A stretch of 64,000 nt of DNA, taken from contig OZ251224.1 in NCBI GenBank assembly GCA_965240325.2, forward strand, positions 868,001 to 932,000, written 5' to 3'. Positions 1 through 64,000 of this stretch are shown here, in pieces. Position numbers and translations under genes: made by a program. Each line of letters begins with the position of its first letter. Position 1 is the stretch's first letter. The stretch comes from Rebecca billardiae RCC1528. Lineage: Eukaryota > Protista > Haptophyta. The notes beneath the pieces are model-generated. The model saw only the letters and a list, made by a program, of their open reading frames with translations. It made no database searches and was not told where the DNA came from.

Positions 1-697
1 GTCTAGCCGTCCTCGGAGCGCCTGCGCCATCCAGATGCAGTGAGGAGGCGAGGCACACGCCGGGCAGGGCGGAGCCACGCGGCGAGAGACCAGACTCTAT
101 ACATTGTATGGGATTTTTGTTCCTCGAAACAAAGTGCGAGCGGCAGCCAGCGCTCGGGCCGAGCGCGCGGCAGGACTGGCCGCTCAACGCCGACAGACGC
201 GCGGTGTGAGATGGAGCAGCTTGGACGACGCAGCTCGAGAGCCGCCAAGCCGCACGACAGCGAGGCACGAAGGACATCGCGCGCAGGGCGCCTCGAAGCT
301 GCGGGCCGCCGGAAACAGCTGCAGCCATCAGGACAGTGGGCGCTTCCGACGGGTGCTCGCTGCGAGTGAGCGGGAGGCATGCAGGCGACGGTAACGGTTG
401 GCTCGGCGCCTGATGAAAACCCATTCACGAATTGGCCGTCCTGACCGCCATGCCAACCATGCCTAGTTAGCCTATGGCCCAGGAGCAGCGCAGTGAGTAG
501 GTCGTTCTAGGCCGCCGTGCGTGCACACAGAGCACGGGCTCGAAAGTCCCTTGTGGCACGAGAAGAGGGTAGTGGCCAAGATGGCAGCCGGACTTGAGCT
601 CGGCCGCCTGGCTCAGGGTGAATGGCAGGCAGGTGTTGATACGGCGCATTGCGCTCCCACCGTCCTCTTAGACAATCAGTTATTGTGCCAATAACCC

Positions 698-701
<4 letters not shown>
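1..701. mobile_element. ~700-bp non-coding insertion in a (TA)n tract (copy 1; first base lies outside the window)
   Basis: Identical to 15192-15892 and ends ...aataaccccaCA followed by (TA)n. Confidence 0.65.
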
Positions 702-733
<32 letters not shown>

Positions 734-762
734 CATATACATATATATATGTATATGTATAT
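701..762. repeat. (TA)n-rich microsatellite
   Basis: Direct reading. The copy at 15892-15941 is 12 bp shorter. Confidence 0.9.
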
Positions 763-1076
763 GATGCGCATGATGCGCATTGATTAATGCATAGCTAATA
801 GATGCTGTACATGCATGACTGCTGACGATCATCGTCGTCTCGACGACGTCGATCGATCTGCTTCGAAAAATAAATAATCGAAAATGCTCGCGGCAAGGGC
901 GTTCCCGGGATCCTGCCACACGCTCCCGGGAAAGCAATGCCCCCCCCTGGGGGGGGCATTGCTACCGGACTGGCGCGGGCCGTAATCTTAAAATGTACCT
1001 GCTTGAAATAGAGGAAGCCTATTTCAATGGGAACGCGGTTCGATTTGGCGCATGACCAATGCGGGGAACGCCCCTG

Positions 1077-2612
1077 ATGGCGGGCCGTAGGTCCGCCCCT
1101 CGGTAGTGCCCGGGGAAAAGATCAGAAAAAGAAAAGAATAAATAAAATCGCCTCGCAAAGAAAAGAAAATCGTCTTGCTCACTACCGGGCGCCCTGTAGC
1201 TCCCACTGGGGACGCTCGGCCGAAAAAGGGGTCGGCCATGGCGCGGAGCGCATGGGCGGCGCGCGCCAAATCCAACATCGTGAGAGGACTCCCGAGGGGG
1301 TTTTCGCCCGATTCGCGATTGCTGCCCTCGTCGTCTCGCGTGCAGGTCGAACGAGGGCCAAAGTCGACGCGTTTGGAGGTACGCTCGGCGCGTCGACACG
1401 ATCGTGCGACCTGGGGCGGTCCTCGCCCGACTTGCACGTCGAGCGCTCGCACCAGCCATATCATCAAGCGCTGCGCACGATGGCCGCCTCGCGCGATGCA
1501 CCGCCGCGCGTCGGGCTCGGTGCGGAAAGGCCCTCATCAGGGCGGGAAGCGCCATCGCGCGCGAGGCAAGATTTGGCGCGGCCTTCTGAACACGATCGCC
1601 GGAAATCCGCGCGCACCGGACTCAGTCCTCGCTCGCGGTCCGGTCCCTCAGCCGACAAGCCCACGTCCGGCCTGCATGGCGTCGACGGTGACCAATGCGA
1701 CGGAAGCGCAACGCCAACGGCGTACGACGCGCAGCGGACGCACCTCCCGGGTCTGTCGCCGTGGCAGCAACCGTGTCTTCGCGAGTTGGCGACCCTCGTC
1801 GCAGCGCGACACAGACAAGCCCGTGATGATGCCATCCGCAGAGAGATGAAACGTCGAGCATGCAAAATCGCCGCGCCATCCTCGTCCATGGCGCAGGCGC
1901 TGCGGGACGAGGCGGAAGTCGTCACGCCGGTGACGGATGCGCTGCGATTCGTGTGCCCGCGTGAGCAGCGCTTGCCCACTCTCGATCGCGAGTGGCACAC
2001 GCTGTCGCTGTGCGCGCGCGCGCGCACAACCAACAGCTCCTCGTGCCGCCGAGCACGCGAGCGCCAGACCTGTCGAAGAGGCGAAGAGCGACGACCGCGT
2101 GAACGTCAACGCGCTCGTGCTCAGCGTGGCGGCCGTGTACGACGTCAACGCGACCTGCGCCGAGCCCATCATGCCTGGAGCGGACATCGGCAAGCATCCT
2201 CGCGACGACCGCTCTCGGCTGGCGGCAGGAGGACATGCACATGATCTACTCTGGCGGCTTCGTCGGCGGCGAGGCGCTCGATTACGCCATCGCGGTCGAC
2301 ATGCGGCACATACAGCGCCTACCCGCGCTCGCGCGGAGCAACGGGCTACCCGCTCCGCCCCGCGTGCTGCACATTCCCTCGTGGGTGTGGGCCTCGCTGA
2401 TGGAGTGATGCGCATACTACTAAGAGTACACGGACCGTGAGACGTGTGCACACGTCGGAGAGCCAACTTCACGTGTCACTGGTCCTTGCACTCGACTGTC
2501 CGTCACCCACGGCCACGAGCGAATGTGGAAAGCAGACGCGAACCCGCAAAGGATACATTGCGACAGCACTGGCACGGCCCGCCGACCCCCCCGCCCGTCA
2601 GGGCACAGTTTT
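1077..2612. repeat. Dispersed repeat block; further copies at 16256-17791 and 23617-25178 (diverged), partial copies at 2743-2901+9523-9918 and 17922-18470
   Basis: Shared start atggcgggccgtaggtccgcccct, shared end cagggcacagtttt, and homologous ORFs at 1252/16431/23876. Confidence 0.8.
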
Positions 2613-3869
2613 AATAATAATATGCTGATGATCAGGGGCGCTTCCAGTTCCGCGGTTCCGCCCGGCTTCGCCAGGACTCGGTGAAGCCTACTACGACTGT
2701 GTCACTGTGAGGACACTCGCGTGCGAATCGCGATGCGACGAAATGGCGGGCCGTAGGTCCGCCCCTTGTTGGCGGGCCGTAGGTCCGCCCCTTGTAGTGC
2801 CCGGGGAAAAAAGATCATCAGAAAAAAGGTAAAATAATGGCGGGCCGTTAAAGAAAATCGCCTCGCAAAGAAATAACGAAAATCGCTTCCTCACTACCGG
2901 GCAGCCAGGTTTGGCGTTTGCCACTGGCGACTGCACACGGCAACAGGGGCGTTTGCGCCCTGTTGTGGTGTGCACACTGGGGCGCAAAAGGGGTCACCCT
3001 CAGGGGGTTTCGCACTGCTGTTGCCGTGTGCACCGGCCCGCTGTGGCCGTGCACACGGCAACAGGGCGCAAACGGCCCTGTTGCCGTGTGCAGGCGTGCA
3101 TGGCTTGCGATGGCAGCCAGCCGTCAGCAGGGCGCCACGCCCACTGTTCGTTGGTAGGCTGGCCCGATGGCGTCGCGGAGCTCACGCGTACGGGGGAGGA
3201 GGGCATCGACGAGGAGATGACCAAGGGCGAGAAGCAGCAGGGGGCACGCAGCACGGGGCTCGGAGCATGCCGCGAGCACGCGTGCCTCCACACCGTCGCA
3301 CATCAACCTTGCTCGTAGCTGTGCGCTGTGCTGCCACTCATCTTACCATCGCCCATGCTACGGGCGCGGCCGGGTGGTGGGCATATACCTGTCGGCGCAG
3401 CACTGGCACCGGTGGTCGCCAGACACTCCTCGACTTGCTCTGCGCGTCACAGCAAGGAGACGGCAGCGGCTCAGCTGCGTGAGCACATGAGGTCCTACTA
3501 CTCTAGTAGTACTCGGCGAGGCAGTACAGGCATGGACTGCACTCCAGGTACATGCGAGCTACTGGCATACTCCCCTACTCAGACCGCAGGACCATCAATG
3601 CGGTGCTGCTTCGGATACACGAGCGCAGCGCTGCTGGTAACAGCGGCGCTGTTGATGCTGCAGCAGCAGTACGTACAGTATCATGACGGGCGGCAGCAGT
3701 TGCTCCAACTAACAGCTCGGTGGTGCTCGCTTGAACGGCCTGGGCAATGGCGCGCCAAACGCAGCGACCTGGCCCATCGCGCCCGCCGCGATGGGGTCGC
3801 GGGCACCTGATGATGCTGCACCCGCGCCCATCCGGGCCGCCAACACCAGCGGCAGCCACGCTCGAGTCT

Positions 3870-6350
3870 GCGCTGCATGCGGCAGCAGCTGCTGGAATGG
3901 TCCCGCGGCGGATGACGGCTTTCGCCGCAGATGACAGCTCGGTGTCGCTCGCTCGAGGGGCCTCGTCGATGGACGCGCCGAGCGCGGTGACATTGCTCCA
4001 CACGACCACGGCACTGCCCAGCGCGCTGGAGCCGCTGCCATCTGGTGCTGCTGTGCCCGCGCCCAGCTGGGGCCCAGCTGCAGCTGCACTTGACTCCGCG
4101 CCGCATTGGCTGCAGCAGCAGGGATGGTGCCATGGCGGGCGGCGTGGGTCGGCGCAGCTGTCAGCTCGGCGGTGCGCGCCCGAGGGGCCCGGGCATTGGA
4201 TGCACCGAGCGCGGTGTCACTGCTCGCCTCCCGCAGCGCGCTGGAGCCGCTGCCATCCGACGCTGCTGCGCCCGCGCCCAGCTTGGGCAGCAGCGGCTGC
4301 GCTCGACTCCGCGCCGCGTGCGGCGGCAGCAGCAGGGATGGTGCTACGGTGGGCGACGACGGTCGCTAGAGCTGAAAGCTCGGCGGTGTGCGCCCGAGGG
4401 GCCTGGGTGGTGGGCGCACCGAACGCGGTGCCGCTGCTCGCCTCGCCCATGGCGCTCGAGCCGCTGCGATCCGACGCTGCTGCGCCCGCGCCAAGCTTGG
4501 GCAGCAGCGGCTGCGCTAGACTCCGCGCCGCGTGCGGCAGCAGCAGCAGGGATGGTGCCACGGTGGGCGGCGGCGGTCGCTGGAGCTGAAAGCTCGGCTG
4601 TGTGCGCCCGAGGGGCCTGGGCGCTGGGCGCACCGAACGCGGTGCCGCTGCTCGCCTCGCCCATGGCGCTCGAGCCTCTGCCATCCGACGCTGCTGCGCC
4701 CGCGCCAAGCTTGGGCAGCAGCGGCTGCGCTCGACTCCGCGCCGAGTGCGGGGGCAGCAGCAGGGATGGTGCCACGGCGGGCGGCGTGGGTCGCTGGAGC
4801 TGAAAGCTCGGCGGTGTGCGCCCGAGGGGCGTGGGCGCTGGACGCACCGAGCGCGGTGCCACTGCTCGCCTCGCCCATGGCGCTCGAGCCGCTGCCATCC
4901 GGTGCTGGTGCGCCCACGCCCAGCTGGGGCAGCAGCAGCAGCGGCGCTCGACTCCGCGCCGCGTGCGGCAGCAGCAGCAGGGATGGTGCCACTGTGGGCG
5001 GCGGCGGTTGCTGCAGCCGGCAGCTCGGCGGCGCACGCCCGAGGGGCCTGGGCTGCAGACGCGCTGAGCGCGCCATCGCCGCTCGCCTCCCGCAGCGCGC
5101 TGGAGCCCTGCCATCCGACGCTGCTGCGCTTGCGCCCAGCTTGGGCAGCAGCAGCTGCGCTCGACTCCGCGCAGAGTGCGGCGGCAGCAGCAGGGATGGT
5201 GCCACGGCGGGCGGCGGCGGTCGACGGAGCTGAAAGCTCGGCGGTGTGCGCCCGAGGGGCCTGGTCGTTGGACGCACCGAGCGCGGTGTCCCCGCTGGCC
5301 TCCCGCAGCGCGCTCGAGCCGCTGCCATCCGATGCTGCTGCACCCGCGCCCAGCTTGGGCAGCAGCAGCCGCGCCTGACTCCGCGCCGCGTGCGGCGGCA
5401 GCAGCAGGGATGGTGCCACGGCGGGCGGCGGCGGTCGACGCAGCTGGAAGCTCGGCGGCGCACGCCCGAGGGGCTTGTGCTGCGGACGCGCTGAGCGCGC
5501 CATCGCCGCTCGCCTCCAGCAGCGCGCTGGAGCCGCTGCCATCCGATGCTGCTGCACCCGCGCCCAGCTTGGGCAGCAGCAGCCGCGCCTGACTCCGCGC
5601 CGCGTGCGACGGCAGCAGCAGGGATGGTGCCACGGCGGGCGGCGGCGGTCGACGCAGCTGGAAGCTCGGCAGCGCACGCCCGAGGGGCCTGGGCGCTGGG
5701 CGCACCGAGCGCGGTGCCGCTGCTCGCCTCGCCCATGGCGCTGGAGCCGCTGCCATCCGACGCTGCTGCGCCCGCGCCCAGCTTGGGCAGCAGCGGCTGC
5801 GCTCGACTCCGCACCGCGTGCGGCAGCAGCAGCAGGGATGGTGGCACGGCGGGCGGCTGCGGTTGCTGCAGCCGGCAGCTCGGCGGTGCACGCCCGAGGG
5901 GCGTGGGCGCTGGACGCACCGAGCGCGGTGCCGCTGCTCGCCTCGCCCATAGCGCTGGAGCCGCTGCCATCCGGTGCTGCTGCGCCCGCGCCCGGCCAGG
6001 GCAGCAGCAGCAGCGCTCGACTCCGCGCCGCGTGCGGCAGCAGCAGCAGGGATGGTGCCACGGCGGGCGGCCGCAGCAGCTGAAAGCTTGGCAGTGCCCA
6101 CCCGAGAGGCGTGGGCGCTGGACGCACCGAGCGCGGTGTAGCCGCTCGCCTCGTTCCGTAGCGCGCTCGAGCCTCTGCCATCCGATGCCCGCTGCGCCCG
6201 CGCCCCGGCGCCGCTGCACGGCTGCAGCTGGCAGGCCTGGCAGCAGCTGCGCTCCGGAGGCTTCGCGCCGCATGCGGTGGTAGCAGCAGGGAGGTGCCAC
6301 GGCCAGGCCGGCGGCGGTGGTCGGGCGGTGCTGAGTGCTGCTTGGCACGC
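3870..6350 (+). repeat. Tandem array of ~214-bp GC-rich units (about 11 copies)
   Basis: Recurring gcagcagcagggatggtgccacgg...cccgaggggcctggg... The period is not a multiple of 3, so the array is non-coding. Confidence 0.9.
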
Positions 6351-7124
6351 GCGCCGACCGGTCGCGTCGTTAAAACTACGTATACTACGTACTCAACTAC
6401 AGTACTACGGTCCCGGCGTAAGTATACGGACTGATGCTGACCAGCTGACCGTGACCGTGTCGCGCCGGAGTGTAGCACGGTGATGACGCCAGCAGTCGAG
6501 CTGCTACTGCTGCTGCTCACTACTGATGCTCTTGCATTGATATGAGTTAGCTACTACTAACTTATTACACTGTGAGCCGCCAGGCCCAGCACGACTTGTC
6601 GTCGACACGGTCCGGACGCAGACGACGAGACCATCACATCACTGATAAGTGACTAGCTACGCGCGCGAGTCAGGCTGTGACGGCGGACAGACGACAACAC
6701 CGCCGCCAGGGTACCGATCCGGATAGACCGCTAGGTGGAGTAAGAGTCACTTATATACGCACATGACGGCAGAGTGTCGGACAGCCGCCGCCCCGGGGCT
6801 GGCTATAATGCATCGACCGGTATATAGTCGGAGTATATATATACTGCGCGCGCTCTGAACGGCTAGTCGGATAAAGAGCAGTTCTATACTACGTAGTACT
6901 CGTCTATAGGCGGCGGATGCTGATGTAGTGATGACGATGCATGATATGCTGCTGATAACTTCTGCATCGCCTACCTGCCGGGCTACGACTGGTCTGCGCC
7001 GCCGGCCTTATGAATATGAGCTGACCGGCATTGCCCGCCGCCCCGGAACCTGCTGGCGGCTCGGCTCGCAGCAGGACAGAAGAAGTGTCGTAGCAACAGC
7101 TCCGGGGGCTGGCCAGCGCGCCTG

Positions 7125-8745
7125 ACGCGTGCATCAGCGTCACTGCATTGCGCGCGTCTGCCGCCCAGGCCCCTCGCGCGTGCAGCACCGAGCTGCTAGC
7201 TGCATGCACCGCCGCCCGCCCGCCGTGGCGCCATCCCTGATGCTGCAGCCGCACTCGGCGCGACAGGGCGCGGGCGCGGCAGCATCGGATGGCAGCGGCT
7301 CGAGCGCGCCGGGCGAGGCGAGAGGCGTCAGCGCGCTCAATGCACCCACCGCCCAGGCCCCTCAGGCGCACACCGCCGAGCTTTCAGCTCTAGCGACCGT
7401 CGTCGCCCACCGTAGCACCATCCCTGCTGCTGCCGCCCCACGCGGCGCGGAGTCGAGCGCAGCCGCTGCTGCCCAAGCTTGGCGCGGGCGCAGCAGCGTC
7501 GGATGGCAGCGGCTCCAGCGCCATGGGCGAGGCGAGCAGCGGCACCGCGTTCGGTGCGTCCAGCGCCTACGCCCCTCGGACGTGCACCACCGAGCTGACA
7601 GCTCCGTCGACCGCCGCCGCCCGCCGTGGCACCATCCCTGCTGCTGCCGCCGCACTCTGCGCGGAGTCGAGCGCAGCCGCTGCTGCCCAAGCTTGGCGCG
7701 GGCGCAGCAGCGTCGGATGGCAGCGGCTCCAGCGCCATGGGCGAGGCGAGCAGCGGCACCGCGTTCGGTGCGCCCAGCGCCCAGGCCCCTCAGGCGCGCA
7801 CCGCCGAGCTTTCAGCTCTAGCGACCGTCGTCGCCCACCGTAGCACCATCCCTGCTGCTGCCGCCGCACTCTGCGCGGAGTCGAGCGCAGCCGCTGCTGC
7901 CCAAGCTTGGCGCGTGCGCAGCAGCGTCGGATGGCAGCGGCTCGAGCGCCATGGGCGAGGCGAGCAGCGGCACCGCGTTCGGTGCGCCCACCACCCAGGC
8001 CCCTCGGGCGCGCACCGCCGAGCTTTCAGCTCTAGCGACCGTCGTCGCCCACTGTAGCACCATCCCTGCTGCTGCCGCCGCACTCTGCGCGGAGTCGAGC
8101 GCAGCCGCTGCTGCCCAAGCTTGGCGCGTGCGCAGCAGCGTCGGATGGCAGCGGCTCGAGCGCCATGGGCGAGGCGAGCAGCGGCACCGCGTTCGGTGCG
8201 TCCAGCGCCTACGCCCCTCGGGCGCGCACCGCCGAGCTTTCAGCTCTAGCGACCGTCGTCGCCCACCGTAGCACCATCCCTGCTGCTGCCGCCGCACGCG
8301 GCGCGGAGTCGAGCGCAGCCGCTGCTGCCCAAGCTGGGCGCGGGCGCAGCAGCGTCGGATGGCAGCGGCTCCAGCGCCATGGGCGAGGCGAGCAGCGGCA
8401 CCGCGTTCGGTGCGCCCAGCGCCCAGGCCCCTCGGGCGTGCACCGCCGAGCCGACAGCTCCGTCGACCGCCGCCGGCCGCCGTGGCACCATCCCTGCTGC
8501 TGCCACGGCACGCGGCGTGGAGTTGAGCGCAGCTGCTGCTGCCCAAGCTGGGCGCGGGCACAGTAGTGCTCGAGGCAGCGGCTCCAGCGCGCTTGGCAGT
8601 GCCGTGGGCGCATCGAGCAGCGTCACCACGCTCGGCGCGTCCGTCGTCCAGGCCCTTCGAACCAGTGACACCAAGCTGTCAGCCGCGGCGACCGCCGTCA
8701 TCCGTGCAGGACCATCCCAGCGGCCCAGCTGCTGCTGCCGCGTGC
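7125..8745 (-). repeat. Inverted tandem array of the same ~214-bp unit (about 7 copies)
   Basis: Equivalent ATGs at 7523, 7737, 7951, 8165 and 8379 give a 214-bp period; sequence is the reverse complement of the left array. Confidence 0.9.
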
Positions 8746-10382
8746 AGCATAGAGTAGAGCGCCCCTCATTCTGCCGGCAGAGTGGGGCGCAGGTGTTTGA
8801 AGCAGCACCCGGCGGTTGGTCCTGCGCTCCTGGGCACGGCTATGTACCTGTTGGTCTCATGAATGCGGGGGAATGCCAGCGCTCGCCACGCGTGCTCAGC
8901 CTCTCAGCCTCGCAAAGCAGAGGAGCACTTCATCTGCGAGCTCACACAGCTGTGCCGCTGCCGTCTCCTTGCTGTGACGCGCAGAGCAAGTCGAGGAGTG
9001 TCTGGCGACCACCGGTGCCAGTGCTGCGCCGACAGGTAGATGCCCACCACCCGGCCGCGCCCGTAGCATGGGCGATGGTGAGATGAGTGGCAGCACAGCG
9101 CACAGCTACGAGCAAGGTTGATGTGCGACGGTGTGGAGGCACGCGTGCTCGCGGCATGCTCCGAGCCCCGTGCTGCGTGCCCCCTGCTGCTTCTCGCCCT
9201 TGGTCGTCTCCTCGTCGATGCCCTCCTCCCCCGTACGCGTGAGCTCCGCGACGCCATCGGGCCAGCCTACCAACGAACAGTGGGCGTGGCGCCCTGCTGA
9301 CGGCTGGCTGCCATCGCAAGCCATGCACGCCTGCACACGGCAACAGGGCCGTTTGCGCCCTGTTGCCGTGTGCACGGCCACAGCGGGCCGGTGCACACGG
9401 CAACAGCAGTGCGAAACCCCCTGAGGGTGACCCCTTTTGCGCCCCAGTGTGCACACGACAACAGGGCGCAAACGCCCCTGTTGCCGTGTGCAGTCGCCAG
9501 TGGCAAACGCCAGACCTTACTGACCGGGCCGCCCTCGGCGCCTCGCAGCTCCCACTGGGGACGCTCGGCCGAAAAAGGGTTCCTGGATGGCGCGGAGCGC
9601 GTGCGCCAAATCCAACGCCGGCGCGGACATCGTGAGAGGACTCCCGAGGGGTTTTTTCGCCTGATTCGCGATTTCTGCCCTCGTCGTCTCGCGTGCAGGT
9701 CGAACGGGGGCCAAAGTCGACGCGTTTGGAGGTACGCTCGGCGCGTCGACACGATCGTGCGACCTGGGGCGGTCCTCGCCCGACTTGCACGTCGAGCGCT
9801 CGCACGGGCCATAGCATCAAGCGCTGCGCTCGACAACCACCTCGCGCGATCCACCGCCGCGCGTCGAGCTCGGTGCGGAAAGGCCCTCATCACGAGGTGT
9901 CTCGCGGGCGGGAAGCGCCTCGTGCGCTCGGCGTCCGACCTCGCGCAACGCATGTCGGGCGGCGCAAACGACGACGAGGCCTCAGGCGATGGCGGTGACA
10001 TCATGGTGCGCTTCCCCGCGCTCGTCTGACCACATCGTGGCGACGCGCAGGCGACCTACGGCGTGCGGCTGCGCACGCACCGTCACACAATCCTGATCAT
10101 CGTCACGTCGTCGAGCGCCGCCATCTGCGCATCTCCACGGCCGACCATTCGCTGGAAGCCTGGCAGGCTGGCACCAAGATCTATTCTTAGATCTGGTCCA
10201 TCCTCCGGATGAAGATCGACCGACCAGGCGACCACTCCGACTCTGAACTCCGGCCTGGCAAGAAAAGTTCCACCTTCAATCTCGCGGACTTGTCGGATCA
10301 AACGGACGTTCCCGACGCAAGCTGACGCAACGCAATCGCGCCAGCCGCCAACGGAACGACGATCGGCACGCCAACTCGCAGC

Positions 10383-13300
10383 ATGCTCTCGCTCCTCCTC
10401 GCGCTCGCCGTCGCGGCGGGCAAGGACAACCTCAACGGCCAGGCCGAGGTGACCGAGTACATCGTGAGCTTTGGCAAGGGCAAGCCCGGCGGCGGCTCGT
10501 CGACGGCCGTCGCCACCGCTCTGAGCGCGCTGCCCGCCGGCTCTGCGAGCGTCAAGCACGAGTTCTCGAACGTGATCGAGGGCTTCAGCGGCACGCTCAC
10601 CAAGGAGGCCAAGGCGATGCTCGAGAAGATGGGCGCGACGATCGAGGAGGACCTGCCCGTGTACGCCCTCGCCAACGACGACCAGGACGAGCGGCAGCAG
10701 GGCAAGGGCAAGTACAGCGTCGGCATCCTCGAGGCGCTGCCGTGGGGCCTCGACCGCATCGACCAGACCAACCTGCCGCTCGACGGCTCGTTCGAGACGC
10801 CCGGCCTGGGCGAGGACGCGCACGTCTTTGTGGTGGATACGGGTATCAACCTGGGCCACAACGAGTGGACTGGTCGCATCGGCGACGGCTACGACTTCAT
10901 CGACAACGACGACGACCCGACGGACTGCGGCGGTGGGTTGCGCTCGAGCTGCACGCGCATGCACGCTCGCGCCCGCACCGCGGCGGCACGCACTGACCAT
11001 CCCCGCCTCCCGCGTGCCCTACCCGCGCGCGAACGCAGGCCACGGCACGCACTGCGCGGGCACCGTGCTCGGCACGCACTACGGTGTGGCGAAGGGCGCG
11101 ACGCTGCACGGCGTGCGCGTGCTCGGCTGCTCCGGCTCCGGCTCGACCTCGGGAATCATCGCCGCGCTCGAGTGGGTGGCGGAGCGCGAGGAGTCCATCA
11201 AGATCGTGTCGATGTCGCTCGGCGGCGGCTTCTCCAGCACCTTCAACGACGCCGTCAACAACCTCGTCAACGCGGGCGTGACCACCGTCGTCGCGGCGGG
11301 CAACGACAACGACGACGCATGCACCACGAGCCCGGCGTCCGCGCCGCTGGCGATCACCGTCGGCTCGACGACGAGCAGCGACGCGCGCTCCGGCTTCTCG
11401 AACTACGGCAGCTGCGTGGACATCTACGCGCCAGGCAGCAGCATCCTCAGCGCGTGGATCGGCGGCCCCGACGCGACCAACACCATCTCGGGCACCTCTA
11501 TGGCTTGTCCGCACGTGGCCGGCGTCGTCGCGCAGTGGGCGAGTGCGCTCGGGGCCTCCGCGACGCCGGCGCAGCTGCTCAGCTTCATCCTCGCCGAAGC
11601 CGTTCCCGACATCGTCACGGGGGTGCCCGCGCCGGAGGAGCCAAAGCTGCTCCAGGCGTACACGATGGCGCCGCCAAGCCCGCCGCCCGCGCCGCCTTCG
11701 CCGCCGCCCTCGCCACCGCCGCCCTCGCTGCCACCCTCGCCGCCCTCGCCTCCGAGCCCCCCACCGCTGCCGCCCTCGCCGCCGAGCCCGCCGCCGAGCC
11801 CGGCGTGCATCAGCGGCCACATCCGCTGCGGCACGCCGCGTACTGGCACGACGGCCGGCGCTCCAAACAACTGGGGCAACCCGTCGGGCGAGGTCTTCTT
11901 CGGGATCGACGGCTGGGGCTCGGCGCTGCGCCTCGACACGTGCGGCTCGAGCTACGACACGTACCTGCGCGTGTACGACAAGTGCCCCGACGAGGGCGGC
12001 GTGCAGCTCGCGGCGAACGACGACGGCAGCTGCGGGTTCGCCTCGCTCATCACGCTCGACGTGCCGCTCGACAGCGGGTACGTGGTGATGGTCGAGGGCT
12101 ACTCGAGCAGCGAGGGCGCGTACACGCTCGCGATGACGGGCTGCGACAACCCGAGCCTGCCGCTGCCGCCGTCTCTGCCGCCGAACCCGCCGACGTCGCT
12201 TACGTCGCCGCCGGCCCCTCCGCCAAGCCCGCCGCCACCGTCGCCGCCCTCGCCACCGCCTGCTCCGCCGCGCCCGCCGTGCACCGTCGGCACGATCACG
12301 TGCGCAGCTCCCGCCACCGGCTCGACCGCCGGCGCGCCGAACAACTGGGGCAACCCGTCGGGCGAGCACCTGTACGCGATCAGCGGGCACGGCACGCTGC
12401 GCCTCGACACGTGCGGCTCGAGCTACGACACGTACCTGCGCGTGTACGACAAGTGCCCCGACGAGGGCGGCGTGCAGCTCGCGGCGAACGACGACGGCAG
12501 CTGCGGTCTCGCCTCGCTCATCACGCTCGACGTGCCGCTCGACAGCGGGTACGTGGTGATGGTCGAGGGCTACTCGAGCAGCGAGGGCGCGTACACGCTT
12601 GCGATGACGGGCTGCGAGGTGCCGAGCCCGTCGCCCTCGCCGGGCCCCCTGCCGACACCCCCGCCGACACCCCCGCCGAGCCCCTCGCCGACGCCCTCGC
12701 CGATGCCCTCGCCCAGCCCCCCGCCCAGCCCGCCACCGCCCTCCTCGCCTCCGCCACTTTCGCCCTCGCCGCCCCCCTCACCACCGCCGCCGCCGCCCGA
12801 GCCGTGCGCCGTTGGCCGGCTCACGTGCGCCACGCCCGCCATCGGCTCCACAATCGGCCTGCCCAGTGTCTGGGGCGCGCCGAGCGGCGACGCGCTGTAC
12901 CGGCTGTCGTTCGGCGAGGCCGGCGGCACGGCGAGGCTCACGGCCTGTGGCAGCGACTTTGACACGGTCCTGCGCGTGCTCGACGGCTGCCCGGGCGCGC
13001 CTCACGGCGCCACGGAGCTCGCGGTCAACGACGACAGCGGCGAGTGCGGCGACGCTTCCGCGCTCACGGTCGACGTGCCGCCCGGCGGCTCTGTGATTGT
13101 GCTGGTGGAGGGCTTCGTGACGAAGGAGGGGCAGTACAAGCTGACGGTGGAGGGCTGCCCCGATGAGGACGAGGGCAGGATCGCGCCGCCCTCGCCGCCG
13201 CCCTCGCCCTCGCCACCGCCCGCGCCGTGTGTCCCTGCGGGCGCGCTGCCGCTCAGCTGCGGCACGACTGTGCGCGGCGACACACGCGACGGCTCTGGGG

Positions 13301-14655
13301 ACGCCAACTTTGGCAACCCGGCGCGCGAGCACTACTACACGATCAGCGCGCCCACCGCGACGACCGTCACCCTCGACACGTGCGGCTCCGAGTACGACAC
13401 CTTCCTCCGCGTGTACGACGGCTGCCCGCGCGACGCGGACGCGCAGATCGGCAGCGACGACGACAGCGGCTGCGGCGTGATGGCGCGGCTCTCGCTCGAG
13501 CTCGAGGGCGGCGTGGAGTACCTGGTGCTGCTCGAGGGCTTCGGGGCGAACCAGGGGCCGTACTCGCTCGAGATGAGCTGCGACGGCGGCGGCGAGTCAT
13601 CCGTGCCCGACGATAACGGCGGCGGCGACGAGCTGCCGGGTGTCGAGCCCCCCACCGACGCGGCGCGCATCCACTGCTCACTCGGGCTCGAGGCTGACCT
13701 CGCAGACTGGGCTGACGGCGCGGCGGGTGCAGCAGACAAGCGCGCGGCGCTCGGCGCTTCGATCGCGCAGGTGGCCGAGGTCCCGACGTCGGACGTCCTC
13801 ATCACGAGCGTGGTCGGCGGGAGCGTCACTGTCCACTTCGAGGTGGTGCGCGCGGACGAGGACGAGCAGATCGACAAGGTGATCGAGAACTTGGAGACAC
13901 GCGCCGCCCAGCTCGCGGCGAGCGTCGAGGCGAGCACGGGCTCAAGCGTGACCTCCGGCGTGGTCGTGCAGGAGGTGGTCCACCCGCTCCAGCCGACGCC
14001 GACGCCGACGCCGGCCAGCGGTGACGAGGCGGTGGGCGTTGTTGTCGACGGTGTCAAGGCGAATGACGACGGGGCCGGTGCGGACGGCGGCGACGACGAC
14101 GACGACGACGACAACGACGACGACGACCTGGGTTCGCAGGCGCGCGTCGGCGGCGCGGCCGGAGCCGCCGACACGGCGACGGGCGGCGGCGTCGGCGGCT
14201 CGTCGCTCAGCCTCGCCGCGCTCATCGGCATTGTCACCGGCGCCGTCGGCGCGCTAGTGGTCGCGCTGTGCGCGTACGCCGGCTGGAAGCGCTGGAAGTA
14301 CGACTCGAAGCTGACCCACTCCGCCCGCGCCGTGTCCTACCAGGCCGCCGGAGACCAGGCGCTGCCGACGGCGGACGAGTCGGCTCCGAGCGCGGCGAGG
14401 CCTGCCGCTGAGTTCCAAGAGTTCCATGCCGTCGCGCTCAACGCGGCGCCCCAGCCGTCGACGAGCACAGCGGGGCTGTGGACGACGGTCGTGGCTACTG
14501 CTTCGTCCTGGTTCTCCCCAAGCTCGAGCCAGACGGCAGCACCGGCACGCGAGAGCGTGGCGGACGTCGACGAGCTTGGCCCTCCGCGTCGTGCGTCGCG
14601 CACGATGGCGGCGCGCCCGCCGGCCCCTGGCGCCGGCTCGGCAAACATGGCCTAA
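10383..14655 (+). CDS. Membrane-anchored subtilisin-like (S8, proteinase K type) protease, 4 Cys-containing repeat domains; exons 10383-10932 and 11039-14655
   Basis: Signal peptide MLSLLLALAVAAG, I9-like prodomain, PWGLDRID, catalytic motifs VVDTG, HGTH (joined across a GT-AG intron), AAGN and GTSMACPHVAG, Pro-rich linkers, and a TM segment LAALIGIVTGAVGALVVALCAYAGW followed by KRWK. Confidence 0.93.
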
Positions 14656-15190
14656 GGCGAGCATGCCCACGACTGCTGCACCTGCATGGTGCCACCGATC
14701 GGCACGCTGCTGCGCCGCTCGACCGCGCGCATGCGACGCGCTGCTTTGGGGCCTTTGTTTGACGACGTCGTCCTCGTGACGACGGCGTCCTCCTCGTCTC
14801 ACAACGACGACAACTTTATGTCGTCGCGTCAACTTCGCGGCAGCATCGCGGTCCCGGATGCGTTGGGGCTTGGGCGTATCCCGCCTGTCGCCAACCGGTA
14901 CGGCACGCACCCACTTCGTCTACTGTCGTGTGCGCCTCGTTATTATATACTGAGCTATAGTCAATGCTGATCGGTCGTCGTGCAGCACGTAGCCACGGTC
15001 TCTGCTACTGCCAATCTGACGATTAGTAGCGGCGGTGACGGGTGAGGTCTGGTGAGTGGTGACGGCGTCGCCGTCGGCAGTAGGCGTAGCCTATACGAAC
15101 TGCATTAGCTCGGCATAGTAGTTATAGCTATATAGCTAGCTATTATATAGCTTATAAATGTGTGTGAGAATATATATATATATATATATA

Positions 15191-15892
15191 TGTCTAGCCG
15201 TCCTCGGAGCGCCTGCGCCATCCAGATGCAGTGAGGAGGCGAGGCACACGCCGGGCAGGGCGGAGCCACGCGGCGAGAGACCAGACTCTATACATTGTAT
15301 GGGATTTTTGTTCCTCGAAACAAAGTGCGAGCGGCAGCCAGCGCTCGGGCCGAGCGCGCGGCAGGACTGGCCGCTCAACGCCGACAGACGCGCGGTGTGA
15401 GATGGAGCAGCTTGGACGACGCAGCTCGAGAGCCGCCAAGCCGCACGACAGCGAGGCACGAAGGACATCGCGCGCAGGGCGCCTCGAAGCTGCGGGCCGC
15501 CGGAAACAGCTGCAGCCATCAGGACAGTGGGCGCTTCCGACGGGTGCTCGCTGCGAGTGAGCGGGAGGCATGCAGGCGACGGTAACGGTTGGCTCGGCGC
15601 CTGATGAAAACCCATTCACGAATTGGCCGTCCTGACCGCCATGCCAACCATGCCTAGTTAGCCTATGGCCCAGGAGCAGCGCAGTGAGTAGGTCGTTCTA
15701 GGCCGCCGTGCGTGCACACAGAGCACGGGCTCGAAAGTCCCTTGTGGCACGAGAAGAGGGTAGTGGCCAAGATGGCAGCCGGACTTGAGCTCGGCCGCCT
15801 GGCTCAGGGTGAATGGCAGGCAGGTGTTGATACGGCGCATTGCGCTCCCACCGTCCTCTTAGACAATCAGTTATTGTGCCAATAACCCCACA
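15191..15892. mobile_element. 702-bp TG...CA non-autonomous element flanked by (TA)n on both sides
   Basis: (TA)n-TGTCTAGCC...TAGACA-atcag-TTATTGtgcCAATAA-ccccaCA-(TA)n. The homologous site at 23281-23365 has only uninterrupted (TG)n(TA)n. Confidence 0.7.
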
Positions 15893-18800
15893 TATATATA
15901 TATATATACATATACATATACATATATATATATATGTATATGATGCGCATGATGCGCATTGATTAATGCATAGCTAATAGATGCTGTACATGCATGACTG
16001 CTGACGATCATCGTCGTCTCGACGACGTCGATCGATCTGCTTCGAAAAATAAATAATCGAAAATGCTCGCGGCAAGGGCGTTCCCGGGATCCTGCCACAC
16101 GCTCCCGGGAAAGCAATGCCCCCCCCTGGGGGGGGCATTGCTACCGGACTGGCGCGGGCCGTAATCTTAAAATGTACCTGCTTGAAATAGAGGAAGCCTA
16201 TTTCAATGGGAACGCGGTTCGATTTGGCGCATGACCAATGCGGGGAACGCCCCTGATGGCGGGCCGTAGGTCCGCCCCTCGGTAGTGCCCGGGGAAAAGA
16301 TCAGAAAAAGAAAAGAATAAATAAAATCGCCTCGCAAAGAAAAGAAAATCGTCTTGCTCACTACCGGGCGCCCTGTAGCTCCCACTGGGGACGCTCGGCC
16401 GAAAAAGGGGTCGGCCATGGCGCGGAGCGCATGGGCGGCGCGCGCCAAATCCAACATCGTGAGAGGACTCCCGAGGGGGTTTTCGCCCGATTCGCGATTG
16501 CTGCCCTCGTCGTCTCGCGTGCAGGTCGAACGAGGGCCAAAGTCGACGCGTTTGGAGGTACGCTCGGCGCGTCGACACGATCGTGCGACCTGGGGCGGTC
16601 CTCGCCCGACTTGCACGTCGAGCGCTCGCACCAGCCATATCATCAAGCGCTGCGCACGATGGCCGCCTCGCGCGATGCACCGCCGCGCGTCGGGCTCGGT
16701 GCGGAAAGGCCCTCATCAGGGCGGGAAGCGCCATCGCGCGCGAGGCAAGATTTGGCGCGGCCTTCTGAACACGATCGCCGGAAATCCGCGCGCACCGGAC
16801 TCAGTCCTCGCTCGCGGTCCGGTCCCTCAGCCGACAAGCCCACGTCCGGCCTGCATGGCGTCGACGGTGACCAATGCGACGGAAGCGCAACGCCAACGGC
16901 GTACGACGCGCAGCGGACGCACCTCCCGGGTCTGTCGCCGTGGCAGCAACCGTGTCTTCGCGAGTTGGCGACCCTCGTCGCAGCGCGACACAGACAAGCC
17001 CGTGATGATGCCATCCGCAGAGAGATGAAACGTCGAGCATGCAAAATCGCCGCGCCATCCTCGTCCATGGCGCAGGCGCTGCGGGACGAGGCGGAAGTCG
17101 TCACGCCGGTGACGGATGCGCTGCGATTCGTGTGCCCGCGTGAGCAGCGCTTGCCCACTCTCGATCGCGAGTGGCACACGCTGTCGCTGTGCGCGCGCGC
17201 GCGCACAACCAACAGCTCCTCGTGCCGCCGAGCACGCGAGCGCCAGACCTGTCGAAGAGGCGAAGAGCGACGACCGCGTGAACGTCAACGCGCTCGTGCT
17301 CAGCGTGGCGGCCGTGTACGACGTCAACGCGACCTGCGCCGAGCCCATCATGCCTGGAGCGGACATCGGCAAGCATCCTCGCGACGACCGCTCTCGGCTG
17401 GCGGCAGGAGGACATGCACATGATCTACTCTGGCGGCTTCGTCGGCGGCGAGGCGCTCGATTACGCCATCGCGGTCGACATGCGGCACATACAGCGCCTA
17501 CCCGCGCTCGCGCGGAGAAACGGGCTACCCGCTCCGCCCCGCGTGCTGCACATTCCCTCGTGGGTGTGGGCCTCGCTGATGGAGTGATGCGCATACTACT
17601 AAGAGTACACGGACCGTGAGACGTGTGCACACGTCGGAGAGCCAACTTCACGTGTCACTGGTCCTTGCACTCGACTGTCCGTCACCCACGGCCACGAGCG
17701 AATGTGGAAAGCAGACGCGAACCCGCAAAGGATACATTGCGACAGCACTGGCACGGCCCGCCGACCCCCCCGCCCGTCAGGGCACAGTTTTAATAATAAT
17801 ATGCTGATGATCAGGGGCGCTTCCAGTTCCGCGGTTCCGCCCGGCTTCGCCAGGACTCGGTGAAGCCTACTACGACTGTGTCACTGTGAGGACACTCGCG
17901 TGCGAATCGCGATGCGACGAAATGGCGGGCCGTAGGTCCGCCCCTTGTTGGCGGGCCGTAGGTCCGCCCCTTGTAGTGCCCGGGGAAAAAAGATCATCAG
18001 AAAAAAGGTAAAATAATGGCGGGCCGTTAAAGAAAATCGCCTCGCAAAGAAATAACGAAAATCGCTTCCTCACTACCGGGCCGCCCTCGGCGCCTCGCAG
18101 CTCCCACTGGGGACGCTCGGCCGAAAAAGGGTTTCTGGATGGCGCGGAGCGCGTGCGCCAAATCCAACGCCGGCGCGGACATCGTGAGAGGACTCCCGAG
18201 GGGTTTTTTCGCCTGATTCGCGATTTCTGCCCTCGTCGTCTCGCGTGCAGGTCGAACGGGGGCCAAAGTCGACGCGTTTGGAGGTACGCTCGGCGCGTCG
18301 ACACGATCGTGCGACCTGGGGCGGTCCTCGCCCGACTTGCACGTCGAGCGCTCGCACGGGCCATAGCATCAAGCGCTGCGCTCGACAACCACCTCGCGCG
18401 ATCCACCGCCGCGCGTCGAGCTCGGTGCGGAAAGGCCCTCATCACGAGGTGTCTCGCGGGCGGGAAGCGCCTCGTGCGCTCGGCGTCCGACCTCGCGCAA
18501 CGCATGTCGGGCGGCGCAAACGACGACGAGGCCTCAGGCGATGGCGGTGACATCATGGTGCGCTTCCCCGCGCTCGTCTGACCACATCGTGGCGACGCGC
18601 AGGCGACCTACGGCGTGCGGCTGCGCACGCACCGTCACACAATCCTGATCATCGTCACGTCGTCGAGCGCCGCCATCTGCGCATCTCCACGGCCGACCAT
18701 TCGCTGGAAGCCTGGCAGGCTGGCACCAAGATCTATTCTTAGATCTGGTCCATCCTCCGGATGAAGATCGACCGACCAGGCGACCACTCCGACTCTGAAC

Positions 18801-18934
18801 TCCGGCCTGGCAAGAAAAGTTCCACCTTCAATCTCGCGGACTTGTCGGATCAAACGGACGTTCCCGACGCAAGCTGACGCAACGCAATCGCGCCAGCCGC
18901 CAACGGAACGACGATCGGCACGCCAACTCGCAGC

Positions 18935-21900
18935 ATGCTCTCGCTCCTCCTCGCGCTCGCCGTCGCGGCGGGCAAGGACAACCTCAACGGCCAGGCCGAG
19001 GTGACCGAGTACATCGTGAGCTTTGGCAAGGGCAAGCCCGGCGGCGGCTCGTCGACGGCCGTCGCCACCGCTCTGAGCGCGCTGCCCGCCGGCTCTGCGA
19101 GCGTCAAGCACGAGTTCTCGAACGTGATCGAGGGCTTCAGCGGCACGCTCACCAAGGAGGCCAAGGCGATGCTCGAGAAGATGGGCGCGACGATCGAGGA
19201 GGACCTGCCCGTGTACGCCCTCGCCAACGACGACCAGGACGAGCGGCAGCAGGGCAAGGGCAAGTACAGCGTCGGCATCCTCGAGGCGCTGCCGTGGGGC
19301 CTCGACCGCATCGACCAGACCAACCTGCCGCTCGACGGCTCGTTCGAGACGCCCGGCCTGGGCGAGGACGCGCACGTCTTTGTGGTGGATACGGGTATCA
19401 ACCTGGGCCACAACGAGTGGACTGGTCGCATCGGCGACGGCTACGACTTCATCGACAACGACGACGACCCGACGGACTGCGGCGGTGGGTTGCGCTCGAG
19501 CTGCACGCGCATGCACGCTCGCGCCCGCACCGCGGCGGCACGCACTGACCATCCCCGCCTCCCGCGTGCCCTACCCGCGCGCGAACGCAGGCCACGGCAC
19601 GCACTGCGCGGGCACCGTGCTCGGCACGCACTACGGTGTGGCGAAGGGCGCGACGCTGCACGGCGTGCGCGTGCTCGGCTGCTCCGGCTCCGGCTCGACC
19701 TCGGGAATCATCGCCGCGCTCGAGTGGGTGGCGGAGCGCGAGGAGTCCATCAAGATCGTGTCGATGTCGCTCGGCGGCGGCTTCTCCAGCACCTTCAACG
19801 ACGCCGTCAACAACCTCGTCAACGCGGGCGTGACCACCGTCGTCGCGGCGGGCAACGACAACGACGACGCATGCACCACGAGCCCGGCGTCCGCGCCGCT
19901 GGCGATCACCGTCGGCTCGACGACGAGCAGCGACGCGCGCTCCGGCTTCTCGAACTACGGCAGCTGCGTGGACATCTACGCGCCAGGCAGCAGCATCCTC
20001 AGCGCGTGGATCGGCGGCCCCGACGCGACCAACACCATCTCGGGCACCTCTATGGCTTGTCCGCACGTGGCCGGCGTCGTCGCGCAGTGGGCGAGTGCGC
20101 TCGGGGCCTCCGCGACGCCGGCGCAGCTGCTCAGCTTCATCCTCGCCGAAGCCGTTCCCGACATCGTCACGGGGGTGCCCGCGCCGGAGGAGCCAAAGCT
20201 GCTCCAGGCGTACACGATGGCGCCGCCAAGCCCGCCGCCCGCGCCGCCTTCGCCGCCGCCCTCGCCACCGCCGCCCTCGCTGCCACCCTCGCCGCCCTCG
20301 CCTCCGAGCCCCCCACCGCTGCCGCCCTCGCCGCCGAGCCCGCCGCCGAGCCCGGCGTGCATCAGCGGCCACATCCGCTGCGGCACGCCGCGTACTGGCA
20401 CGACGGCCGGCGCTCCAAACAACTGGGGCAACCCGTCGGGCGAGGTCTTCTTCGGGATCGACGGCTGGGGCTCGGCGCTGCGCCTCGACACGTGCGGCTC
20501 GAGCTACGACACGTACCTGCGCGTGTACGACAAGTGCCCCGACGAGGGCGGCGTGCAGCTCGCGGCGAACGACGACGGCAGCTGCGGTCTAGCCTCGCTC
20601 ATCACGCTCGACGTGCCGCTCGACAGCGGGTACGTGGTGATGGTCGAGGGCTACTCGAGCAGCGAGGGCGCGTACACGCTTGCGATGACGGGCTGCGAGG
20701 TGCCGAGCCCGTCGCCCTCGCCGGGCCCCCTGCCGACACCCCCGCCGACACCCCCGCCGAGCCCCTCGCCGACGCCCTCGCCGATGCCCTCGCCCAGCCC
20801 CCCGCCCAGCCCGCCACCGCCCTCCTCGCCTCCGCCACTTTCGCCCTCGCCGCCCCCCTCACCACCGCCGCCGCCGCCCGAGCCGTGCGCCGTTGGCCGG
20901 CTCACGTGCGCCACGCCCGCCATCGGCTCGACAATCGGCCTGCCCAGTGTCTGGGGCGCGCCGAGCGGCGACGCGCTGTACCGGCTGTCGTTCGGCGAGG
21001 CCGGCGGCACGGCGAGGCTCACTGCCTGTGGAAGCGACTTTGACACGGTCCTGCGCGTGCTCGACGGCTGCCCGGGCGCGCCTCACGGCGCCACGGAGCT
21101 CGCGGTCAACGACGACAGCGGCGAGTGCGGCGACGCTTCCGCGCTCACGGTCGACGTGCCGCCCGGCGGCTCTGTGATTGTGCTGGTGGAGGGCTTCGTG
21201 ACGAAGGAGGGGCAGTACAAGCTGACGGTGGAGGGCTGCCCCGATGAGGACGAGGGCAGGATCGCGCCGCCCTCGCCGCCGCCCTCGCCCTCGCCACCGC
21301 CCGCGCCGTGTGTCCCTGCGGGCGCGCTGCCGCTCAGCTGCAGCACGACTGTGCGCGGCGACACACGCGACGGCTCTGGGGACGCCAACTTTGGCAACCC
21401 GGCGCGCGAGCACTACTACACGATCAGCGCGCCCACCGCGACGACCGTCACCCTCGACACGTGCGGCTCCGAGTACGACACCTTCCTCCGCGTGTACGAC
21501 GGCTGCCCGCGCGACGCGGACGCGCAGATCGGCAGCGACGACGACAGCGGCTGCGGCGTGATGGCGCGGCTCTCGCTCGAGCTCGAGGGCGGCGTGGAGT
21601 ACCTGGTGCTGCTCGAGGGCTTCGGGGCGAACGAGGGGCCGTACTCGCTCGAGATGAGCTGCGACGGCGGCGGCGAGTCATCCGTGCCCGACGATAACGG
21701 CGGCGGCGACGAGCTGCCGGGTGTCGAGCCCCCCACCGACGCGGCGCGCATCCACTGCTCACTCGGGCTCGAGGCTGACCTCGCAGACTGGGCTGACGGC
21801 GCGGCGGGTGCAGCGGACAAGCGCGCGGCGCTCGGCGCTTCGATCGCGCAGGTGGCCCAGGTCCCGACGTCGGACGTCCTCATCACGAGCGTGGTCGGCG

Positions 21901-22736
21901 GGAGCGTCACTGTCCACTTCGAGGTGGTGCGCGCGGACGAGGACGAGCAGATCGACAAGGTGATCGAGAACTTGGAGACACGCGCCGCCCAGCTCGCGGC
22001 GAGCGTCGAGGCGAGCACGGGCTCAAGCGTGACCTCCGGCGTGGTCGTGCAGGAGGTGGTCCACCCGCTCCAGCCGACGCCGACGCCGACGCCGGCCAGC
22101 GGTGACGAGGCGGTGGGCGTTGTTGTCGACGGTGTCAAGACGAATGACGACGGGGCCGGTGCGGACGGCGGCGACGACGACGACGACGACGACAACGACG
22201 ACGACGACCTGGGTTCGCAGGCGCGCGTCGGCGGCGCGGCCGGAGCCGCCGACACGGCGACGGGCGGCGGCGTCGGCGGCTCGTCGCTCAGCCTCGCCGC
22301 GCTCATCGGCATTGTCACCGGCGCCGTCGGCGCGCTAGTGGTCGCGCTGTGCGCGTACGCCGGCTGGAAGCGCTGGAAGTACGACTCGAAGCTGACCCAC
22401 TCCGCCCGCGCCGTGTCCTACCAGGCCGCCGGAGACCAGGCGCTGCCGACGGCGGACGAGTCGGCTCCGAGCGCGGCGAGGCCTGCCGCTGAGTTCCAAG
22501 AGTTCCATGCCGTCGCGCTCAACGCAGCGCCCCAGCCGTCGACGAGCACAGCGGGGCTGTGGACGACGGTCGTGGCTACTGCTTCGTCCTGGTTCTCCCC
22601 AAGCTCGAGCCAGACGGCAGCACCGGCACGCGAGAGCGTGGCGGACGTCGACGAGCTTGGCCCTCCGCGTCGTGCGTCGCGCACGATGGCGGCGCGCCCG
22701 CCGGCCCCTGGCGCCGGCTCGGCAAACATGGCCTAA
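18935..22736 (+). CDS. Paralogous membrane-anchored subtilisin-like protease, 3 repeat domains; exons 18935-19484 and 19591-22736
   Basis: Same motifs as copy 1; 157 aa shorter (ORF 1118 vs 1275 aa). Confidence 0.93.
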
Positions 22737-23284
22737 GGCGAGCATGCCCACGACTGCTGCACCTGCATGGTGCCACCGATCGGCACGCTGCTGCGCCGCT
22801 CGACCGCGCGCATGCGACGCGCTGCTTTGGGGCCTTTGTTTGACGACGTCGTCCTCGTGACGACGGCGTCCTCCTCGTCTCACAACGACGACAACTTTAT
22901 GTCGTCGCGTCAACTTCGCGGCAGCATCGCGGTCCCGGATGCGTTGGGGCTTGGGCGTAATGCGTATCCCGCCTGTCGCCAACCGGTACGGCACGCACCC
23001 ACTTCGTCTACTGTCGTGTGCGCCTCGTTATTATACTGAGCTATATAGTCAATGCTGATCGGTCGTCGTGCAGCACGTAGCTACGGTCTCTGCTACTGAA
23101 TAGTGAATCTGCTGACGATCAGTAGTCTTAGCGGCGGTGACGGGTGAGGACTGAGGTCTGGTGAGTGGTGACGGCGTCGCCGTCGGCAGTAGGCGTAGCC
23201 TATACGAACTGCATGCTCGGCATAGTAGTTATAGCTATATAGCTAGCTATATCTATATATCTCTCTCTCTATATATATAGCTTA

Positions 23285-23361
<77 letters not shown>
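23285..23361. repeat. (TG)n(TA)n microsatellite; empty site for the 702-bp element
   Basis: Direct reading; flanks match 15110-15160 and 15950-16070. Confidence 0.9.
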
Positions 23362-23364
<3 letters not shown>

Positions 23365-25508
23365 TGATTCGCATTTATTAATGCATAGCTATAGATGCTG
23401 TACATGCATGACTGCTGACGATCATCGTCGTCTCGACGACGTCGATCGATCTGCTTAGAAAAATAAATAATCGAAACATGCTCGCTGAATGGCAAGCCGT
23501 TTAATATGCTGATGATCGGGGCGCTTCCGCGGTTCCGCCCGGCTTCGCCAGGACTCTGTGAAGCCTACGACTGTGTCACTGTGAGGACACTCGCGTGCGA
23601 ATCGCGATGCGACGAAATGGCGGGCCGTAGGTCCGCCCCTTGTAGTGCCCGGGGAAAAGATCAGAAAAAGTAATAGAATAAAGAAGTCGCCTCGCAATAC
23701 AGAAAAGAAAATCGCTTCGCTCACTACCGGGCCGCCCTCGCAGCTCCCACTGGGGACGCTCGGCCGAAAAAGGGTTCCTGGATGGCGCGGAGCGCGTGGG
23801 CGCCGCGCGCCAAATCCAACGCCGGCGCGGACATCATGAGAGGACTCCCGAGGGGTTTTTACGCCTGATTCGCGATTGCTGCTCTCGTCGTCTCGCGTGC
23901 AGGTCGAACGGGGGCCAAAGTCGACGCGTTTGGAGGTACGCTCGGCGCGTCGACACGATCGTGCGACCTGGGGCGGTCCTCGCCCGACTTGCACGTCGAG
24001 CGCTCGCACGGGCCATAGTAGCAAGCGCTGCGCACGACAACCACCTCGCGCGATCCACCGCCGCGCGTCGGGCTCGGTGCGGAAAGGCCCTCATCACGAG
24101 GTGTCTCGCGGGCGGGAAGCGCCATCGCACGCGACGCAAGATTTGGCGCGGCCTTCGGTGAACTCGATCGCCGGAATCCGCGCACCGGACTCAGTCCTCG
24201 CTCGCGGTCCGGTCCCTCACAGCCGGAGGCCGCCAGGCCGGAGCCCACATCCGGCCTGCATGGCGTCGACGGTGACCAATGCGACGGAAGCGCAGCGCCA
24301 ACGGCGTACGACGCGCAGCGGACGCACCTCCCGGGTCTGTCGCCGTGGCAGCAACCGTGTCTTCGCGAGTTGGCGACCCTCGCCGCAGCGCGACACAGAC
24401 AAGCCCGTGATGCCATCCGCAGAGATGAAACGTCGAGCATGCAACATCGCCGCGCCATCCTCGTCCATGGCGCAGGCGCTGCGGGACGAGGCGGACGTCG
24501 TCACGCCGCTGACGGATGCGCTGCGATTCGTGTGCCTGCGAGAGCAGCTCGTGCCCACTCTCGATCGCGAGTGGCACACGCTGTCGCTGTGCGCGCGCGC
24601 GCGCACAACCAACAGCTCCTCGTGCCGCCAAACACGCGGGCGCCAGACCTGTCGAAGAGGCGAAGAGCGACGACCGCGTGAACGTCAACGCGCTCGTGCT
24701 CAGCGTGGCGGCCGTGTACGATGCCAGCGCGACCTGCGCCGAGCCTATTATGCCCGGAGCGGACATCGGCAAGCGTCCTCGCGACGACCGCTATCGGCTG
24801 GCGGTAGGAGGACATGCACACGATTTACTCTGGCGGCTTCGTCGGCGGCGAGGCGCTCGATTACGCCATCGCGGTCGAGATGCGGCACATACAGCGCGTA
24901 CCTGCGTTCGCGCGGAGCATCGGGCTACCCGCCCCGCCCCGCGTGCTGCACATTCCCTCGTGGGTGTGGGCCTCGCTGATGATGCGCACGCCAGACGTGT
25001 ACACGTGTGATGTGAGTGAGTGGGAGAACTTCACAGGTGTCACTGGTCCGAAGCCTGTCCGTCACCCACGGCCACGAGCGAATGCTGTGGAAAGACGCGA
25101 ACCCGCAGATGACGAAACATTGCGATCGACAGCACTGGCACGGCCAGCCGAACCCCCCGCCCGCCAGGGCACAGTTTTCGTATTAGCGCATTGGCGCCGT
25201 GCGCATGTGGCAATTGCCGCACGTGGCATGACCGTCACTGAGTGATGTCTGATGACCAACCATTATTGTGTCAATGGACCATTGTCCATTCCATTGCTGA
25301 TGACCGCGCGCCAATAATTGCCAACGACTATTACTGTATAGCCTTTCACAACCCTCGGGCGGGCCGCCGAAAACAGATGATGGTGTTGCCCTGCCATCGT
25401 CATAGTGATGATGACGATCATGACGAATCGGGAATCGCGGGCCCGCTGCTCAGCCCAATGACGCGTGATGTCGATGGCGAGGAGCATGATTGACTCTGTC
25501 TGATGCCG

Positions 25509-27299
25509 TCACCGCCACATCTGCATGGGGAATGCAGGCACCATCACGTGCGAGTACCACGGGCCAGCGAGAAACGGGGCAGGGCCGAGTCCGGCTGCGT
25601 GCGATTCGGATGGCGGTGGTGCAGAAGCAGGTGGGCCATGAGCGAAAGCTGGCCCAAGCGGCACGCCGGTGCCCACGCTCCCCGCGCCCAGCGGGTGACA
25701 TGGCACATCGGAGTCGTGGTCTTGCGCGGGCGGGGCGCTTGGCACGCCAGCCACGACAATCGCACCGAGCGGCGGCCTCGAGCTCGGCGCTGGCTCGGCA
25801 CTTGGGTGCTTACCGGCCGTGAAGTGCTGCTGCGACGGCGGCGACTCGTGGCGCGCAAGCTGCGGGCCGAGGGCGTCTGCGCCTGGCACCCAGTGCTGCT
25901 GCGCAAGCGCCAGCGCTGGCTCAGCAGCAGCACACGCGGCAGCGGGCGGCGGCGGCGGTTGGGGCGCCTGCCGCTCAGTTGGAGCGGGGATTGCGATGCC
26001 GGCCGAGCGGCGGCGGCGCTTGGTCGCGCGCGCGCCGTCGGCGGCCAAGCCATCTGCGCCCTCGCCGCCGCCTCCCTCGAACGGCGGCGGCGGGAGCGGC
26101 GTCGTCGCCTTCGGGCCACCATCGGCAGCGCTGGCGGCGTGCTCGGCCGCCCGCGCCTGGTACGCCACAGCTGCCTCGAGCGCGTTGTCGAAGGTGCCGA
26201 TGGGCACGAGCCGGCCGTCGATGCGGATCTTTGCGACGAACTTCTTCCCGTGCCGGAAGACGCCCTTGAAGCCGCTCGTGAACACCGTCGAGCGCTCGAG
26301 AGGCCCGATGTCCGTCACGGCATTGGCGGCGGCGCTCGCCGCTGCGAGCGGGTGCCCAGGCGCGGACGCGGCCGCGCTGCTCACGCCTGCGTGTGCTGCG
26401 CTGGCGGCGGCGGCGGCGGCGGTATCGAAAGCGGCCGCCGCGGCGGCCGCCGCCGCGTCCACGCCGACCCCATGCCCCGCGAGCCGGCGCACGATGATCG
26501 CGTGGTACTGCGGGTCGTTCTCGAAGGCGATCACGCGGCGGCGCATCTTGGCAGCCGCGACGCACTCCGAGCCCGAGCCGCCAAACGGGACGAGCACGCA
26601 GTCGGCCTCGTGCGAGTGCACGCCGACGATGCGCTCGCACAGCTTGAGAGGCTTCATCGACGGGTGCGCGCCGTACTTGCGCTCCACGCTCCGCGAGTTC
26701 TCGCGCGGGATCTCCACCCAGTTGCGCGGCGGCCGTCCCTTGTCCAGCGACTCGTCCGTCACGCGCCCGACGCCCTTTGCGAGCGCCGTCGCGCGCTCCT
26801 CCGCGGAGTAGGGCTCGGCGGCGGCGTGCGCGTTGAAGGTGTGTGCGACAGACCCCGCTGCGCCGGGCACGACGAACCACTCCACGTGCTCCATGCGCAC
26901 CGAGTACTGCTGCATGCCCACGAAGCGTGAGTCCCCCCCTTGCGTGTAGCACCATGAGATGTGCTGCTTGAAGTCGAAGCCGAACTCGTCGGCGGCGATG
27001 ATCTTGAGCCGTGAGATCCATAGCTTCGCCGGGCTCCCGTAGATGAAGAGCTGCCCACCCGGGCGCAGGAGCCGGCGCGCCTGAGCGAGCCACGTGCGAC
27101 TCCAGTTGAGGTAGTCGGGCACAGAGTCCCACCGGGAGCCCTGCACGCTGATATCGTACGGCGGGTCGGCGATGATGAGGTCGACGCTCGCATCTGGGAG
27201 CACGCGCATCCCTGCGACGCAATCGCCCAGCCGCACCTCGACCACCGTGGGCGCGGGCGCCGTGCCGACGGCGGCGGCCGACTGCGCGCCGTGCGGCAT
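25509..27299 (-). CDS. N6-adenine/N4-cytosine DNA methyltransferase (beta-class motif order) fused to an AP2 DNA-binding domain
   Basis: GDCVAGMRVLPDASVDLIIADPPY (motif IV), then HPSMKP..VLVPFGGSGS..RRVIAFE (motifs X-I-II), then FKGVFRHGKKFVAKIRIDGRLVPIGTFDNALEAAVAY (AP2). First ATG is at 27299. Confidence 0.88.
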   Translation of the reverse strand: MPHGAQSAAAVGTAPAPTVVEVRLGDCVAGMRVLPDASVDLIIADPPYDISVQGSRWDSVPDYLNWSRTWLAQARRLLRPGGQLFIYGSPAKLWISRLKIIAADEFGFDFKQHISWCYTQGGDSRFVGMQQYSVRMEHVEWFVVPGAAGSVAHTFNAHAAAEPYSAEERATALAKGVGRVTDESLDKGRPPRNWVEIPRENSRSVERKYGAHPSMKPLKLCERIVGVHSHEADCVLVPFGGSGSECVAAAKMRRRVIAFENDPQYHAIIVRRLAGHGVGVDAAAAAAAAAFDTAAAAAASAAHAGVSSAAASAPGHPLAAASAAANAVTDIGPLERSTVFTSGFKGVFRHGKKFVAKIRIDGRLVPIGTFDNALEAAVAYQARAAEHAASAADGGPKATTPLPPPPFEGGGGEGADGLAADGARATKRRRRSAGIAIPAPTERQAPQPPPPPAAACAAAEPALALAQQHWVPGADALGPQLARHESPPSQQHFTAGKHPSAEPAPSSRPPLGAIVVAGVPSAPPAQDHDSDVPCHPLGAGSVGTGVPLGPAFAHGPPASAPPPSESHAAGLGPAPFLAGPWYSHVMVPAFPMQMWR

Positions 27300-27646
27300 A
27301 TTTTGACGATTGAACGCGAAAGCGAGGTGCGCGCCGTGCAAGAGCTCGTCCGAACGGAACGGCTGCCCAACGGACGTTCATATTTTCATCGCGCGCATCA
27401 TTTTTTTTCGATGACCTCCTTCGTCGTCACCCGCGCTTCACTGCAGTGTCAGTCGTCGTCGACAGGATCAGAGACGACTCGGCGCCTGTGACACATGCGC
27501 ACGTATACGTATGCGCGGCGGTCACGGGTGACCACCATGACCATACGCGGTGCGGGGCAGCCTGGGCTGCTGGGGAGGCAGCAGCCAGGCTGAGGTGCTT
27601 GTGGTCCGATCGATCCCCCGTCCAACGTCGCCCTCGTCTCTCACGC

Positions 27647-30114
27647 TCACTGCTGCTTCGCGCCCTTCACGTCGGACTGCTCGAACTCGAAGCGCACCAC
27701 CCCGCTCGGACGTGGGTCCGGCTCAAGCCCTGCCGCCGTCCCCGGCTCCTGCAGGTGCGCCATCCGCGGCGTATTCGCCCACAGCGCGCACAGCGCTGCC
27801 AGCCAGCAGCAGCCGATCAGCGCGCCCAGCGCCGTCGCGCAGTCGGCCACGGTGCCGTCGCTGAACGACAAGTCGCCCAGCACGCGCTCGCCGGTCATGC
27901 CGCGCGCCGCCGCGCCGCGCCGCGCGCGCGGCGGCCCCTCGGCGCCGTCCGACTCGAAGCGCAGCCCGACGAACTCGTTCACACACATGCCCTCGAACAG
28001 CCAGCGGATGAGCGACACGTCCGGCGCCCAGCGGAGCAGGAGCGGCACCGACTCTCTGTTGATCGAGTTGCCTGCACGGGCGCAGCGGCCGTGGTCGTGG
28101 ATGGGGCGGGCGCAGGGGTGGCGGCAAGGCCAGCGTGTTGGCGCGCAGTGCGCACACCGTGCGCACGCGTGCCGCACGACAGGCCGGCGCACCCGCCAGG
28201 GCACAGGCGGTGCACGCGTGGCGCGCCCGCCCCACTGGCCGCCCGGCCGCGCGCGCGCGCAGCCCTGCGCAGCGCGTGCGCCGCCCGCACCGTTGAAGAT
28301 CACCATCAGCACCACCACCGGCGGCATCAGCGCGAGCGCCGACTCGGTCGAGCGCGCGATGCAGCCGATCACGAGCCCGATCGCGGAGCTCGCGAGCCCG
28401 CCAAGTGCGACCAGCCCTGCGCAGCGCCGCGGGTCCGCAGTGCCGCGCGCGAGGCCCCTCACTCGCACGCAGCTTAGGCCGCGCGCCGGGCAGGCGCCGG
28501 GCAGGCGCGCGGCGCGCGCCGTGGCGCGCGACGGGGTCGCGGGCGAATCGCGCGCACCGAGGAAGGCCGTGAGGTGCGCGCGCGACGGCTGCAGCCCGGC
28601 GAGCGGGTAGAGCACCGCGCCGAACAGCGCGGACAGGCACACGGACAGCGGCACGTCCGTGAGCAGCTTGGACACAAACTGATCGATCAGAGCGAGCGCG
28701 CGCGCGCGCGCGCACGACAGGCGCGCGCGCCAGCGGAGGGACGGTGCGCGCGCCGCGCGCGCGGCTCAGGGGCGGGCGCGGCGGGCGCGGCGCGCGGGGG
28801 CGGGCGGCGCGCGGCGCGGGGCGCGCGCACGTAGGGGCCCACGGAGTACAGCCGCTTCGCGCGCTCCTCGTCGACCAGCGCCTTCTCCTTGGGGAACGTG
28901 CGGATGGTGCCCGCGATGCCCACGTTGGCGCCGCCGATCGCCACCAGTGAGAGCAGGCCGAGCCGGTCCTGCACGCCGCGCGCGGAGAGGTCGAGCGAGT
29001 AGAGCGCGCCGTAGATGAGGCCCATCGTGAGCTGCTGCGTGACCTTGATGCGCAGCGCTGCGCGGTTGCGCGCGAGCTGCCGCCACGCGCGCGCGAGCAG
29101 CAGGCCCAGCTGCGCGCCGAGGGGCGCTCGTGTGTGCGCTCCCGCCCAGCTGGCTGTGCTCAGCGGTGCGCTGAACGGCGCCGACTGCTGCTGCTTGGCG
29201 GGGCGCGGGGTGCCCGCCGCCGCGCGCTCGCGGCCCGCGCTCACGAGGCCCCGCAGCCTCTCGCGCGACGCCTGCTCGCTCTCGTAGTCGATCGAGACCA
29301 GGTCGAGCGCATGCTCGCTCAGCGGCACCGCACCCGGGCAGGGCCAGCCGGCCGCGGCCAGGTGCTCGGCGAGCTGAGCACGCTCGCCGGCGTAGACGGG
29401 TCGGCCGTCGGCGAGGAGCAGCAGGTCGTCCAGCTGCTGCAGTAGGGCCGCCGATGGCTGGTGGATCGTGAGCAGCACCGTGTGCCCCGCGTCGGCGAGC
29501 GCGCGCAGCCGGCTGAGCACACTCGCCGCTTGGAACGAATCCAGACCGGTCGTCGGCTCGTCGAGCACGATCAGCGGGGGGCTGGCGACGAGCTCGCATG
29601 CGATCGAGAGGCGCTTGCGCTCGCCGCCGGAGATGCCCCGCGTAGAGCTCTGCGCAGGATCGCCCACGAGCGTGTCCGCCGCCTTGGTGAGCCCGAGCGA
29701 TGCGAGCAGGCTGTGCACGCGCGCGTGCACATGCGCACTCGAGCCACTCGTGCGGAGCCGCGCGTGGAAGGTGAGGGTCTCGCGCGTGGTCATGCCGGAG
29801 AAGAACGCGTCCTCCTGCTTGACATAGGCCGCAGGCATCGACGATGGGTCGACGACGCGCGCGCCATTCACGAGCAGTACGCCCTCTAGGGTGAGGCCCT
29901 GGCGCCTCGGGACGTGCCCGACCACTGAGTTGAGGCACAGCGTCTTGCCGGCGCCAGAGGGGCCCATCAGCGCAGTGATGCGCCCCTGGCGAGCACGGCC
30001 GTACACACGGTCGAGGAGCACCCGTGTACCCTTGCCCTTGGCGAGCGTGCACGTGATGTCGTGCCACTCGAGGTTGACGGCGGCCATTGTTGTCGTGCTC
30101 ATCCGCTCCGCCAT
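27647..30114 (-). CDS. ABCG (white-family) half transporter; introns 28830-28679, 28557-28417, 28290-28072
   Basis: Walker A GPSGAGKT, signature ISGGERKR, Walker B IVLDEPTTGLD, TIHQP, and a C-terminal ABC2 membrane domain. Spliced junction reads YSVGPY|FVSKLL. Confidence 0.92.
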
Positions 30115-30555
30115 CTATATCCTGATTCCAAGGGCGATTTCAATATTCATTTCGTGATATATGCGAATTACACGTCCGGCAAATCGGCAATTGAAAAAAT
30201 ACTGCTGCTAGATGACTGCTATGGTCAAAAGACTGTTCCCAAAAGGTGTTGCTAGGGTAAGACGTCGCTGCCGGCTCATCCCGGCAAGCAGCAGCCATCG
30301 GGGTCGCAGCCCAGGGCCAGTGGCGCAGGGCACGGTGGCAGCGCGCCCGGCCAGCTGATGCGGCCGCCGGAGCCAGGGAGCTGCGCACGGTGGCGCTTCA
30401 CACCGCTCACCGAGTGCAAGTGGAACCCAATCCTGGAAGCAGGGCTCACGCCCCCTTGCCGTAGGTGTCGGAGCCCGCACATATGCCTCGACCTATCTGT
30501 AGTCAGCTGGAAGCACTCGATCGTCGTGATGGCGGCGGGCGCGTTGCCCCGGGCA

Positions 30556-31041
30556 TCACGCGCCAGATATGCTGCCAGATGTTGGTTGTCCATTATCCAT
30601 TGCCGCGACTGTGCCCACCTTCACCAGGGAGTACTCCAACCCAGCGGCAGCACCTGTTTGTACCACGGCAAAGGAGGCGCCGGCCACGGTCGCGGCACTC
30701 ACTAAGCTGAGGTTCACCCCGCCCGCAGTCCCTGCGGAAATGGCGCTCGCGCCGATGGCGTGTGTGGAAGCGACATCCAGCGCCGTGACGGTGAAAGCCG
30801 AGGCGGTCGCAACCTGGATGACGTTGACATCAAAGGCCGATGCGGTCGCAATCTGCACCACCTGAGGTCCAAACCACCTGTGATCGAGGCAGGCAAGGTC
30901 CGATGCGGGCGTCATCGCGGCGGCACTCAGCACATGTGCGCGCAAGGCAGGTGCGACGTGCCCCCGGGCGTGTGTGGGCTGCGGGGCGTGCACATACCAG
31001 TCTGCTTGCGCGCATGGGTAGTCCATCCCGCACAGTGACAT
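30556..31041 (-). CDS. Possible small hypothetical protein (~120 aa; intron 30997-30878)
   Basis: ATG at 31041, GTATGT donor, CACAG acceptor, duplicated VxQxATASAF motif; divergent from prefoldin. No family recognised. Confidence 0.3.
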   Translation of the reverse strand: MSLCGMDYPCAQADWYVHAPQPTHARGHVAPALRAHVLSAAAMTPASDLACLDHRWFGPQVVQIATASAFDVNVIQVATASAFTVTALDVASTHAIGASAISAGTAGGVNLSLVSAATVAGASFAVVQTGAAAGLEYSLVKVGTVAAMDNGQPTSGSISGA

Positions 31042-31309
31042 GGCAACCCCGCTCGCTCGCCCCGCGCGGCACGGCGCGCGGAGACCCCGGCTGGCCGCCC
31101 TGCTTGCCGCAGAGAGTGCGCCACCAACAAGAAAAGCTGAGCGCCCAAGCGGGTAAACCAACCGCTTGCGAGCTCGCGGCGAGCGCTGCCGAGCGTCACT
31201 CTGCGGCTGCGCAACCCCCCCGCCCAGTCCGGGGTGCCAACAATCGCCTCCGTGGTCGTCGGTGGCAGCCATTGCCCGTTAAGTCGCGGTTGGCCCGCAA
31301 CCGTGGGCG

Positions 31310-31839
31310 ATGCCCGGGGCAGACGAGGAGGACCAGGTCAGCGCGGCGGACCAGGAGAAGATCAACAAATTCTCCCGTCTGAACGCGCGCTTGCATGAGA
31401 TCGAGGAGGATCTGCAACTACAAAGGGTGTGCGCATCGCTGCATCGCCGCCGTGGCCCGTGCGCGTGTTGACTAACTGTTGGTGCTGCGCGCGCGACACA
31501 TCGCAGAAAGGGGTGGAGGAGCTGGACGACTTGACCGACGAGCTCTGTCTTCTTGACGATGACGAGCCGATCAAGTGCGTGCTGTGCGCGCACCGCGCAG
31601 AAACGTGCAGCGCAGGCTCACCGCGTAACGTCCCCCCTGGCGGCAGGTATCACTTTGGCGAGTGCTTCTTCGACGTGGAGAAGAGTAAGGCCGAGGCGTT
31701 GCTAGAGGAGCTGCAGGAGCAGAAGAAGGCCACCCTTTCCGCCTCCGAGGACGAGCTGGCCCAGATCCAGCAGACGCTGAAAGAGCTCAAGACGCAGCTG
31801 TATGCCAAGTTTGGCTCCAACATTAACCTCGAGGAGTGA
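31310..31839 (+). CDS. PFDN4: Prefoldin subunit 4; introns 31427-31506 and 31575-31646
   Basis: DQEKINKFSRLNAR...YHFGECFF...LKELKTQLYAKFGSNINLEE. Confidence 0.92.
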
Positions 31840-33543
31840 ATGAGGCAGCATGGGTGACAGGACGTGGTGCCAGGCCCGATTGCCCCGCCTCGTCCGGCGC
31901 GCGGGCTGGCGAGTGGGTATTGCCGTCTCGCCGCGTCGTGAGGTAGGGGCACCGCTGCGACTGGATCTTGAGAGGATATCGACTGGCACCTCGAACCCGC
32001 AGTGATGGTGATTACTCGGGCTGCTAATTCGTCCCGCGGATAATTCCCGATAATTGACACGCGCGGATTCGCTCATTAATGATTATAGTGATAACGCGGT
32101 CGGCGCGGGCGAGTCGGCGCCCGGCCCGCGGCCGCCGCGCGGGCCGGCGGGTCGCGCCGAGTGCCGGGGGCGGGTGCCCGTCCCGGAGTGAGGCTGCCTG
32201 ACTGTGCCTGAGACTGAGAGCCGGAGATGCCGTGAATCGTGATTGCCGTGGCGTCATAATCTTTAAGTGTCTAGTGAGACTGAGAAGACGATGAGTCATA
32301 TCAGCAGAGGCTCCGCGGCTCGGCCGGCTCACCGGGACTCCACCTGACCCCCAGCCTCCCGGTTTACTCTCGTCTTGCACGGCCCCCCGGAACGAACGAA
32401 CCGAAGTGTCAGGAGGAAGTCAACCCGAAGCAAGCGGACGGCGGACCATGCATCAGCAGAGCGGTGAGAGTCCCTTCGGCCTTCCGACCGGCCCGATTGA
32501 TGATGACTAGTTATAACTACTTCGTCTGACGAGAAATGTCGCATCCGACCACCTCGGTGACCTCCCAACCAATAGGTTCAGACTACTCTGTTTTTACTAT
32601 ATATAAATTTTACCCGCCCCTGACCCAGATTTCAGCACAGTCCGGGAGCGTTCCGGGCACCTGTATACATATGCAAAATGGTACGGCCCGGGCTGATGGG
32701 TATTTAACAGTTATATATAGAAAATAGCTAGTCTCATGAGGCCTACAGTATTGGAGGTGTGGCTGATGATGAAATTGAATATATATATGATGATCGCCCA
32801 TCTGACTGTAATGTCGTCGTCCAAGGGACCGCCTGGGGCTGGGGTGGTCTGATAACTAGGAGCCATTGTGATTGTAGATACTAGATCATCAGAGCCGCGG
32901 CGATCCCGCGATCCCGCCGACGATTGCAGTGTCAAGCCGATGTAACGCTCCAGTGACCGGACTGGGGGGGGGGTCGTGACCGAACTCCGAAGCCGGAGCC
33001 CAGACCGTCATCGGTCATGACTCATATATGTCGTCGTCGCCAGTTACTTGTTAGCTCGGCCTTGGAACTTGCAGTAAACAATAATAACGCTCGAAGCATA
33101 TGCATGAGCCTGACGAGGCCATATGTCGTCATTGAGACATTATTGCTACGTCGTCTAGCTTATCTGAATCCTCCTATATAGCTTATACGTGTGAAAACGG
33201 TGATGATGATATGAGATTTAGCCGTCTGGCGCCGCGCCCTGCAGCCTGCTGGCTGCTGGCCGGACTACTGGCCCGGGACACGCGGCCACTCCGCACTCGG
33301 TCACGGTCACGGACAGAGTACACTACTACTAATACTATACGCAGATTAACGCCAGTTCGAGTATCGTACTCAAATAAAATATTATATTAATATTGTAAAA
33401 TAATATAATTACTGCGAATATATATAACGACGTGGTATGCAACGCCGGGCAAGCGTCAGGCTCAGAGTGCAGCAGACACATATATGTATATATATAATTT
33501 ATAATAATTAAAGCGCGCGCGCCGAGGCGACACGGCGTCATCA

Positions 33544-36500
33544 TCACTGCGTCAGATCGATGACATCGTCGTCGTGATCATCGTGTAGCCGAGCTTGATC
33601 GCCTCGCCTGCCTCCGACGACAACGCGTTCGGCCAGCCCGTTGCGATGCCCGCTCCGCCCCGCCTCGTGCTCGGACGCGCGGCCCGCGTCGCGAGGCTCA
33701 GGCTGTGCCGCCGGTGCTGGCCCGGCCGGTCGGGCGCCGGCGTCCCGCCCCGGCCCAGCTGCTTGCGGAGCCGAGGGCTGCGCTGGGCCCGGCGCCTCAG
33801 GCTCAGGCGGATCCGCGGCCGGCGAGTCCGGCAGACCTCCGGCGCGCGCGCCAGGCACAGTGTGCCTTACCGTCGGGTCGCTGAACTGCGTGAGCGCGCG
33901 GCCAGTCGCCCTGCACAGCGCGCGCACGCGGAACGCCACGAGGTCGCCTTGCGGCAGCTCCGTCTTCCTGCACCTGAGCGTGAGGATGCGCCGGCTCCCC
34001 TCGCTGCTGGTCCACTCGCCCCAGCCTGTGCCGTCCGAGGCATCCGCGACAGTGCCCGCGGGCGCGGTGCGCCACTGCACCTCGTACATCACGCCGTCGC
34101 TGCCGTCGTCGTCGCTCCCGGCCGCGTCCGGCGAAGGCGGGTAGAAGGGGGTCCATTCGATCCGCACCTCGCCTGGAGTGCGGTGCGAGAGGTGCCGCCA
34201 GGGCGTGCGAAGGCGGGGCAGGCCGGGCGATGGCGTGCGCGGCGGCGGCGTGGCTCGCGCTGCCGGCTCGGCCGCCGCCGCTCCCGCCCCGACACCGCTG
34301 CTGGCGGTGCTGGCGCCGGTGCGCGGCATCTGCGCAGGGCGTGCGCCCGGCATGGCAGTGCCGCCGCCGCCCTCGTCGCCACCGCCGCCCTCGTCGCCGC
34401 CCTCGTCCTCGTCCTCCTCCTCGTCGGTGAGGCTGATCACGTGCTGTGGGCTCGGCGCGCGGGGCGCGGGCGCCCTTGCGCCCCGCGTCTCCGGTGCGGG
34501 CCGCGCTGGCCGCGTACGAGCTCGCGCCTCCGCCTCCGCGCGTGGCCCAGCGGCGCCGCCCTCGACGCGCGCGGGCTGCGGCAGGGGTGGCGGCGCGGGC
34601 GGCGGCGGCGCGCGGGGCGGCGGCGCGGGCGGCGCGGCAGGCGGCGGTGCCCCCGGCGCTGGCAGCGGCGCCGGGGCGGGCGGTGCGCCGTCATTGGCAG
34701 CCGCGCCGTCCACGTCGTACCCCGGCCCGTCATACGCGAGCAGCCCGAGCGGGCGCGGGCGCACCAGCCCGCAGTCGCACCAGCCGTGGTGCTCCGCGTG
34801 CGCATGCAGCCGCGCCGCGCGCTCCAGCCCGAACTCCTTGGTGAGCGCGTACACCCTCTCCGCGCCCTTGCCAGCCTTCCTGCCCGAGAAGGGCTGCACC
34901 CACGACTCACGCGGCGGGTCGGGCGCGACGAGCATCTTCTGCACGGAGGCGAAGCCGTCGTACAGCCCGGCCTGCCCGGCGAAGCCGCCTGTCCGCGCAA
35001 ACAGGTCCTCCGTGCACAGCCGGCCGTCGTTCGCCAGCTGCATCAGCTTCTCCTTGGGCGCGGCCGCGGCCTTGCGCGCCTCCTGCAGCGTGGGGCGGGT
35101 GCCGTGCAGCCGCGCCAACTGCCGCTCTGCCTCCACCCAGCGCCGGTGCATCACGACGAGGATGGCGAAGTTGCACGAGCGCTCGCGCGGGAAGTACGCG
35201 CCCTCCTTGGCCAGCCTCAGCTTGGCGCACACCGCCTTGACCCCGCCGTGCTTGCCCACCGCTCTCTCCAGGTCGGCGCGGCCGCCCGCCTTGAGCTGCC
35301 GCCCGCTCGGCATTGAGGCCTCGAGCTCAGCGCTGTGCTGCGCGATGAAGGCGCGCAGGCCGCTCTCGAGCTCCTCGAAGGGCATGATGGGCGTCGGCTG
35401 CCGCCCGCGCTTCTTGGGCGCGGGCATCGGCTGCTGCGGCGACGCTGACGCCGAAGGCGTGCCCGCCGCGGCCGCGGCCGTGGCCGCCGCGGCCGTGCCG
35501 GGCTTGGTGGCGCGCGCCGCCCAGCCCGGCAGACCGTCCAAGCGCGCCTGCGCCGACGCGCCGCCGGTGCTGGGGTGCGCAGCCGCCGCGGGCGAGGGCC
35601 CCGTCGGCCCGGCCGCGCCCTCGCCGGCGCCCGCGCGCCACCGGATGCTCGGCGGGAGCGCGAAGCCGTCGACCGGCGCCGCCGCGCCGCTGCTCAGCGC
35701 CGCCTTCTGTCGCTCCGCCTCGGCCGCCAGCCAGTTGCACGTGGCCGCGAGCGACGCCGTGTGGACCACCTCGAAGCCCGCGGCTGGGAGGGCGTCGACC
35801 GCGCCCAGCACGTCGTCGACCGAGGCGTACTGGTTCGCGCAGCCACCCACGCCCTGCCCCGTGCAGCTCCCGCAGCCGCACCGGTACGCCGGCGGCGGGC
35901 TGGCGCCCTCCACGATGTAGACAAGACGCACGGCCGGCGCGGCGGCGCGCGCCGAGCCGCTCGACATCTCGCGCGCGGTGCGCTTCATGGCGGCCTGCTG
36001 CGAGGTCCAGCGGCCGTCGCGCAGCGAGGCGCCGACGTCGACCATCGACTTGCGCTCGATGAGCAGCGGCAGCGCCCGCCGCGCGCCGTCCGCGCCCTGG
36101 CACACGAACAGGTAGTCGCCCAGCCCGGACGGCAGCCGGCAGGTCGCAAACGGCGAGCGCGCGCGCGCGAGGTGCGCGCACAGCAGGTGGAACTTGTCCC
36201 TGCGGAGGCCGCCGCCCTCGCGCTCGTCGACGAGCATGAGCAGCGGCGCGCTGGGACAGTGCTCTCGCACCGCGCCCGGCATCCGCGCCTCCCCCTCCGC
36301 CTCGAGCCGCGCGGCGCGCTCCGCCCCGGCGGGCAGCAGCTCCCACGTGTGCTGTGAGCTGTCCTCCACAGCCGCGCACTGCTTCTGCGCCGAGTGGCGC
36401 TTGATGTAGCGGATGCTCTCGAGCGTGACCTTGTGCTGCCACATGGCGCACTTCGCGCCGTCCGCGATCTGCTCCTCGCTCAGGAACGCCGGCGAGCGCG

Positions 36501-36897
36501 AATCCAGCAGCGCGCGCGCGCGCTCGAGCAGATATTTTTGCGGGCAGTGCTGCTGCGGGCTGCTGGCGCCGTCGCGCCCGTCCGCCTCCCACTGGCGCAG
36601 CGCGACGAGGATCGCCGCGGCCGCGGAGCTGTACCGGCCTTGCCGTGGCGGGTCATCCGAGAAGGAGCGGTCCCTCTCCACCTCCTCCAGCCGGCCGCGG
36701 ATCGTGTTGCCCACGCCCCGCACCAGCCGCTGCGCGTCCTCGGCGTTGCGCACCGCCTCGTCCTCCAGCGCGAGCATGACGGCCGCCCGGCAGGTGTGGG
36801 TGAAGGCCATGCTGTCGTGCGCATGGACCGCGAGTCGCACCGCCGAGTGCTGCAGCCCGCGGATGTAGCGGTGGCGCACGTCGGGCACGCTCGACAT
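33544..36897 (-). CDS. MUS81-like ERCC4-domain nuclease with two winged-helix-like domains and a C-terminal FN3-like domain
   Basis: N-terminal HhH (LVRGVGNTI), VDERE, GDYLF and IERKSMVDVGASLRDGRWTSQ nuclease motifs, MUS81-type winged-helix (WH) signatures, and FN3-like IEWTP..YEVQWR..VAFRVRA. Confidence 0.82.
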   Translation of the reverse strand: MSSVPDVRHRYIRGLQHSAVRLAVHAHDSMAFTHTCRAAVMLALEDEAVRNAEDAQRLVRGVGNTIRGRLEEVERDRSFSDDPPRQGRYSSAAAAILVALRQWEADGRDGASSPQQHCPQKYLLERARALLDSRSPAFLSEEQIADGAKCAMWQHKVTLESIRYIKRHSAQKQCAAVEDSSQHTWELLPAGAERAARLEAEGEARMPGAVREHCPSAPLLMLVDEREGGGLRRDKFHLLCAHLARARSPFATCRLPSGLGDYLFVCQGADGARRALPLLIERKSMVDVGASLRDGRWTSQQAAMKRTAREMSSGSARAAAPAVRLVYIVEGASPPPAYRCGCGSCTGQGVGGCANQYASVDDVLGAVDALPAAGFEVVHTASLAATCNWLAAEAERQKAALSSGAAAPVDGFALPPSIRWRAGAGEGAAGPTGPSPAAAAHPSTGGASAQARLDGLPGWAARATKPGTAAAATAAAAAGTPSASASPQQPMPAPKKRGRQPTPIMPFEELESGLRAFIAQHSAELEASMPSGRQLKAGGRADLERAVGKHGGVKAVCAKLRLAKEGAYFPRERSCNFAILVVMHRRWVEAERQLARLHGTRPTLQEARKAAAAPKEKLMQLANDGRLCTEDLFARTGGFAGQAGLYDGFASVQKMLVAPDPPRESWVQPFSGRKAGKGAERVYALTKEFGLERAARLHAHAEHHGWCDCGLVRPRPLGLLAYDGPGYDVDGAAANDGAPPAPAPLPAPGAPPPAAPPAPPPRAPPPPAPPPLPQPARVEGGAAGPRAEAEARARTRPARPAPETRGARAPAPRAPSPQHVISLTDEEEDEDEGGDEGGGGDEGGGGTAMPGARPAQMPRTGASTASSGVGAGAAAAEPAARATPPPRTPSPGLPRLRTPWRHLSHRTPGEVRIEWTPFYPPSPDAAGSDDDGSDGVMYEVQWRTAPAGTVADASDGTGWGEWTSSEGSRRILTLRCRKTELPQGDLVAFRVRALCRATGRALTQFSDPTVRHTVPGARAGGLPDSPAADPPEPEAPGPAQPSAPQAAGPGRDAGARPAGPAPAAQPEPRDAGRASEHEAGRSGHRNGLAERVVVGGRRGDQARLHDDHDDDVIDLTQ

Positions 36898-36985
36898 CTC
36901 GCTGGCCCGAGAGCGCGGCTCTTCGATCCCACGAGCTGGCGCGCGGAAGAGCTTCCGGTTTGCGGCCCCGTTTCGGCAGTTTCAG

Positions 36986-38921
36986 CAAAGGAATCAAGGG
37001 GGTAGGACGGAAACGAGACTCCCGGACTCCCCCAGCCGCTGGGGGGCCGTGTTTCGATCCGGTGCTGAGGTTGGAGCGCCCGGCGTCTCGAAGGCGCCCA
37101 CCTGGCGCCCCTCCCCGAACCGACCCCCGCCGCCCGGCGGCGTCCTGCTGGGCGCACGAGCGTGAGCTGGCCGCTGGCGTGAAGCCGAGGTGGAGCCAAC
37201 TCGTCCTTCAGCTCGCAGGCGGCCCGGCTCCTGCGACCGACCGCCCTGCGCGCGCATCCGCCTGCCTGCTTTGGTGCGGAGGCAAACCCGCACGACCCAG
37301 CCCGCCGCCGCCACGCGGCAGCCAGTCGGGGTGTCGTGTCGCGATTTGCGGGTGCGCACCCCGCGGGGCAGGTGGCACTGCCCCGCCCGGTCGCTTCTGA
37401 TCAACGAAATTCCCTCGCAAGCGCCCGCGAACGTGGATCCTCGCCGCGGGCTCGCCAGGGCCCATGTGCGCGCCCGGGTGCCCCGGTCGAGCCAGTCTGG
37501 TGCGAGCACCGAACGATGGTGCGGGCCGGAAGGCGTGGTGCGCGACGTCACCGAGGCTGCGGGCCAGCTAGGCACCGCTTGCGCGCCTACCAGTAGCCTG
37601 TGGGCCGACCACGCGTTCAACCGTGCACCCGATGGCAGTCACGGTGCTCTGCGGCTGGAGCGCGCTGTGCGCTCAGGCGCGAGCGGCCGCCAAGTTGCCG
37701 GGTAGACGCGGTGCGCACGCTATGGCAGCTGCGGATCAGCGTCGCGCGAAGCTCTGCTGCCCCCACCTGAATGCTCGCAGCACCCACCACACGGCCAGCC
37801 GGCCGCGCGCGCCGCGTGGCCACCTCATTCGCGCACAGGATCAGCTTCATTCAGAGGCGTCACAGCCGGCCGTACAACCGACAACACGTAGCCTTCTAGC
37901 GCGCGGTAGATCATCATCGACTTGAGCTTGTTCGTCCGTTCCCTCTCCGGTCTCCCGGACGTGGTGTGGCTATGAAAAAGAGCTCGAGAGTGCGCAGATG
38001 TTACGGCGCTTTCTCGCGCCGTGACTTCGAGTCTCACGTTGAGCACACAGTACAATATCCCAAGGCTCGCAGTCGTCGGGTGAGGTGGCCGCGCGGCGCG
38101 CGCGGCCGGCTGGCCGTGTGGTGGGTGCTGCGAGCATTCAGGTGGGGGCAGCAGAGCTTCGCGCGACGCTGATCCGCAGCTGCCATAGCGTGCGCACCGC
38201 GTCTACCCGGCAACTTGGCGGCCGCTCGCGCCTGAGCGCACAGCGCGCTCCAGCCGCAGAGCACCGTGACTGCCATCGGGTGCACGGTTGAACGCGTGGT
38301 CGGCCCACAGGCTACTGGTAGGCGCGCAAGCGGTGCCTAGCTGGCCCGCAGCCTCGGTGACGTCGCGCACCACGCCTTCCGGCCCGCACCATCGTTCGGT
38401 GCTCGCACCAGACTGGCTCGACCGGGGCACCCGGGCGCGCACATGGGCCCTGGCGAGCCCGCGGCGAGGATCCACGTTCGCGGGCGCTTGCGAGGGAATT
38501 TCGTTGATCAGAAGCGACCGGGCGGGGCAGTGCCACCTGCCCCGCGGGGTGCGCACCCGCAAATCGCGACACGACACCCCGACTGGCTGCCGCGTGGCGG
38601 CGGCGGGCTGGGTCGTGCGGGTTTGCCTCCGCACCAAAGCAGGCAGGCGGATGCGCGCGCAGGGCGGTCGGTCGCAGGAGCCGGGCCGCCTGCGAGCTGA
38701 AGGACGAGTTGGCTCCACCTCGGCTTCACGCCAGCGGCCAGCTCGCGCTCGTGCGCCCAGCAGGACGCCGCCGGGCGGCGGGGGTCGGTTCGGGGAGGGG
38801 CGCCAGGTGGGCGCCTTCGAGACGCCGGGCGCTCCAACCTCAGCACCGGATCGAAACACGGCCCCCCAGCGGCTGGGGGGTCCGGGAGTCTCGTTTCCGT
38901 CCTACCCCCTTGATTCCTTTG
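36986..38921. mobile_element. 1.9 kb foldback element with ~840-bp TIRs and 7-bp TSD GTTTCAG (P-element-like termini)
   Basis: Arms 36986-37827 and 38081-38921 are near-perfect inverted copies with ends CAAAGGAATC...GATTCCTTTG. GTTTCAG occurs at 36979-36985 and 38922-38928. Confidence 0.92.
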
Positions 38922-39193
38922 GTTTCAGGTGACAAATCGGACAATGCATGCTGGGGTTGCACATCAGATTCCGTCCGGGTGGGCGGACGTCGCGTGTGCG
39001 GGAGCCGCTATCTTTTCCGTGCTGGCAACCAGTGGCGGCAACCGTCTGTCTGTCGCGTGCGCGGGCGCCCGCTCCATCTCGCGGCCAGCACTGCAAAGGA
39101 GCAGCTTTACTTATTGGCCCACCAGCTCGTCCACCCCAGCCCCCCCCTGCAGTGGCTGCCCGAGGCCCAGCGCCCAGCCGAGAGCGAGCACCG

Positions 39194-40123
39194 ATGTCGA
39201 TCGCGCGTTACGCAGTGACGGGCGGCGCAAGCATTGCCGCGTACGACTACGCGATGAACGACGGCTCGATGGTCTCGTCCGTCGTCAAGCAGCTCGTGAG
39301 CTCCGCGAGTGAGGGCCTTCCGCCCGGCCTGCTCGCCCTGCCGGTGAGCGCCCCAGCCATGCCATCCGTCAGCCGCGAGGTGCTCGACCTCTCGGCGAAG
39401 CTCGACCGGTTGACCGACCTCAGCCTGGGCCATCTCGCCGAGCGCGCGCGCGGTGCCCGCTTCTCGACGAGCACGCTCATCTGGGCGGCGGGCTTTGCGG
39501 TGGGCGGGCTTGCGATCTACGCGGTCGCCACCGGGCGCTGGTGGCCGACCCTGACGGCCAAGCTCGAGAATATGGAGACGTCGGTGCGCGCTGTGGACGC
39601 GAAGGTCGACGCCCGCGCGTCGGAGCTCAGCGCAGCCATGGCCGAGAACCACGCCGAGGTGATGCAGGCCGTGGCGACGGTCGGGGACTCGGTGCGCGAG
39701 GTGAGCAGCTCGGTCGAGCGGCTCGAGCAGCGGATGCAGACGGTGGAGGAGGTTGAGAAGGAGAACAACCGGGGTACGCGCGCGCGCGCGCAGCTGGGCG
39801 AGCCGGCGCAGCACATGCCGCGCCGCGCCGCGCGCCCGCCTCGCCCTCGCTCACCCGCGCGCCCGCGCCGGCCTGTGCGCGCAGGCATCCATATCCTCTG
39901 CGAGGTCGTGGCGAGTAACCTGGACCTGCGGCAGTGCCCGGCGCCGGTGCTCAAGCGGCTGCACGACTTCTCGGGCAGCGAGTACGCCGTGCAGCCCGCG
40001 CAGATCGAGGCGCACGTGCAGCCCGTCGACAGGCCCATGCAGCCCGGCCCATCCAGCCCCAACGAGGCTGCGTCCAGCTTGATGGCCTACCTCACCCAGC
40101 CCGCAGCCTCGGCGCGCCCGTGA
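39194..40123 (+). CDS. DUF1664-like coiled-coil membrane protein; intron 39774-39884
   Basis: TM segment LIWAAGFAVGGLAIY, long coiled coil, and NNRG|IHILCEVV resembling the DUF1664 C-terminal motif. Confidence 0.6.
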   Translation: MSIARYAVTGGASIAAYDYAMNDGSMVSSVVKQLVSSASEGLPPGLLALPVSAPAMPSVSREVLDLSAKLDRLTDLSLGHLAERARGARFSTSTLIWAAGFAVGGLAIYAVATGRWWPTLTAKLENMETSVRAVDAKVDARASELSAAMAENHAEVMQAVATVGDSVREVSSSVERLEQRMQTVEEVEKENNRGTRARAQLGEPAQHMPRRAARPPRPRSPARPRRPVRAGIHILCEVVASNLDLRQCPAPVLKRLHDFSGSEYAVQPAQIEAHVQPVDRPMQPGPSSPNEAASSLMAYLTQPAASARP

Positions 40124-40937
40124 GTGAGCGGCCAGGCAGCGCGGCCGGGCAGTGCATGTCTTGTGAGGCTACGCGGCAGGCGCGCACGGCTGCCGGGCGT
40201 ATCCGGGCCGTGAAGCGTGCTTGCAGTGCAGATGATGACTGGGTGATACGGGGGAGCGACGAGACGAAGCGCCGTGCTTCGGGGGCAGCTGGCAGCTGCC
40301 CGACCGACGGGGGCAAGCCTCAACGGCGAGTGCGCACAGGCCACAGCGCCCGTGCGCGGCGCGGCACTGCCACTGGCGAGTGGCCCAGCCGAACCGCGTG
40401 GCGCGCGCGCCAAGAATGCTGATGATGATGATCACAACATCATTGCCATTGGCAATGGCATTCACTCAACAATGGTCATGATTCGGTGAAGTGCCGACTA
40501 ATCGCGGATATCACCGTTACCGCCTACTCAGTCACTGCTGTAGTGGCGTACGGTGCCACGTACCGACTGACACGACTCGCCCGCTCAACGGTCTAATGCG
40601 CCCGCGATTGCCTGAGTCCGTGCCGGACGTGTCGCGCGGCGCAGCTACTAGCTAGCCTGCGGCTGCTTATGCTAGGCCGAGGGCCTTGCCAATGCCAGAG
40701 GCCGGTCCGGGTCCCGCCGGGAAATCATACTACTCTTAGTCTTACGGAAAGCCTCTGAGTCACTGATACTAGACGACACCGCCGCGTGTGCCCGTGCCCT
40801 GCCCTGCTCGAAGGCACTGTAGGCTGGCGTGCTTCCACTGACGCTGGCCTCCGGCATCGCGGCGTCCTCGCCAGCTCGCCGAGGACGACTTTTCGTCATT
40901 GGACCCTGCACCCATCGCCGCCTGAATCTCGGCGAGG

Positions 40938-41303
40938 TCATGAGGTCAGCCGCACGTCTGTGAGAAGGCGCTTTAGCTCTGGCATCATGGCCGTCGTCAT
41001 GCCGACGTTCGCGTCGCCCTCGGCCACGATGCACAGATTGAGCGTGCCGCACAGGCCATGCACAATCACCAGGTGTTCGTACGCGCTTGTGACCACGCCC
41101 TCGCCTCCGAGTCGCAACTTCCCCACCTGCTCTGCGGTCATGGCGAAGGTGGCCAGCGCCGACGGGCTGAGCTGCAAATCGACACGATCGTCACGCACGA
41201 TGCGATGGAGCTCGACGCCGTCACGATCGGAGATCACCACCGCGAGTACGCCGTGCGCGCCACGGACGAGTTGCAGTATCGCATCCGCGACGCTTGGCGG
41301 CAT
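40938..41303 (-). CDS. LAMTOR3: Ragulator subunit LAMTOR3/MP1 (roadblock fold)
   Basis: GVLAVVISDRDGV...ATFAMTAEQVGKLRLG...AEGDANVG; 121 aa. Confidence 0.85.
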   Translation of the reverse strand: MPPSVADAILQLVRGAHGVLAVVISDRDGVELHRIVRDDRVDLQLSPSALATFAMTAEQVGKLRLGGEGVVTSAYEHLVIVHGLCGTLNLCIVAEGDANVGMTTAMMPELKRLLTDVRLTS

Positions 41304-41382
41304 GGCTTCGCTTCGTCGCAAGCCGAAGACCCAGCCGATGACGGGCTCCACGATGGCGGCGACAAGTCCGAGTGGCTTGCAC

Positions 41383-42456
41383 ATGCAGTCTTACCGTGCG
41401 ACGGGCCAGGGGCGGCATTGGGTCTTCACTGAGCAGGCTCTGCACGAGGCGCGGCGTCAAGTCAACGCCTCCGCCGCGCGTGCTCTCTCCGGCCACTCGA
41501 TGGCCGATGCCGCCATCGAGCCTCTCACGGCTGAGGAGGAGCTGCAACTCGTGCGCAAGTTCCATCAGGTTGACCTGCGCGAGCTGTGCGACTGGGAGCG
41601 GCTGAAACTGCCGGCGCGCGTGAAGCACACCGCGGCCATGTTCTTCTCGCGAGTCTACCTCACGCGCTCCGTGATGGATTTCACGCCCGGCGGAGCGCTC
41701 GATCCGCGCGTGGTGATGTGCACGGTTGTGCTGATCGCGTCCAAGGCGGAGGAGATGAAGGACTTGGACGTGCGCGTGCTGGAGGAGCGCGCGAAGGTGC
41801 CGTACAAATCCATGCTCGCGCTCGAACCCGACGTGCTCGCCGCCCTGCGCTTTGACCTTTGCGTTCACACGCCTGTATCTGCACTCGCCGGCGCGCTGGC
41901 CAGCGGCACACTCGAGGCCGCAGATGACGCAGAGCTTGACTCTGATGCTGCGCGCGAGCTGCGGAGGCTGTGCGAGGCGTTCCTGGATGGGCCCGTGCGC
42001 GATTCCGACGCGATCTACCTCTTCTCACCGCAGCAGCTTGCGCTCGCCGCGCTGAGCCGCGCGTCCACGACGGCCGAATCGCCGAGTGTGCGCACGCTTG
42101 CATCAGCCCGCATTCGAGCCTGCCTTGGCGCAGCGGGCCTCGGCGGTGAAGCGGAGACGGTGCGCGCAAGAATCGATCTCGCGGCGATGACAGAGGCATC
42201 TGCGCACGGCCTGGATGACCACGCCGCACACGAGCTGTATCACCGCGTGAAGCTGTGCCACCAGTACCTCAAGACTGCGGCGGCGCACGAGACCCTGGCC
42301 AAACCGGACGCCGCCGCTGCTAGCGTGAACGAGGCGAGCAGCAAGCGGGCACGTGATGAGGCCAACGGTGGCGCACACACCGGGAGCGCCGGGCGGAGCA
42401 GTGCGGCAACTGAGGTGGACGAGCGCCCCGCCAAGGTGGCGAAGCCTGTCGGATGA
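41383..42456 (+). CDS. CCNH: Cyclin H
   Basis: MQSYRATGQGRHWVFT, LTAEEE, TAAMFFSRVYL, LIASKAEE, LRFDLCVHTP, YLFSPQQLALAAL. Confidence 0.88.
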   Translation: MQSYRATGQGRHWVFTEQALHEARRQVNASAARALSGHSMADAAIEPLTAEEELQLVRKFHQVDLRELCDWERLKLPARVKHTAAMFFSRVYLTRSVMDFTPGGALDPRVVMCTVVLIASKAEEMKDLDVRVLEERAKVPYKSMLALEPDVLAALRFDLCVHTPVSALAGALASGTLEAADDAELDSDAARELRRLCEAFLDGPVRDSDAIYLFSPQQLALAALSRASTTAESPSVRTLASARIRACLGAAGLGGEAETVRARIDLAAMTEASAHGLDDHAAHELYHRVKLCHQYLKTAAAHETLAKPDAAAASVNEASSKRARDEANGGAHTGSAGRSSAATEVDERPAKVAKPVG

Positions 42457-43063
42457 CGACGACGCCGTGCGATGCGCCCACGTTGACGGCGGACACACTC
42501 AGCGGTGGCGCGCCCGCAATCGCGCCGGTGTCGGCCTGATGACGCCTCACGGGCGAGTCGGACTGAGGCGTCTGACTCTGAGGCCCGTGGACGCCTGTTT
42601 CGCGGGTCTGGCCGGCGGCCTGTGCCAAATAAATCAGCCGACCCCTTTCTATACTTATCGTCGTAGACCTATATTGATGCTGCCTGTCCGGGCGGGTATA
42701 TATATATATAGCTTATATTATTAGCTGTCGTCGCGGCACTGCCGTGCCGCCCGTGGCGTTAGGCGTACCGTATGTCTATCAGGCGGCAGGGACGGCCCTA
42801 CTGACGCGAGTTGCTGATAAAGTATATCGACGGTCAGTCACGCCGGCATCGCCGCAACTCCAAACTCACAAACGCGCGATGATATGCGGCGATGCCGGCG
42901 GATGCCGAGCACTGCTGTATGTTGCATCGTAGACGCCAGGACAACATCTTCGTGACTTCGTCACGTACGCGTCGATCATGAGATCATTCGTTGATGATGC
43001 GGATGAAGATCATCACGACTCAGCACGCCGCACGGCGTGCTGCTCGGCGCCGCGCGAACGCTG

Positions 43064-44749
43064 CTAGCTCGGCGGCGCGTAGTGCACGTCACCGGCTCGC
43101 ACGAGTCCTGCCGCCGCCGCAGCTGGGCGCCCAATCTGCAGCGCGCAGAAGAAGTAGAGCGGCAGGAAGAGGTTGTCGATCTGGTCGGTCACCGCCTCCA
43201 GCACGCACGTCGCGAGCGTTGCCACGAGGACGCGCTGCCACTCCCGCGCCTGCTCAGCGGCGGACGCCAGCGCCGCCTGCGGCGCGAGCGACAGTGCGCC
43301 TGCGTACAGCCCGATCGCGCCCACCATCACGGCGATCACGGCCGCAAGCGTGCCCTCGACTGTCTTGGACGTGCCGCGCCAGCACGTGCGGCCGACGCGC
43401 GTGCCCACGTACGACGCGACGCTATCGCCCACGCCGAGCGCGAGCACGCCCGCGAGCGGGGGCAGCACCTCGTGCGGCAGCCGCAGGTCCCACGCGTCGG
43501 CGCCCGGCGTGGCCAGCAGCGGCAGCGCGCAGCCCAGCAGCAGGTAGATGTGCGTGGTGATGAGCGGGCCTGCGTCCCGGCTGTCGGTGTACAGCCGGAG
43601 GTACGCGCTCAGGGGCTCGGCGAGCGGCGGCGCGCCGGACATGCGGATGTACTCGAGCGCGAGGAAGAGCGCGATCGCGATCGCGAAGCTCAGCCGCATC
43701 AGCTTCGGGTCGATGAGGATGCCCGGCACGAAGAGCAGCGTCGCGAGCGCGTGGTAGAGCTTGCGCACGACGATGAGCGGCAGCCGGGCGCGCACCACCG
43801 AGATGCAGCACGTGCCCACCGCGGTGACGAGGAGCCAGTACAGCAGCAGCGCGGCGCGCGCGCGCGAGCTGGCGATGAAGCCACACAGCCACGCCAGCGG
43901 CTCGCCGCCGGCCGCCGCGCGCAGCAGCGGGTAGAGCACGCACACGACAAAGGCGGCTGCGTTCGCGTACACGCGCGTCGGTCGGCGGCCGCCGCCGGCA
44001 CGCAGGGCGAGCGCGCGCGAGGCGGCGAGCCAGCCTCCGAGCAGCACGGCGCACAGCAGGCCGACCTCCGCGACGGCTGACGTCTCGTCGCGCGCGACGC
44101 ATAGCCCCATGTCCGCGCCAAGCCGGGCCGTCGAGCCGCGGCCCGTCGTGTCGCACAGCAGCAGCAGCCCCACGTCTGTGCTCAGCAGGCCGAGGCCGAG
44201 AGAGAGCGCGCACGCCTCGCCGAGCGAGAAGCAGCGCGGCAGGTGCGCGAGCAGCATGCGCACGCACGGCTCCACCAGGGCTGCCGGGATCAGGTAGAGC
44301 CACAGCGGCGCCGACGGCAGCATCGCTCGGAAGGACGCCGACACGAGCCCAACGTTCAGCGCGATCCGCCGGGCATCTGCCGGGCGCGCGAGCCAGCCCA
44401 TGCCCGCAGAGACGAGGATCACCGCGGCGGCGGCCAGTGCCGCGTGCAGGTGCGCACGTAGTAGGCCGAGCTCCGCCGCCTGCGCCGGCAGCTGCAGCTG
44501 CAGATGCGCCGCTGCCAGCGTGCACGGCACGGTGAGCACGCCCAGCGCGAGCCCCGAGGTCCTGCTCTGCCGGAAGACAAACGCCGGGTTGCAGACCGAT
44601 GAGCACTCGCTGAGCACCACGCTCGCCAAGGCTTCGGCGATCAGCACACCGCCCGGCACGGCGGCCTCGTGCGGCCAACGTTGAAGCAGGGCCAGCGACA
44701 GCAACGTGGCGGAGACGAGGATCAACGCGTTCTCGTCGGCGACCGCCAT
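43064..44749 (-). CDS. DOLK: Dolichol kinase
   Basis: Polytopic protein with VRKLYH, DSRDAGPLITTHIYLLLGC, LGVGDSVAS, KTVEGT and DQIDNL. Confidence 0.9.
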   Translation of the reverse strand: MAVADENALILVSATLLSLALLQRWPHEAAVPGGVLIAEALASVVLSECSSVCNPAFVFRQSRTSGLALGVLTVPCTLAAAHLQLQLPAQAAELGLLRAHLHAALAAAAVILVSAGMGWLARPADARRIALNVGLVSASFRAMLPSAPLWLYLIPAALVEPCVRMLLAHLPRCFSLGEACALSLGLGLLSTDVGLLLLCDTTGRGSTARLGADMGLCVARDETSAVAEVGLLCAVLLGGWLAASRALALRAGGGRRPTRVYANAAAFVVCVLYPLLRAAAGGEPLAWLCGFIASSRARAALLLYWLLVTAVGTCCISVVRARLPLIVVRKLYHALATLLFVPGILIDPKLMRLSFAIAIALFLALEYIRMSGAPPLAEPLSAYLRLYTDSRDAGPLITTHIYLLLGCALPLLATPGADAWDLRLPHEVLPPLAGVLALGVGDSVASYVGTRVGRTCWRGTSKTVEGTLAAVIAVMVGAIGLYAGALSLAPQAALASAAEQAREWQRVLVATLATCVLEAVTDQIDNLFLPLYFFCALQIGRPAAAAAGLVRAGDVHYAPPS

Positions 44750-45043
44750 CTTTGGGCGCAGCGTCTGGAGTCTGATCACGTTGACGCTGCGCGAACTCCG
44801 CCTGGTCCGCTAGCCAGCCTCTGCCAACACCTGCTGCCTGAGGCTACACTGTGTACCGTATACACAGTGTATTACTGTATCACTGTACTGTACGTATTGT
44901 CATGTGCCAACACTGTGCACGTTATTCGACGACGTTTTCACTCCATCACTGTCATCAGAGTAGCTTATCCTAGAATCGGCGGCGCCGGTAACGTCAGCAG
45001 TCAACTGCTGCTCAAGAGTCATATACAAACGCGGTACCGGCTG

Positions 45044-46920
45044 TCACAAGCCCACTAAGGCATCCACGCCGCTCGGCGTGATCTTGATGACAGAGCCATC
45101 AAACTTCTGCAGCGTCCAGCCCGCGAAGAGGCTGCCGCGTTCTGCCTCGCGATACGCCCGAGACCTGTCGAGCAGGTAGGTGATGGCGTACTCCTCGCCG
45201 GCGAGCAGCCCGCCATCGCCGTCGGCGCGGTAGTGCACGCCCGCCCAGTCGCGGCCGAGGGCGACGTTGGACGCGAGCTTGTTCAGCTCCCCGTTCACGG
45301 TCATCTGCGCGGCGTCCGGCGCTTCGTACGCCTCGAGCGTCTGGCCATCGAGCGAGTGCACCGCTTGACGACCCGTGTTGTTGCAAAGCCACGTGGTCTC
45401 GACCGCCCCGTGCTCGTCCTCGAACGTGCGAAGCATCGCCTTGAGCACGGTCACGCACGCGCCAGCGACAACGGCGTGACCCGCCGGCAGCGACGGATGC
45501 GTCGGCGAGCCCTCGGGGTAGAGGCCCGCGAGGAGTGCCGTGCGCGCCGTGCCGCCCGTGCGCGCCTCGTTGGCGTCGAGCACTGCCTCAATCAGGTCTG
45601 GCGCCCGCTCGAGGTTGGCCTTGAGCGCGCTGAGTCCGGGCACCTGCGCAGCAAGCTCTGGGTGCGTGCGCGTGAGCTCGTAGCGCTGCGCGTACACCTC
45701 GGGGCGGATGCGCATGCCGACGGCCCACTTCTGCCACCACGAGGTGTGCAGCGCGCCGAGGGCGACGTGCGCCACGGCCGCGAGCACGTCGACGCCGCCC
45801 GACGTCGTCCACGCGGTCGTCACGGCGTGCTCGACGAAGCCCTCGGTCCCGATGCCGGCCTGCGCTGCGCACTGCGCTGCCGCGTAGAAGAATTGGTACA
45901 GCGGGTCTCCGTGCACCATCGAGCCGAGCGTCCGCGCCGTCGCCGCGTACGACGGGCCGGAAGCGAGGAGCGTGGGCGGGCCCGGGTGCGCGCCGTTCTG
46001 CACCGCGACCCAGCCGGCGAGGTCGAGCATGCTCGTCGGGTCGGCCTCGTCTGCGTACGCCTGCCGCACGGCGAGCCCGCCGTACGCGTACGGCGTGTAC
46101 AGAAACTGCGAGATGTACGGACCGACCGTCTCGCCGGGGTGCGCGCCGCGGAAGAGCGTGGCGGCGGTGATGGCGCCGCCGGGCGCAGTCGGGGCCGTCG
46201 TCTTCGAAACGAAGCGGTTGAGCGCGTCGAGCACGCGCGCGGCCATCGGATCTGTCCCAAAGTGCGCAAACGGCACGTCACGGAGCAGCGACATGCCATA
46301 GACCTGCGGCGCGGCGCGGCGAGGCGCATGACGGGCAGGCGCGGCGCGGTGTTTACCAGCGCGGCCCGCGTGCTCTACGAGCGCGGCAGCTGGTGCGCCG
46401 CGCACACCTCAGCCATCTCGAAGGCGGACTCGGCCGATTCGATGGGGTACCAGATGGGAAAGGCCATCTCGGGCGGATCCGCGCCGACGGGGTTGCGGTT
46501 CCAAACGGTAGCCACGCCCTCGAGCTTGCGTTCGTGCCCCGGTGCAAGTTTGATGGCGTCAAGGTTGTCCGTGCACGGCGCGCTCACAAAGTGCAGCACA
46601 CGATCGACGTCCGCCTTGGCCGGGAAGCCTGTGGTGGGGTCGTGCGCGAGCGTCTTGGAGAAGACGTACGGGTAGTGGACAACGCCACTCGCGTTCGTGT
46701 ACGTGCGCAGGTCGTAGAGCTCGCCGAGGTCGCGCTTGCCATTGTCGAGGAGGAACTCGCGGATCGCGTGCTTGGCCATTGTTTGGGCCACATCCCCGGC
46801 GGCGGCGGCTACGCAACGGTCGCGCTCCTCCTGACGACCGGGATTTGGCATGAAGGACCCGAAGCCAAGGCTGAGGCCGAAGGTAGCTGCGAGGGCCAGC
46901 GCGGCGAGGGCCAACCTCAT
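45044..46920 (-). CDS. Secreted vanadium-dependent haloperoxidase; intron 46407-46304
   Basis: Signal peptide MRLALAALALAATFGLSLG; EMAE|VYGMSLLRDVPF, GPYISQF, WWQKW..RIRPE, YPEGSPTHPSLPAGHA, GELNKLASNVALGRDWAGVHYRAD. Confidence 0.92.
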
Positions 46921-48042
46921 GGTCGGGAGAGGCGCTTGGCGCGCGCCGCGCGGGATGCTCAGCCACTTCGGCGGGCGGGTACGCCGCTGCAACGCTTGCT
47001 CAGCAGCTCTCCAGTTCGAGGGATATTCGCGGCTCACAGCTCATCACTCCTCAGATCTACAACACGGCGCCGGACTGCGTAACGGATATGGAAGTACTGC
47101 TACTGGATACTGTACAGTTTGAGTACCTACTACTGTGAAAGTTACAGTGCGGTTACTCGCCGCGTAGGGTATTGCCGCCGGATCTCTTTACTGAGCGGGT
47201 AAGAGACGCACATGTACTCAGGCGATCGAGATTGACGCCAACTTTTACTGTTCATCACCACCCGCGTCCTTCGTCCGCCCGTGTCCTCCGTCCGCCTGGG
47301 CCACCTCGCGGCGCGCCAGCGCCCGTCGTCCCGTCCTCAAAACGTCGTCGTCCGAACTCTCCGACTGGGCGCTAAGGCGACAGCGCGCCGACAGTACAAT
47401 TAGCAGACCGCCCAGCATGTCGCATGAGCCGTCGGGGCCGTCGACAGCCGACCTCGCACGCGCGGCACAACCGTTCGGCGAGGCGTAGGTGTCCAGCACG
47501 CCGGGCGTGTACTTGGAGGCACCCGAGCCGCTCGGCTTAAGTAAGCACCACGCAACGTGCGCGCAACACATCGCGCCCAAGATCGACGCGCTCGTGGCGC
47601 GGCGTGTTTGAGCGGTCGAGCAGCTCAAAGCTCAGACCGTCGAGTTTGCTGCGCCTTCTATCTACGGCAAGACGACGCTGGCGTACAAATGGTGCTGGGC
47701 TGGAGGCGACTTGGGCTGCGTTGATCGGCGACGGTGCGCTCCTCCCGCCGAGGTACCAGATCGGCACGTAGTCGTCAGGTCCGACCTGAGCGCGCCGGCG
47801 CTCTCGTCAACAGAGCCGGTTCATCCCCCGCCCACGGACGCCTACTTTACTTGGCACCGCGTACTGCGCCGACGAATACTCAATCTCCACGGACCGTGCG
47901 CAGACGCTAGCTACTGCTGTGAACTACTGTACTCACAGCTCCGCCTTGGTCTGAGTCTTACCCTCTTACTCTTAGTTAGATCTGCTCCGACGATGCGCGG
48001 TTCAAAATTTGCTGGAGCATCATCGTGTGACCAGTCTCGCGC

Positions 48043-50250
48043 TCAGCTCGCACACACAGCGCGGCGCTCCTTGTGGGTCTCCACGAGCCGGGAGACCTTC
48101 CCCAGCGTCGTCCCGCTGCCGCCCTGCACCGCCTTGCGGCCTTTCGAGTCGATGGTGGTGCCCACACGCCCGCCCTCGGTAGCCCCGTCAGCGCGCAAGC
48201 CCAGCAGCCGAGCCGCGTCCGACGGAAAAGCATAGTGTGCGTGCATCCACGCGCGCGCCTCTGTGTGTGCGCCGGGCGCGCCCTCGGGCGCGAGCTTGCC
48301 CGCGTCCGCGTCGACAAAGTCGCCTCCCGGACGCAGCACGGAGGCAGCGTGTGGCGCAGCGAGCTCATGCGCGCGCTCGTACATCACTTGGGCCTCGTGC
48401 AGCGCGCTCGCTCGGCTGGGTGCGCGCGCGGTGGCCGGCTCGGCGCCGGCAGCCGGTGGCGATGTCGGCCTGCCCTGCTCGTGCCGCTCGGCGCACACCA
48501 CGCAGATCCACTTGAGGTGCGCGCTCGCGTCCCACGCGCGGTGGCGGTACGCGCCCGACTGCCACGCCGTCTCGTACAGCGGCAGCAGCTTCCACCCGTG
48601 CGTGGCGAGCTGCTCGACAGCGCTGATCACCAGCTCCACCTCCGCATCGCTCATCGACCAGCACAGGTTGACGCGGCACCAACCGGGCTTGGCCGCGTCG
48701 AGCCCGGTGCGCGACACGAGCGAGCGCAGCGCGTTGACCTCGTCGGGCGTGAGGCCCCACAGGCGGATGCCGTACGGCCCGGCGCAGGAGCAGCCCGAGC
48801 GTGCCTGGATGCCGTACAGGTCGTTGAGCAGCGCGCACACAAAGTGCGGGTGCAGCATGCGCCGGCTGCCGTGCAGCGCCGAGCTCGGCGTCGCGCCACG
48901 CGCGCGCTGCGAGGGGGTGAAGGCGTGCTTGAACATGCCTTCCGAGCCGGCATCCGCGCCCTCGACGGGCGGGTCGAAGGCGATGTTGAACGAGACGATC
49001 GGCAGCCGCCCCTTGCGGAAGTAGTCGCCGCGCTCCGCGCCCATCAGCAGGATGTTTGGGTGGCGGCGCCAGCGCTCGAGCGCGCGCGCGCACGAGCGGC
49101 TCGAGAGCTCCTGCGTCGCCTCGACGGTGACGAGCTTGCGCAGCTGAAACGTGACGCCCGTGCGGATCGCCTGCAGGATCGCAGGCGTGCCGCCGTCCTC
49201 GCGGGCCTCGATCGCCGACGCGAACGCGTGCTGCTCCGAGTCCACCCACGACACGGTGCCACCGCCCGGCTGCGACGGCACCGTGTTCTCGAGCAGCGAG
49301 CGGCGCGCGACGAGCACGCCGGACGCGCCGGGCCCGCCGATCAGCTTGTGCGGGGAAAGAAAGAGCGCGTCCAGCTCCGCGCCATTTGGCAGCCGCATGC
49401 TCATCTCGACGTACGGGCCGGCCGCCGCGTAGTCGGCGAAGATGAGTGCGCCGCCCTCGTGCGCTGCGCGCGCGATCTCGCCGAGGTTGGTCACAATGCC
49501 GGTGACGTTGGAGCCCGCGGAGACGGAGACGATGCGCATGCGCCTGTGCTTGTACTTTGCCAGCTCGCGCCGCAGGAAGCCCAGATCCAGCCGCCCCGTC
49601 GCCTCGAGCTCAGGGACCTCGACCACGTCCGCGATCGTCTCGCGCCACGAGAGGATGTTGGAGTGGTGCTCGAACGGGCCGACAAAGACGACGGGTCGCG
49701 CCTCCTCGGCGAGGTGGCGCTGGAGGTGGCGCAGCTGCTCGGGCAGGCGGATGCCAAGGCAGTCGATCAGCTTGTGCACGCACCCCGTCATACCCGTGCC
49801 CGCGAAGAGCACGGCGTACTCGTCAGGGTCAGCGCGCAGGTGCTCGTGCACGATCGCGCGCGCCTCCTCGCGGTAGTGGTTGGTCTGTCGGCCGGTGGCG
49901 GAGAGGTCGGAGTGCGTGTTGGCGTACAGCGGCCCCACTTCGTGCAGCATGAAGTCCTCGACCTGCTGCACCATCCGGCCGGACGCGGTGAAGTCTGCGT
50001 ACGTGAGCACGCGCGCGCCGAACGGTGTCTCGATGATGTGGTCGCGGCCAATGACCGAGTCGCGAACTTGCTCGATGAGCGCGGGTGCAGAGACGTGCTC
50101 AACCGGGGCGTCCAGGTCGTGCACGTTTGAGGCTTTGGAGTGAGGCTTGGGGGGCCAGAACGAGCGGAGGGTGAGCTTGGACATGCTTGGGCGGCGGACG
50201 TCGAGATATGCAGCGGGCGTCGGGCGAGCGCTGCTGACTTCGGCATCCAT
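48043..50250 (-). CDS. PLP-dependent class-V aminotransferase / cysteine desulfurase-like protein
   Basis: YADFTASGR, YANTH, EHHSN, GSNVTG, DYAAAGPY, SPHK (PLP Lys), GGTPAI, GIQARSGCSCAGPYG. Start uncertain (50250 or 50184). Confidence 0.9.
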   Translation of the reverse strand: MDAEVSSARPTPAAYLDVRRPSMSKLTLRSFWPPKPHSKASNVHDLDAPVEHVSAPALIEQVRDSVIGRDHIIETPFGARVLTYADFTASGRMVQQVEDFMLHEVGPLYANTHSDLSATGRQTNHYREEARAIVHEHLRADPDEYAVLFAGTGMTGCVHKLIDCLGIRLPEQLRHLQRHLAEEARPVVFVGPFEHHSNILSWRETIADVVEVPELEATGRLDLGFLRRELAKYKHRRMRIVSVSAGSNVTGIVTNLGEIARAAHEGGALIFADYAAAGPYVEMSMRLPNGAELDALFLSPHKLIGGPGASGVLVARRSLLENTVPSQPGGGTVSWVDSEQHAFASAIEAREDGGTPAILQAIRTGVTFQLRKLVTVEATQELSSRSCARALERWRRHPNILLMGAERGDYFRKGRLPIVSFNIAFDPPVEGADAGSEGMFKHAFTPSQRARGATPSSALHGSRRMLHPHFVCALLNDLYGIQARSGCSCAGPYGIRLWGLTPDEVNALRSLVSRTGLDAAKPGWCRVNLCWSMSDAEVELVISAVEQLATHGWKLLPLYETAWQSGAYRHRAWDASAHLKWICVVCAERHEQGRPTSPPAAGAEPATARAPSRASALHEAQVMYERAHELAAPHAASVLRPGGDFVDADAGKLAPEGAPGAHTEARAWMHAHYAFPSDAARLLGLRADGATEGGRVGTTIDSKGRKAVQGGSGTTLGKVSRLVETHKERRAVCAS

Positions 50251-51217
50251 TCCGGGCGCGGATATTCCCCTGGACCGAGCTGGAGGTGCCAACGGGCGGG
50301 CGGCCGCCGCCGCCTTGCACACGCCACACGGGCCACGGCCGCAGTTCCTGCGCACCCCACCTTGCCCGGACACAGTAGCTCAGTTACCGTACCGAGTAAT
50401 AAGAGTTACCGTGCCGCAGTGGGCACAATCACTCGATCCGCACATTGCTGTAGGCGTAGCTTACGATAGTTGCAGTGTACTAGTCTGAGAGCAGCTAGGC
50501 CTAGACGGTACAGGCAATCGCGGGCAATAAGGAGCTGTCACGTTAAGAAACTGGGGCTTGCTATCTGCGGATCTGGCCTAGAAACTGAGGCTAGCGATTG
50601 GCTGGTTCGCTATACGCATAGTCACACTAAGAAACCGAGACTACGTCGCGGCTCGGGTCCGAGGCGCGTGGGACGCGTGGCGCGCCGCGGCGCCGCCCGC
50701 GCGTGACTACTGTCATACTAGTCAACTTGGTCGTCTGCTTGCTAACTACGACCTGAGTAAGTCACTCATCAGTGCCAGTGGCGGAGTTATGCTGCATGAC
50801 CGTGTTAGATGACTACTGTACTGCTGATGAGCGCCGCGTCGGGATGCTAATAAGCAGGCTGCGCTGATGAGCGCGCTATACTACTGTCTACTCGTCTACC
50901 GATCCGCTACACATGCCTGAGTACTACTGACATGCTGCTCTTCCGGACGATTTGCTCCAAAAAGGCCCAAAAAATTTCTTCGGCCTCGCCGGCCGGGCCT
51001 AAAGACTCTAAGCGGGGGGCTCTGCCCCCCTGCGCCCCCCGCGCCTGCGCGGCGGGCGGACCTAAGAAACTGAGGCTCCGTAGGCGCTCGGGCTACCGAA
51101 CAGCTCAGAAACCGAGGCTTATTAGGCTAGCCGGCAGATCTCTGACTACTTCTTATTGCCCGCGATTGCCTGTACTCCGCCGCGCGGCACGGTACAGTAT
51201 ATATATATATACTCCGC

Positions 51218-51551
51218 GGAGAATAATACTCGCGGACCGGGCGCACTCACGGGACACGGCTCGGACCCGCGAGAGTCAAACTCTGCTCGCAACGTGAACC
51301 GGACTGCAGCAACGAGTGCCACCTGTAGGCACTACAGATCTGGCATGCAAGCGCCCACGGCCCACTCTGACTCTCACGCCCGAGGAGAATAATACTCGCG
51401 GACCGGGCGCACTCACGGGACACGGCTCGGACCCGCGAGAGTCAAACTCTGCTCGCAACGTGAACCGGACTGCAGCAACGAGTGCCACCTGTAGGCACTA
51501 CAGATCTGCGGCATGCAAGCGCCCACGGCCCACTCTGACTCTCACGCCCGA
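51218..51551 (+). repeat. Direct tandem duplication (166 + 168 bp)
   Basis: ggagaataatactcgcgg...ctctcacgcccga at 51218-51383 and 51384-51551; the copies differ by a 2-bp indel. Confidence 0.9.
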
Positions 51552-51877
51552 CTCCGGCCCGCACTGCCCGTGGCGGTGGTGCCTGGGCGGGCCGGGGCCC
51601 TGGCAAGGCCGCGACCTGGTTACCAGTGTCAGCTTGATCATCAATCATAATAGCTACGGTTGAGGCCTTCGGCCATTCGGCCAACCGCGTCGGGCCGACG
51701 CCTTGCGCGGCTAGACTCGGAACAGGGACAGCGTGCGAGTCTCGAATAAGGGCGAAGAGCTTGCAGCAGGATGCGGCATCGTGCACTGGAAGTGTTAGTG
51801 TGACTGCTGCGTCGAGCGCATGCCATGAACGCACAGTGACAGTGTGGTCGTGCGTGCTGCGCCGTGCATCGGAATCG

Positions 51878-53449
51878 TCATGCAGCCATGATGTCGACGC
51901 CAGCAGCGGCGGCTGCGAAGCCGCCGGCGATGCTTGTGAGGTTGGCGAGGGCGGCCACGGCCCACGCGCGACGGCGCGTGGCACGCAAGCGGCCGCGCGC
52001 CCACTCGGCCTCGACCGCGATCACGAGCAGCTCGAGCGCGGCCCAGCGCAGCCGCGCGCCCAGGCCGGCCACGATCGGCATTGCGCTCCGCCATCGCGCC
52101 CACCAGTGCTCCGGCAGCGCATCCGCGAGCGCCTGCGTGGTGAACGTGAGCGAGAACGCGGCTGGGTGCGTGAGCACGCTCGGCACGAGCGCGTGCGCGC
52201 ACGCATCGGCGACGCCCCCGCCGCGCGCGCGCAGCAGCAGGAACGCCCACAGCGGCACCTCGAGCGCCTGCGTGAGCGCAAAGCAGCGCCACCACAGCCG
52301 CACCATGGGCGCGCTCTGCGCGGGCCGGAGCAGGTAGGCGCACATGGCCAGCGCGCGCGCCACGGCGCCCGTGAGCACAAGCCGCGCCTCCTCGGTCGGT
52401 GGCACCGCTGTCTCGCTCGCGCGCGCCGGCCCTGCCGGGCGCACGCGCGGGAAGCAGGGGGACGCGTCCAGCGCCCCCCCCGGCCGCGGCTGCCGCGCCG
52501 TTCGCCCCGCGCACGGCGGCTGCATGGGGAAGTCCCGCACCCAGCCTAGGAAGCCGCTGGGCTCGTACGTGCTGGACGGAGGGACGAAGCGCTCGGTGTA
52601 CGACCAGCGCAGGCGCAGCGGCGACGCCTCGTCCGCCGGCGACGTGGCGTGCCACACGTCGCGCGAGAAGAGCACCGCATCGCCCGCGCGCACACGGCCC
52701 AACCGCACAGCGGCCGCTTGCAGCCGGGCGGTGCACGTGCGCGCCAGCGCACCCGCCGAGTCGGTCGGGCGACCAGTCAGAGGGTCGGACGCGCACACCG
52801 CGTCGATCTCCGCCGATCTCGCCGCGAACAGGAGCGCGCCACCGTGCGCTTGCTCGGGGACATCGGACAGCGGAGTCCACACTGAGATGGCTTCGGATGC
52901 GCTCGGCGTGCGCACGTGCCGGTAGCTCGGCACGTCGCAGTGCCAGTCGGCTCCGGGCTGCCCAGCGCGCACGCCGTAGACGATGGAGTTGACCAAGATC
53001 AGCTCAGCCGCCGCACTCGCGTTCGCGCGCGGCCCGTTGTGCGTCAGCTGCAGCGCGAGCGCTGCACTCCGGCCCGCCATGGTCCAGTTGTGTGCCGCGG
53101 CAGACGCCAACGCGGCGCGGTTGAGCTGGTGGGCCACGCGCTCATCGACGAGCCGCGAGGTCGGCGGAGGGCTCTGCTCGATGGCATCGCGCAGCGCAAC
53201 CACGGCGTCGCGAGGAAAGACGCCCTGCAGGTGCAGGAAGCCATCGCGCTTGAATTGCTCGCGCGATGCGCGGGCCACTCGCGGCACGGCAGACGTCCGG
53301 AGCCGCTGCACGGTCGCGGCGGGCAGCGGTACAGCACTATGATGAAAGGCTGGGCGCAAGAGCGCAGCATTGAGCACGAAGCACGCCAACGCTGCGCTGT
53401 TCAGCCACAGAGCCGAGCGGTGCGTTCGCGCGCGAGGTCGTCCGGCCAT
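51878..53449 (-). CDS. PhyH-family Fe(II)/2-oxoglutarate dioxygenase with N-terminal anchor and hydrophobic C-terminal region
   Basis: FKRDGFLHLQGVF, WHCD (HxD), SVWTPL, GDAVLF..VWHAT and downstream R. Confidence 0.75.
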   Translation of the reverse strand: MAGRPRARTHRSALWLNSAALACFVLNAALLRPAFHHSAVPLPAATVQRLRTSAVPRVARASREQFKRDGFLHLQGVFPRDAVVALRDAIEQSPPPTSRLVDERVAHQLNRAALASAAAHNWTMAGRSAALALQLTHNGPRANASAAAELILVNSIVYGVRAGQPGADWHCDVPSYRHVRTPSASEAISVWTPLSDVPEQAHGGALLFAARSAEIDAVCASDPLTGRPTDSAGALARTCTARLQAAAVRLGRVRAGDAVLFSRDVWHATSPADEASPLRLRWSYTERFVPPSSTYEPSGFLGWVRDFPMQPPCAGRTARQPRPGGALDASPCFPRVRPAGPARASETAVPPTEEARLVLTGAVARALAMCAYLLRPAQSAPMVRLWWRCFALTQALEVPLWAFLLLRARGGGVADACAHALVPSVLTHPAAFSLTFTTQALADALPEHWWARWRSAMPIVAGLGARLRWAALELLVIAVEAEWARGRLRATRRRAWAVAALANLTSIAGGFAAAAAGVDIMAA

Positions 53450-53570
53450 GGCGCCGCCGGCACCGCCCGGGTGCGGACCCAGCTCTCCTCCGGAGGTCTG
53501 GAGAGTCCTGACTTGCCAAAAGCCGGGTCCAAAACCAAAGCCGGGTCCGGGTCGCCGCGATTCGAAAGGC

Positions 53571-54266
53571 ATGGCGGTGAACACCGCGGGCTCCGCGATG
53601 CTCTCCCAGACGGAGTTGAGACTCGACGCGCTCTCCAATCGCCTGTCGGGCCTTCACGAGGGCCTCCGCTCGGCTGAGCGCGCTCCATCACAGCCGACGA
53701 CCGACCAGTACGCCGACGACGAGCTGGAGGGCGTGCGCGCAGAGATCAGACAGCTGCGGAGCGAGATGAGCAGTACGGCCGCGGCGACAGGGCCCGAGAG
53801 GCCTGCAACCGCGGCCGAGGTCATGGCGAGGATCGGGAAGGAGCATGATACGCGAGCGCTGAGCGAGACCGAGCTGCTGAATGGCGTGGAGGAGATGGGC
53901 GCCGCGCTGCGGCTCGAGATCGCCAAGGAGCGGCGGCTGCGCGACGAGTCAGATGAGCGGCTGGGACGCGAGGCGTGTGCTGATGTCGCACGGCTCGCGG
54001 CCGCGATCAACGAGGAGCACGCGCAGCGAGACCTTCAGGAGCAGCGCCTTGAGCAGCTCGTCGCCGACCACGTGCGAGAGCACGCCAAGGCCCTTGCCGA
54101 GGAGCGCGAGGCGCGAGAGAGTTCGCACGGCGTGCTGCTCTCAATGCTGGAGGAGGTCGCAGCTGGTGCGCGCGAGGAGATCGCGGCAGAGCGCGCAAGA
54201 CGCGAGGCGATGGAGGCGAGGCTGATGCGCGCGCTCGAGCAGCTAGGGGTTCGTCCCGAGCCGTAG
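53571..54266 (+). CDS. SF-assemblin/beta-giardin-like coiled-coil protein
   Basis: LRLDALSNRLSGL head followed by periodic ER..R coiled-coil segments (KERRLRDE, EEREARE, AERARRE). Confidence 0.55.
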   Translation: MAVNTAGSAMLSQTELRLDALSNRLSGLHEGLRSAERAPSQPTTDQYADDELEGVRAEIRQLRSEMSSTAAATGPERPATAAEVMARIGKEHDTRALSETELLNGVEEMGAALRLEIAKERRLRDESDERLGREACADVARLAAAINEEHAQRDLQEQRLEQLVADHVREHAKALAEEREARESSHGVLLSMLEEVAAGAREEIAAERARREAMEARLMRALEQLGVRPEP

Positions 54267-55345
54267 GCTCGCGGGCTGCGCCGTCGATAGACGATAGCTA
54301 GTGGATCCGGACGCCCTCCGAACGCTCAACCCTGGACCCTGCCCGGTCGGGCCGGTTCATGAGCCCCTGGCTGCGCTGGCTGGGGTCTCGCTGCCACAGA
54401 ACCCGCCGTTTTTTGCGGACGAACCTGGCACATCAACTTCACCGTTACCCGAGTGGCTACTGTCTCGGACCGGCTGGCGGCTGTTTGACTCTCTTGGCCT
54501 TGCAGCGTGATCAGCGAGCAGTCCGAGCCGCACGCCGGGGCGGGGGTCGGGGTCGGGGAGTACCGCGCCCCTTCTCCGCGCGGGCTCATCAGCGGCACTC
54601 TCTGATTCTCTCGGCTCCGCGCGGCCGCGGGCACGCGGTGACGGACCGTGTAAGGCGTGAGGCCCCGCGTCAGTCTAGACTCGCCGTCATGTTTATTTAT
54701 CGATTACGTTATTTGTTTACACTTGCAGTGCCTTCGCGGGCTTGCCACCGTGAGGCCGAGCCCCGAGGGGCTCCTCCGCGCGGGTCCACAGACACTCCAC
54801 TCCTGAGGCTCGGGCGTCTCACGAGTCTGACTCTGAGTCACTGAGTGACTGAGTGAGTGGCGGCAGCCACCGTCTCACTCTGCGTCTCTGCGGCCCACTG
54901 CCTGCTGCCAGTCAGAGACGGTGAGACTTGACTACGGGCTGACGGCACTGTGGCACTGGCAGGCGGAGCAGCGATGGCTGCGATGCAGCTATTGATCACT
55001 GATTGTCTGATATCCGACTATTGAGTATTGATCGATGCCTATGGTATTACAGGGCCATCAGGGATGGAACTGCCACGCGACAGGCACGCGCGCCCGTGCG
55101 GGCGCGCCACTCTGGTCCCGGGATCAGCCACAATGTGATACATGCAGCAGTAGCTGAGTTAGGAACTTAGGATCCAAACGACCGGACTCCCTTGCGCGCG
55201 ACGGTCGGTCGCGCCGGTGCCCGGTCGGCAGTGGTCGTGCCTTCGCGCCTTCTCAGCAGTCATTTTAAGTCCCAACCGCTGCTCCGCTGGCGAGTCGCGC
55301 CGTCGCGGCGGCGCTTTGACAAACGCGCGTGCGCTTTCCCGCATC

Positions 55346-56674
55346 ATGGCGCCAGCATGGCAGTGGCAGCTGCGGCACAAGGTGCACCGCCTTGTCGACG
55401 ACCCACGTTCTTACTTCGGTGTGCTGTACGGGAGCATCGCGATCATGTGGCTGGCATTCCTCGTGCGCTGGGCTCTGCACGAGCCCCAAGGGTCTGCGTG
55501 CGAGGGTGCGCCGCAGTGGTGGATCAACACGGGCGGAGCTAACGTGAGCGCGCTGCCGCACGACGTCGAGTTCAGCGAAGGTGCGCCGCGCGCGTCTGCG
55601 TGCGCCGCGTGCTCGCGATGCGCGTGCGGCACATCTCGCGCGCGGCACGCGCCGAACGCGCCCCCCACGCCCCCCGCGCCGCGTGCAGGCAGGCTGCGCT
55701 TCATGAGCATCTGGTCGACGGCGGGCAACTTTTCGGACAAACACATGCGCAGCGTCGAGAGCGTCTTCTTCCACCACCCGAAGGCAAGCTTCCACCTGTA
55801 CTCGAACGAGCTGCCGCACGACGTCCTGGCGCCGCTGGCCCAGCTCGGGTACGACGTGAACGTGCGGCGGTACGACCTGCAGGCACTGCTGGGCGACACG
55901 CCGGCTGCGCCATGGCTGCAGGACCTCGAGCGATGGCAGGCGGGCAAGTACTACTACAGCCACGTGACGGACGTGATGCGGTATGCGCTGCTCTTCAAGG
56001 AAGGCGGCGTCTACATCGACACGGACGTGATCGTCGTGCGCCCGATCGTCGTGAGCACGGCGGCCTCGCCGCCGCCGTCGCCCGCAGCGCGGCAGCACCA
56101 TGATCGCCCTCTGATCGACTCGCTGGGCGGGCCGCCCGAGCCCGCGGCTCCCGCGCCGCTCGCGCCGCACTCGGTCGGCGCCGAGGCGCACGCCGTCGGC
56201 ACGAACACGCCCATCCTCAACGGCGCGGTGATGGTCTTCTCTCGCGGCAGCCCCTTCCTCTGGGCGGCGCTGCGCGACTTTGGGCACACGTACCGCGACT
56301 ACGAGTGGGGCTGGAACGGGCCCGAGCTGCTCACGCGCGTGCGCAAGCGGTGCCCGGCGCACGTGGCCGTGCTGTCCGAGGCGCGCTTCTACCCCTTCCA
56401 CTGGGAGGAGGTGGACATCTTCTCGGGCAGCGACCACGCGCAGCAGCAGAACGACATGTGGCACGTGATCAGCGAGCGCTCGTACACGGCGCACCTGTGG
56501 AACAAGAAGTCGGGTGAGTTCAGCGTGTCCGAGCGCAGCCTGTACTACCGGCTGCTCAACGAGTTCCGCGTGCTCAAGGACGGGGCGCAGGGCGTGCAGA
56601 AGCCGCGCGTCGATGGCAGCACGGCCGACAGCACGGCATCTGCGTCGCGCGAGCCGGTTGGGGCGACCATATGA
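55346..56674 (+). CDS. GT32 alpha-1,4-glycosyltransferase (A4GALT-like); intron 55581-55688
   Basis: Type II TM segment, RSVESVFFHHP, SHVTDVMRYALLFKEGGVYIDTD (DXD), LNGAVM, WGWNGPELLTR, HLWNK. Confidence 0.9.
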   Translation: MAPAWQWQLRHKVHRLVDDPRSYFGVLYGSIAIMWLAFLVRWALHEPQGSACEGAPQWWINTGGANVSALPHDVEFSEGAPRASACAACSRCACGTSRARHAPNAPPTPPAPRAGRLRFMSIWSTAGNFSDKHMRSVESVFFHHPKASFHLYSNELPHDVLAPLAQLGYDVNVRRYDLQALLGDTPAAPWLQDLERWQAGKYYYSHVTDVMRYALLFKEGGVYIDTDVIVVRPIVVSTAASPPPSPAARQHHDRPLIDSLGGPPEPAAPAPLAPHSVGAEAHAVGTNTPILNGAVMVFSRGSPFLWAALRDFGHTYRDYEWGWNGPELLTRVRKRCPAHVAVLSEARFYPFHWEEVDIFSGSDHAQQQNDMWHVISERSYTAHLWNKKSGEFSVSERSLYYRLLNEFRVLKDGAQGVQKPRVDGSTADSTASASREPVGATI

Positions 56675-56699
56675 GACACGCCACACACGAGTCAGTCGA

Positions 56700-56888
56700 C
56701 AGACGTACGCTGACGGTGCCCGGGTGCCGACCGTGCCCACGCGCGCGCGCGCGTTCGAGGAGCGCGCGCTCGACGGGCGAGTGGTTGCCTGGCGCGCCGC
56801 GGAAGAGGCGGGAGACGGCGTTCGCGCTCACGAGGTCAGGGAGCGGCAGGTGCTGCGTGATGCTCTCCACCAGGTCGGTCGGCAACAT
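56700..56888 (-). pseudogene. Isolated F-box-like fragment
   Basis: MLPTDLVESITQHLPLPDLVSANAVSRLFR fits the F-box pattern. The ORF runs into the 3' end of the GT32 gene with no substrate-binding domain. Confidence 0.4.
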
Positions 56889-57666
56889 CGCCACAGAGAT
56901 CAAATAGGGTGAGGACGGTGATGAATGAGGGTGAGGACGCTGCGGACGTGTGGTACCATATCTGGATCGTCGATTAATATTCGAGCAGTAGCCGCCTTAT
57001 ATAATACGTCATCAAATACGATACAAATAATTAAATATTTAATAAACTATACTCGGCGTAGCCGGCAGCCGCGCAGGTGAAGCGGGGGCACTTGGTGTCT
57101 CGGTCTAAGTGGTTCGAGGTTGGGTGAGGGTGGTGGTTGGTTGCCGGGGCTGGCCCACCCTTGGCGGCGGAGGAGGCCAGGAGTCCGGACGCCAAGGCGG
57201 CTGGGTGCGTACCAGCCAGGGGCTGGCCAGGGTAGGGCTCAGTGACTCTCTGGGCTGGAGGCTTCCGGCCGCCCGAGTCTGATCACCCGGAGCCCGTTAT
57301 AAAGGGGAATATATTAATAAAACCACTTGTAGAGGTTGACGGTGATCTCAAGATCTCTGCATGATTAATATTCTTCGTTTCCGTACAGTCTTACCCGAGG
57401 CGGCGGAGGACGGTACCTGAGCGGGTACACCGCGGTATATATCTGGGGGGCGGGCGTACGTGTGTCGATGCAAGGTCGATGCCTCGCCTCGACTTTTTTT
57501 TGATGGGCCCAAAAAAAATTCACATTGTCAGCTTGCATCCGTGCGTCCGCCATCGTTCGCAGGATGCGCCGGCTTATTAGCAAAAGCAGGCAAGCAAGTC
57601 GCATCGTGCTTGGCAGGCTGACGGCTTAGGAACGCTGACAGCGCCAGCCCCAGGCGAACAGCGCCC

Positions 57667-59284
57667 ATGCTTGCGAAAACATGGGGCGTCACGCTCGCAT
57701 CGATGAGCTTTACGTCGGGGGTGCGCGCTGGGCCCACCCTTGCGGTCGCTTTTGCTGGGGACGCAGCGGCGATCGTGCGTGTGCAAACACGTGCCACCCG
57801 CGCACGCGCTGCGCTGCTGCCACAGGCGGTGACAGACATATTCAAGAAGAAGCTGCTGGCGATGGGGCTTCTGCCAGGTGCGCGCGTAGCCCCGTGCATC
57901 CGCACCCTCGCCAGCTGCGCCGCGCCGACCAACGCACTCTGCTCCGGCCACGGTGTGCGCAGTGGAGGTGATCGCCGGCTGGTGCACGTTCGACTTCCTG
58001 ATCCTCGTGACGGCGACGACCCTGTTTGATCCGCTGCCCAACCTCTTTGCCTTCAACGAGGTCCTCTGGCACTCCGTTGTGGCGAGCGCCGCCTTTAGCG
58101 TCACGGGCTCCGTGATGCACGCGCTCGCGATCAAAAAGGTGCGCCACCCACACGGCGGCATGCGCATGCGCCACGCCGCGTGACACAGGCCGACCCCCTC
58201 CTCTTGCACCGCTACTCGCTCTGCTTGCAGGGAGGGCTCGTGTCCGTCCCGTTCCTCTCGTTCAACCCCGCCTTCTCGCTGCTCATCTCCTCGTACCTCA
58301 ACAAGGAGTTCCCCTCGCCGCAGGGCATGTTTGGGGTCTTCATTGTGACGGTCGGCGCTCTCTCGCTGTCGTACGCGATGACGCTGCCAAGAGCCACCGC
58401 GCCACTCACGCCTGGCCGCGGCTCGGCGGGCGCGGGGGGCGGGGGCTCGGGCTTCCTCACGGGCGCGTCCGACGATGGCGTGCACGGCAGCAACGGCGAG
58501 CGCTCGCGCAAGCACGCCAACGGCTCAGCGCACGAGCTCGACCAGCACTCGTCGGACACGCCCACGAAGCGGTTTGGCAAGGGCGCGTACAAGAACGCGC
58601 AGCCCACGCCCGCGGAGGCGCGGAAGGCGTCCATCATCATGACGGCGGTGGGCTTCTGCTGGGCGTGCGCCTCGTGCATCGAGAAGCGTGGGCTCGTCAC
58701 CTCGCACATCCAGCCGGCGCACTTCCTGCTGTGCCAGAAGGTGCGGAGCTGCGGCGCCGCCTCATGGCCCAGGGAAACTCAGCCGGCACTCACGCTGCGC
58801 CGCACGCCACCCTGCCGCGCGCGCCTCGCACGTGCACAGCTATGCATGGCCACCCCAGTGCTGAGCTACGTCCTCTACATCAGACTGCCACAGACAGGCA
58901 GCAGCAAAGCGGAGAAGCGCGAGCTCCCGCAGCACTCGGGCTGCTTCAAGCGCAACTCACTCATGATGCTCTTTGTGTCCGCCTGCCTGGTGCGGCGCGT
59001 GTGGGCGCCGCGCGTATGCGCGCGCCTGCGAGGAGGCGAGCCTGAGCACGCTCCCCACCGCCTCGGCGCCGGCCTGCCGCGCGCAGGATGCGTTCACGGT
59101 TCTGACCTACCTACTCTCGCTCGAGTTGATATACGTCAGCTTTGCGCTCGCTCTCAAGCGCGCAGGCGGCGTGCTGTTGGCTGTGCTCGGTGGCCGCGTG
59201 CTCTTCAAGGAGGTCGTGACACCGTCGGCATGGGCGGCAATCATGGTGATGATTGTCGGCGTGATTCTCATCGTCACAAGCTGA
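57667..59284 (+). CDS. EamA/DMT-family transporter; introns 57721-57825, 57878-57962, 58139-58230, 58741-58839, 58990-59086
   Basis: Two hydrophobic halves: VPFLSFNPAF..LNKEFPS..G, and ALKRAGGVLLAVLGGRVLFKE..IVGVILI. Confidence 0.82.
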
Positions 59285-59506
59285 CCATGGCAGCGATGCG
59301 CAGTCATGCATCGGATGCCCAGCCGTGCTTGTGCAGTCGGCGCCCAGATCCAAGGGTGGCGAGGGAAGGCGGCGGCGGAACCCGAGGGCGAGGGGCGCCC
59401 ATCCGCACAGACCGTGACCGTCCCGGGCGGCAGCCGCTGGGCCCGCTGGCCGCCTGGCCGTGGAGACGATCAGCGTCAGCTGATCGTCTACTCATCTATA
59501 TTGCTA

Positions 59507-59509
<3 letters not shown>

Positions 59510-59571
<62 letters not shown>

Positions 59572-59629
59572 ACTCCGGTGTGTCAGTGTGTGTGTCACAC
59601 TGTGTGTGTGTGTGTGTGTGTGCTGTGTG

Positions 59630-59668
<39 letters not shown>
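59510..59668. repeat. (TA)n followed by (TG)n microsatellites
   Basis: Direct reading. Confidence 0.92.
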
Positions 59669-59674
<6 letters not shown>

Positions 59675-59899
59675 ACTATTTAGTCGATCAGTTCCGTAAT
59701 AAGTCAGCTGATGCCTGATGCCGATGGCTGCGGCGCCTGCGGCTGATCCGTATTCGCGCGGTCCGTAGTCTAATAGTAATATCGCCATCGGATGTGAATT
59801 GTTCCGAGATCGCATCGACCTCTGGTGGCTCGGTCAACAGCGTCAGCTACTAGCAGTACGTGATGAGGCTGTAATACTGAAGCCTTCAGACGACGAGCA

Positions 59900-60895
59900 T
59901 CACGCCAGCGCAAGCTTCTGCGTCATCTGGCATGCAGCCGGCACAACTTCGCCCATCTTCAACTTGCGCCCGCTGTCCAGACGCGACGACTCCGGCGCAC
60001 CAGCCGTGACGCCATCCAGCACGTCCAGCCGCGGACCGTGCGAGTGTGCCGCAGCGCTCTGCGCCTGCAGCCGGCGCACGCGATCCTCGTCCCCCAGGAA
60101 GTACCCGCTTGTCCCTGTCAGCGCGATCACGTTTTCGCTGTCGTCCAGCATCGCGCGTGATGTCACGGGGTGGAGTTCGGAGTCGAACTCGAAGATGACA
60201 GGCGTGGCCTGTGGCAGCTCGAACGTGGACATTCGCTCGTCCGAAAGCCCCTCGATCTCGCGCACCGCACCGCGCAGCATGTTCCCGTGCCCCGCCACCA
60301 GCACCGTCTTCCCTCGGCGCAGCAGAGGGCCGATGCCGTGCCGCCACAGCGGCCGGTAGCGGTTGCACGCGTCGATGAGGCTCTCGGCCGAGGGGCCGTC
60401 CACGCGGCACGAGCGCCGGAGCTCGACCGGCGCGATTCGCGAGCCGAGGCGACTGGCGACCTCGGGCAGCAGCCCCTGCGCCGCCGGCGGCCGCGAGCGC
60501 GGGTTTCGTCGCCAGTCAAAGACGATCTCCTCGCCGTACTGCAGCGCCAAGTCGCGCTTGTTCTCGCCCGTGAGGGCGCCGCAGTGCTGCTCGTTCAGCC
60601 GCCAGCTGCGGATGACGGGGATGTCAGCGTCCAGCTCGCTCAGGACCAGATCGAGAGTCTGACTCGCGCGTCGCAGCCGCGAGCAGAACGCTGTGTCCAC
60701 ACTGATCCCATGAGTGCGCAGAAGCGCGCCCGCGTTCGCCGCCTCGTCCCGCCCACGCAGCGTGAGACCAGGGTCGGCCCAGCCGGTGAATAGGTTGAGA
60801 TCGTTCCATACCGATTGGCCGTGGCGCACGAGGACGAGTCTGCCCGGCGACGTGACAGCCGCAGCCGCCACGAGCGCGTGCAGCGACGTCAACAT
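59900..60895 (-). CDS. Cofactor-dependent phosphoglycerate mutase-like protein (histidine phosphatase branch 1) with N-terminal hydrophobic leader
   Basis: LVLVRHGQSVWNDLNLFTGWAD, SRLRRA, RSWRLNEQHCGALTG, AESL, VAGHGNMLR. Confidence 0.88.
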   Translation of the reverse strand: MLTSLHALVAAAAVTSPGRLVLVRHGQSVWNDLNLFTGWADPGLTLRGRDEAANAGALLRTHGISVDTAFCSRLRRASQTLDLVLSELDADIPVIRSWRLNEQHCGALTGENKRDLALQYGEEIVFDWRRNPRSRPPAAQGLLPEVASRLGSRIAPVELRRSCRVDGPSAESLIDACNRYRPLWRHGIGPLLRRGKTVLVAGHGNMLRGAVREIEGLSDERMSTFELPQATPVIFEFDSELHPVTSRAMLDDSENVIALTGTSGYFLGDEDRVRRLQAQSAAAHSHGPRLDVLDGVTAGAPESSRLDSGRKLKMGEVVPAACQMTQKLALA

Positions 60896-61287
60896 GCCGA
60901 AACCGCGATTCAGGCAGCTTCCTTGGGCTTCTCAGTTGTCGGAGCGTGCCGGCCCGTTGACGTGGCCGCTCCGACCGAACGAACGAGTGGGCCGATTCCC
61001 GCCGGAAATCGGAAATGGCCAATGATCGATTGATCGTCACAATTTCAAATTACGCGTAATTTGGGCCAAGCATTTCGGCATGCCGTGGATTCTCTCCGGA
61101 CGGGAGGACGCACGTCCGGACTTTTGGCGGGCTTGCCCCGTCGCGCTCGTGCCGCGGTCCTGGGCAGGCGCTCGACCTCGCGCTCGACGCAACGCGTGCT
61201 TCGCTAACCGTCGCGCGCTAAAATTTTGGCCGCCGCCGCGCTGGTTCCCACGTCCGCCAGGGCCTGCCCCGCCGCCGATAGCGCGAC

Positions 61288-61728
61288 ATGATGCACGCAG
61301 CGGCGGCTGAAGCGGGCCACGGCTTCCACTGGAGCAGCGATCCGCATCGTCTAGCTACCCTTTATGAACGACACGCACCCCTGCCGTCGTCGCCGCCTCC
61401 CCCAGGCGCTGGAACCCCGGAGTCGGAGCCAAGCGCGCCCAGAGCGTACCAGTCGCCTCATGAGCGGCTGCGGATGGCTCTGCGCATCGGTGACGACCAG
61501 CGCGCTCAGCTCAACAATTTGCTGTGTATTGACGAGACATTTGCAGACCTGGATACATCCTCGGTGAGTCGCATGTCCATTGGGTGCAAAGCGAGTCCGA
61601 CGCATACCGATCCCGACCAACATCAGCACTTGCGAGAGAGCAACGACACCTGGGGCTCGGTCACAAGCTCAGTGATCTCCTGGCGTTCCTCCCTCATCGC
61701 CGCGCAGTCTATGGACGATGATCCCTGA
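61288..61728 (+). CDS. Hypothetical protein
   Basis: 146-aa ATG-initiated ORF divergent from the PGM gene; no recognisable motif. Confidence 0.3.
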   Translation: MMHAAAAEAGHGFHWSSDPHRLATLYERHAPLPSSPPPPGAGTPESEPSAPRAYQSPHERLRMALRIGDDQRAQLNNLLCIDETFADLDTSSVSRMSIGCKASPTHTDPDQHQHLRESNDTWGSVTSSVISWRSSLIAAQSMDDDP

Positions 61729-62991
61729 GACACGTTTGCACATTCATTATTCGGTCGGTACTGTGCCGATTCTGGAGTCACGACGAGCTCTCCCTGCGAC
61801 CAGGACGCGGCCCGCGACTGATAATTCGGCACAGGCCGGCCGCGGCCGCATGCTACTCTGAGTGAGAGTCGTCGCCGTCGCACTCTTGCCACTTGGCTCG
61901 AGCGGCGAGTGCGGCCCGCGTGCTCGCACAGTGATGGATCTTTGCCGTAATCGTCCGGAACGTCACACTGCGGTCTGCAGGTACCGAGAGTCCCGGATCA
62001 ATAGACAACTTATCATTAGTAACAGGCAGCAGGCTTATCAATTATATTATTCGTCTGCTTATTGAATAAGCCGGCCGCGTAATTATACGCTGCCTGCGCA
62101 GATAATGCGGCGTCGGCCGTCGGACGCGGGACGACTGAGTGAGACGAGGCTTGCATGACGAGCCTCCAGCGGGCACCACAGTAGTATCAATCAATAATAA
62201 ATTTTCGGATGATCTAGGCTGTGCAGCGGGTGGCAAAATCACTGGCATGGCCATGATGCACGAACCGTCACCGGCCTGACCGTATTAAATTATCGCGATC
62301 GTCATATAATTAATTATATATCATTTAAGACGACTGGTGAAGATAAACAATTATGATGTGTCAATCAGCTTGGCGACACATGGTGCTTATAATGACGATT
62401 TTAAAATATTTCAATAATAGTAGTCAGCATCATCGGACGGCACTTAGCCATCAGAACGGCGGATTACTAATGCTAATAATGTCATGCAAATCACAATGCA
62501 CCAATGTCCGAATGACACGGACTGCTGAGTCTCTATCTGTAGTACTTGTAACAGTTACACAGTCTAAGCGGCTGGCCCGCAACGGACGGAACTGCTTACT
62601 GTGCCAGTAAATAAAGTAGTACTGTGACGAACTGACTGTACTTAAACTGTAGTAGTTACTGTAACTGGCGCAGGCATTATTACTATAAATACTATTTCGA
62701 TATATTTACATTTATCCATATATATATATCAGTCTGAGCAATAATACCGACCACAATGGTGTTCATTAATTCAACAGCCGCTTCAGACAGACGACTGAGT
62801 GCCATGCCTCACGCTTCCGCGGCGGCTGTCTCATCGATCGCAGTGATGGTCGACGTCGGATGGAGGTTGATCCCGGACGCTGCGCCGGGGCAGCCCGTCC
62901 CCGAGCCGGCGCCGGCCGCACAGTGTCGTGACCAGCTTCTTTATGATCCGCGCCGCGGTCGGCAGGAGTGCGCGATGGCGGCACCGGCGGA

Positions 62992-64000
62992 TTACATGCC
63001 ACCCATCCCGCCCATCCCGCCCATCCCACCGCCGCCGCCTCCGACGACGGACTGCAGCTGCATGATCACGTTCATGATCTCGGGGTCGCCCATGTACTGC
63101 GCCATGTTGGCCGGGTTGGACATGATGTCCTGGATAGCCGCCATCACCTTTGGGTTCTGGAAAGCAGCCATCAGCTGCGGGTTCTCCATCAGCTTCTCCA
63201 TCATGCCAGGTGGGACGCCTGCCAGCAGTACAGAGGGAGGGGGCAGCACGCAGCAAGGGTCGCGCGGTGGACCGGCGTCAGCACTGGGCTGCGGGCATGG
63301 GACGAGCATGCGCCGCAGGTGGCGGGGACGGGCGGTGGCGCTCACCTGGCATCCCGCCCATGCCCGGCATCCCGCCCATGCCCGGCATGCCGCCCATGCC
63401 CGGCATGCCGCCCATGCCCGGCATGCCGCCCATGCCCGGCATGCCGCCCATGCCCGGCATACCACCGGGGAATCCACCACCACCACCCGACGACGACGAG
63501 CCTGCGCTGCGCTTGGCCTGCTCCTCGCGCCACTTCTTGTCACGCGCAGCGCGCTTCTGCTTGCGCACGTGCAGCTGCTGCACCTTGCCGCCGACAAACT
63601 TGTTGACCGCCTCGGTGTCCTCGTCGAAGTCGATGCGCTGGCCAGCCGCAAGATCCGACTGCGCGAGCTCCCACTCGCCCAGCATGCGATAGGCCTTCCC
63701 TCGGCACTTGAGCGCAGTGGCGGAGTCGGCGTTGAGCGCAAGGGCCGCGTTGCAGTCACGGATCGCAGCGTTCGGCTTCTTCAGCTTGGCGAAGATGGCG
63801 CCACGCTTGGCATAGGCGAGCGCTGATGGCGCGAGCTTGATCACCTCGGTGTACTTAGCGATCGCGCCGTCGAGATCGCCGGCCTCGAGCAGCTCCACGG
63901 CCTGCATCTTGAAGGGCATGGACTGGTCGCGCATCTCGTCAGTCACCTCGACGCTCGGATCGCCCATCTCCGCGGGCTCGTCCTCGTCGGGCTCGACGCG
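62992..64000 (-). CDS. ST13: Hsp70-interacting protein HIP (5'-truncated by window end); intron 63345-63219
   Basis: MGDPSVEVTDE, three TPRs (KKPNAAIRDC), GGMP repeats, and STI1 domain NPQLMAAFQNPKVMAAIQDIMSNPANM. Confidence 0.92.
63347..63462 (-). repeat. 18-bp coding tandem repeat (GMGGMP)
   Basis: About 6 units of gcccatgcccggcatgcc. Confidence 0.85.

What the first reader, a model, noticed from the sequence alone, without database searches (positions are those of the whole stretch)
25509..27299. Bacterial-type amino-DNA methyltransferase fused to an AP2 DNA-binding domain in a eukaryote
Seen: an intronless ORF with intact DPPY and a PFGGSG SAM-binding loop in beta-class order, an Ala-rich linker, an AP2 domain (~26275-26150) and a basic TKRRRRS stretch resembling a nuclear localisation signal. 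No restriction enzyme, RT or recombinase is adjacent. Known: beta-class DPPY enzymes make 6mA (sometimes 4mC) in prokaryotic restriction-modification systems, whereas the usual eukaryotic 6mA writers are MT-A70 family. Inference: a horizontally acquired methyltransferase retargeted by a transcription-factor domain, i.e. a candidate sequence-directed epigenetic writer, analogous to the chromodomain-fused N4C methyltransferase of bdelloid rotifers. This is the best candidate in the window for an undescribed system.
Basis: partly seen in the sequence, partly recalled or inferred. Interest (0 to 1): 0.8.

Follow-up and report, generated by a model that had tools for sequence, protein, structure and literature searches.

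The report
Haptophyte DNA adenine methyltransferase–AP2 fusion
This alga carries an intact gene that joins a bacterial-type DNA adenine methyltransferase to a plant-like AP2 DNA-binding domain; the same fusion is conserved across haptophyte algae and I found no study of it, so it is a good candidate for an enzyme that writes a DNA mark at chosen sites.

Summary
Window 25509-27299 (-) is one uninterrupted 596-aa ORF. It has a beta-class N6_N4 DNA methyltransferase domain (Pfam E 8e-32; nearest structures M.RsrI, M.BceJIV and CcrM, all N6-adenine enzymes). DPPY precedes PFGGSGSE. An Ala-rich linker, an AP2 domain and a KRRRR patch follow.

The AP2 call is weak for this protein alone (Pfam E 0.002, below the family cut-off) but firm for the family:
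- A profile of 18 homologues hits only AP2/ERF structures.
- AlphaFold gives three strands plus a helix at pLDDT above 90, with AP2 structures as top matches (Z 6-7.8).
- An exhaustive profile search lands on genuine multi-AP2 proteins of Emiliania huxleyi.

The gene is not private to this genome. About 20 of 31 homologues share the MTase-AP2 core, in Diacronema lutheri, Pavlovales CCMP2436, E. huxleyi (with introns), Chrysochromulina parva and metagenomes. Some add zf-CW, chromo, ZZ or Tudor modules.

The nearest non-haptophyte relatives are stand-alone enzymes on dense, ORFan-rich, virus-like contigs. Named bacterial relatives are only 35-37% identical.

Best reading: a nuclear, AP2-directed DNA 6mA writer. 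Activity, target and expression are untested, and no RNA run was listed. No paper I could search describes the fusion.

The parts
25509..27299 (-). Complete single-exon coding sequence, 596 aa plus stop (protein P0001)
   Evidence: ORF list and upstream in-frame stop. The identical protein was called on an independent Logan contig that is 100% identical and colinear over 2780 bp.
26490..27185 (-). Beta-class N6_N4 amino-DNA methyltransferase domain (residues 39-270)
   Evidence: Pfam PF01555 E 8e-32. PDB sequence match to M.RsrI, E 1e-28. Foldseek on the AlphaFold model: M.RsrI 1.9e-19, then M.BceJIV, CcrM and MboIIA.
27156..27167 (-). Catalytic motif IV, DPPY (residues 45-48)
   Evidence: Position. 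Invariant or nearly invariant across 13, 31 and 55 aligned homologues.
26649..26666 (-). Conserved HPSMKP motif (residues 212-217), aligned with HPTQKP of M.RsrI
   Evidence: HMMER alignment to 1eg2. H212, P213, K216 and P217 are invariant in 55 sequences.
26565..26588 (-). SAM-binding motif I, PFGGSGSE (residues 238-245), downstream of DPPY, which gives beta-class order
   Evidence: Position. P238, G241 and G243 are invariant in 55 sequences.
26358..26465 (-). Ala-rich linker (residues 279-314), poorly conserved
   Evidence: Position. Identity 0.23 among orthologues. pLDDT 49-70 in the model.
26139..26300 (-). AP2 domain (residues 334-387): three beta strands followed by one helix
   Evidence: Pfam AP2 E 0.002 for this protein, with 12 of 18 homologues matching, best 4.7e-6. 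Family profile against PDB: only AP2/ERF chains, 3e-5 to 5e-4. AlphaFold pLDDT 92-96. Foldseek top 8 are all AP2, and VIA Z is 7.8/7.6/6.7/6.0. An exhaustive profile search hits multi-AP2 proteins that pass Pfam's cut-off.
26004..26024 (-). Basic patch TKRRRRS (residues 426-432), a possible nuclear localisation signal. It lies a similar distance past AP2 as the AT-hook-like KKRGRP motif of orthologues
   Evidence: KKRGRP-type motifs in P0002-P0007, 30-150 residues after AP2. The window protein lacks the GRP core. The NLS role is inference.
25512..26003 (-). Pro/Ala-rich, poorly conserved C-terminal tail with a short conserved VVxGVPxAxP motif (25728-25757)
   Evidence: Composition and motif. 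Identity 0.15. No Pfam domain.

Best explanation
The gene encodes a nuclear DNA N6-adenine methyltransferase of bacterial (beta-class, M.RsrI-like) ancestry. It has been fused, since before the haptophyte classes diverged, to an AP2 DNA-binding domain taken from the haptophytes' own large AP2 transcription-factor family.

Proposed mechanism:
- The AP2 domain, helped by a basic or AT-hook patch, docks the enzyme on particular DNA sequences or regions.
- The catalytic domain then methylates adenines in its own short target motif nearby.
- In prymnesiophyte relatives, added histone-mark readers (zf-CW, chromo, Tudor, ZZ) further tie this writing to chromatin state.

Shown here: the domains, their order, their conservation, the fold, and ordinary chromosomal residence.

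Inferred: adenine rather than cytosine specificity, DNA binding by AP2, nuclear location, and any biological role.
For: - Catalytic domain: it is intact and constrained. Pfam E 8e-32. DPPY, HPxxKP and FGGSG are invariant or nearly so in up to 55 homologues.
- Nearest solved structures are all N6-adenine enzymes: RsrI, BceJIV and CcrM.
- Motif IV has D, not S. This is the established N6A versus N4C rule, also used in PMC4738411.
- AP2 identity. The best hits of the family profile are Pfam-valid multi-AP2 proteins, including E. huxleyi EMIHUDRAFT_195991 and EMIHUDRAFT_101766.
- Fusion conserved: about 20 of 31 homologues keep AP2. These include D. lutheri, Pavlovales CCMP2436, E. huxleyi and the C. 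parva cluster.
- Conservation islands: MTase 0.79 and AP2 0.59, against linker 0.23 and tail 0.15.
- Chromatin link: P0301 is MTase-AP2-zfCW-Chromo-ZZ. P0027 and C. parva are MTase-AP2-Tudor_5.
- Host gene, not an insert. The D. lutheri orthologue sits in a 3 Mb contig among housekeeping genes. The E. huxleyi orthologue is multi-exon. The window gene has the host's GC3 (0.85) and ordinary neighbours.
- The N-terminus has only about 24 residues before the catalytic core, which leaves no room for a bipartite plastid leader (sequence).
Against: - No enzymatic, methylome or expression data exist for this gene, and no RNA run was listed.
- In G. huxleyi, PacBio HiFi reads showed only a few 6mA signals without any pattern, although its three N6-adenine MTases are expressed and up in haploids (bioRxiv 10.1101/2024.05.26.595999). 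Whether one of those three is this family is unknown.
- By the HMMER alignments to AtERF1, the two ERF tryptophans are replaced: G at the W154 position and P or a variable residue at W172. Glu160 is an invariant Lys. The binding mode and specificity therefore cannot be copied from ERF.
- The window protein scores below Pfam's AP2 cut-off on its own.
- The window protein lacks the GRP core of the AT-hook seen in orthologues.
Confidence: 0.6

Rival explanations
1. The AP2 domain is a general DNA anchor rather than a targeting device. On this view it raises affinity or processivity without choosing loci, as the C-terminal DNA-binding domain of CcrM does, and the enzyme methylates its short motif genome-wide.
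For: - CcrM and M.BceJIV are among the closest structures. That CcrM needs a C-terminal DNA-binding domain is prior knowledge.
- The ERF-type specificity residues are not conserved, and the position after SG[YF] varies freely among orthologues.
Against: - The AP2 module is closest to haptophyte multi-AP2 proteins that look like transcription factors.
- Eleven AP2 positions are invariant in 18 homologues.
- Histone-reader accretion in relatives points to locus-selective action.
Confidence: 0.2
2. The enzyme's main role is in conflict with large DNA viruses. It would methylate host DNA at the same motif as a related viral methyltransferase, protecting the host genome from virus-encoded nucleases. 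Alternatively, it is a captured viral gene with a residual function of that kind.
For: - The closest non-haptophyte relatives (48-55% identity) form one clade (support 100/99) of stand-alone 250-300 aa enzymes.
- These sit on contigs that are 80-88% coding and ORFan-rich, and that carry SET, U-box, HNH_3/NUMOD4 and a second N6_N4 MTase.
- In the ML tree this clade nests among the haptophyte sequences.
Against: - The viral nature of those contigs is not shown. They have no close match in IMG/VR, and no hallmark gene was seen in the 20 kb windows.
- The nesting is unsupported. Haptophyte monophyly is not rejected (p-AU 0.45).
- A protective methylase has no obvious need for AP2, chromo, zf-CW or Tudor modules.
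Confidence: 0.1
3. The enzyme makes N4-methylcytosine rather than 6mA, as the rotifer N4CMT does.
For: PF01555 enzymes have switched between N6A and N4C repeatedly (PMC8885841). N4CMT and M.PvuII are recognisable structural relatives.
Against: - Motif IV is DPPY, invariant in the family. N4C enzymes typically have S at that position (rule as used in PMC4738411).
- All top structural and sequence matches are N6A enzymes. N4CMT is only 22-24% identical.
Confidence: 0.07
4. The gene is a contaminant, a recent viral or bacterial insert, or a pseudogene, and the AP2 resemblance is chance.
For: The gene is intronless and the enzyme is of bacterial type. The window protein's own Pfam AP2 score is below the cut-off. 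No RNA evidence is available.
Against: - Orthologues with the same fusion occur in several haptophyte genomes in ordinary chromosomal settings, and one has introns.
- The ORF is intact and all catalytic motifs are kept.
- Host-like GC3, eukaryotic neighbours and no flanking repeats.
- AP2 is supported by five independent lines.
Confidence: 0.03

Closest known systems
N4CMT of bdelloid rotifers (Rodriguez et al. 2022, PMC8885841; PDB 8s9m, 8s9n, 8s9o)
   Same: Both are bacterial-type, permuted PF01555 amino-methyltransferases living as nuclear eukaryotic genes, with a eukaryotic chromatin or DNA-targeting domain fused C-terminally. Some relatives of the present protein also carry a chromodomain.
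   Different: - The acquisition is independent: only 22-24% identity, and N4CMT ranks below all N6A enzymes.
- Motif IV is DPPY here, which predicts 6mA rather than 4mC.
- The partner domain is a DNA-binding AP2, not (or not only) a histone reader.
- The host group is haptophyte algae.
- That paper states its enzyme has no eukaryotic homologues.
M.RsrI, M.BceJIV and CcrM (beta-class bacterial N6-adenine DNA methyltransferases)
   Same: Same fold, same motif order, and shared DPPY, HPxxKP and FxGxG motifs. They are the best sequence and structure matches.
   Different: - Identity is only about 30%.
- There is no partner restriction enzyme.
- A 300-aa eukaryotic extension carries AP2.
- The sampled named bacterial relatives sit across a very long branch in the tree.
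Eukaryotic N6A-methyltransferase clades catalogued by Iyer, Zhang and Aravind 2016 (PMC4738411), notably the haptophyte-restricted Group-1 clade 6 and the chlorophyte-type Dam fused to PWWP/zf-CW
   Same: The theme is the same: prokaryote- or phage-derived adenine methyltransferases that repeatedly accreted chromatin and DNA-binding domains. A haptophyte-specific clade is recorded there.
   Different: [quoted passage not shown]
- Its main text does not mention AP2 at all (0 occurrences).
- No FHA was found in 31 members here.
- Only one E. huxleyi gene was recovered here.
AP2/ERF and haptophyte multi-AP2 proteins (for example E. huxleyi EMIHUDRAFT_195991 and EMIHUDRAFT_101766)
   Same: The same three-strand-plus-helix domain. 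The family profile scores these proteins best, and several also carry zf-CW.
   Different: Those proteins have 3-14 AP2 copies and no enzyme domain. Here a single AP2 follows a methyltransferase. The plant ERF DNA-contact tryptophans are not kept.

Membership tests
Beta-class N6_N4 amino-DNA methyltransferases (Pfam PF01555) | Match to the family model above its curated cut-off | tested here: met
   111.4 bits against a cut-off of 26.7, E 8e-32, covering model positions 1-220 of 221.
Beta-class N6_N4 amino-DNA methyltransferases (Pfam PF01555) | Permuted order: catalytic (D/S)PP(Y/F) motif N-terminal to the FxGxG SAM loop | tested here: met
   DPPY at residues 45-48 and PFGGSGSE at 238-245.
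Beta-class N6_N4 amino-DNA methyltransferases (Pfam PF01555) | Fold shared with solved members | tested here: met
   Model pLDDT 86.7. Foldseek: M.RsrI E 1.9e-19, target TM 0.78; M.BceJIV target TM 0.82.
Beta-class N6_N4 amino-DNA methyltransferases (Pfam PF01555) | SAM-dependent methylation of DNA adenine N6 (or cytosine N4) | not testable with these tools
   Only predicted, from D in motif IV and from the nearest characterised enzymes.
AP2/ERF DNA-binding domain (Pfam PF00847) | Match to the family model above its curated cut-off | tested here: not met
   The window protein scores 18.6-19 bits against a cut-off of 33.3 (E 0.002). Twelve of 18 homologues match, with best E 4.7e-6.
AP2/ERF DNA-binding domain (Pfam PF00847) | Homology to accepted AP2 domains by profile search | tested here: met
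   Family profile against PDB: the five best hits are all AP2/ERF chains; four (WRI1, two AtERF1 chains, ERF096) score E 3e-5 to 5e-4 and TEM1 scores 0.11. Against 1.84 billion proteins, the top hits are multi-AP2 proteins that pass Pfam's cut-off at 34-113 bits.
AP2/ERF DNA-binding domain (Pfam PF00847) | Three-stranded antiparallel sheet packed on one C-terminal helix | tested here: met
   Strands 347-350, 353-360 and 363-370, and helix 373-393, at pLDDT 92-96. The domain-only model gives VIA Z 7.8, 7.6, 6.7 and 6.0 to AP2 structures, two T. gondii mitoribosome chains at 5.8 and 5.3, then CedA at 4.9 and dsRBD chains at 4.3 or below.
AP2/ERF DNA-binding domain (Pfam PF00847) | ERF-type DNA-contact residues (Arg and Trp on the sheet) | tested here: not met
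   By the HMMER alignments to AtERF1, both Trp positions are replaced and Glu160 is an invariant Lys. Several basic residues remain. Residue numbering of the AtERF1 contacts is from prior knowledge.
AP2/ERF DNA-binding domain (Pfam PF00847) | Sequence-specific DNA binding | not testable with these tools
   Needs DAP-seq, PBM or EMSA.
Bdelloid N4CMT family | Orthology to the rotifer enzyme and N4C specificity | tested here: not met
   22-24% identity, ranked below all N6A enzymes. Motif IV here has D. It works like N4CMT in design but is not a member.
Haptophyte Group-1 clade 6 N6A-MTases of Iyer et al. 2016 | N-terminal FHA-fold domain, expansion in Emiliania, and ParB-Tls phage ancestry | tested here: inconclusive
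   No FHA was found by Pfam in 31 members. One E. huxleyi gene was recovered. The best phage matches are only about 29% identical. The paper's accession lists are not held, so identity with that clade cannot be excluded.
Restriction-modification system methylase | Cognate restriction endonuclease gene adjacent | tested here: not met
   The neighbours are an ABCG transporter and a subtilase. The D. lutheri orthologue lies among housekeeping genes.

The most novel reading that the evidence does not exclude
Haptophytes have a lineage-wide, self-contained 'transcription-factor-guided' DNA 6mA system. A single polypeptide reads DNA sequence through AP2 and, in prymnesiophytes, also reads histone marks through zf-CW, chromo, Tudor and ZZ. 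It then writes adenine methylation at those loci, possibly in a life-cycle-phase-specific way. Its catalytic module has been exchanged with large DNA viruses of these algae. This would be a eukaryotic 6mA pathway independent of MT-A70 enzymes.
Probability: 0.3. Interest if true: 0.85.

Novelty: new variant of a known kind. Interest (0 to 1): 0.62.

Why it matters
Whether eukaryotic genomes use 6mA as a true, targeted epigenetic mark is contested, and the accepted writers are MT-A70 enzymes. Here a different, bacterial-type adenine methyltransferase is hard-wired to a transcription-factor DNA-binding domain. In relatives it is also wired to histone-mark readers. It is conserved across a phylum that includes coccolithophores and bloom-forming algae.

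That gives a directly testable case of sequence-directed DNA methylation. The enzyme is small enough to express, the AP2 domain can be profiled by DAP-seq, and long-read data already exist for D. lutheri and G. huxleyi.

It is also a second, independent example after the rotifer N4CMT of a prokaryotic amino-methyltransferase domesticated into chromatin. The link to virus-like contigs bears on gene flow between algae and their viruses. As a natural fusion of a DNA-binding domain to a methyltransferase, it resembles engineered epigenome editors.

Tried and rejected
- RNA evidence: the look-up of sequencing runs listed no run. The only other holder of the gene is a 2780-bp Logan contig identical and colinear with the window, which cannot tell RNA from DNA.
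- Synteny with D. lutheri: tblastx found only the gene itself conserved, not its neighbours.
- Mobile-element context: no long terminal or inverted repeats around the gene, only low-complexity matches.
- Phage origin: the best phage matches are about 29% identical cyanophage methylases. Rejected as a close source.
- IMG/VR scan with the stand-alone clade: only distant hits at or below 38% on fragments, so the virus-like label for that clade stays unproven. An ESM Atlas look-up of one of its ORFans was uninformative.
- AP2 downstream of the stand-alone genes: none within 10 kb in L001, L002 and L009, nor in L006-L008.
- Word search with the AP2 region alone: blank apart from one orthologue. The exhaustive profile search was then used.
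- RAMA domain: 5 of 18 AP2 segments give weak RAMA matches (E about 0.02). Set aside because AP2 is far better supported.
- Supplement of Iyer et al. 2016: not held, so I could not check whether the E. huxleyi orthologue is in their lists.
- Literature: six searches found no paper describing an MTase-AP2 fusion or 6mA mapping in haptophytes beyond one sentence in the G. huxleyi preprint.
Full report
**1. What is in the sequence**

The minus strand of window 25509-27341 holds a 610-codon ORF counted from a TTG. The first ATG is at 27299 and an in-frame stop lies 14 codons above it. The likely protein is therefore 596 aa (P0001).

An identical protein is called on an independent 2780-bp Logan contig that matches the window base for base with no gaps.

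Pfam finds one strong domain, N6_N4_Mtase, at 111 bits (E 8e-32), covering the whole model. NCBIfam's best models are adenine-specific methyltransferases: PRK11524 and CcrM. The best solved relative is M.RsrI (E 1e-28), followed by M.BceJIV, CcrM and MboIIA.

The motifs lie in beta-class order:
- DPPY, residues 45-48
- HPSMKP, residues 212-217
- PFGGSGSE, residues 238-245

After the catalytic domain come four further parts:
- an Ala-rich linker, residues 279-314
- the AP2-like segment, residues 342-387
- TKRRRRS, residues 426-432
- a Pro/Ala-rich tail

**2. Is the AP2 domain real?**

On its own, the segment scores only 18.6 bits against Pfam AP2 (E 0.002, cut-off 33.3). It scores E 0.16 against AtERF1. 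Five further lines settle the question.

- (a) The segment is conserved in about 20 of 31 homologues, with 11 invariant positions.
- (b) Twelve of 18 homologous segments match Pfam AP2, with best E 4.7e-6.
- (c) A profile of the 18 segments searched against all PDB sequences returns AP2/ERF chains as its five best hits. WRI1, AtERF1 and ERF096 score E 3e-5 to 5e-4, and TEM1 scores 0.11.
- (d) AlphaFold2 predicts three strands and a helix at pLDDT 92-96, both in the 395-residue model and in a domain-only model. Foldseek's top eight PDB matches to the domain-only model are all AP2 domains. VIA-align gives Z 7.8, 7.6, 6.7 and 6.0 for TEM1, WRI1 and AtERF1. Two T. gondii mitoribosome chains follow at 5.8 and 5.3, CedA scores 4.9, and dsRBD chains score 4.3 or less.
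- (e) An exhaustive HMMER search of 1.84 billion representatives finds 20,589 proteins at E up to 0.001. The best are proteins with 3-14 copies of the module. These pass Pfam AP2's own cut-off at up to 113 bits. They include two E. huxleyi proteins that UniProt names AP2/ERF domain-containing, and some also carry zf-CW.

The module is therefore a genuine AP2 domain of the type that is abundant in haptophytes. This points to recruitment from the host's own transcription-factor stock.

One caveat applies. By the HMMER alignments to AtERF1, the two tryptophans that contact DNA in plant ERFs are replaced, and Glu160 is an invariant lysine. Which residues contact DNA in AtERF1 is my prior knowledge. 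DNA binding, and especially its specificity, is inferred.

**3. A conserved family, not a one-off**

The full-length search returned 31 proteins. Those that carry a source name are all from haptophytes:
- Pavlovales sp. CCMP2436
- Diacronema lutheri KFE25_008850
- Chrysochromulina tobinii
- E. huxleyi EMIHUDRAFT_205290
- a cluster that contains a Chrysochromulina parva gene model

Among eight Pavlovales-type orthologues, mean pairwise identity by region is:

| Region | Identity |
|---|---|
| Methyltransferase | 0.79 |
| AP2 | 0.59 |
| Linker | 0.23 |
| Tail | 0.15 |

This pattern of two constrained domains joined by free spacers is what a functional fusion predicts.

The D. lutheri orthologue is a single-exon gene in a 3-Mb contig. 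It lies between genes for an acid phosphatase and a SET-like protein, with phytochelatin synthase, allantoicase, Skp1 and citrate synthase nearby. The E. huxleyi orthologue is broken into at least five coding pieces in different frames, so it has introns. Several metagenomic gene calls stop right after the SGY of AP2, as expected where an intron lies inside the domain.

In the window, the gene sits between an ABCG half-transporter and a subtilase. No flanking repeats were found. Its GC3 of 0.85 fits a 67% GC genome. Being intronless is ordinary here, since 45% of D. lutheri genes are single-exon (PMC8379373).

**4. Accretion of chromatin modules**

Pavlovales-type orthologues carry an AT-hook-like KKRGRP motif after AP2. 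The window protein has KRRRR instead.

Prymnesiophyte relatives are longer:
- P0301 (1115 aa): MTase(190-415), AP2(460-519), zf-CW(590-631), Chromo(644-682), ZZ(1068-1100)
- P0030: an N-terminally truncated copy of the same design
- P0027 and C. parva: MTase, AP2, Tudor_5 (the Tudor_5 match is E 1.7e-6, just below its cut-off)

These are readers of histone methylation (domain functions are prior knowledge). Their presence argues that the family works on chromatin.

**5. Origin of the catalytic domain**

The domain-only search shows three tiers:
- haptophyte proteins at 60-77% identity
- a large set of stand-alone 250-300 aa enzymes at 48-55% identity
- named bacterial enzymes (Idiomarina, Ralstonia) at 35-37% identity

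Three loci that carry the stand-alone enzymes share these features:
- 80-88% coding
- the codon-position GC pattern of real genes
- 56-69% GC
- almost no Pfam hits, apart from SET, U-box, HNH_3/NUMOD4, MUG113 and further DNA methylases

One of the three is labelled an Opitutaceae MAG. This looks like large DNA viruses or virus-like elements, but it is not proven. IMG/VR holds no close relative.

In an IQ-TREE analysis the stand-alone set is one clade (support 100/99) and the bacteria lie across a very long branch. The stand-alone clade nests among haptophyte sequences without support. Forcing the haptophyte rows into one clade costs only 1.7 log-likelihood units (p-AU 0.45). For this tree I left out P0141 and P0094 because of their long branches.

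The conclusion is a single ancient bacterial-type acquisition shared by haptophytes and this virus-like clade. The direction of transfer between the two is unresolved. No AP2 lies near the stand-alone genes.

**6. Mechanism and rivals**

The most likely model (about 0.6) is a nuclear N6-adenine DNA methyltransferase that is brought to particular sequences by AP2 plus a basic or AT-hook patch. In some lineages it would also be brought to particular chromatin states.

Adenine specificity rests on DPPY and on the nearest enzymes. Nuclear location rests on the basic patch and on the absence of any N-terminal leader. Both are inferences.

The rivals are:
- AP2 as a non-specific DNA anchor, as in CcrM's C-terminal domain (0.2)
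- a role in virus-host conflict, suggested by the virus-like sister clade (0.1)
- N4-cytosine specificity (0.07)
- artefact or insert (0.03)

The main counter-evidence is indirect. A G. huxleyi preprint reports that its three N6-adenine methyltransferase genes are up-regulated in haploid cells. It also reports that HiFi reads showed only a few, patternless 6mA signals (10.1101/2024.05.26.595999). If 6mA is written only at a few AP2-specified loci or in one life stage, such a result would be expected. It equally fits inactivity.

**7. Comparison with what is known**

In design this is the closest parallel I know to the rotifer N4CMT (PMC8885841). It is not a member of that family: identity is 22-24%, motif IV has D, and the acquisition was separate. 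That paper states that its enzyme has no eukaryotic homologues.

Iyer, Zhang and Aravind (PMC4738411) catalogued many eukaryotic adenine methyltransferase clades with chromatin-domain fusions. These include a haptophyte-restricted clade described as FHA-fused and derived from phage ParB-Tls loci. The main text of that paper never mentions AP2. No FHA was detected in this family. Whether the two overlap could not be checked, because the supplement is not held.

Six literature searches found no description of a methyltransferase-AP2 fusion.

**8. Verdict**

It is a new variant of a known kind: a domesticated prokaryotic-type amino-methyltransferase with a eukaryotic targeting domain. Public databases already hold the orthologues under generic names, so the novelty lies in recognising the architecture and its conservation, not in the sequence. 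Function is entirely untested. Interest 0.62.

Other agents' notes on this genome call it a haptophyte alga. This agrees with the homologue taxonomy found here.

Noticed in passing
L001:10001-10843, L002:10001-10804, L009:10001-10819 and 13053-13889: Stand-alone relatives of the methyltransferase (48-55% identity) sit on contigs of up to 152 kb with 56-69% GC. The contigs are 80-88% coding and almost all ORFans, with SET, U-box, HNH_3/NUMOD4, MUG113 and extra DNA methylases. They look like GC-rich giant viruses or virus-like elements absent from IMG/VR. One is binned as an Opitutaceae MAG, probably wrongly.
   Followed up: partly
window 9523-14700 and 18075-22800: A recent tandem segmental duplication. 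Blocks of 155-300 nt are 100% identical at offsets of about 8552 and 8078-8081 nt, and one copy has an extra repeat unit of about 471 nt. The duplicated region includes the subtilase gene (Peptidase_S8, 19380-22736 +).
   Followed up: partly
window 27647-30114 (-): An ABCG-type half transporter (ABC_tran plus ABC2_membrane) lies immediately upstream on the same strand. It is split over at least two ORFs, so it probably has an intron or a frame change. Its end lies about 350 nt from the methyltransferase start codon.
   Followed up: no
window 23244-23369: A compound (TC)n/(TG)n/(TA)n microsatellite forms a perfect TA palindrome in an otherwise 67% GC region, about 2.1 kb beyond the 3' end of the gene.
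   Followed up: no
P0301 (1115 aa), P0030, P0027 and the C. parva cluster: Prymnesiophyte relatives extend the MTase-AP2 core with zf-CW, Chromo and ZZ, or with a Tudor_5-like module. This puts writer, DNA reader and histone reader in one chain.
   Followed up: partly
AP2 segments of 5 of 18 homologues (alignment A3): Weak matches (E about 0.02) to the RAMA domain, which Iyer et al. proposed as a 6mA-DNA reader. Probably noise next to the AP2 signal, but worth a profile-profile check.
   Followed up: no
E. huxleyi EMIHUDRAFT_195991 and EMIHUDRAFT_101766 (P0165, P0167) and metagenomic kin: Haptophytes hold a very large family of proteins with 3-14 tandem AP2 domains, some with zf-CW. The AP2 profile built here finds 20,589 representatives at E up to 0.001.
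   Followed up: partly
P0036 and P0146 (MMETSP transcripts, 282-286 aa): Transcriptome ORFs of a close relative end inside the linker, before AP2. They may be truncated contigs, retained introns, or a true short isoform without AP2. P0036 also has a damaged FGGSG loop.
   Followed up: no
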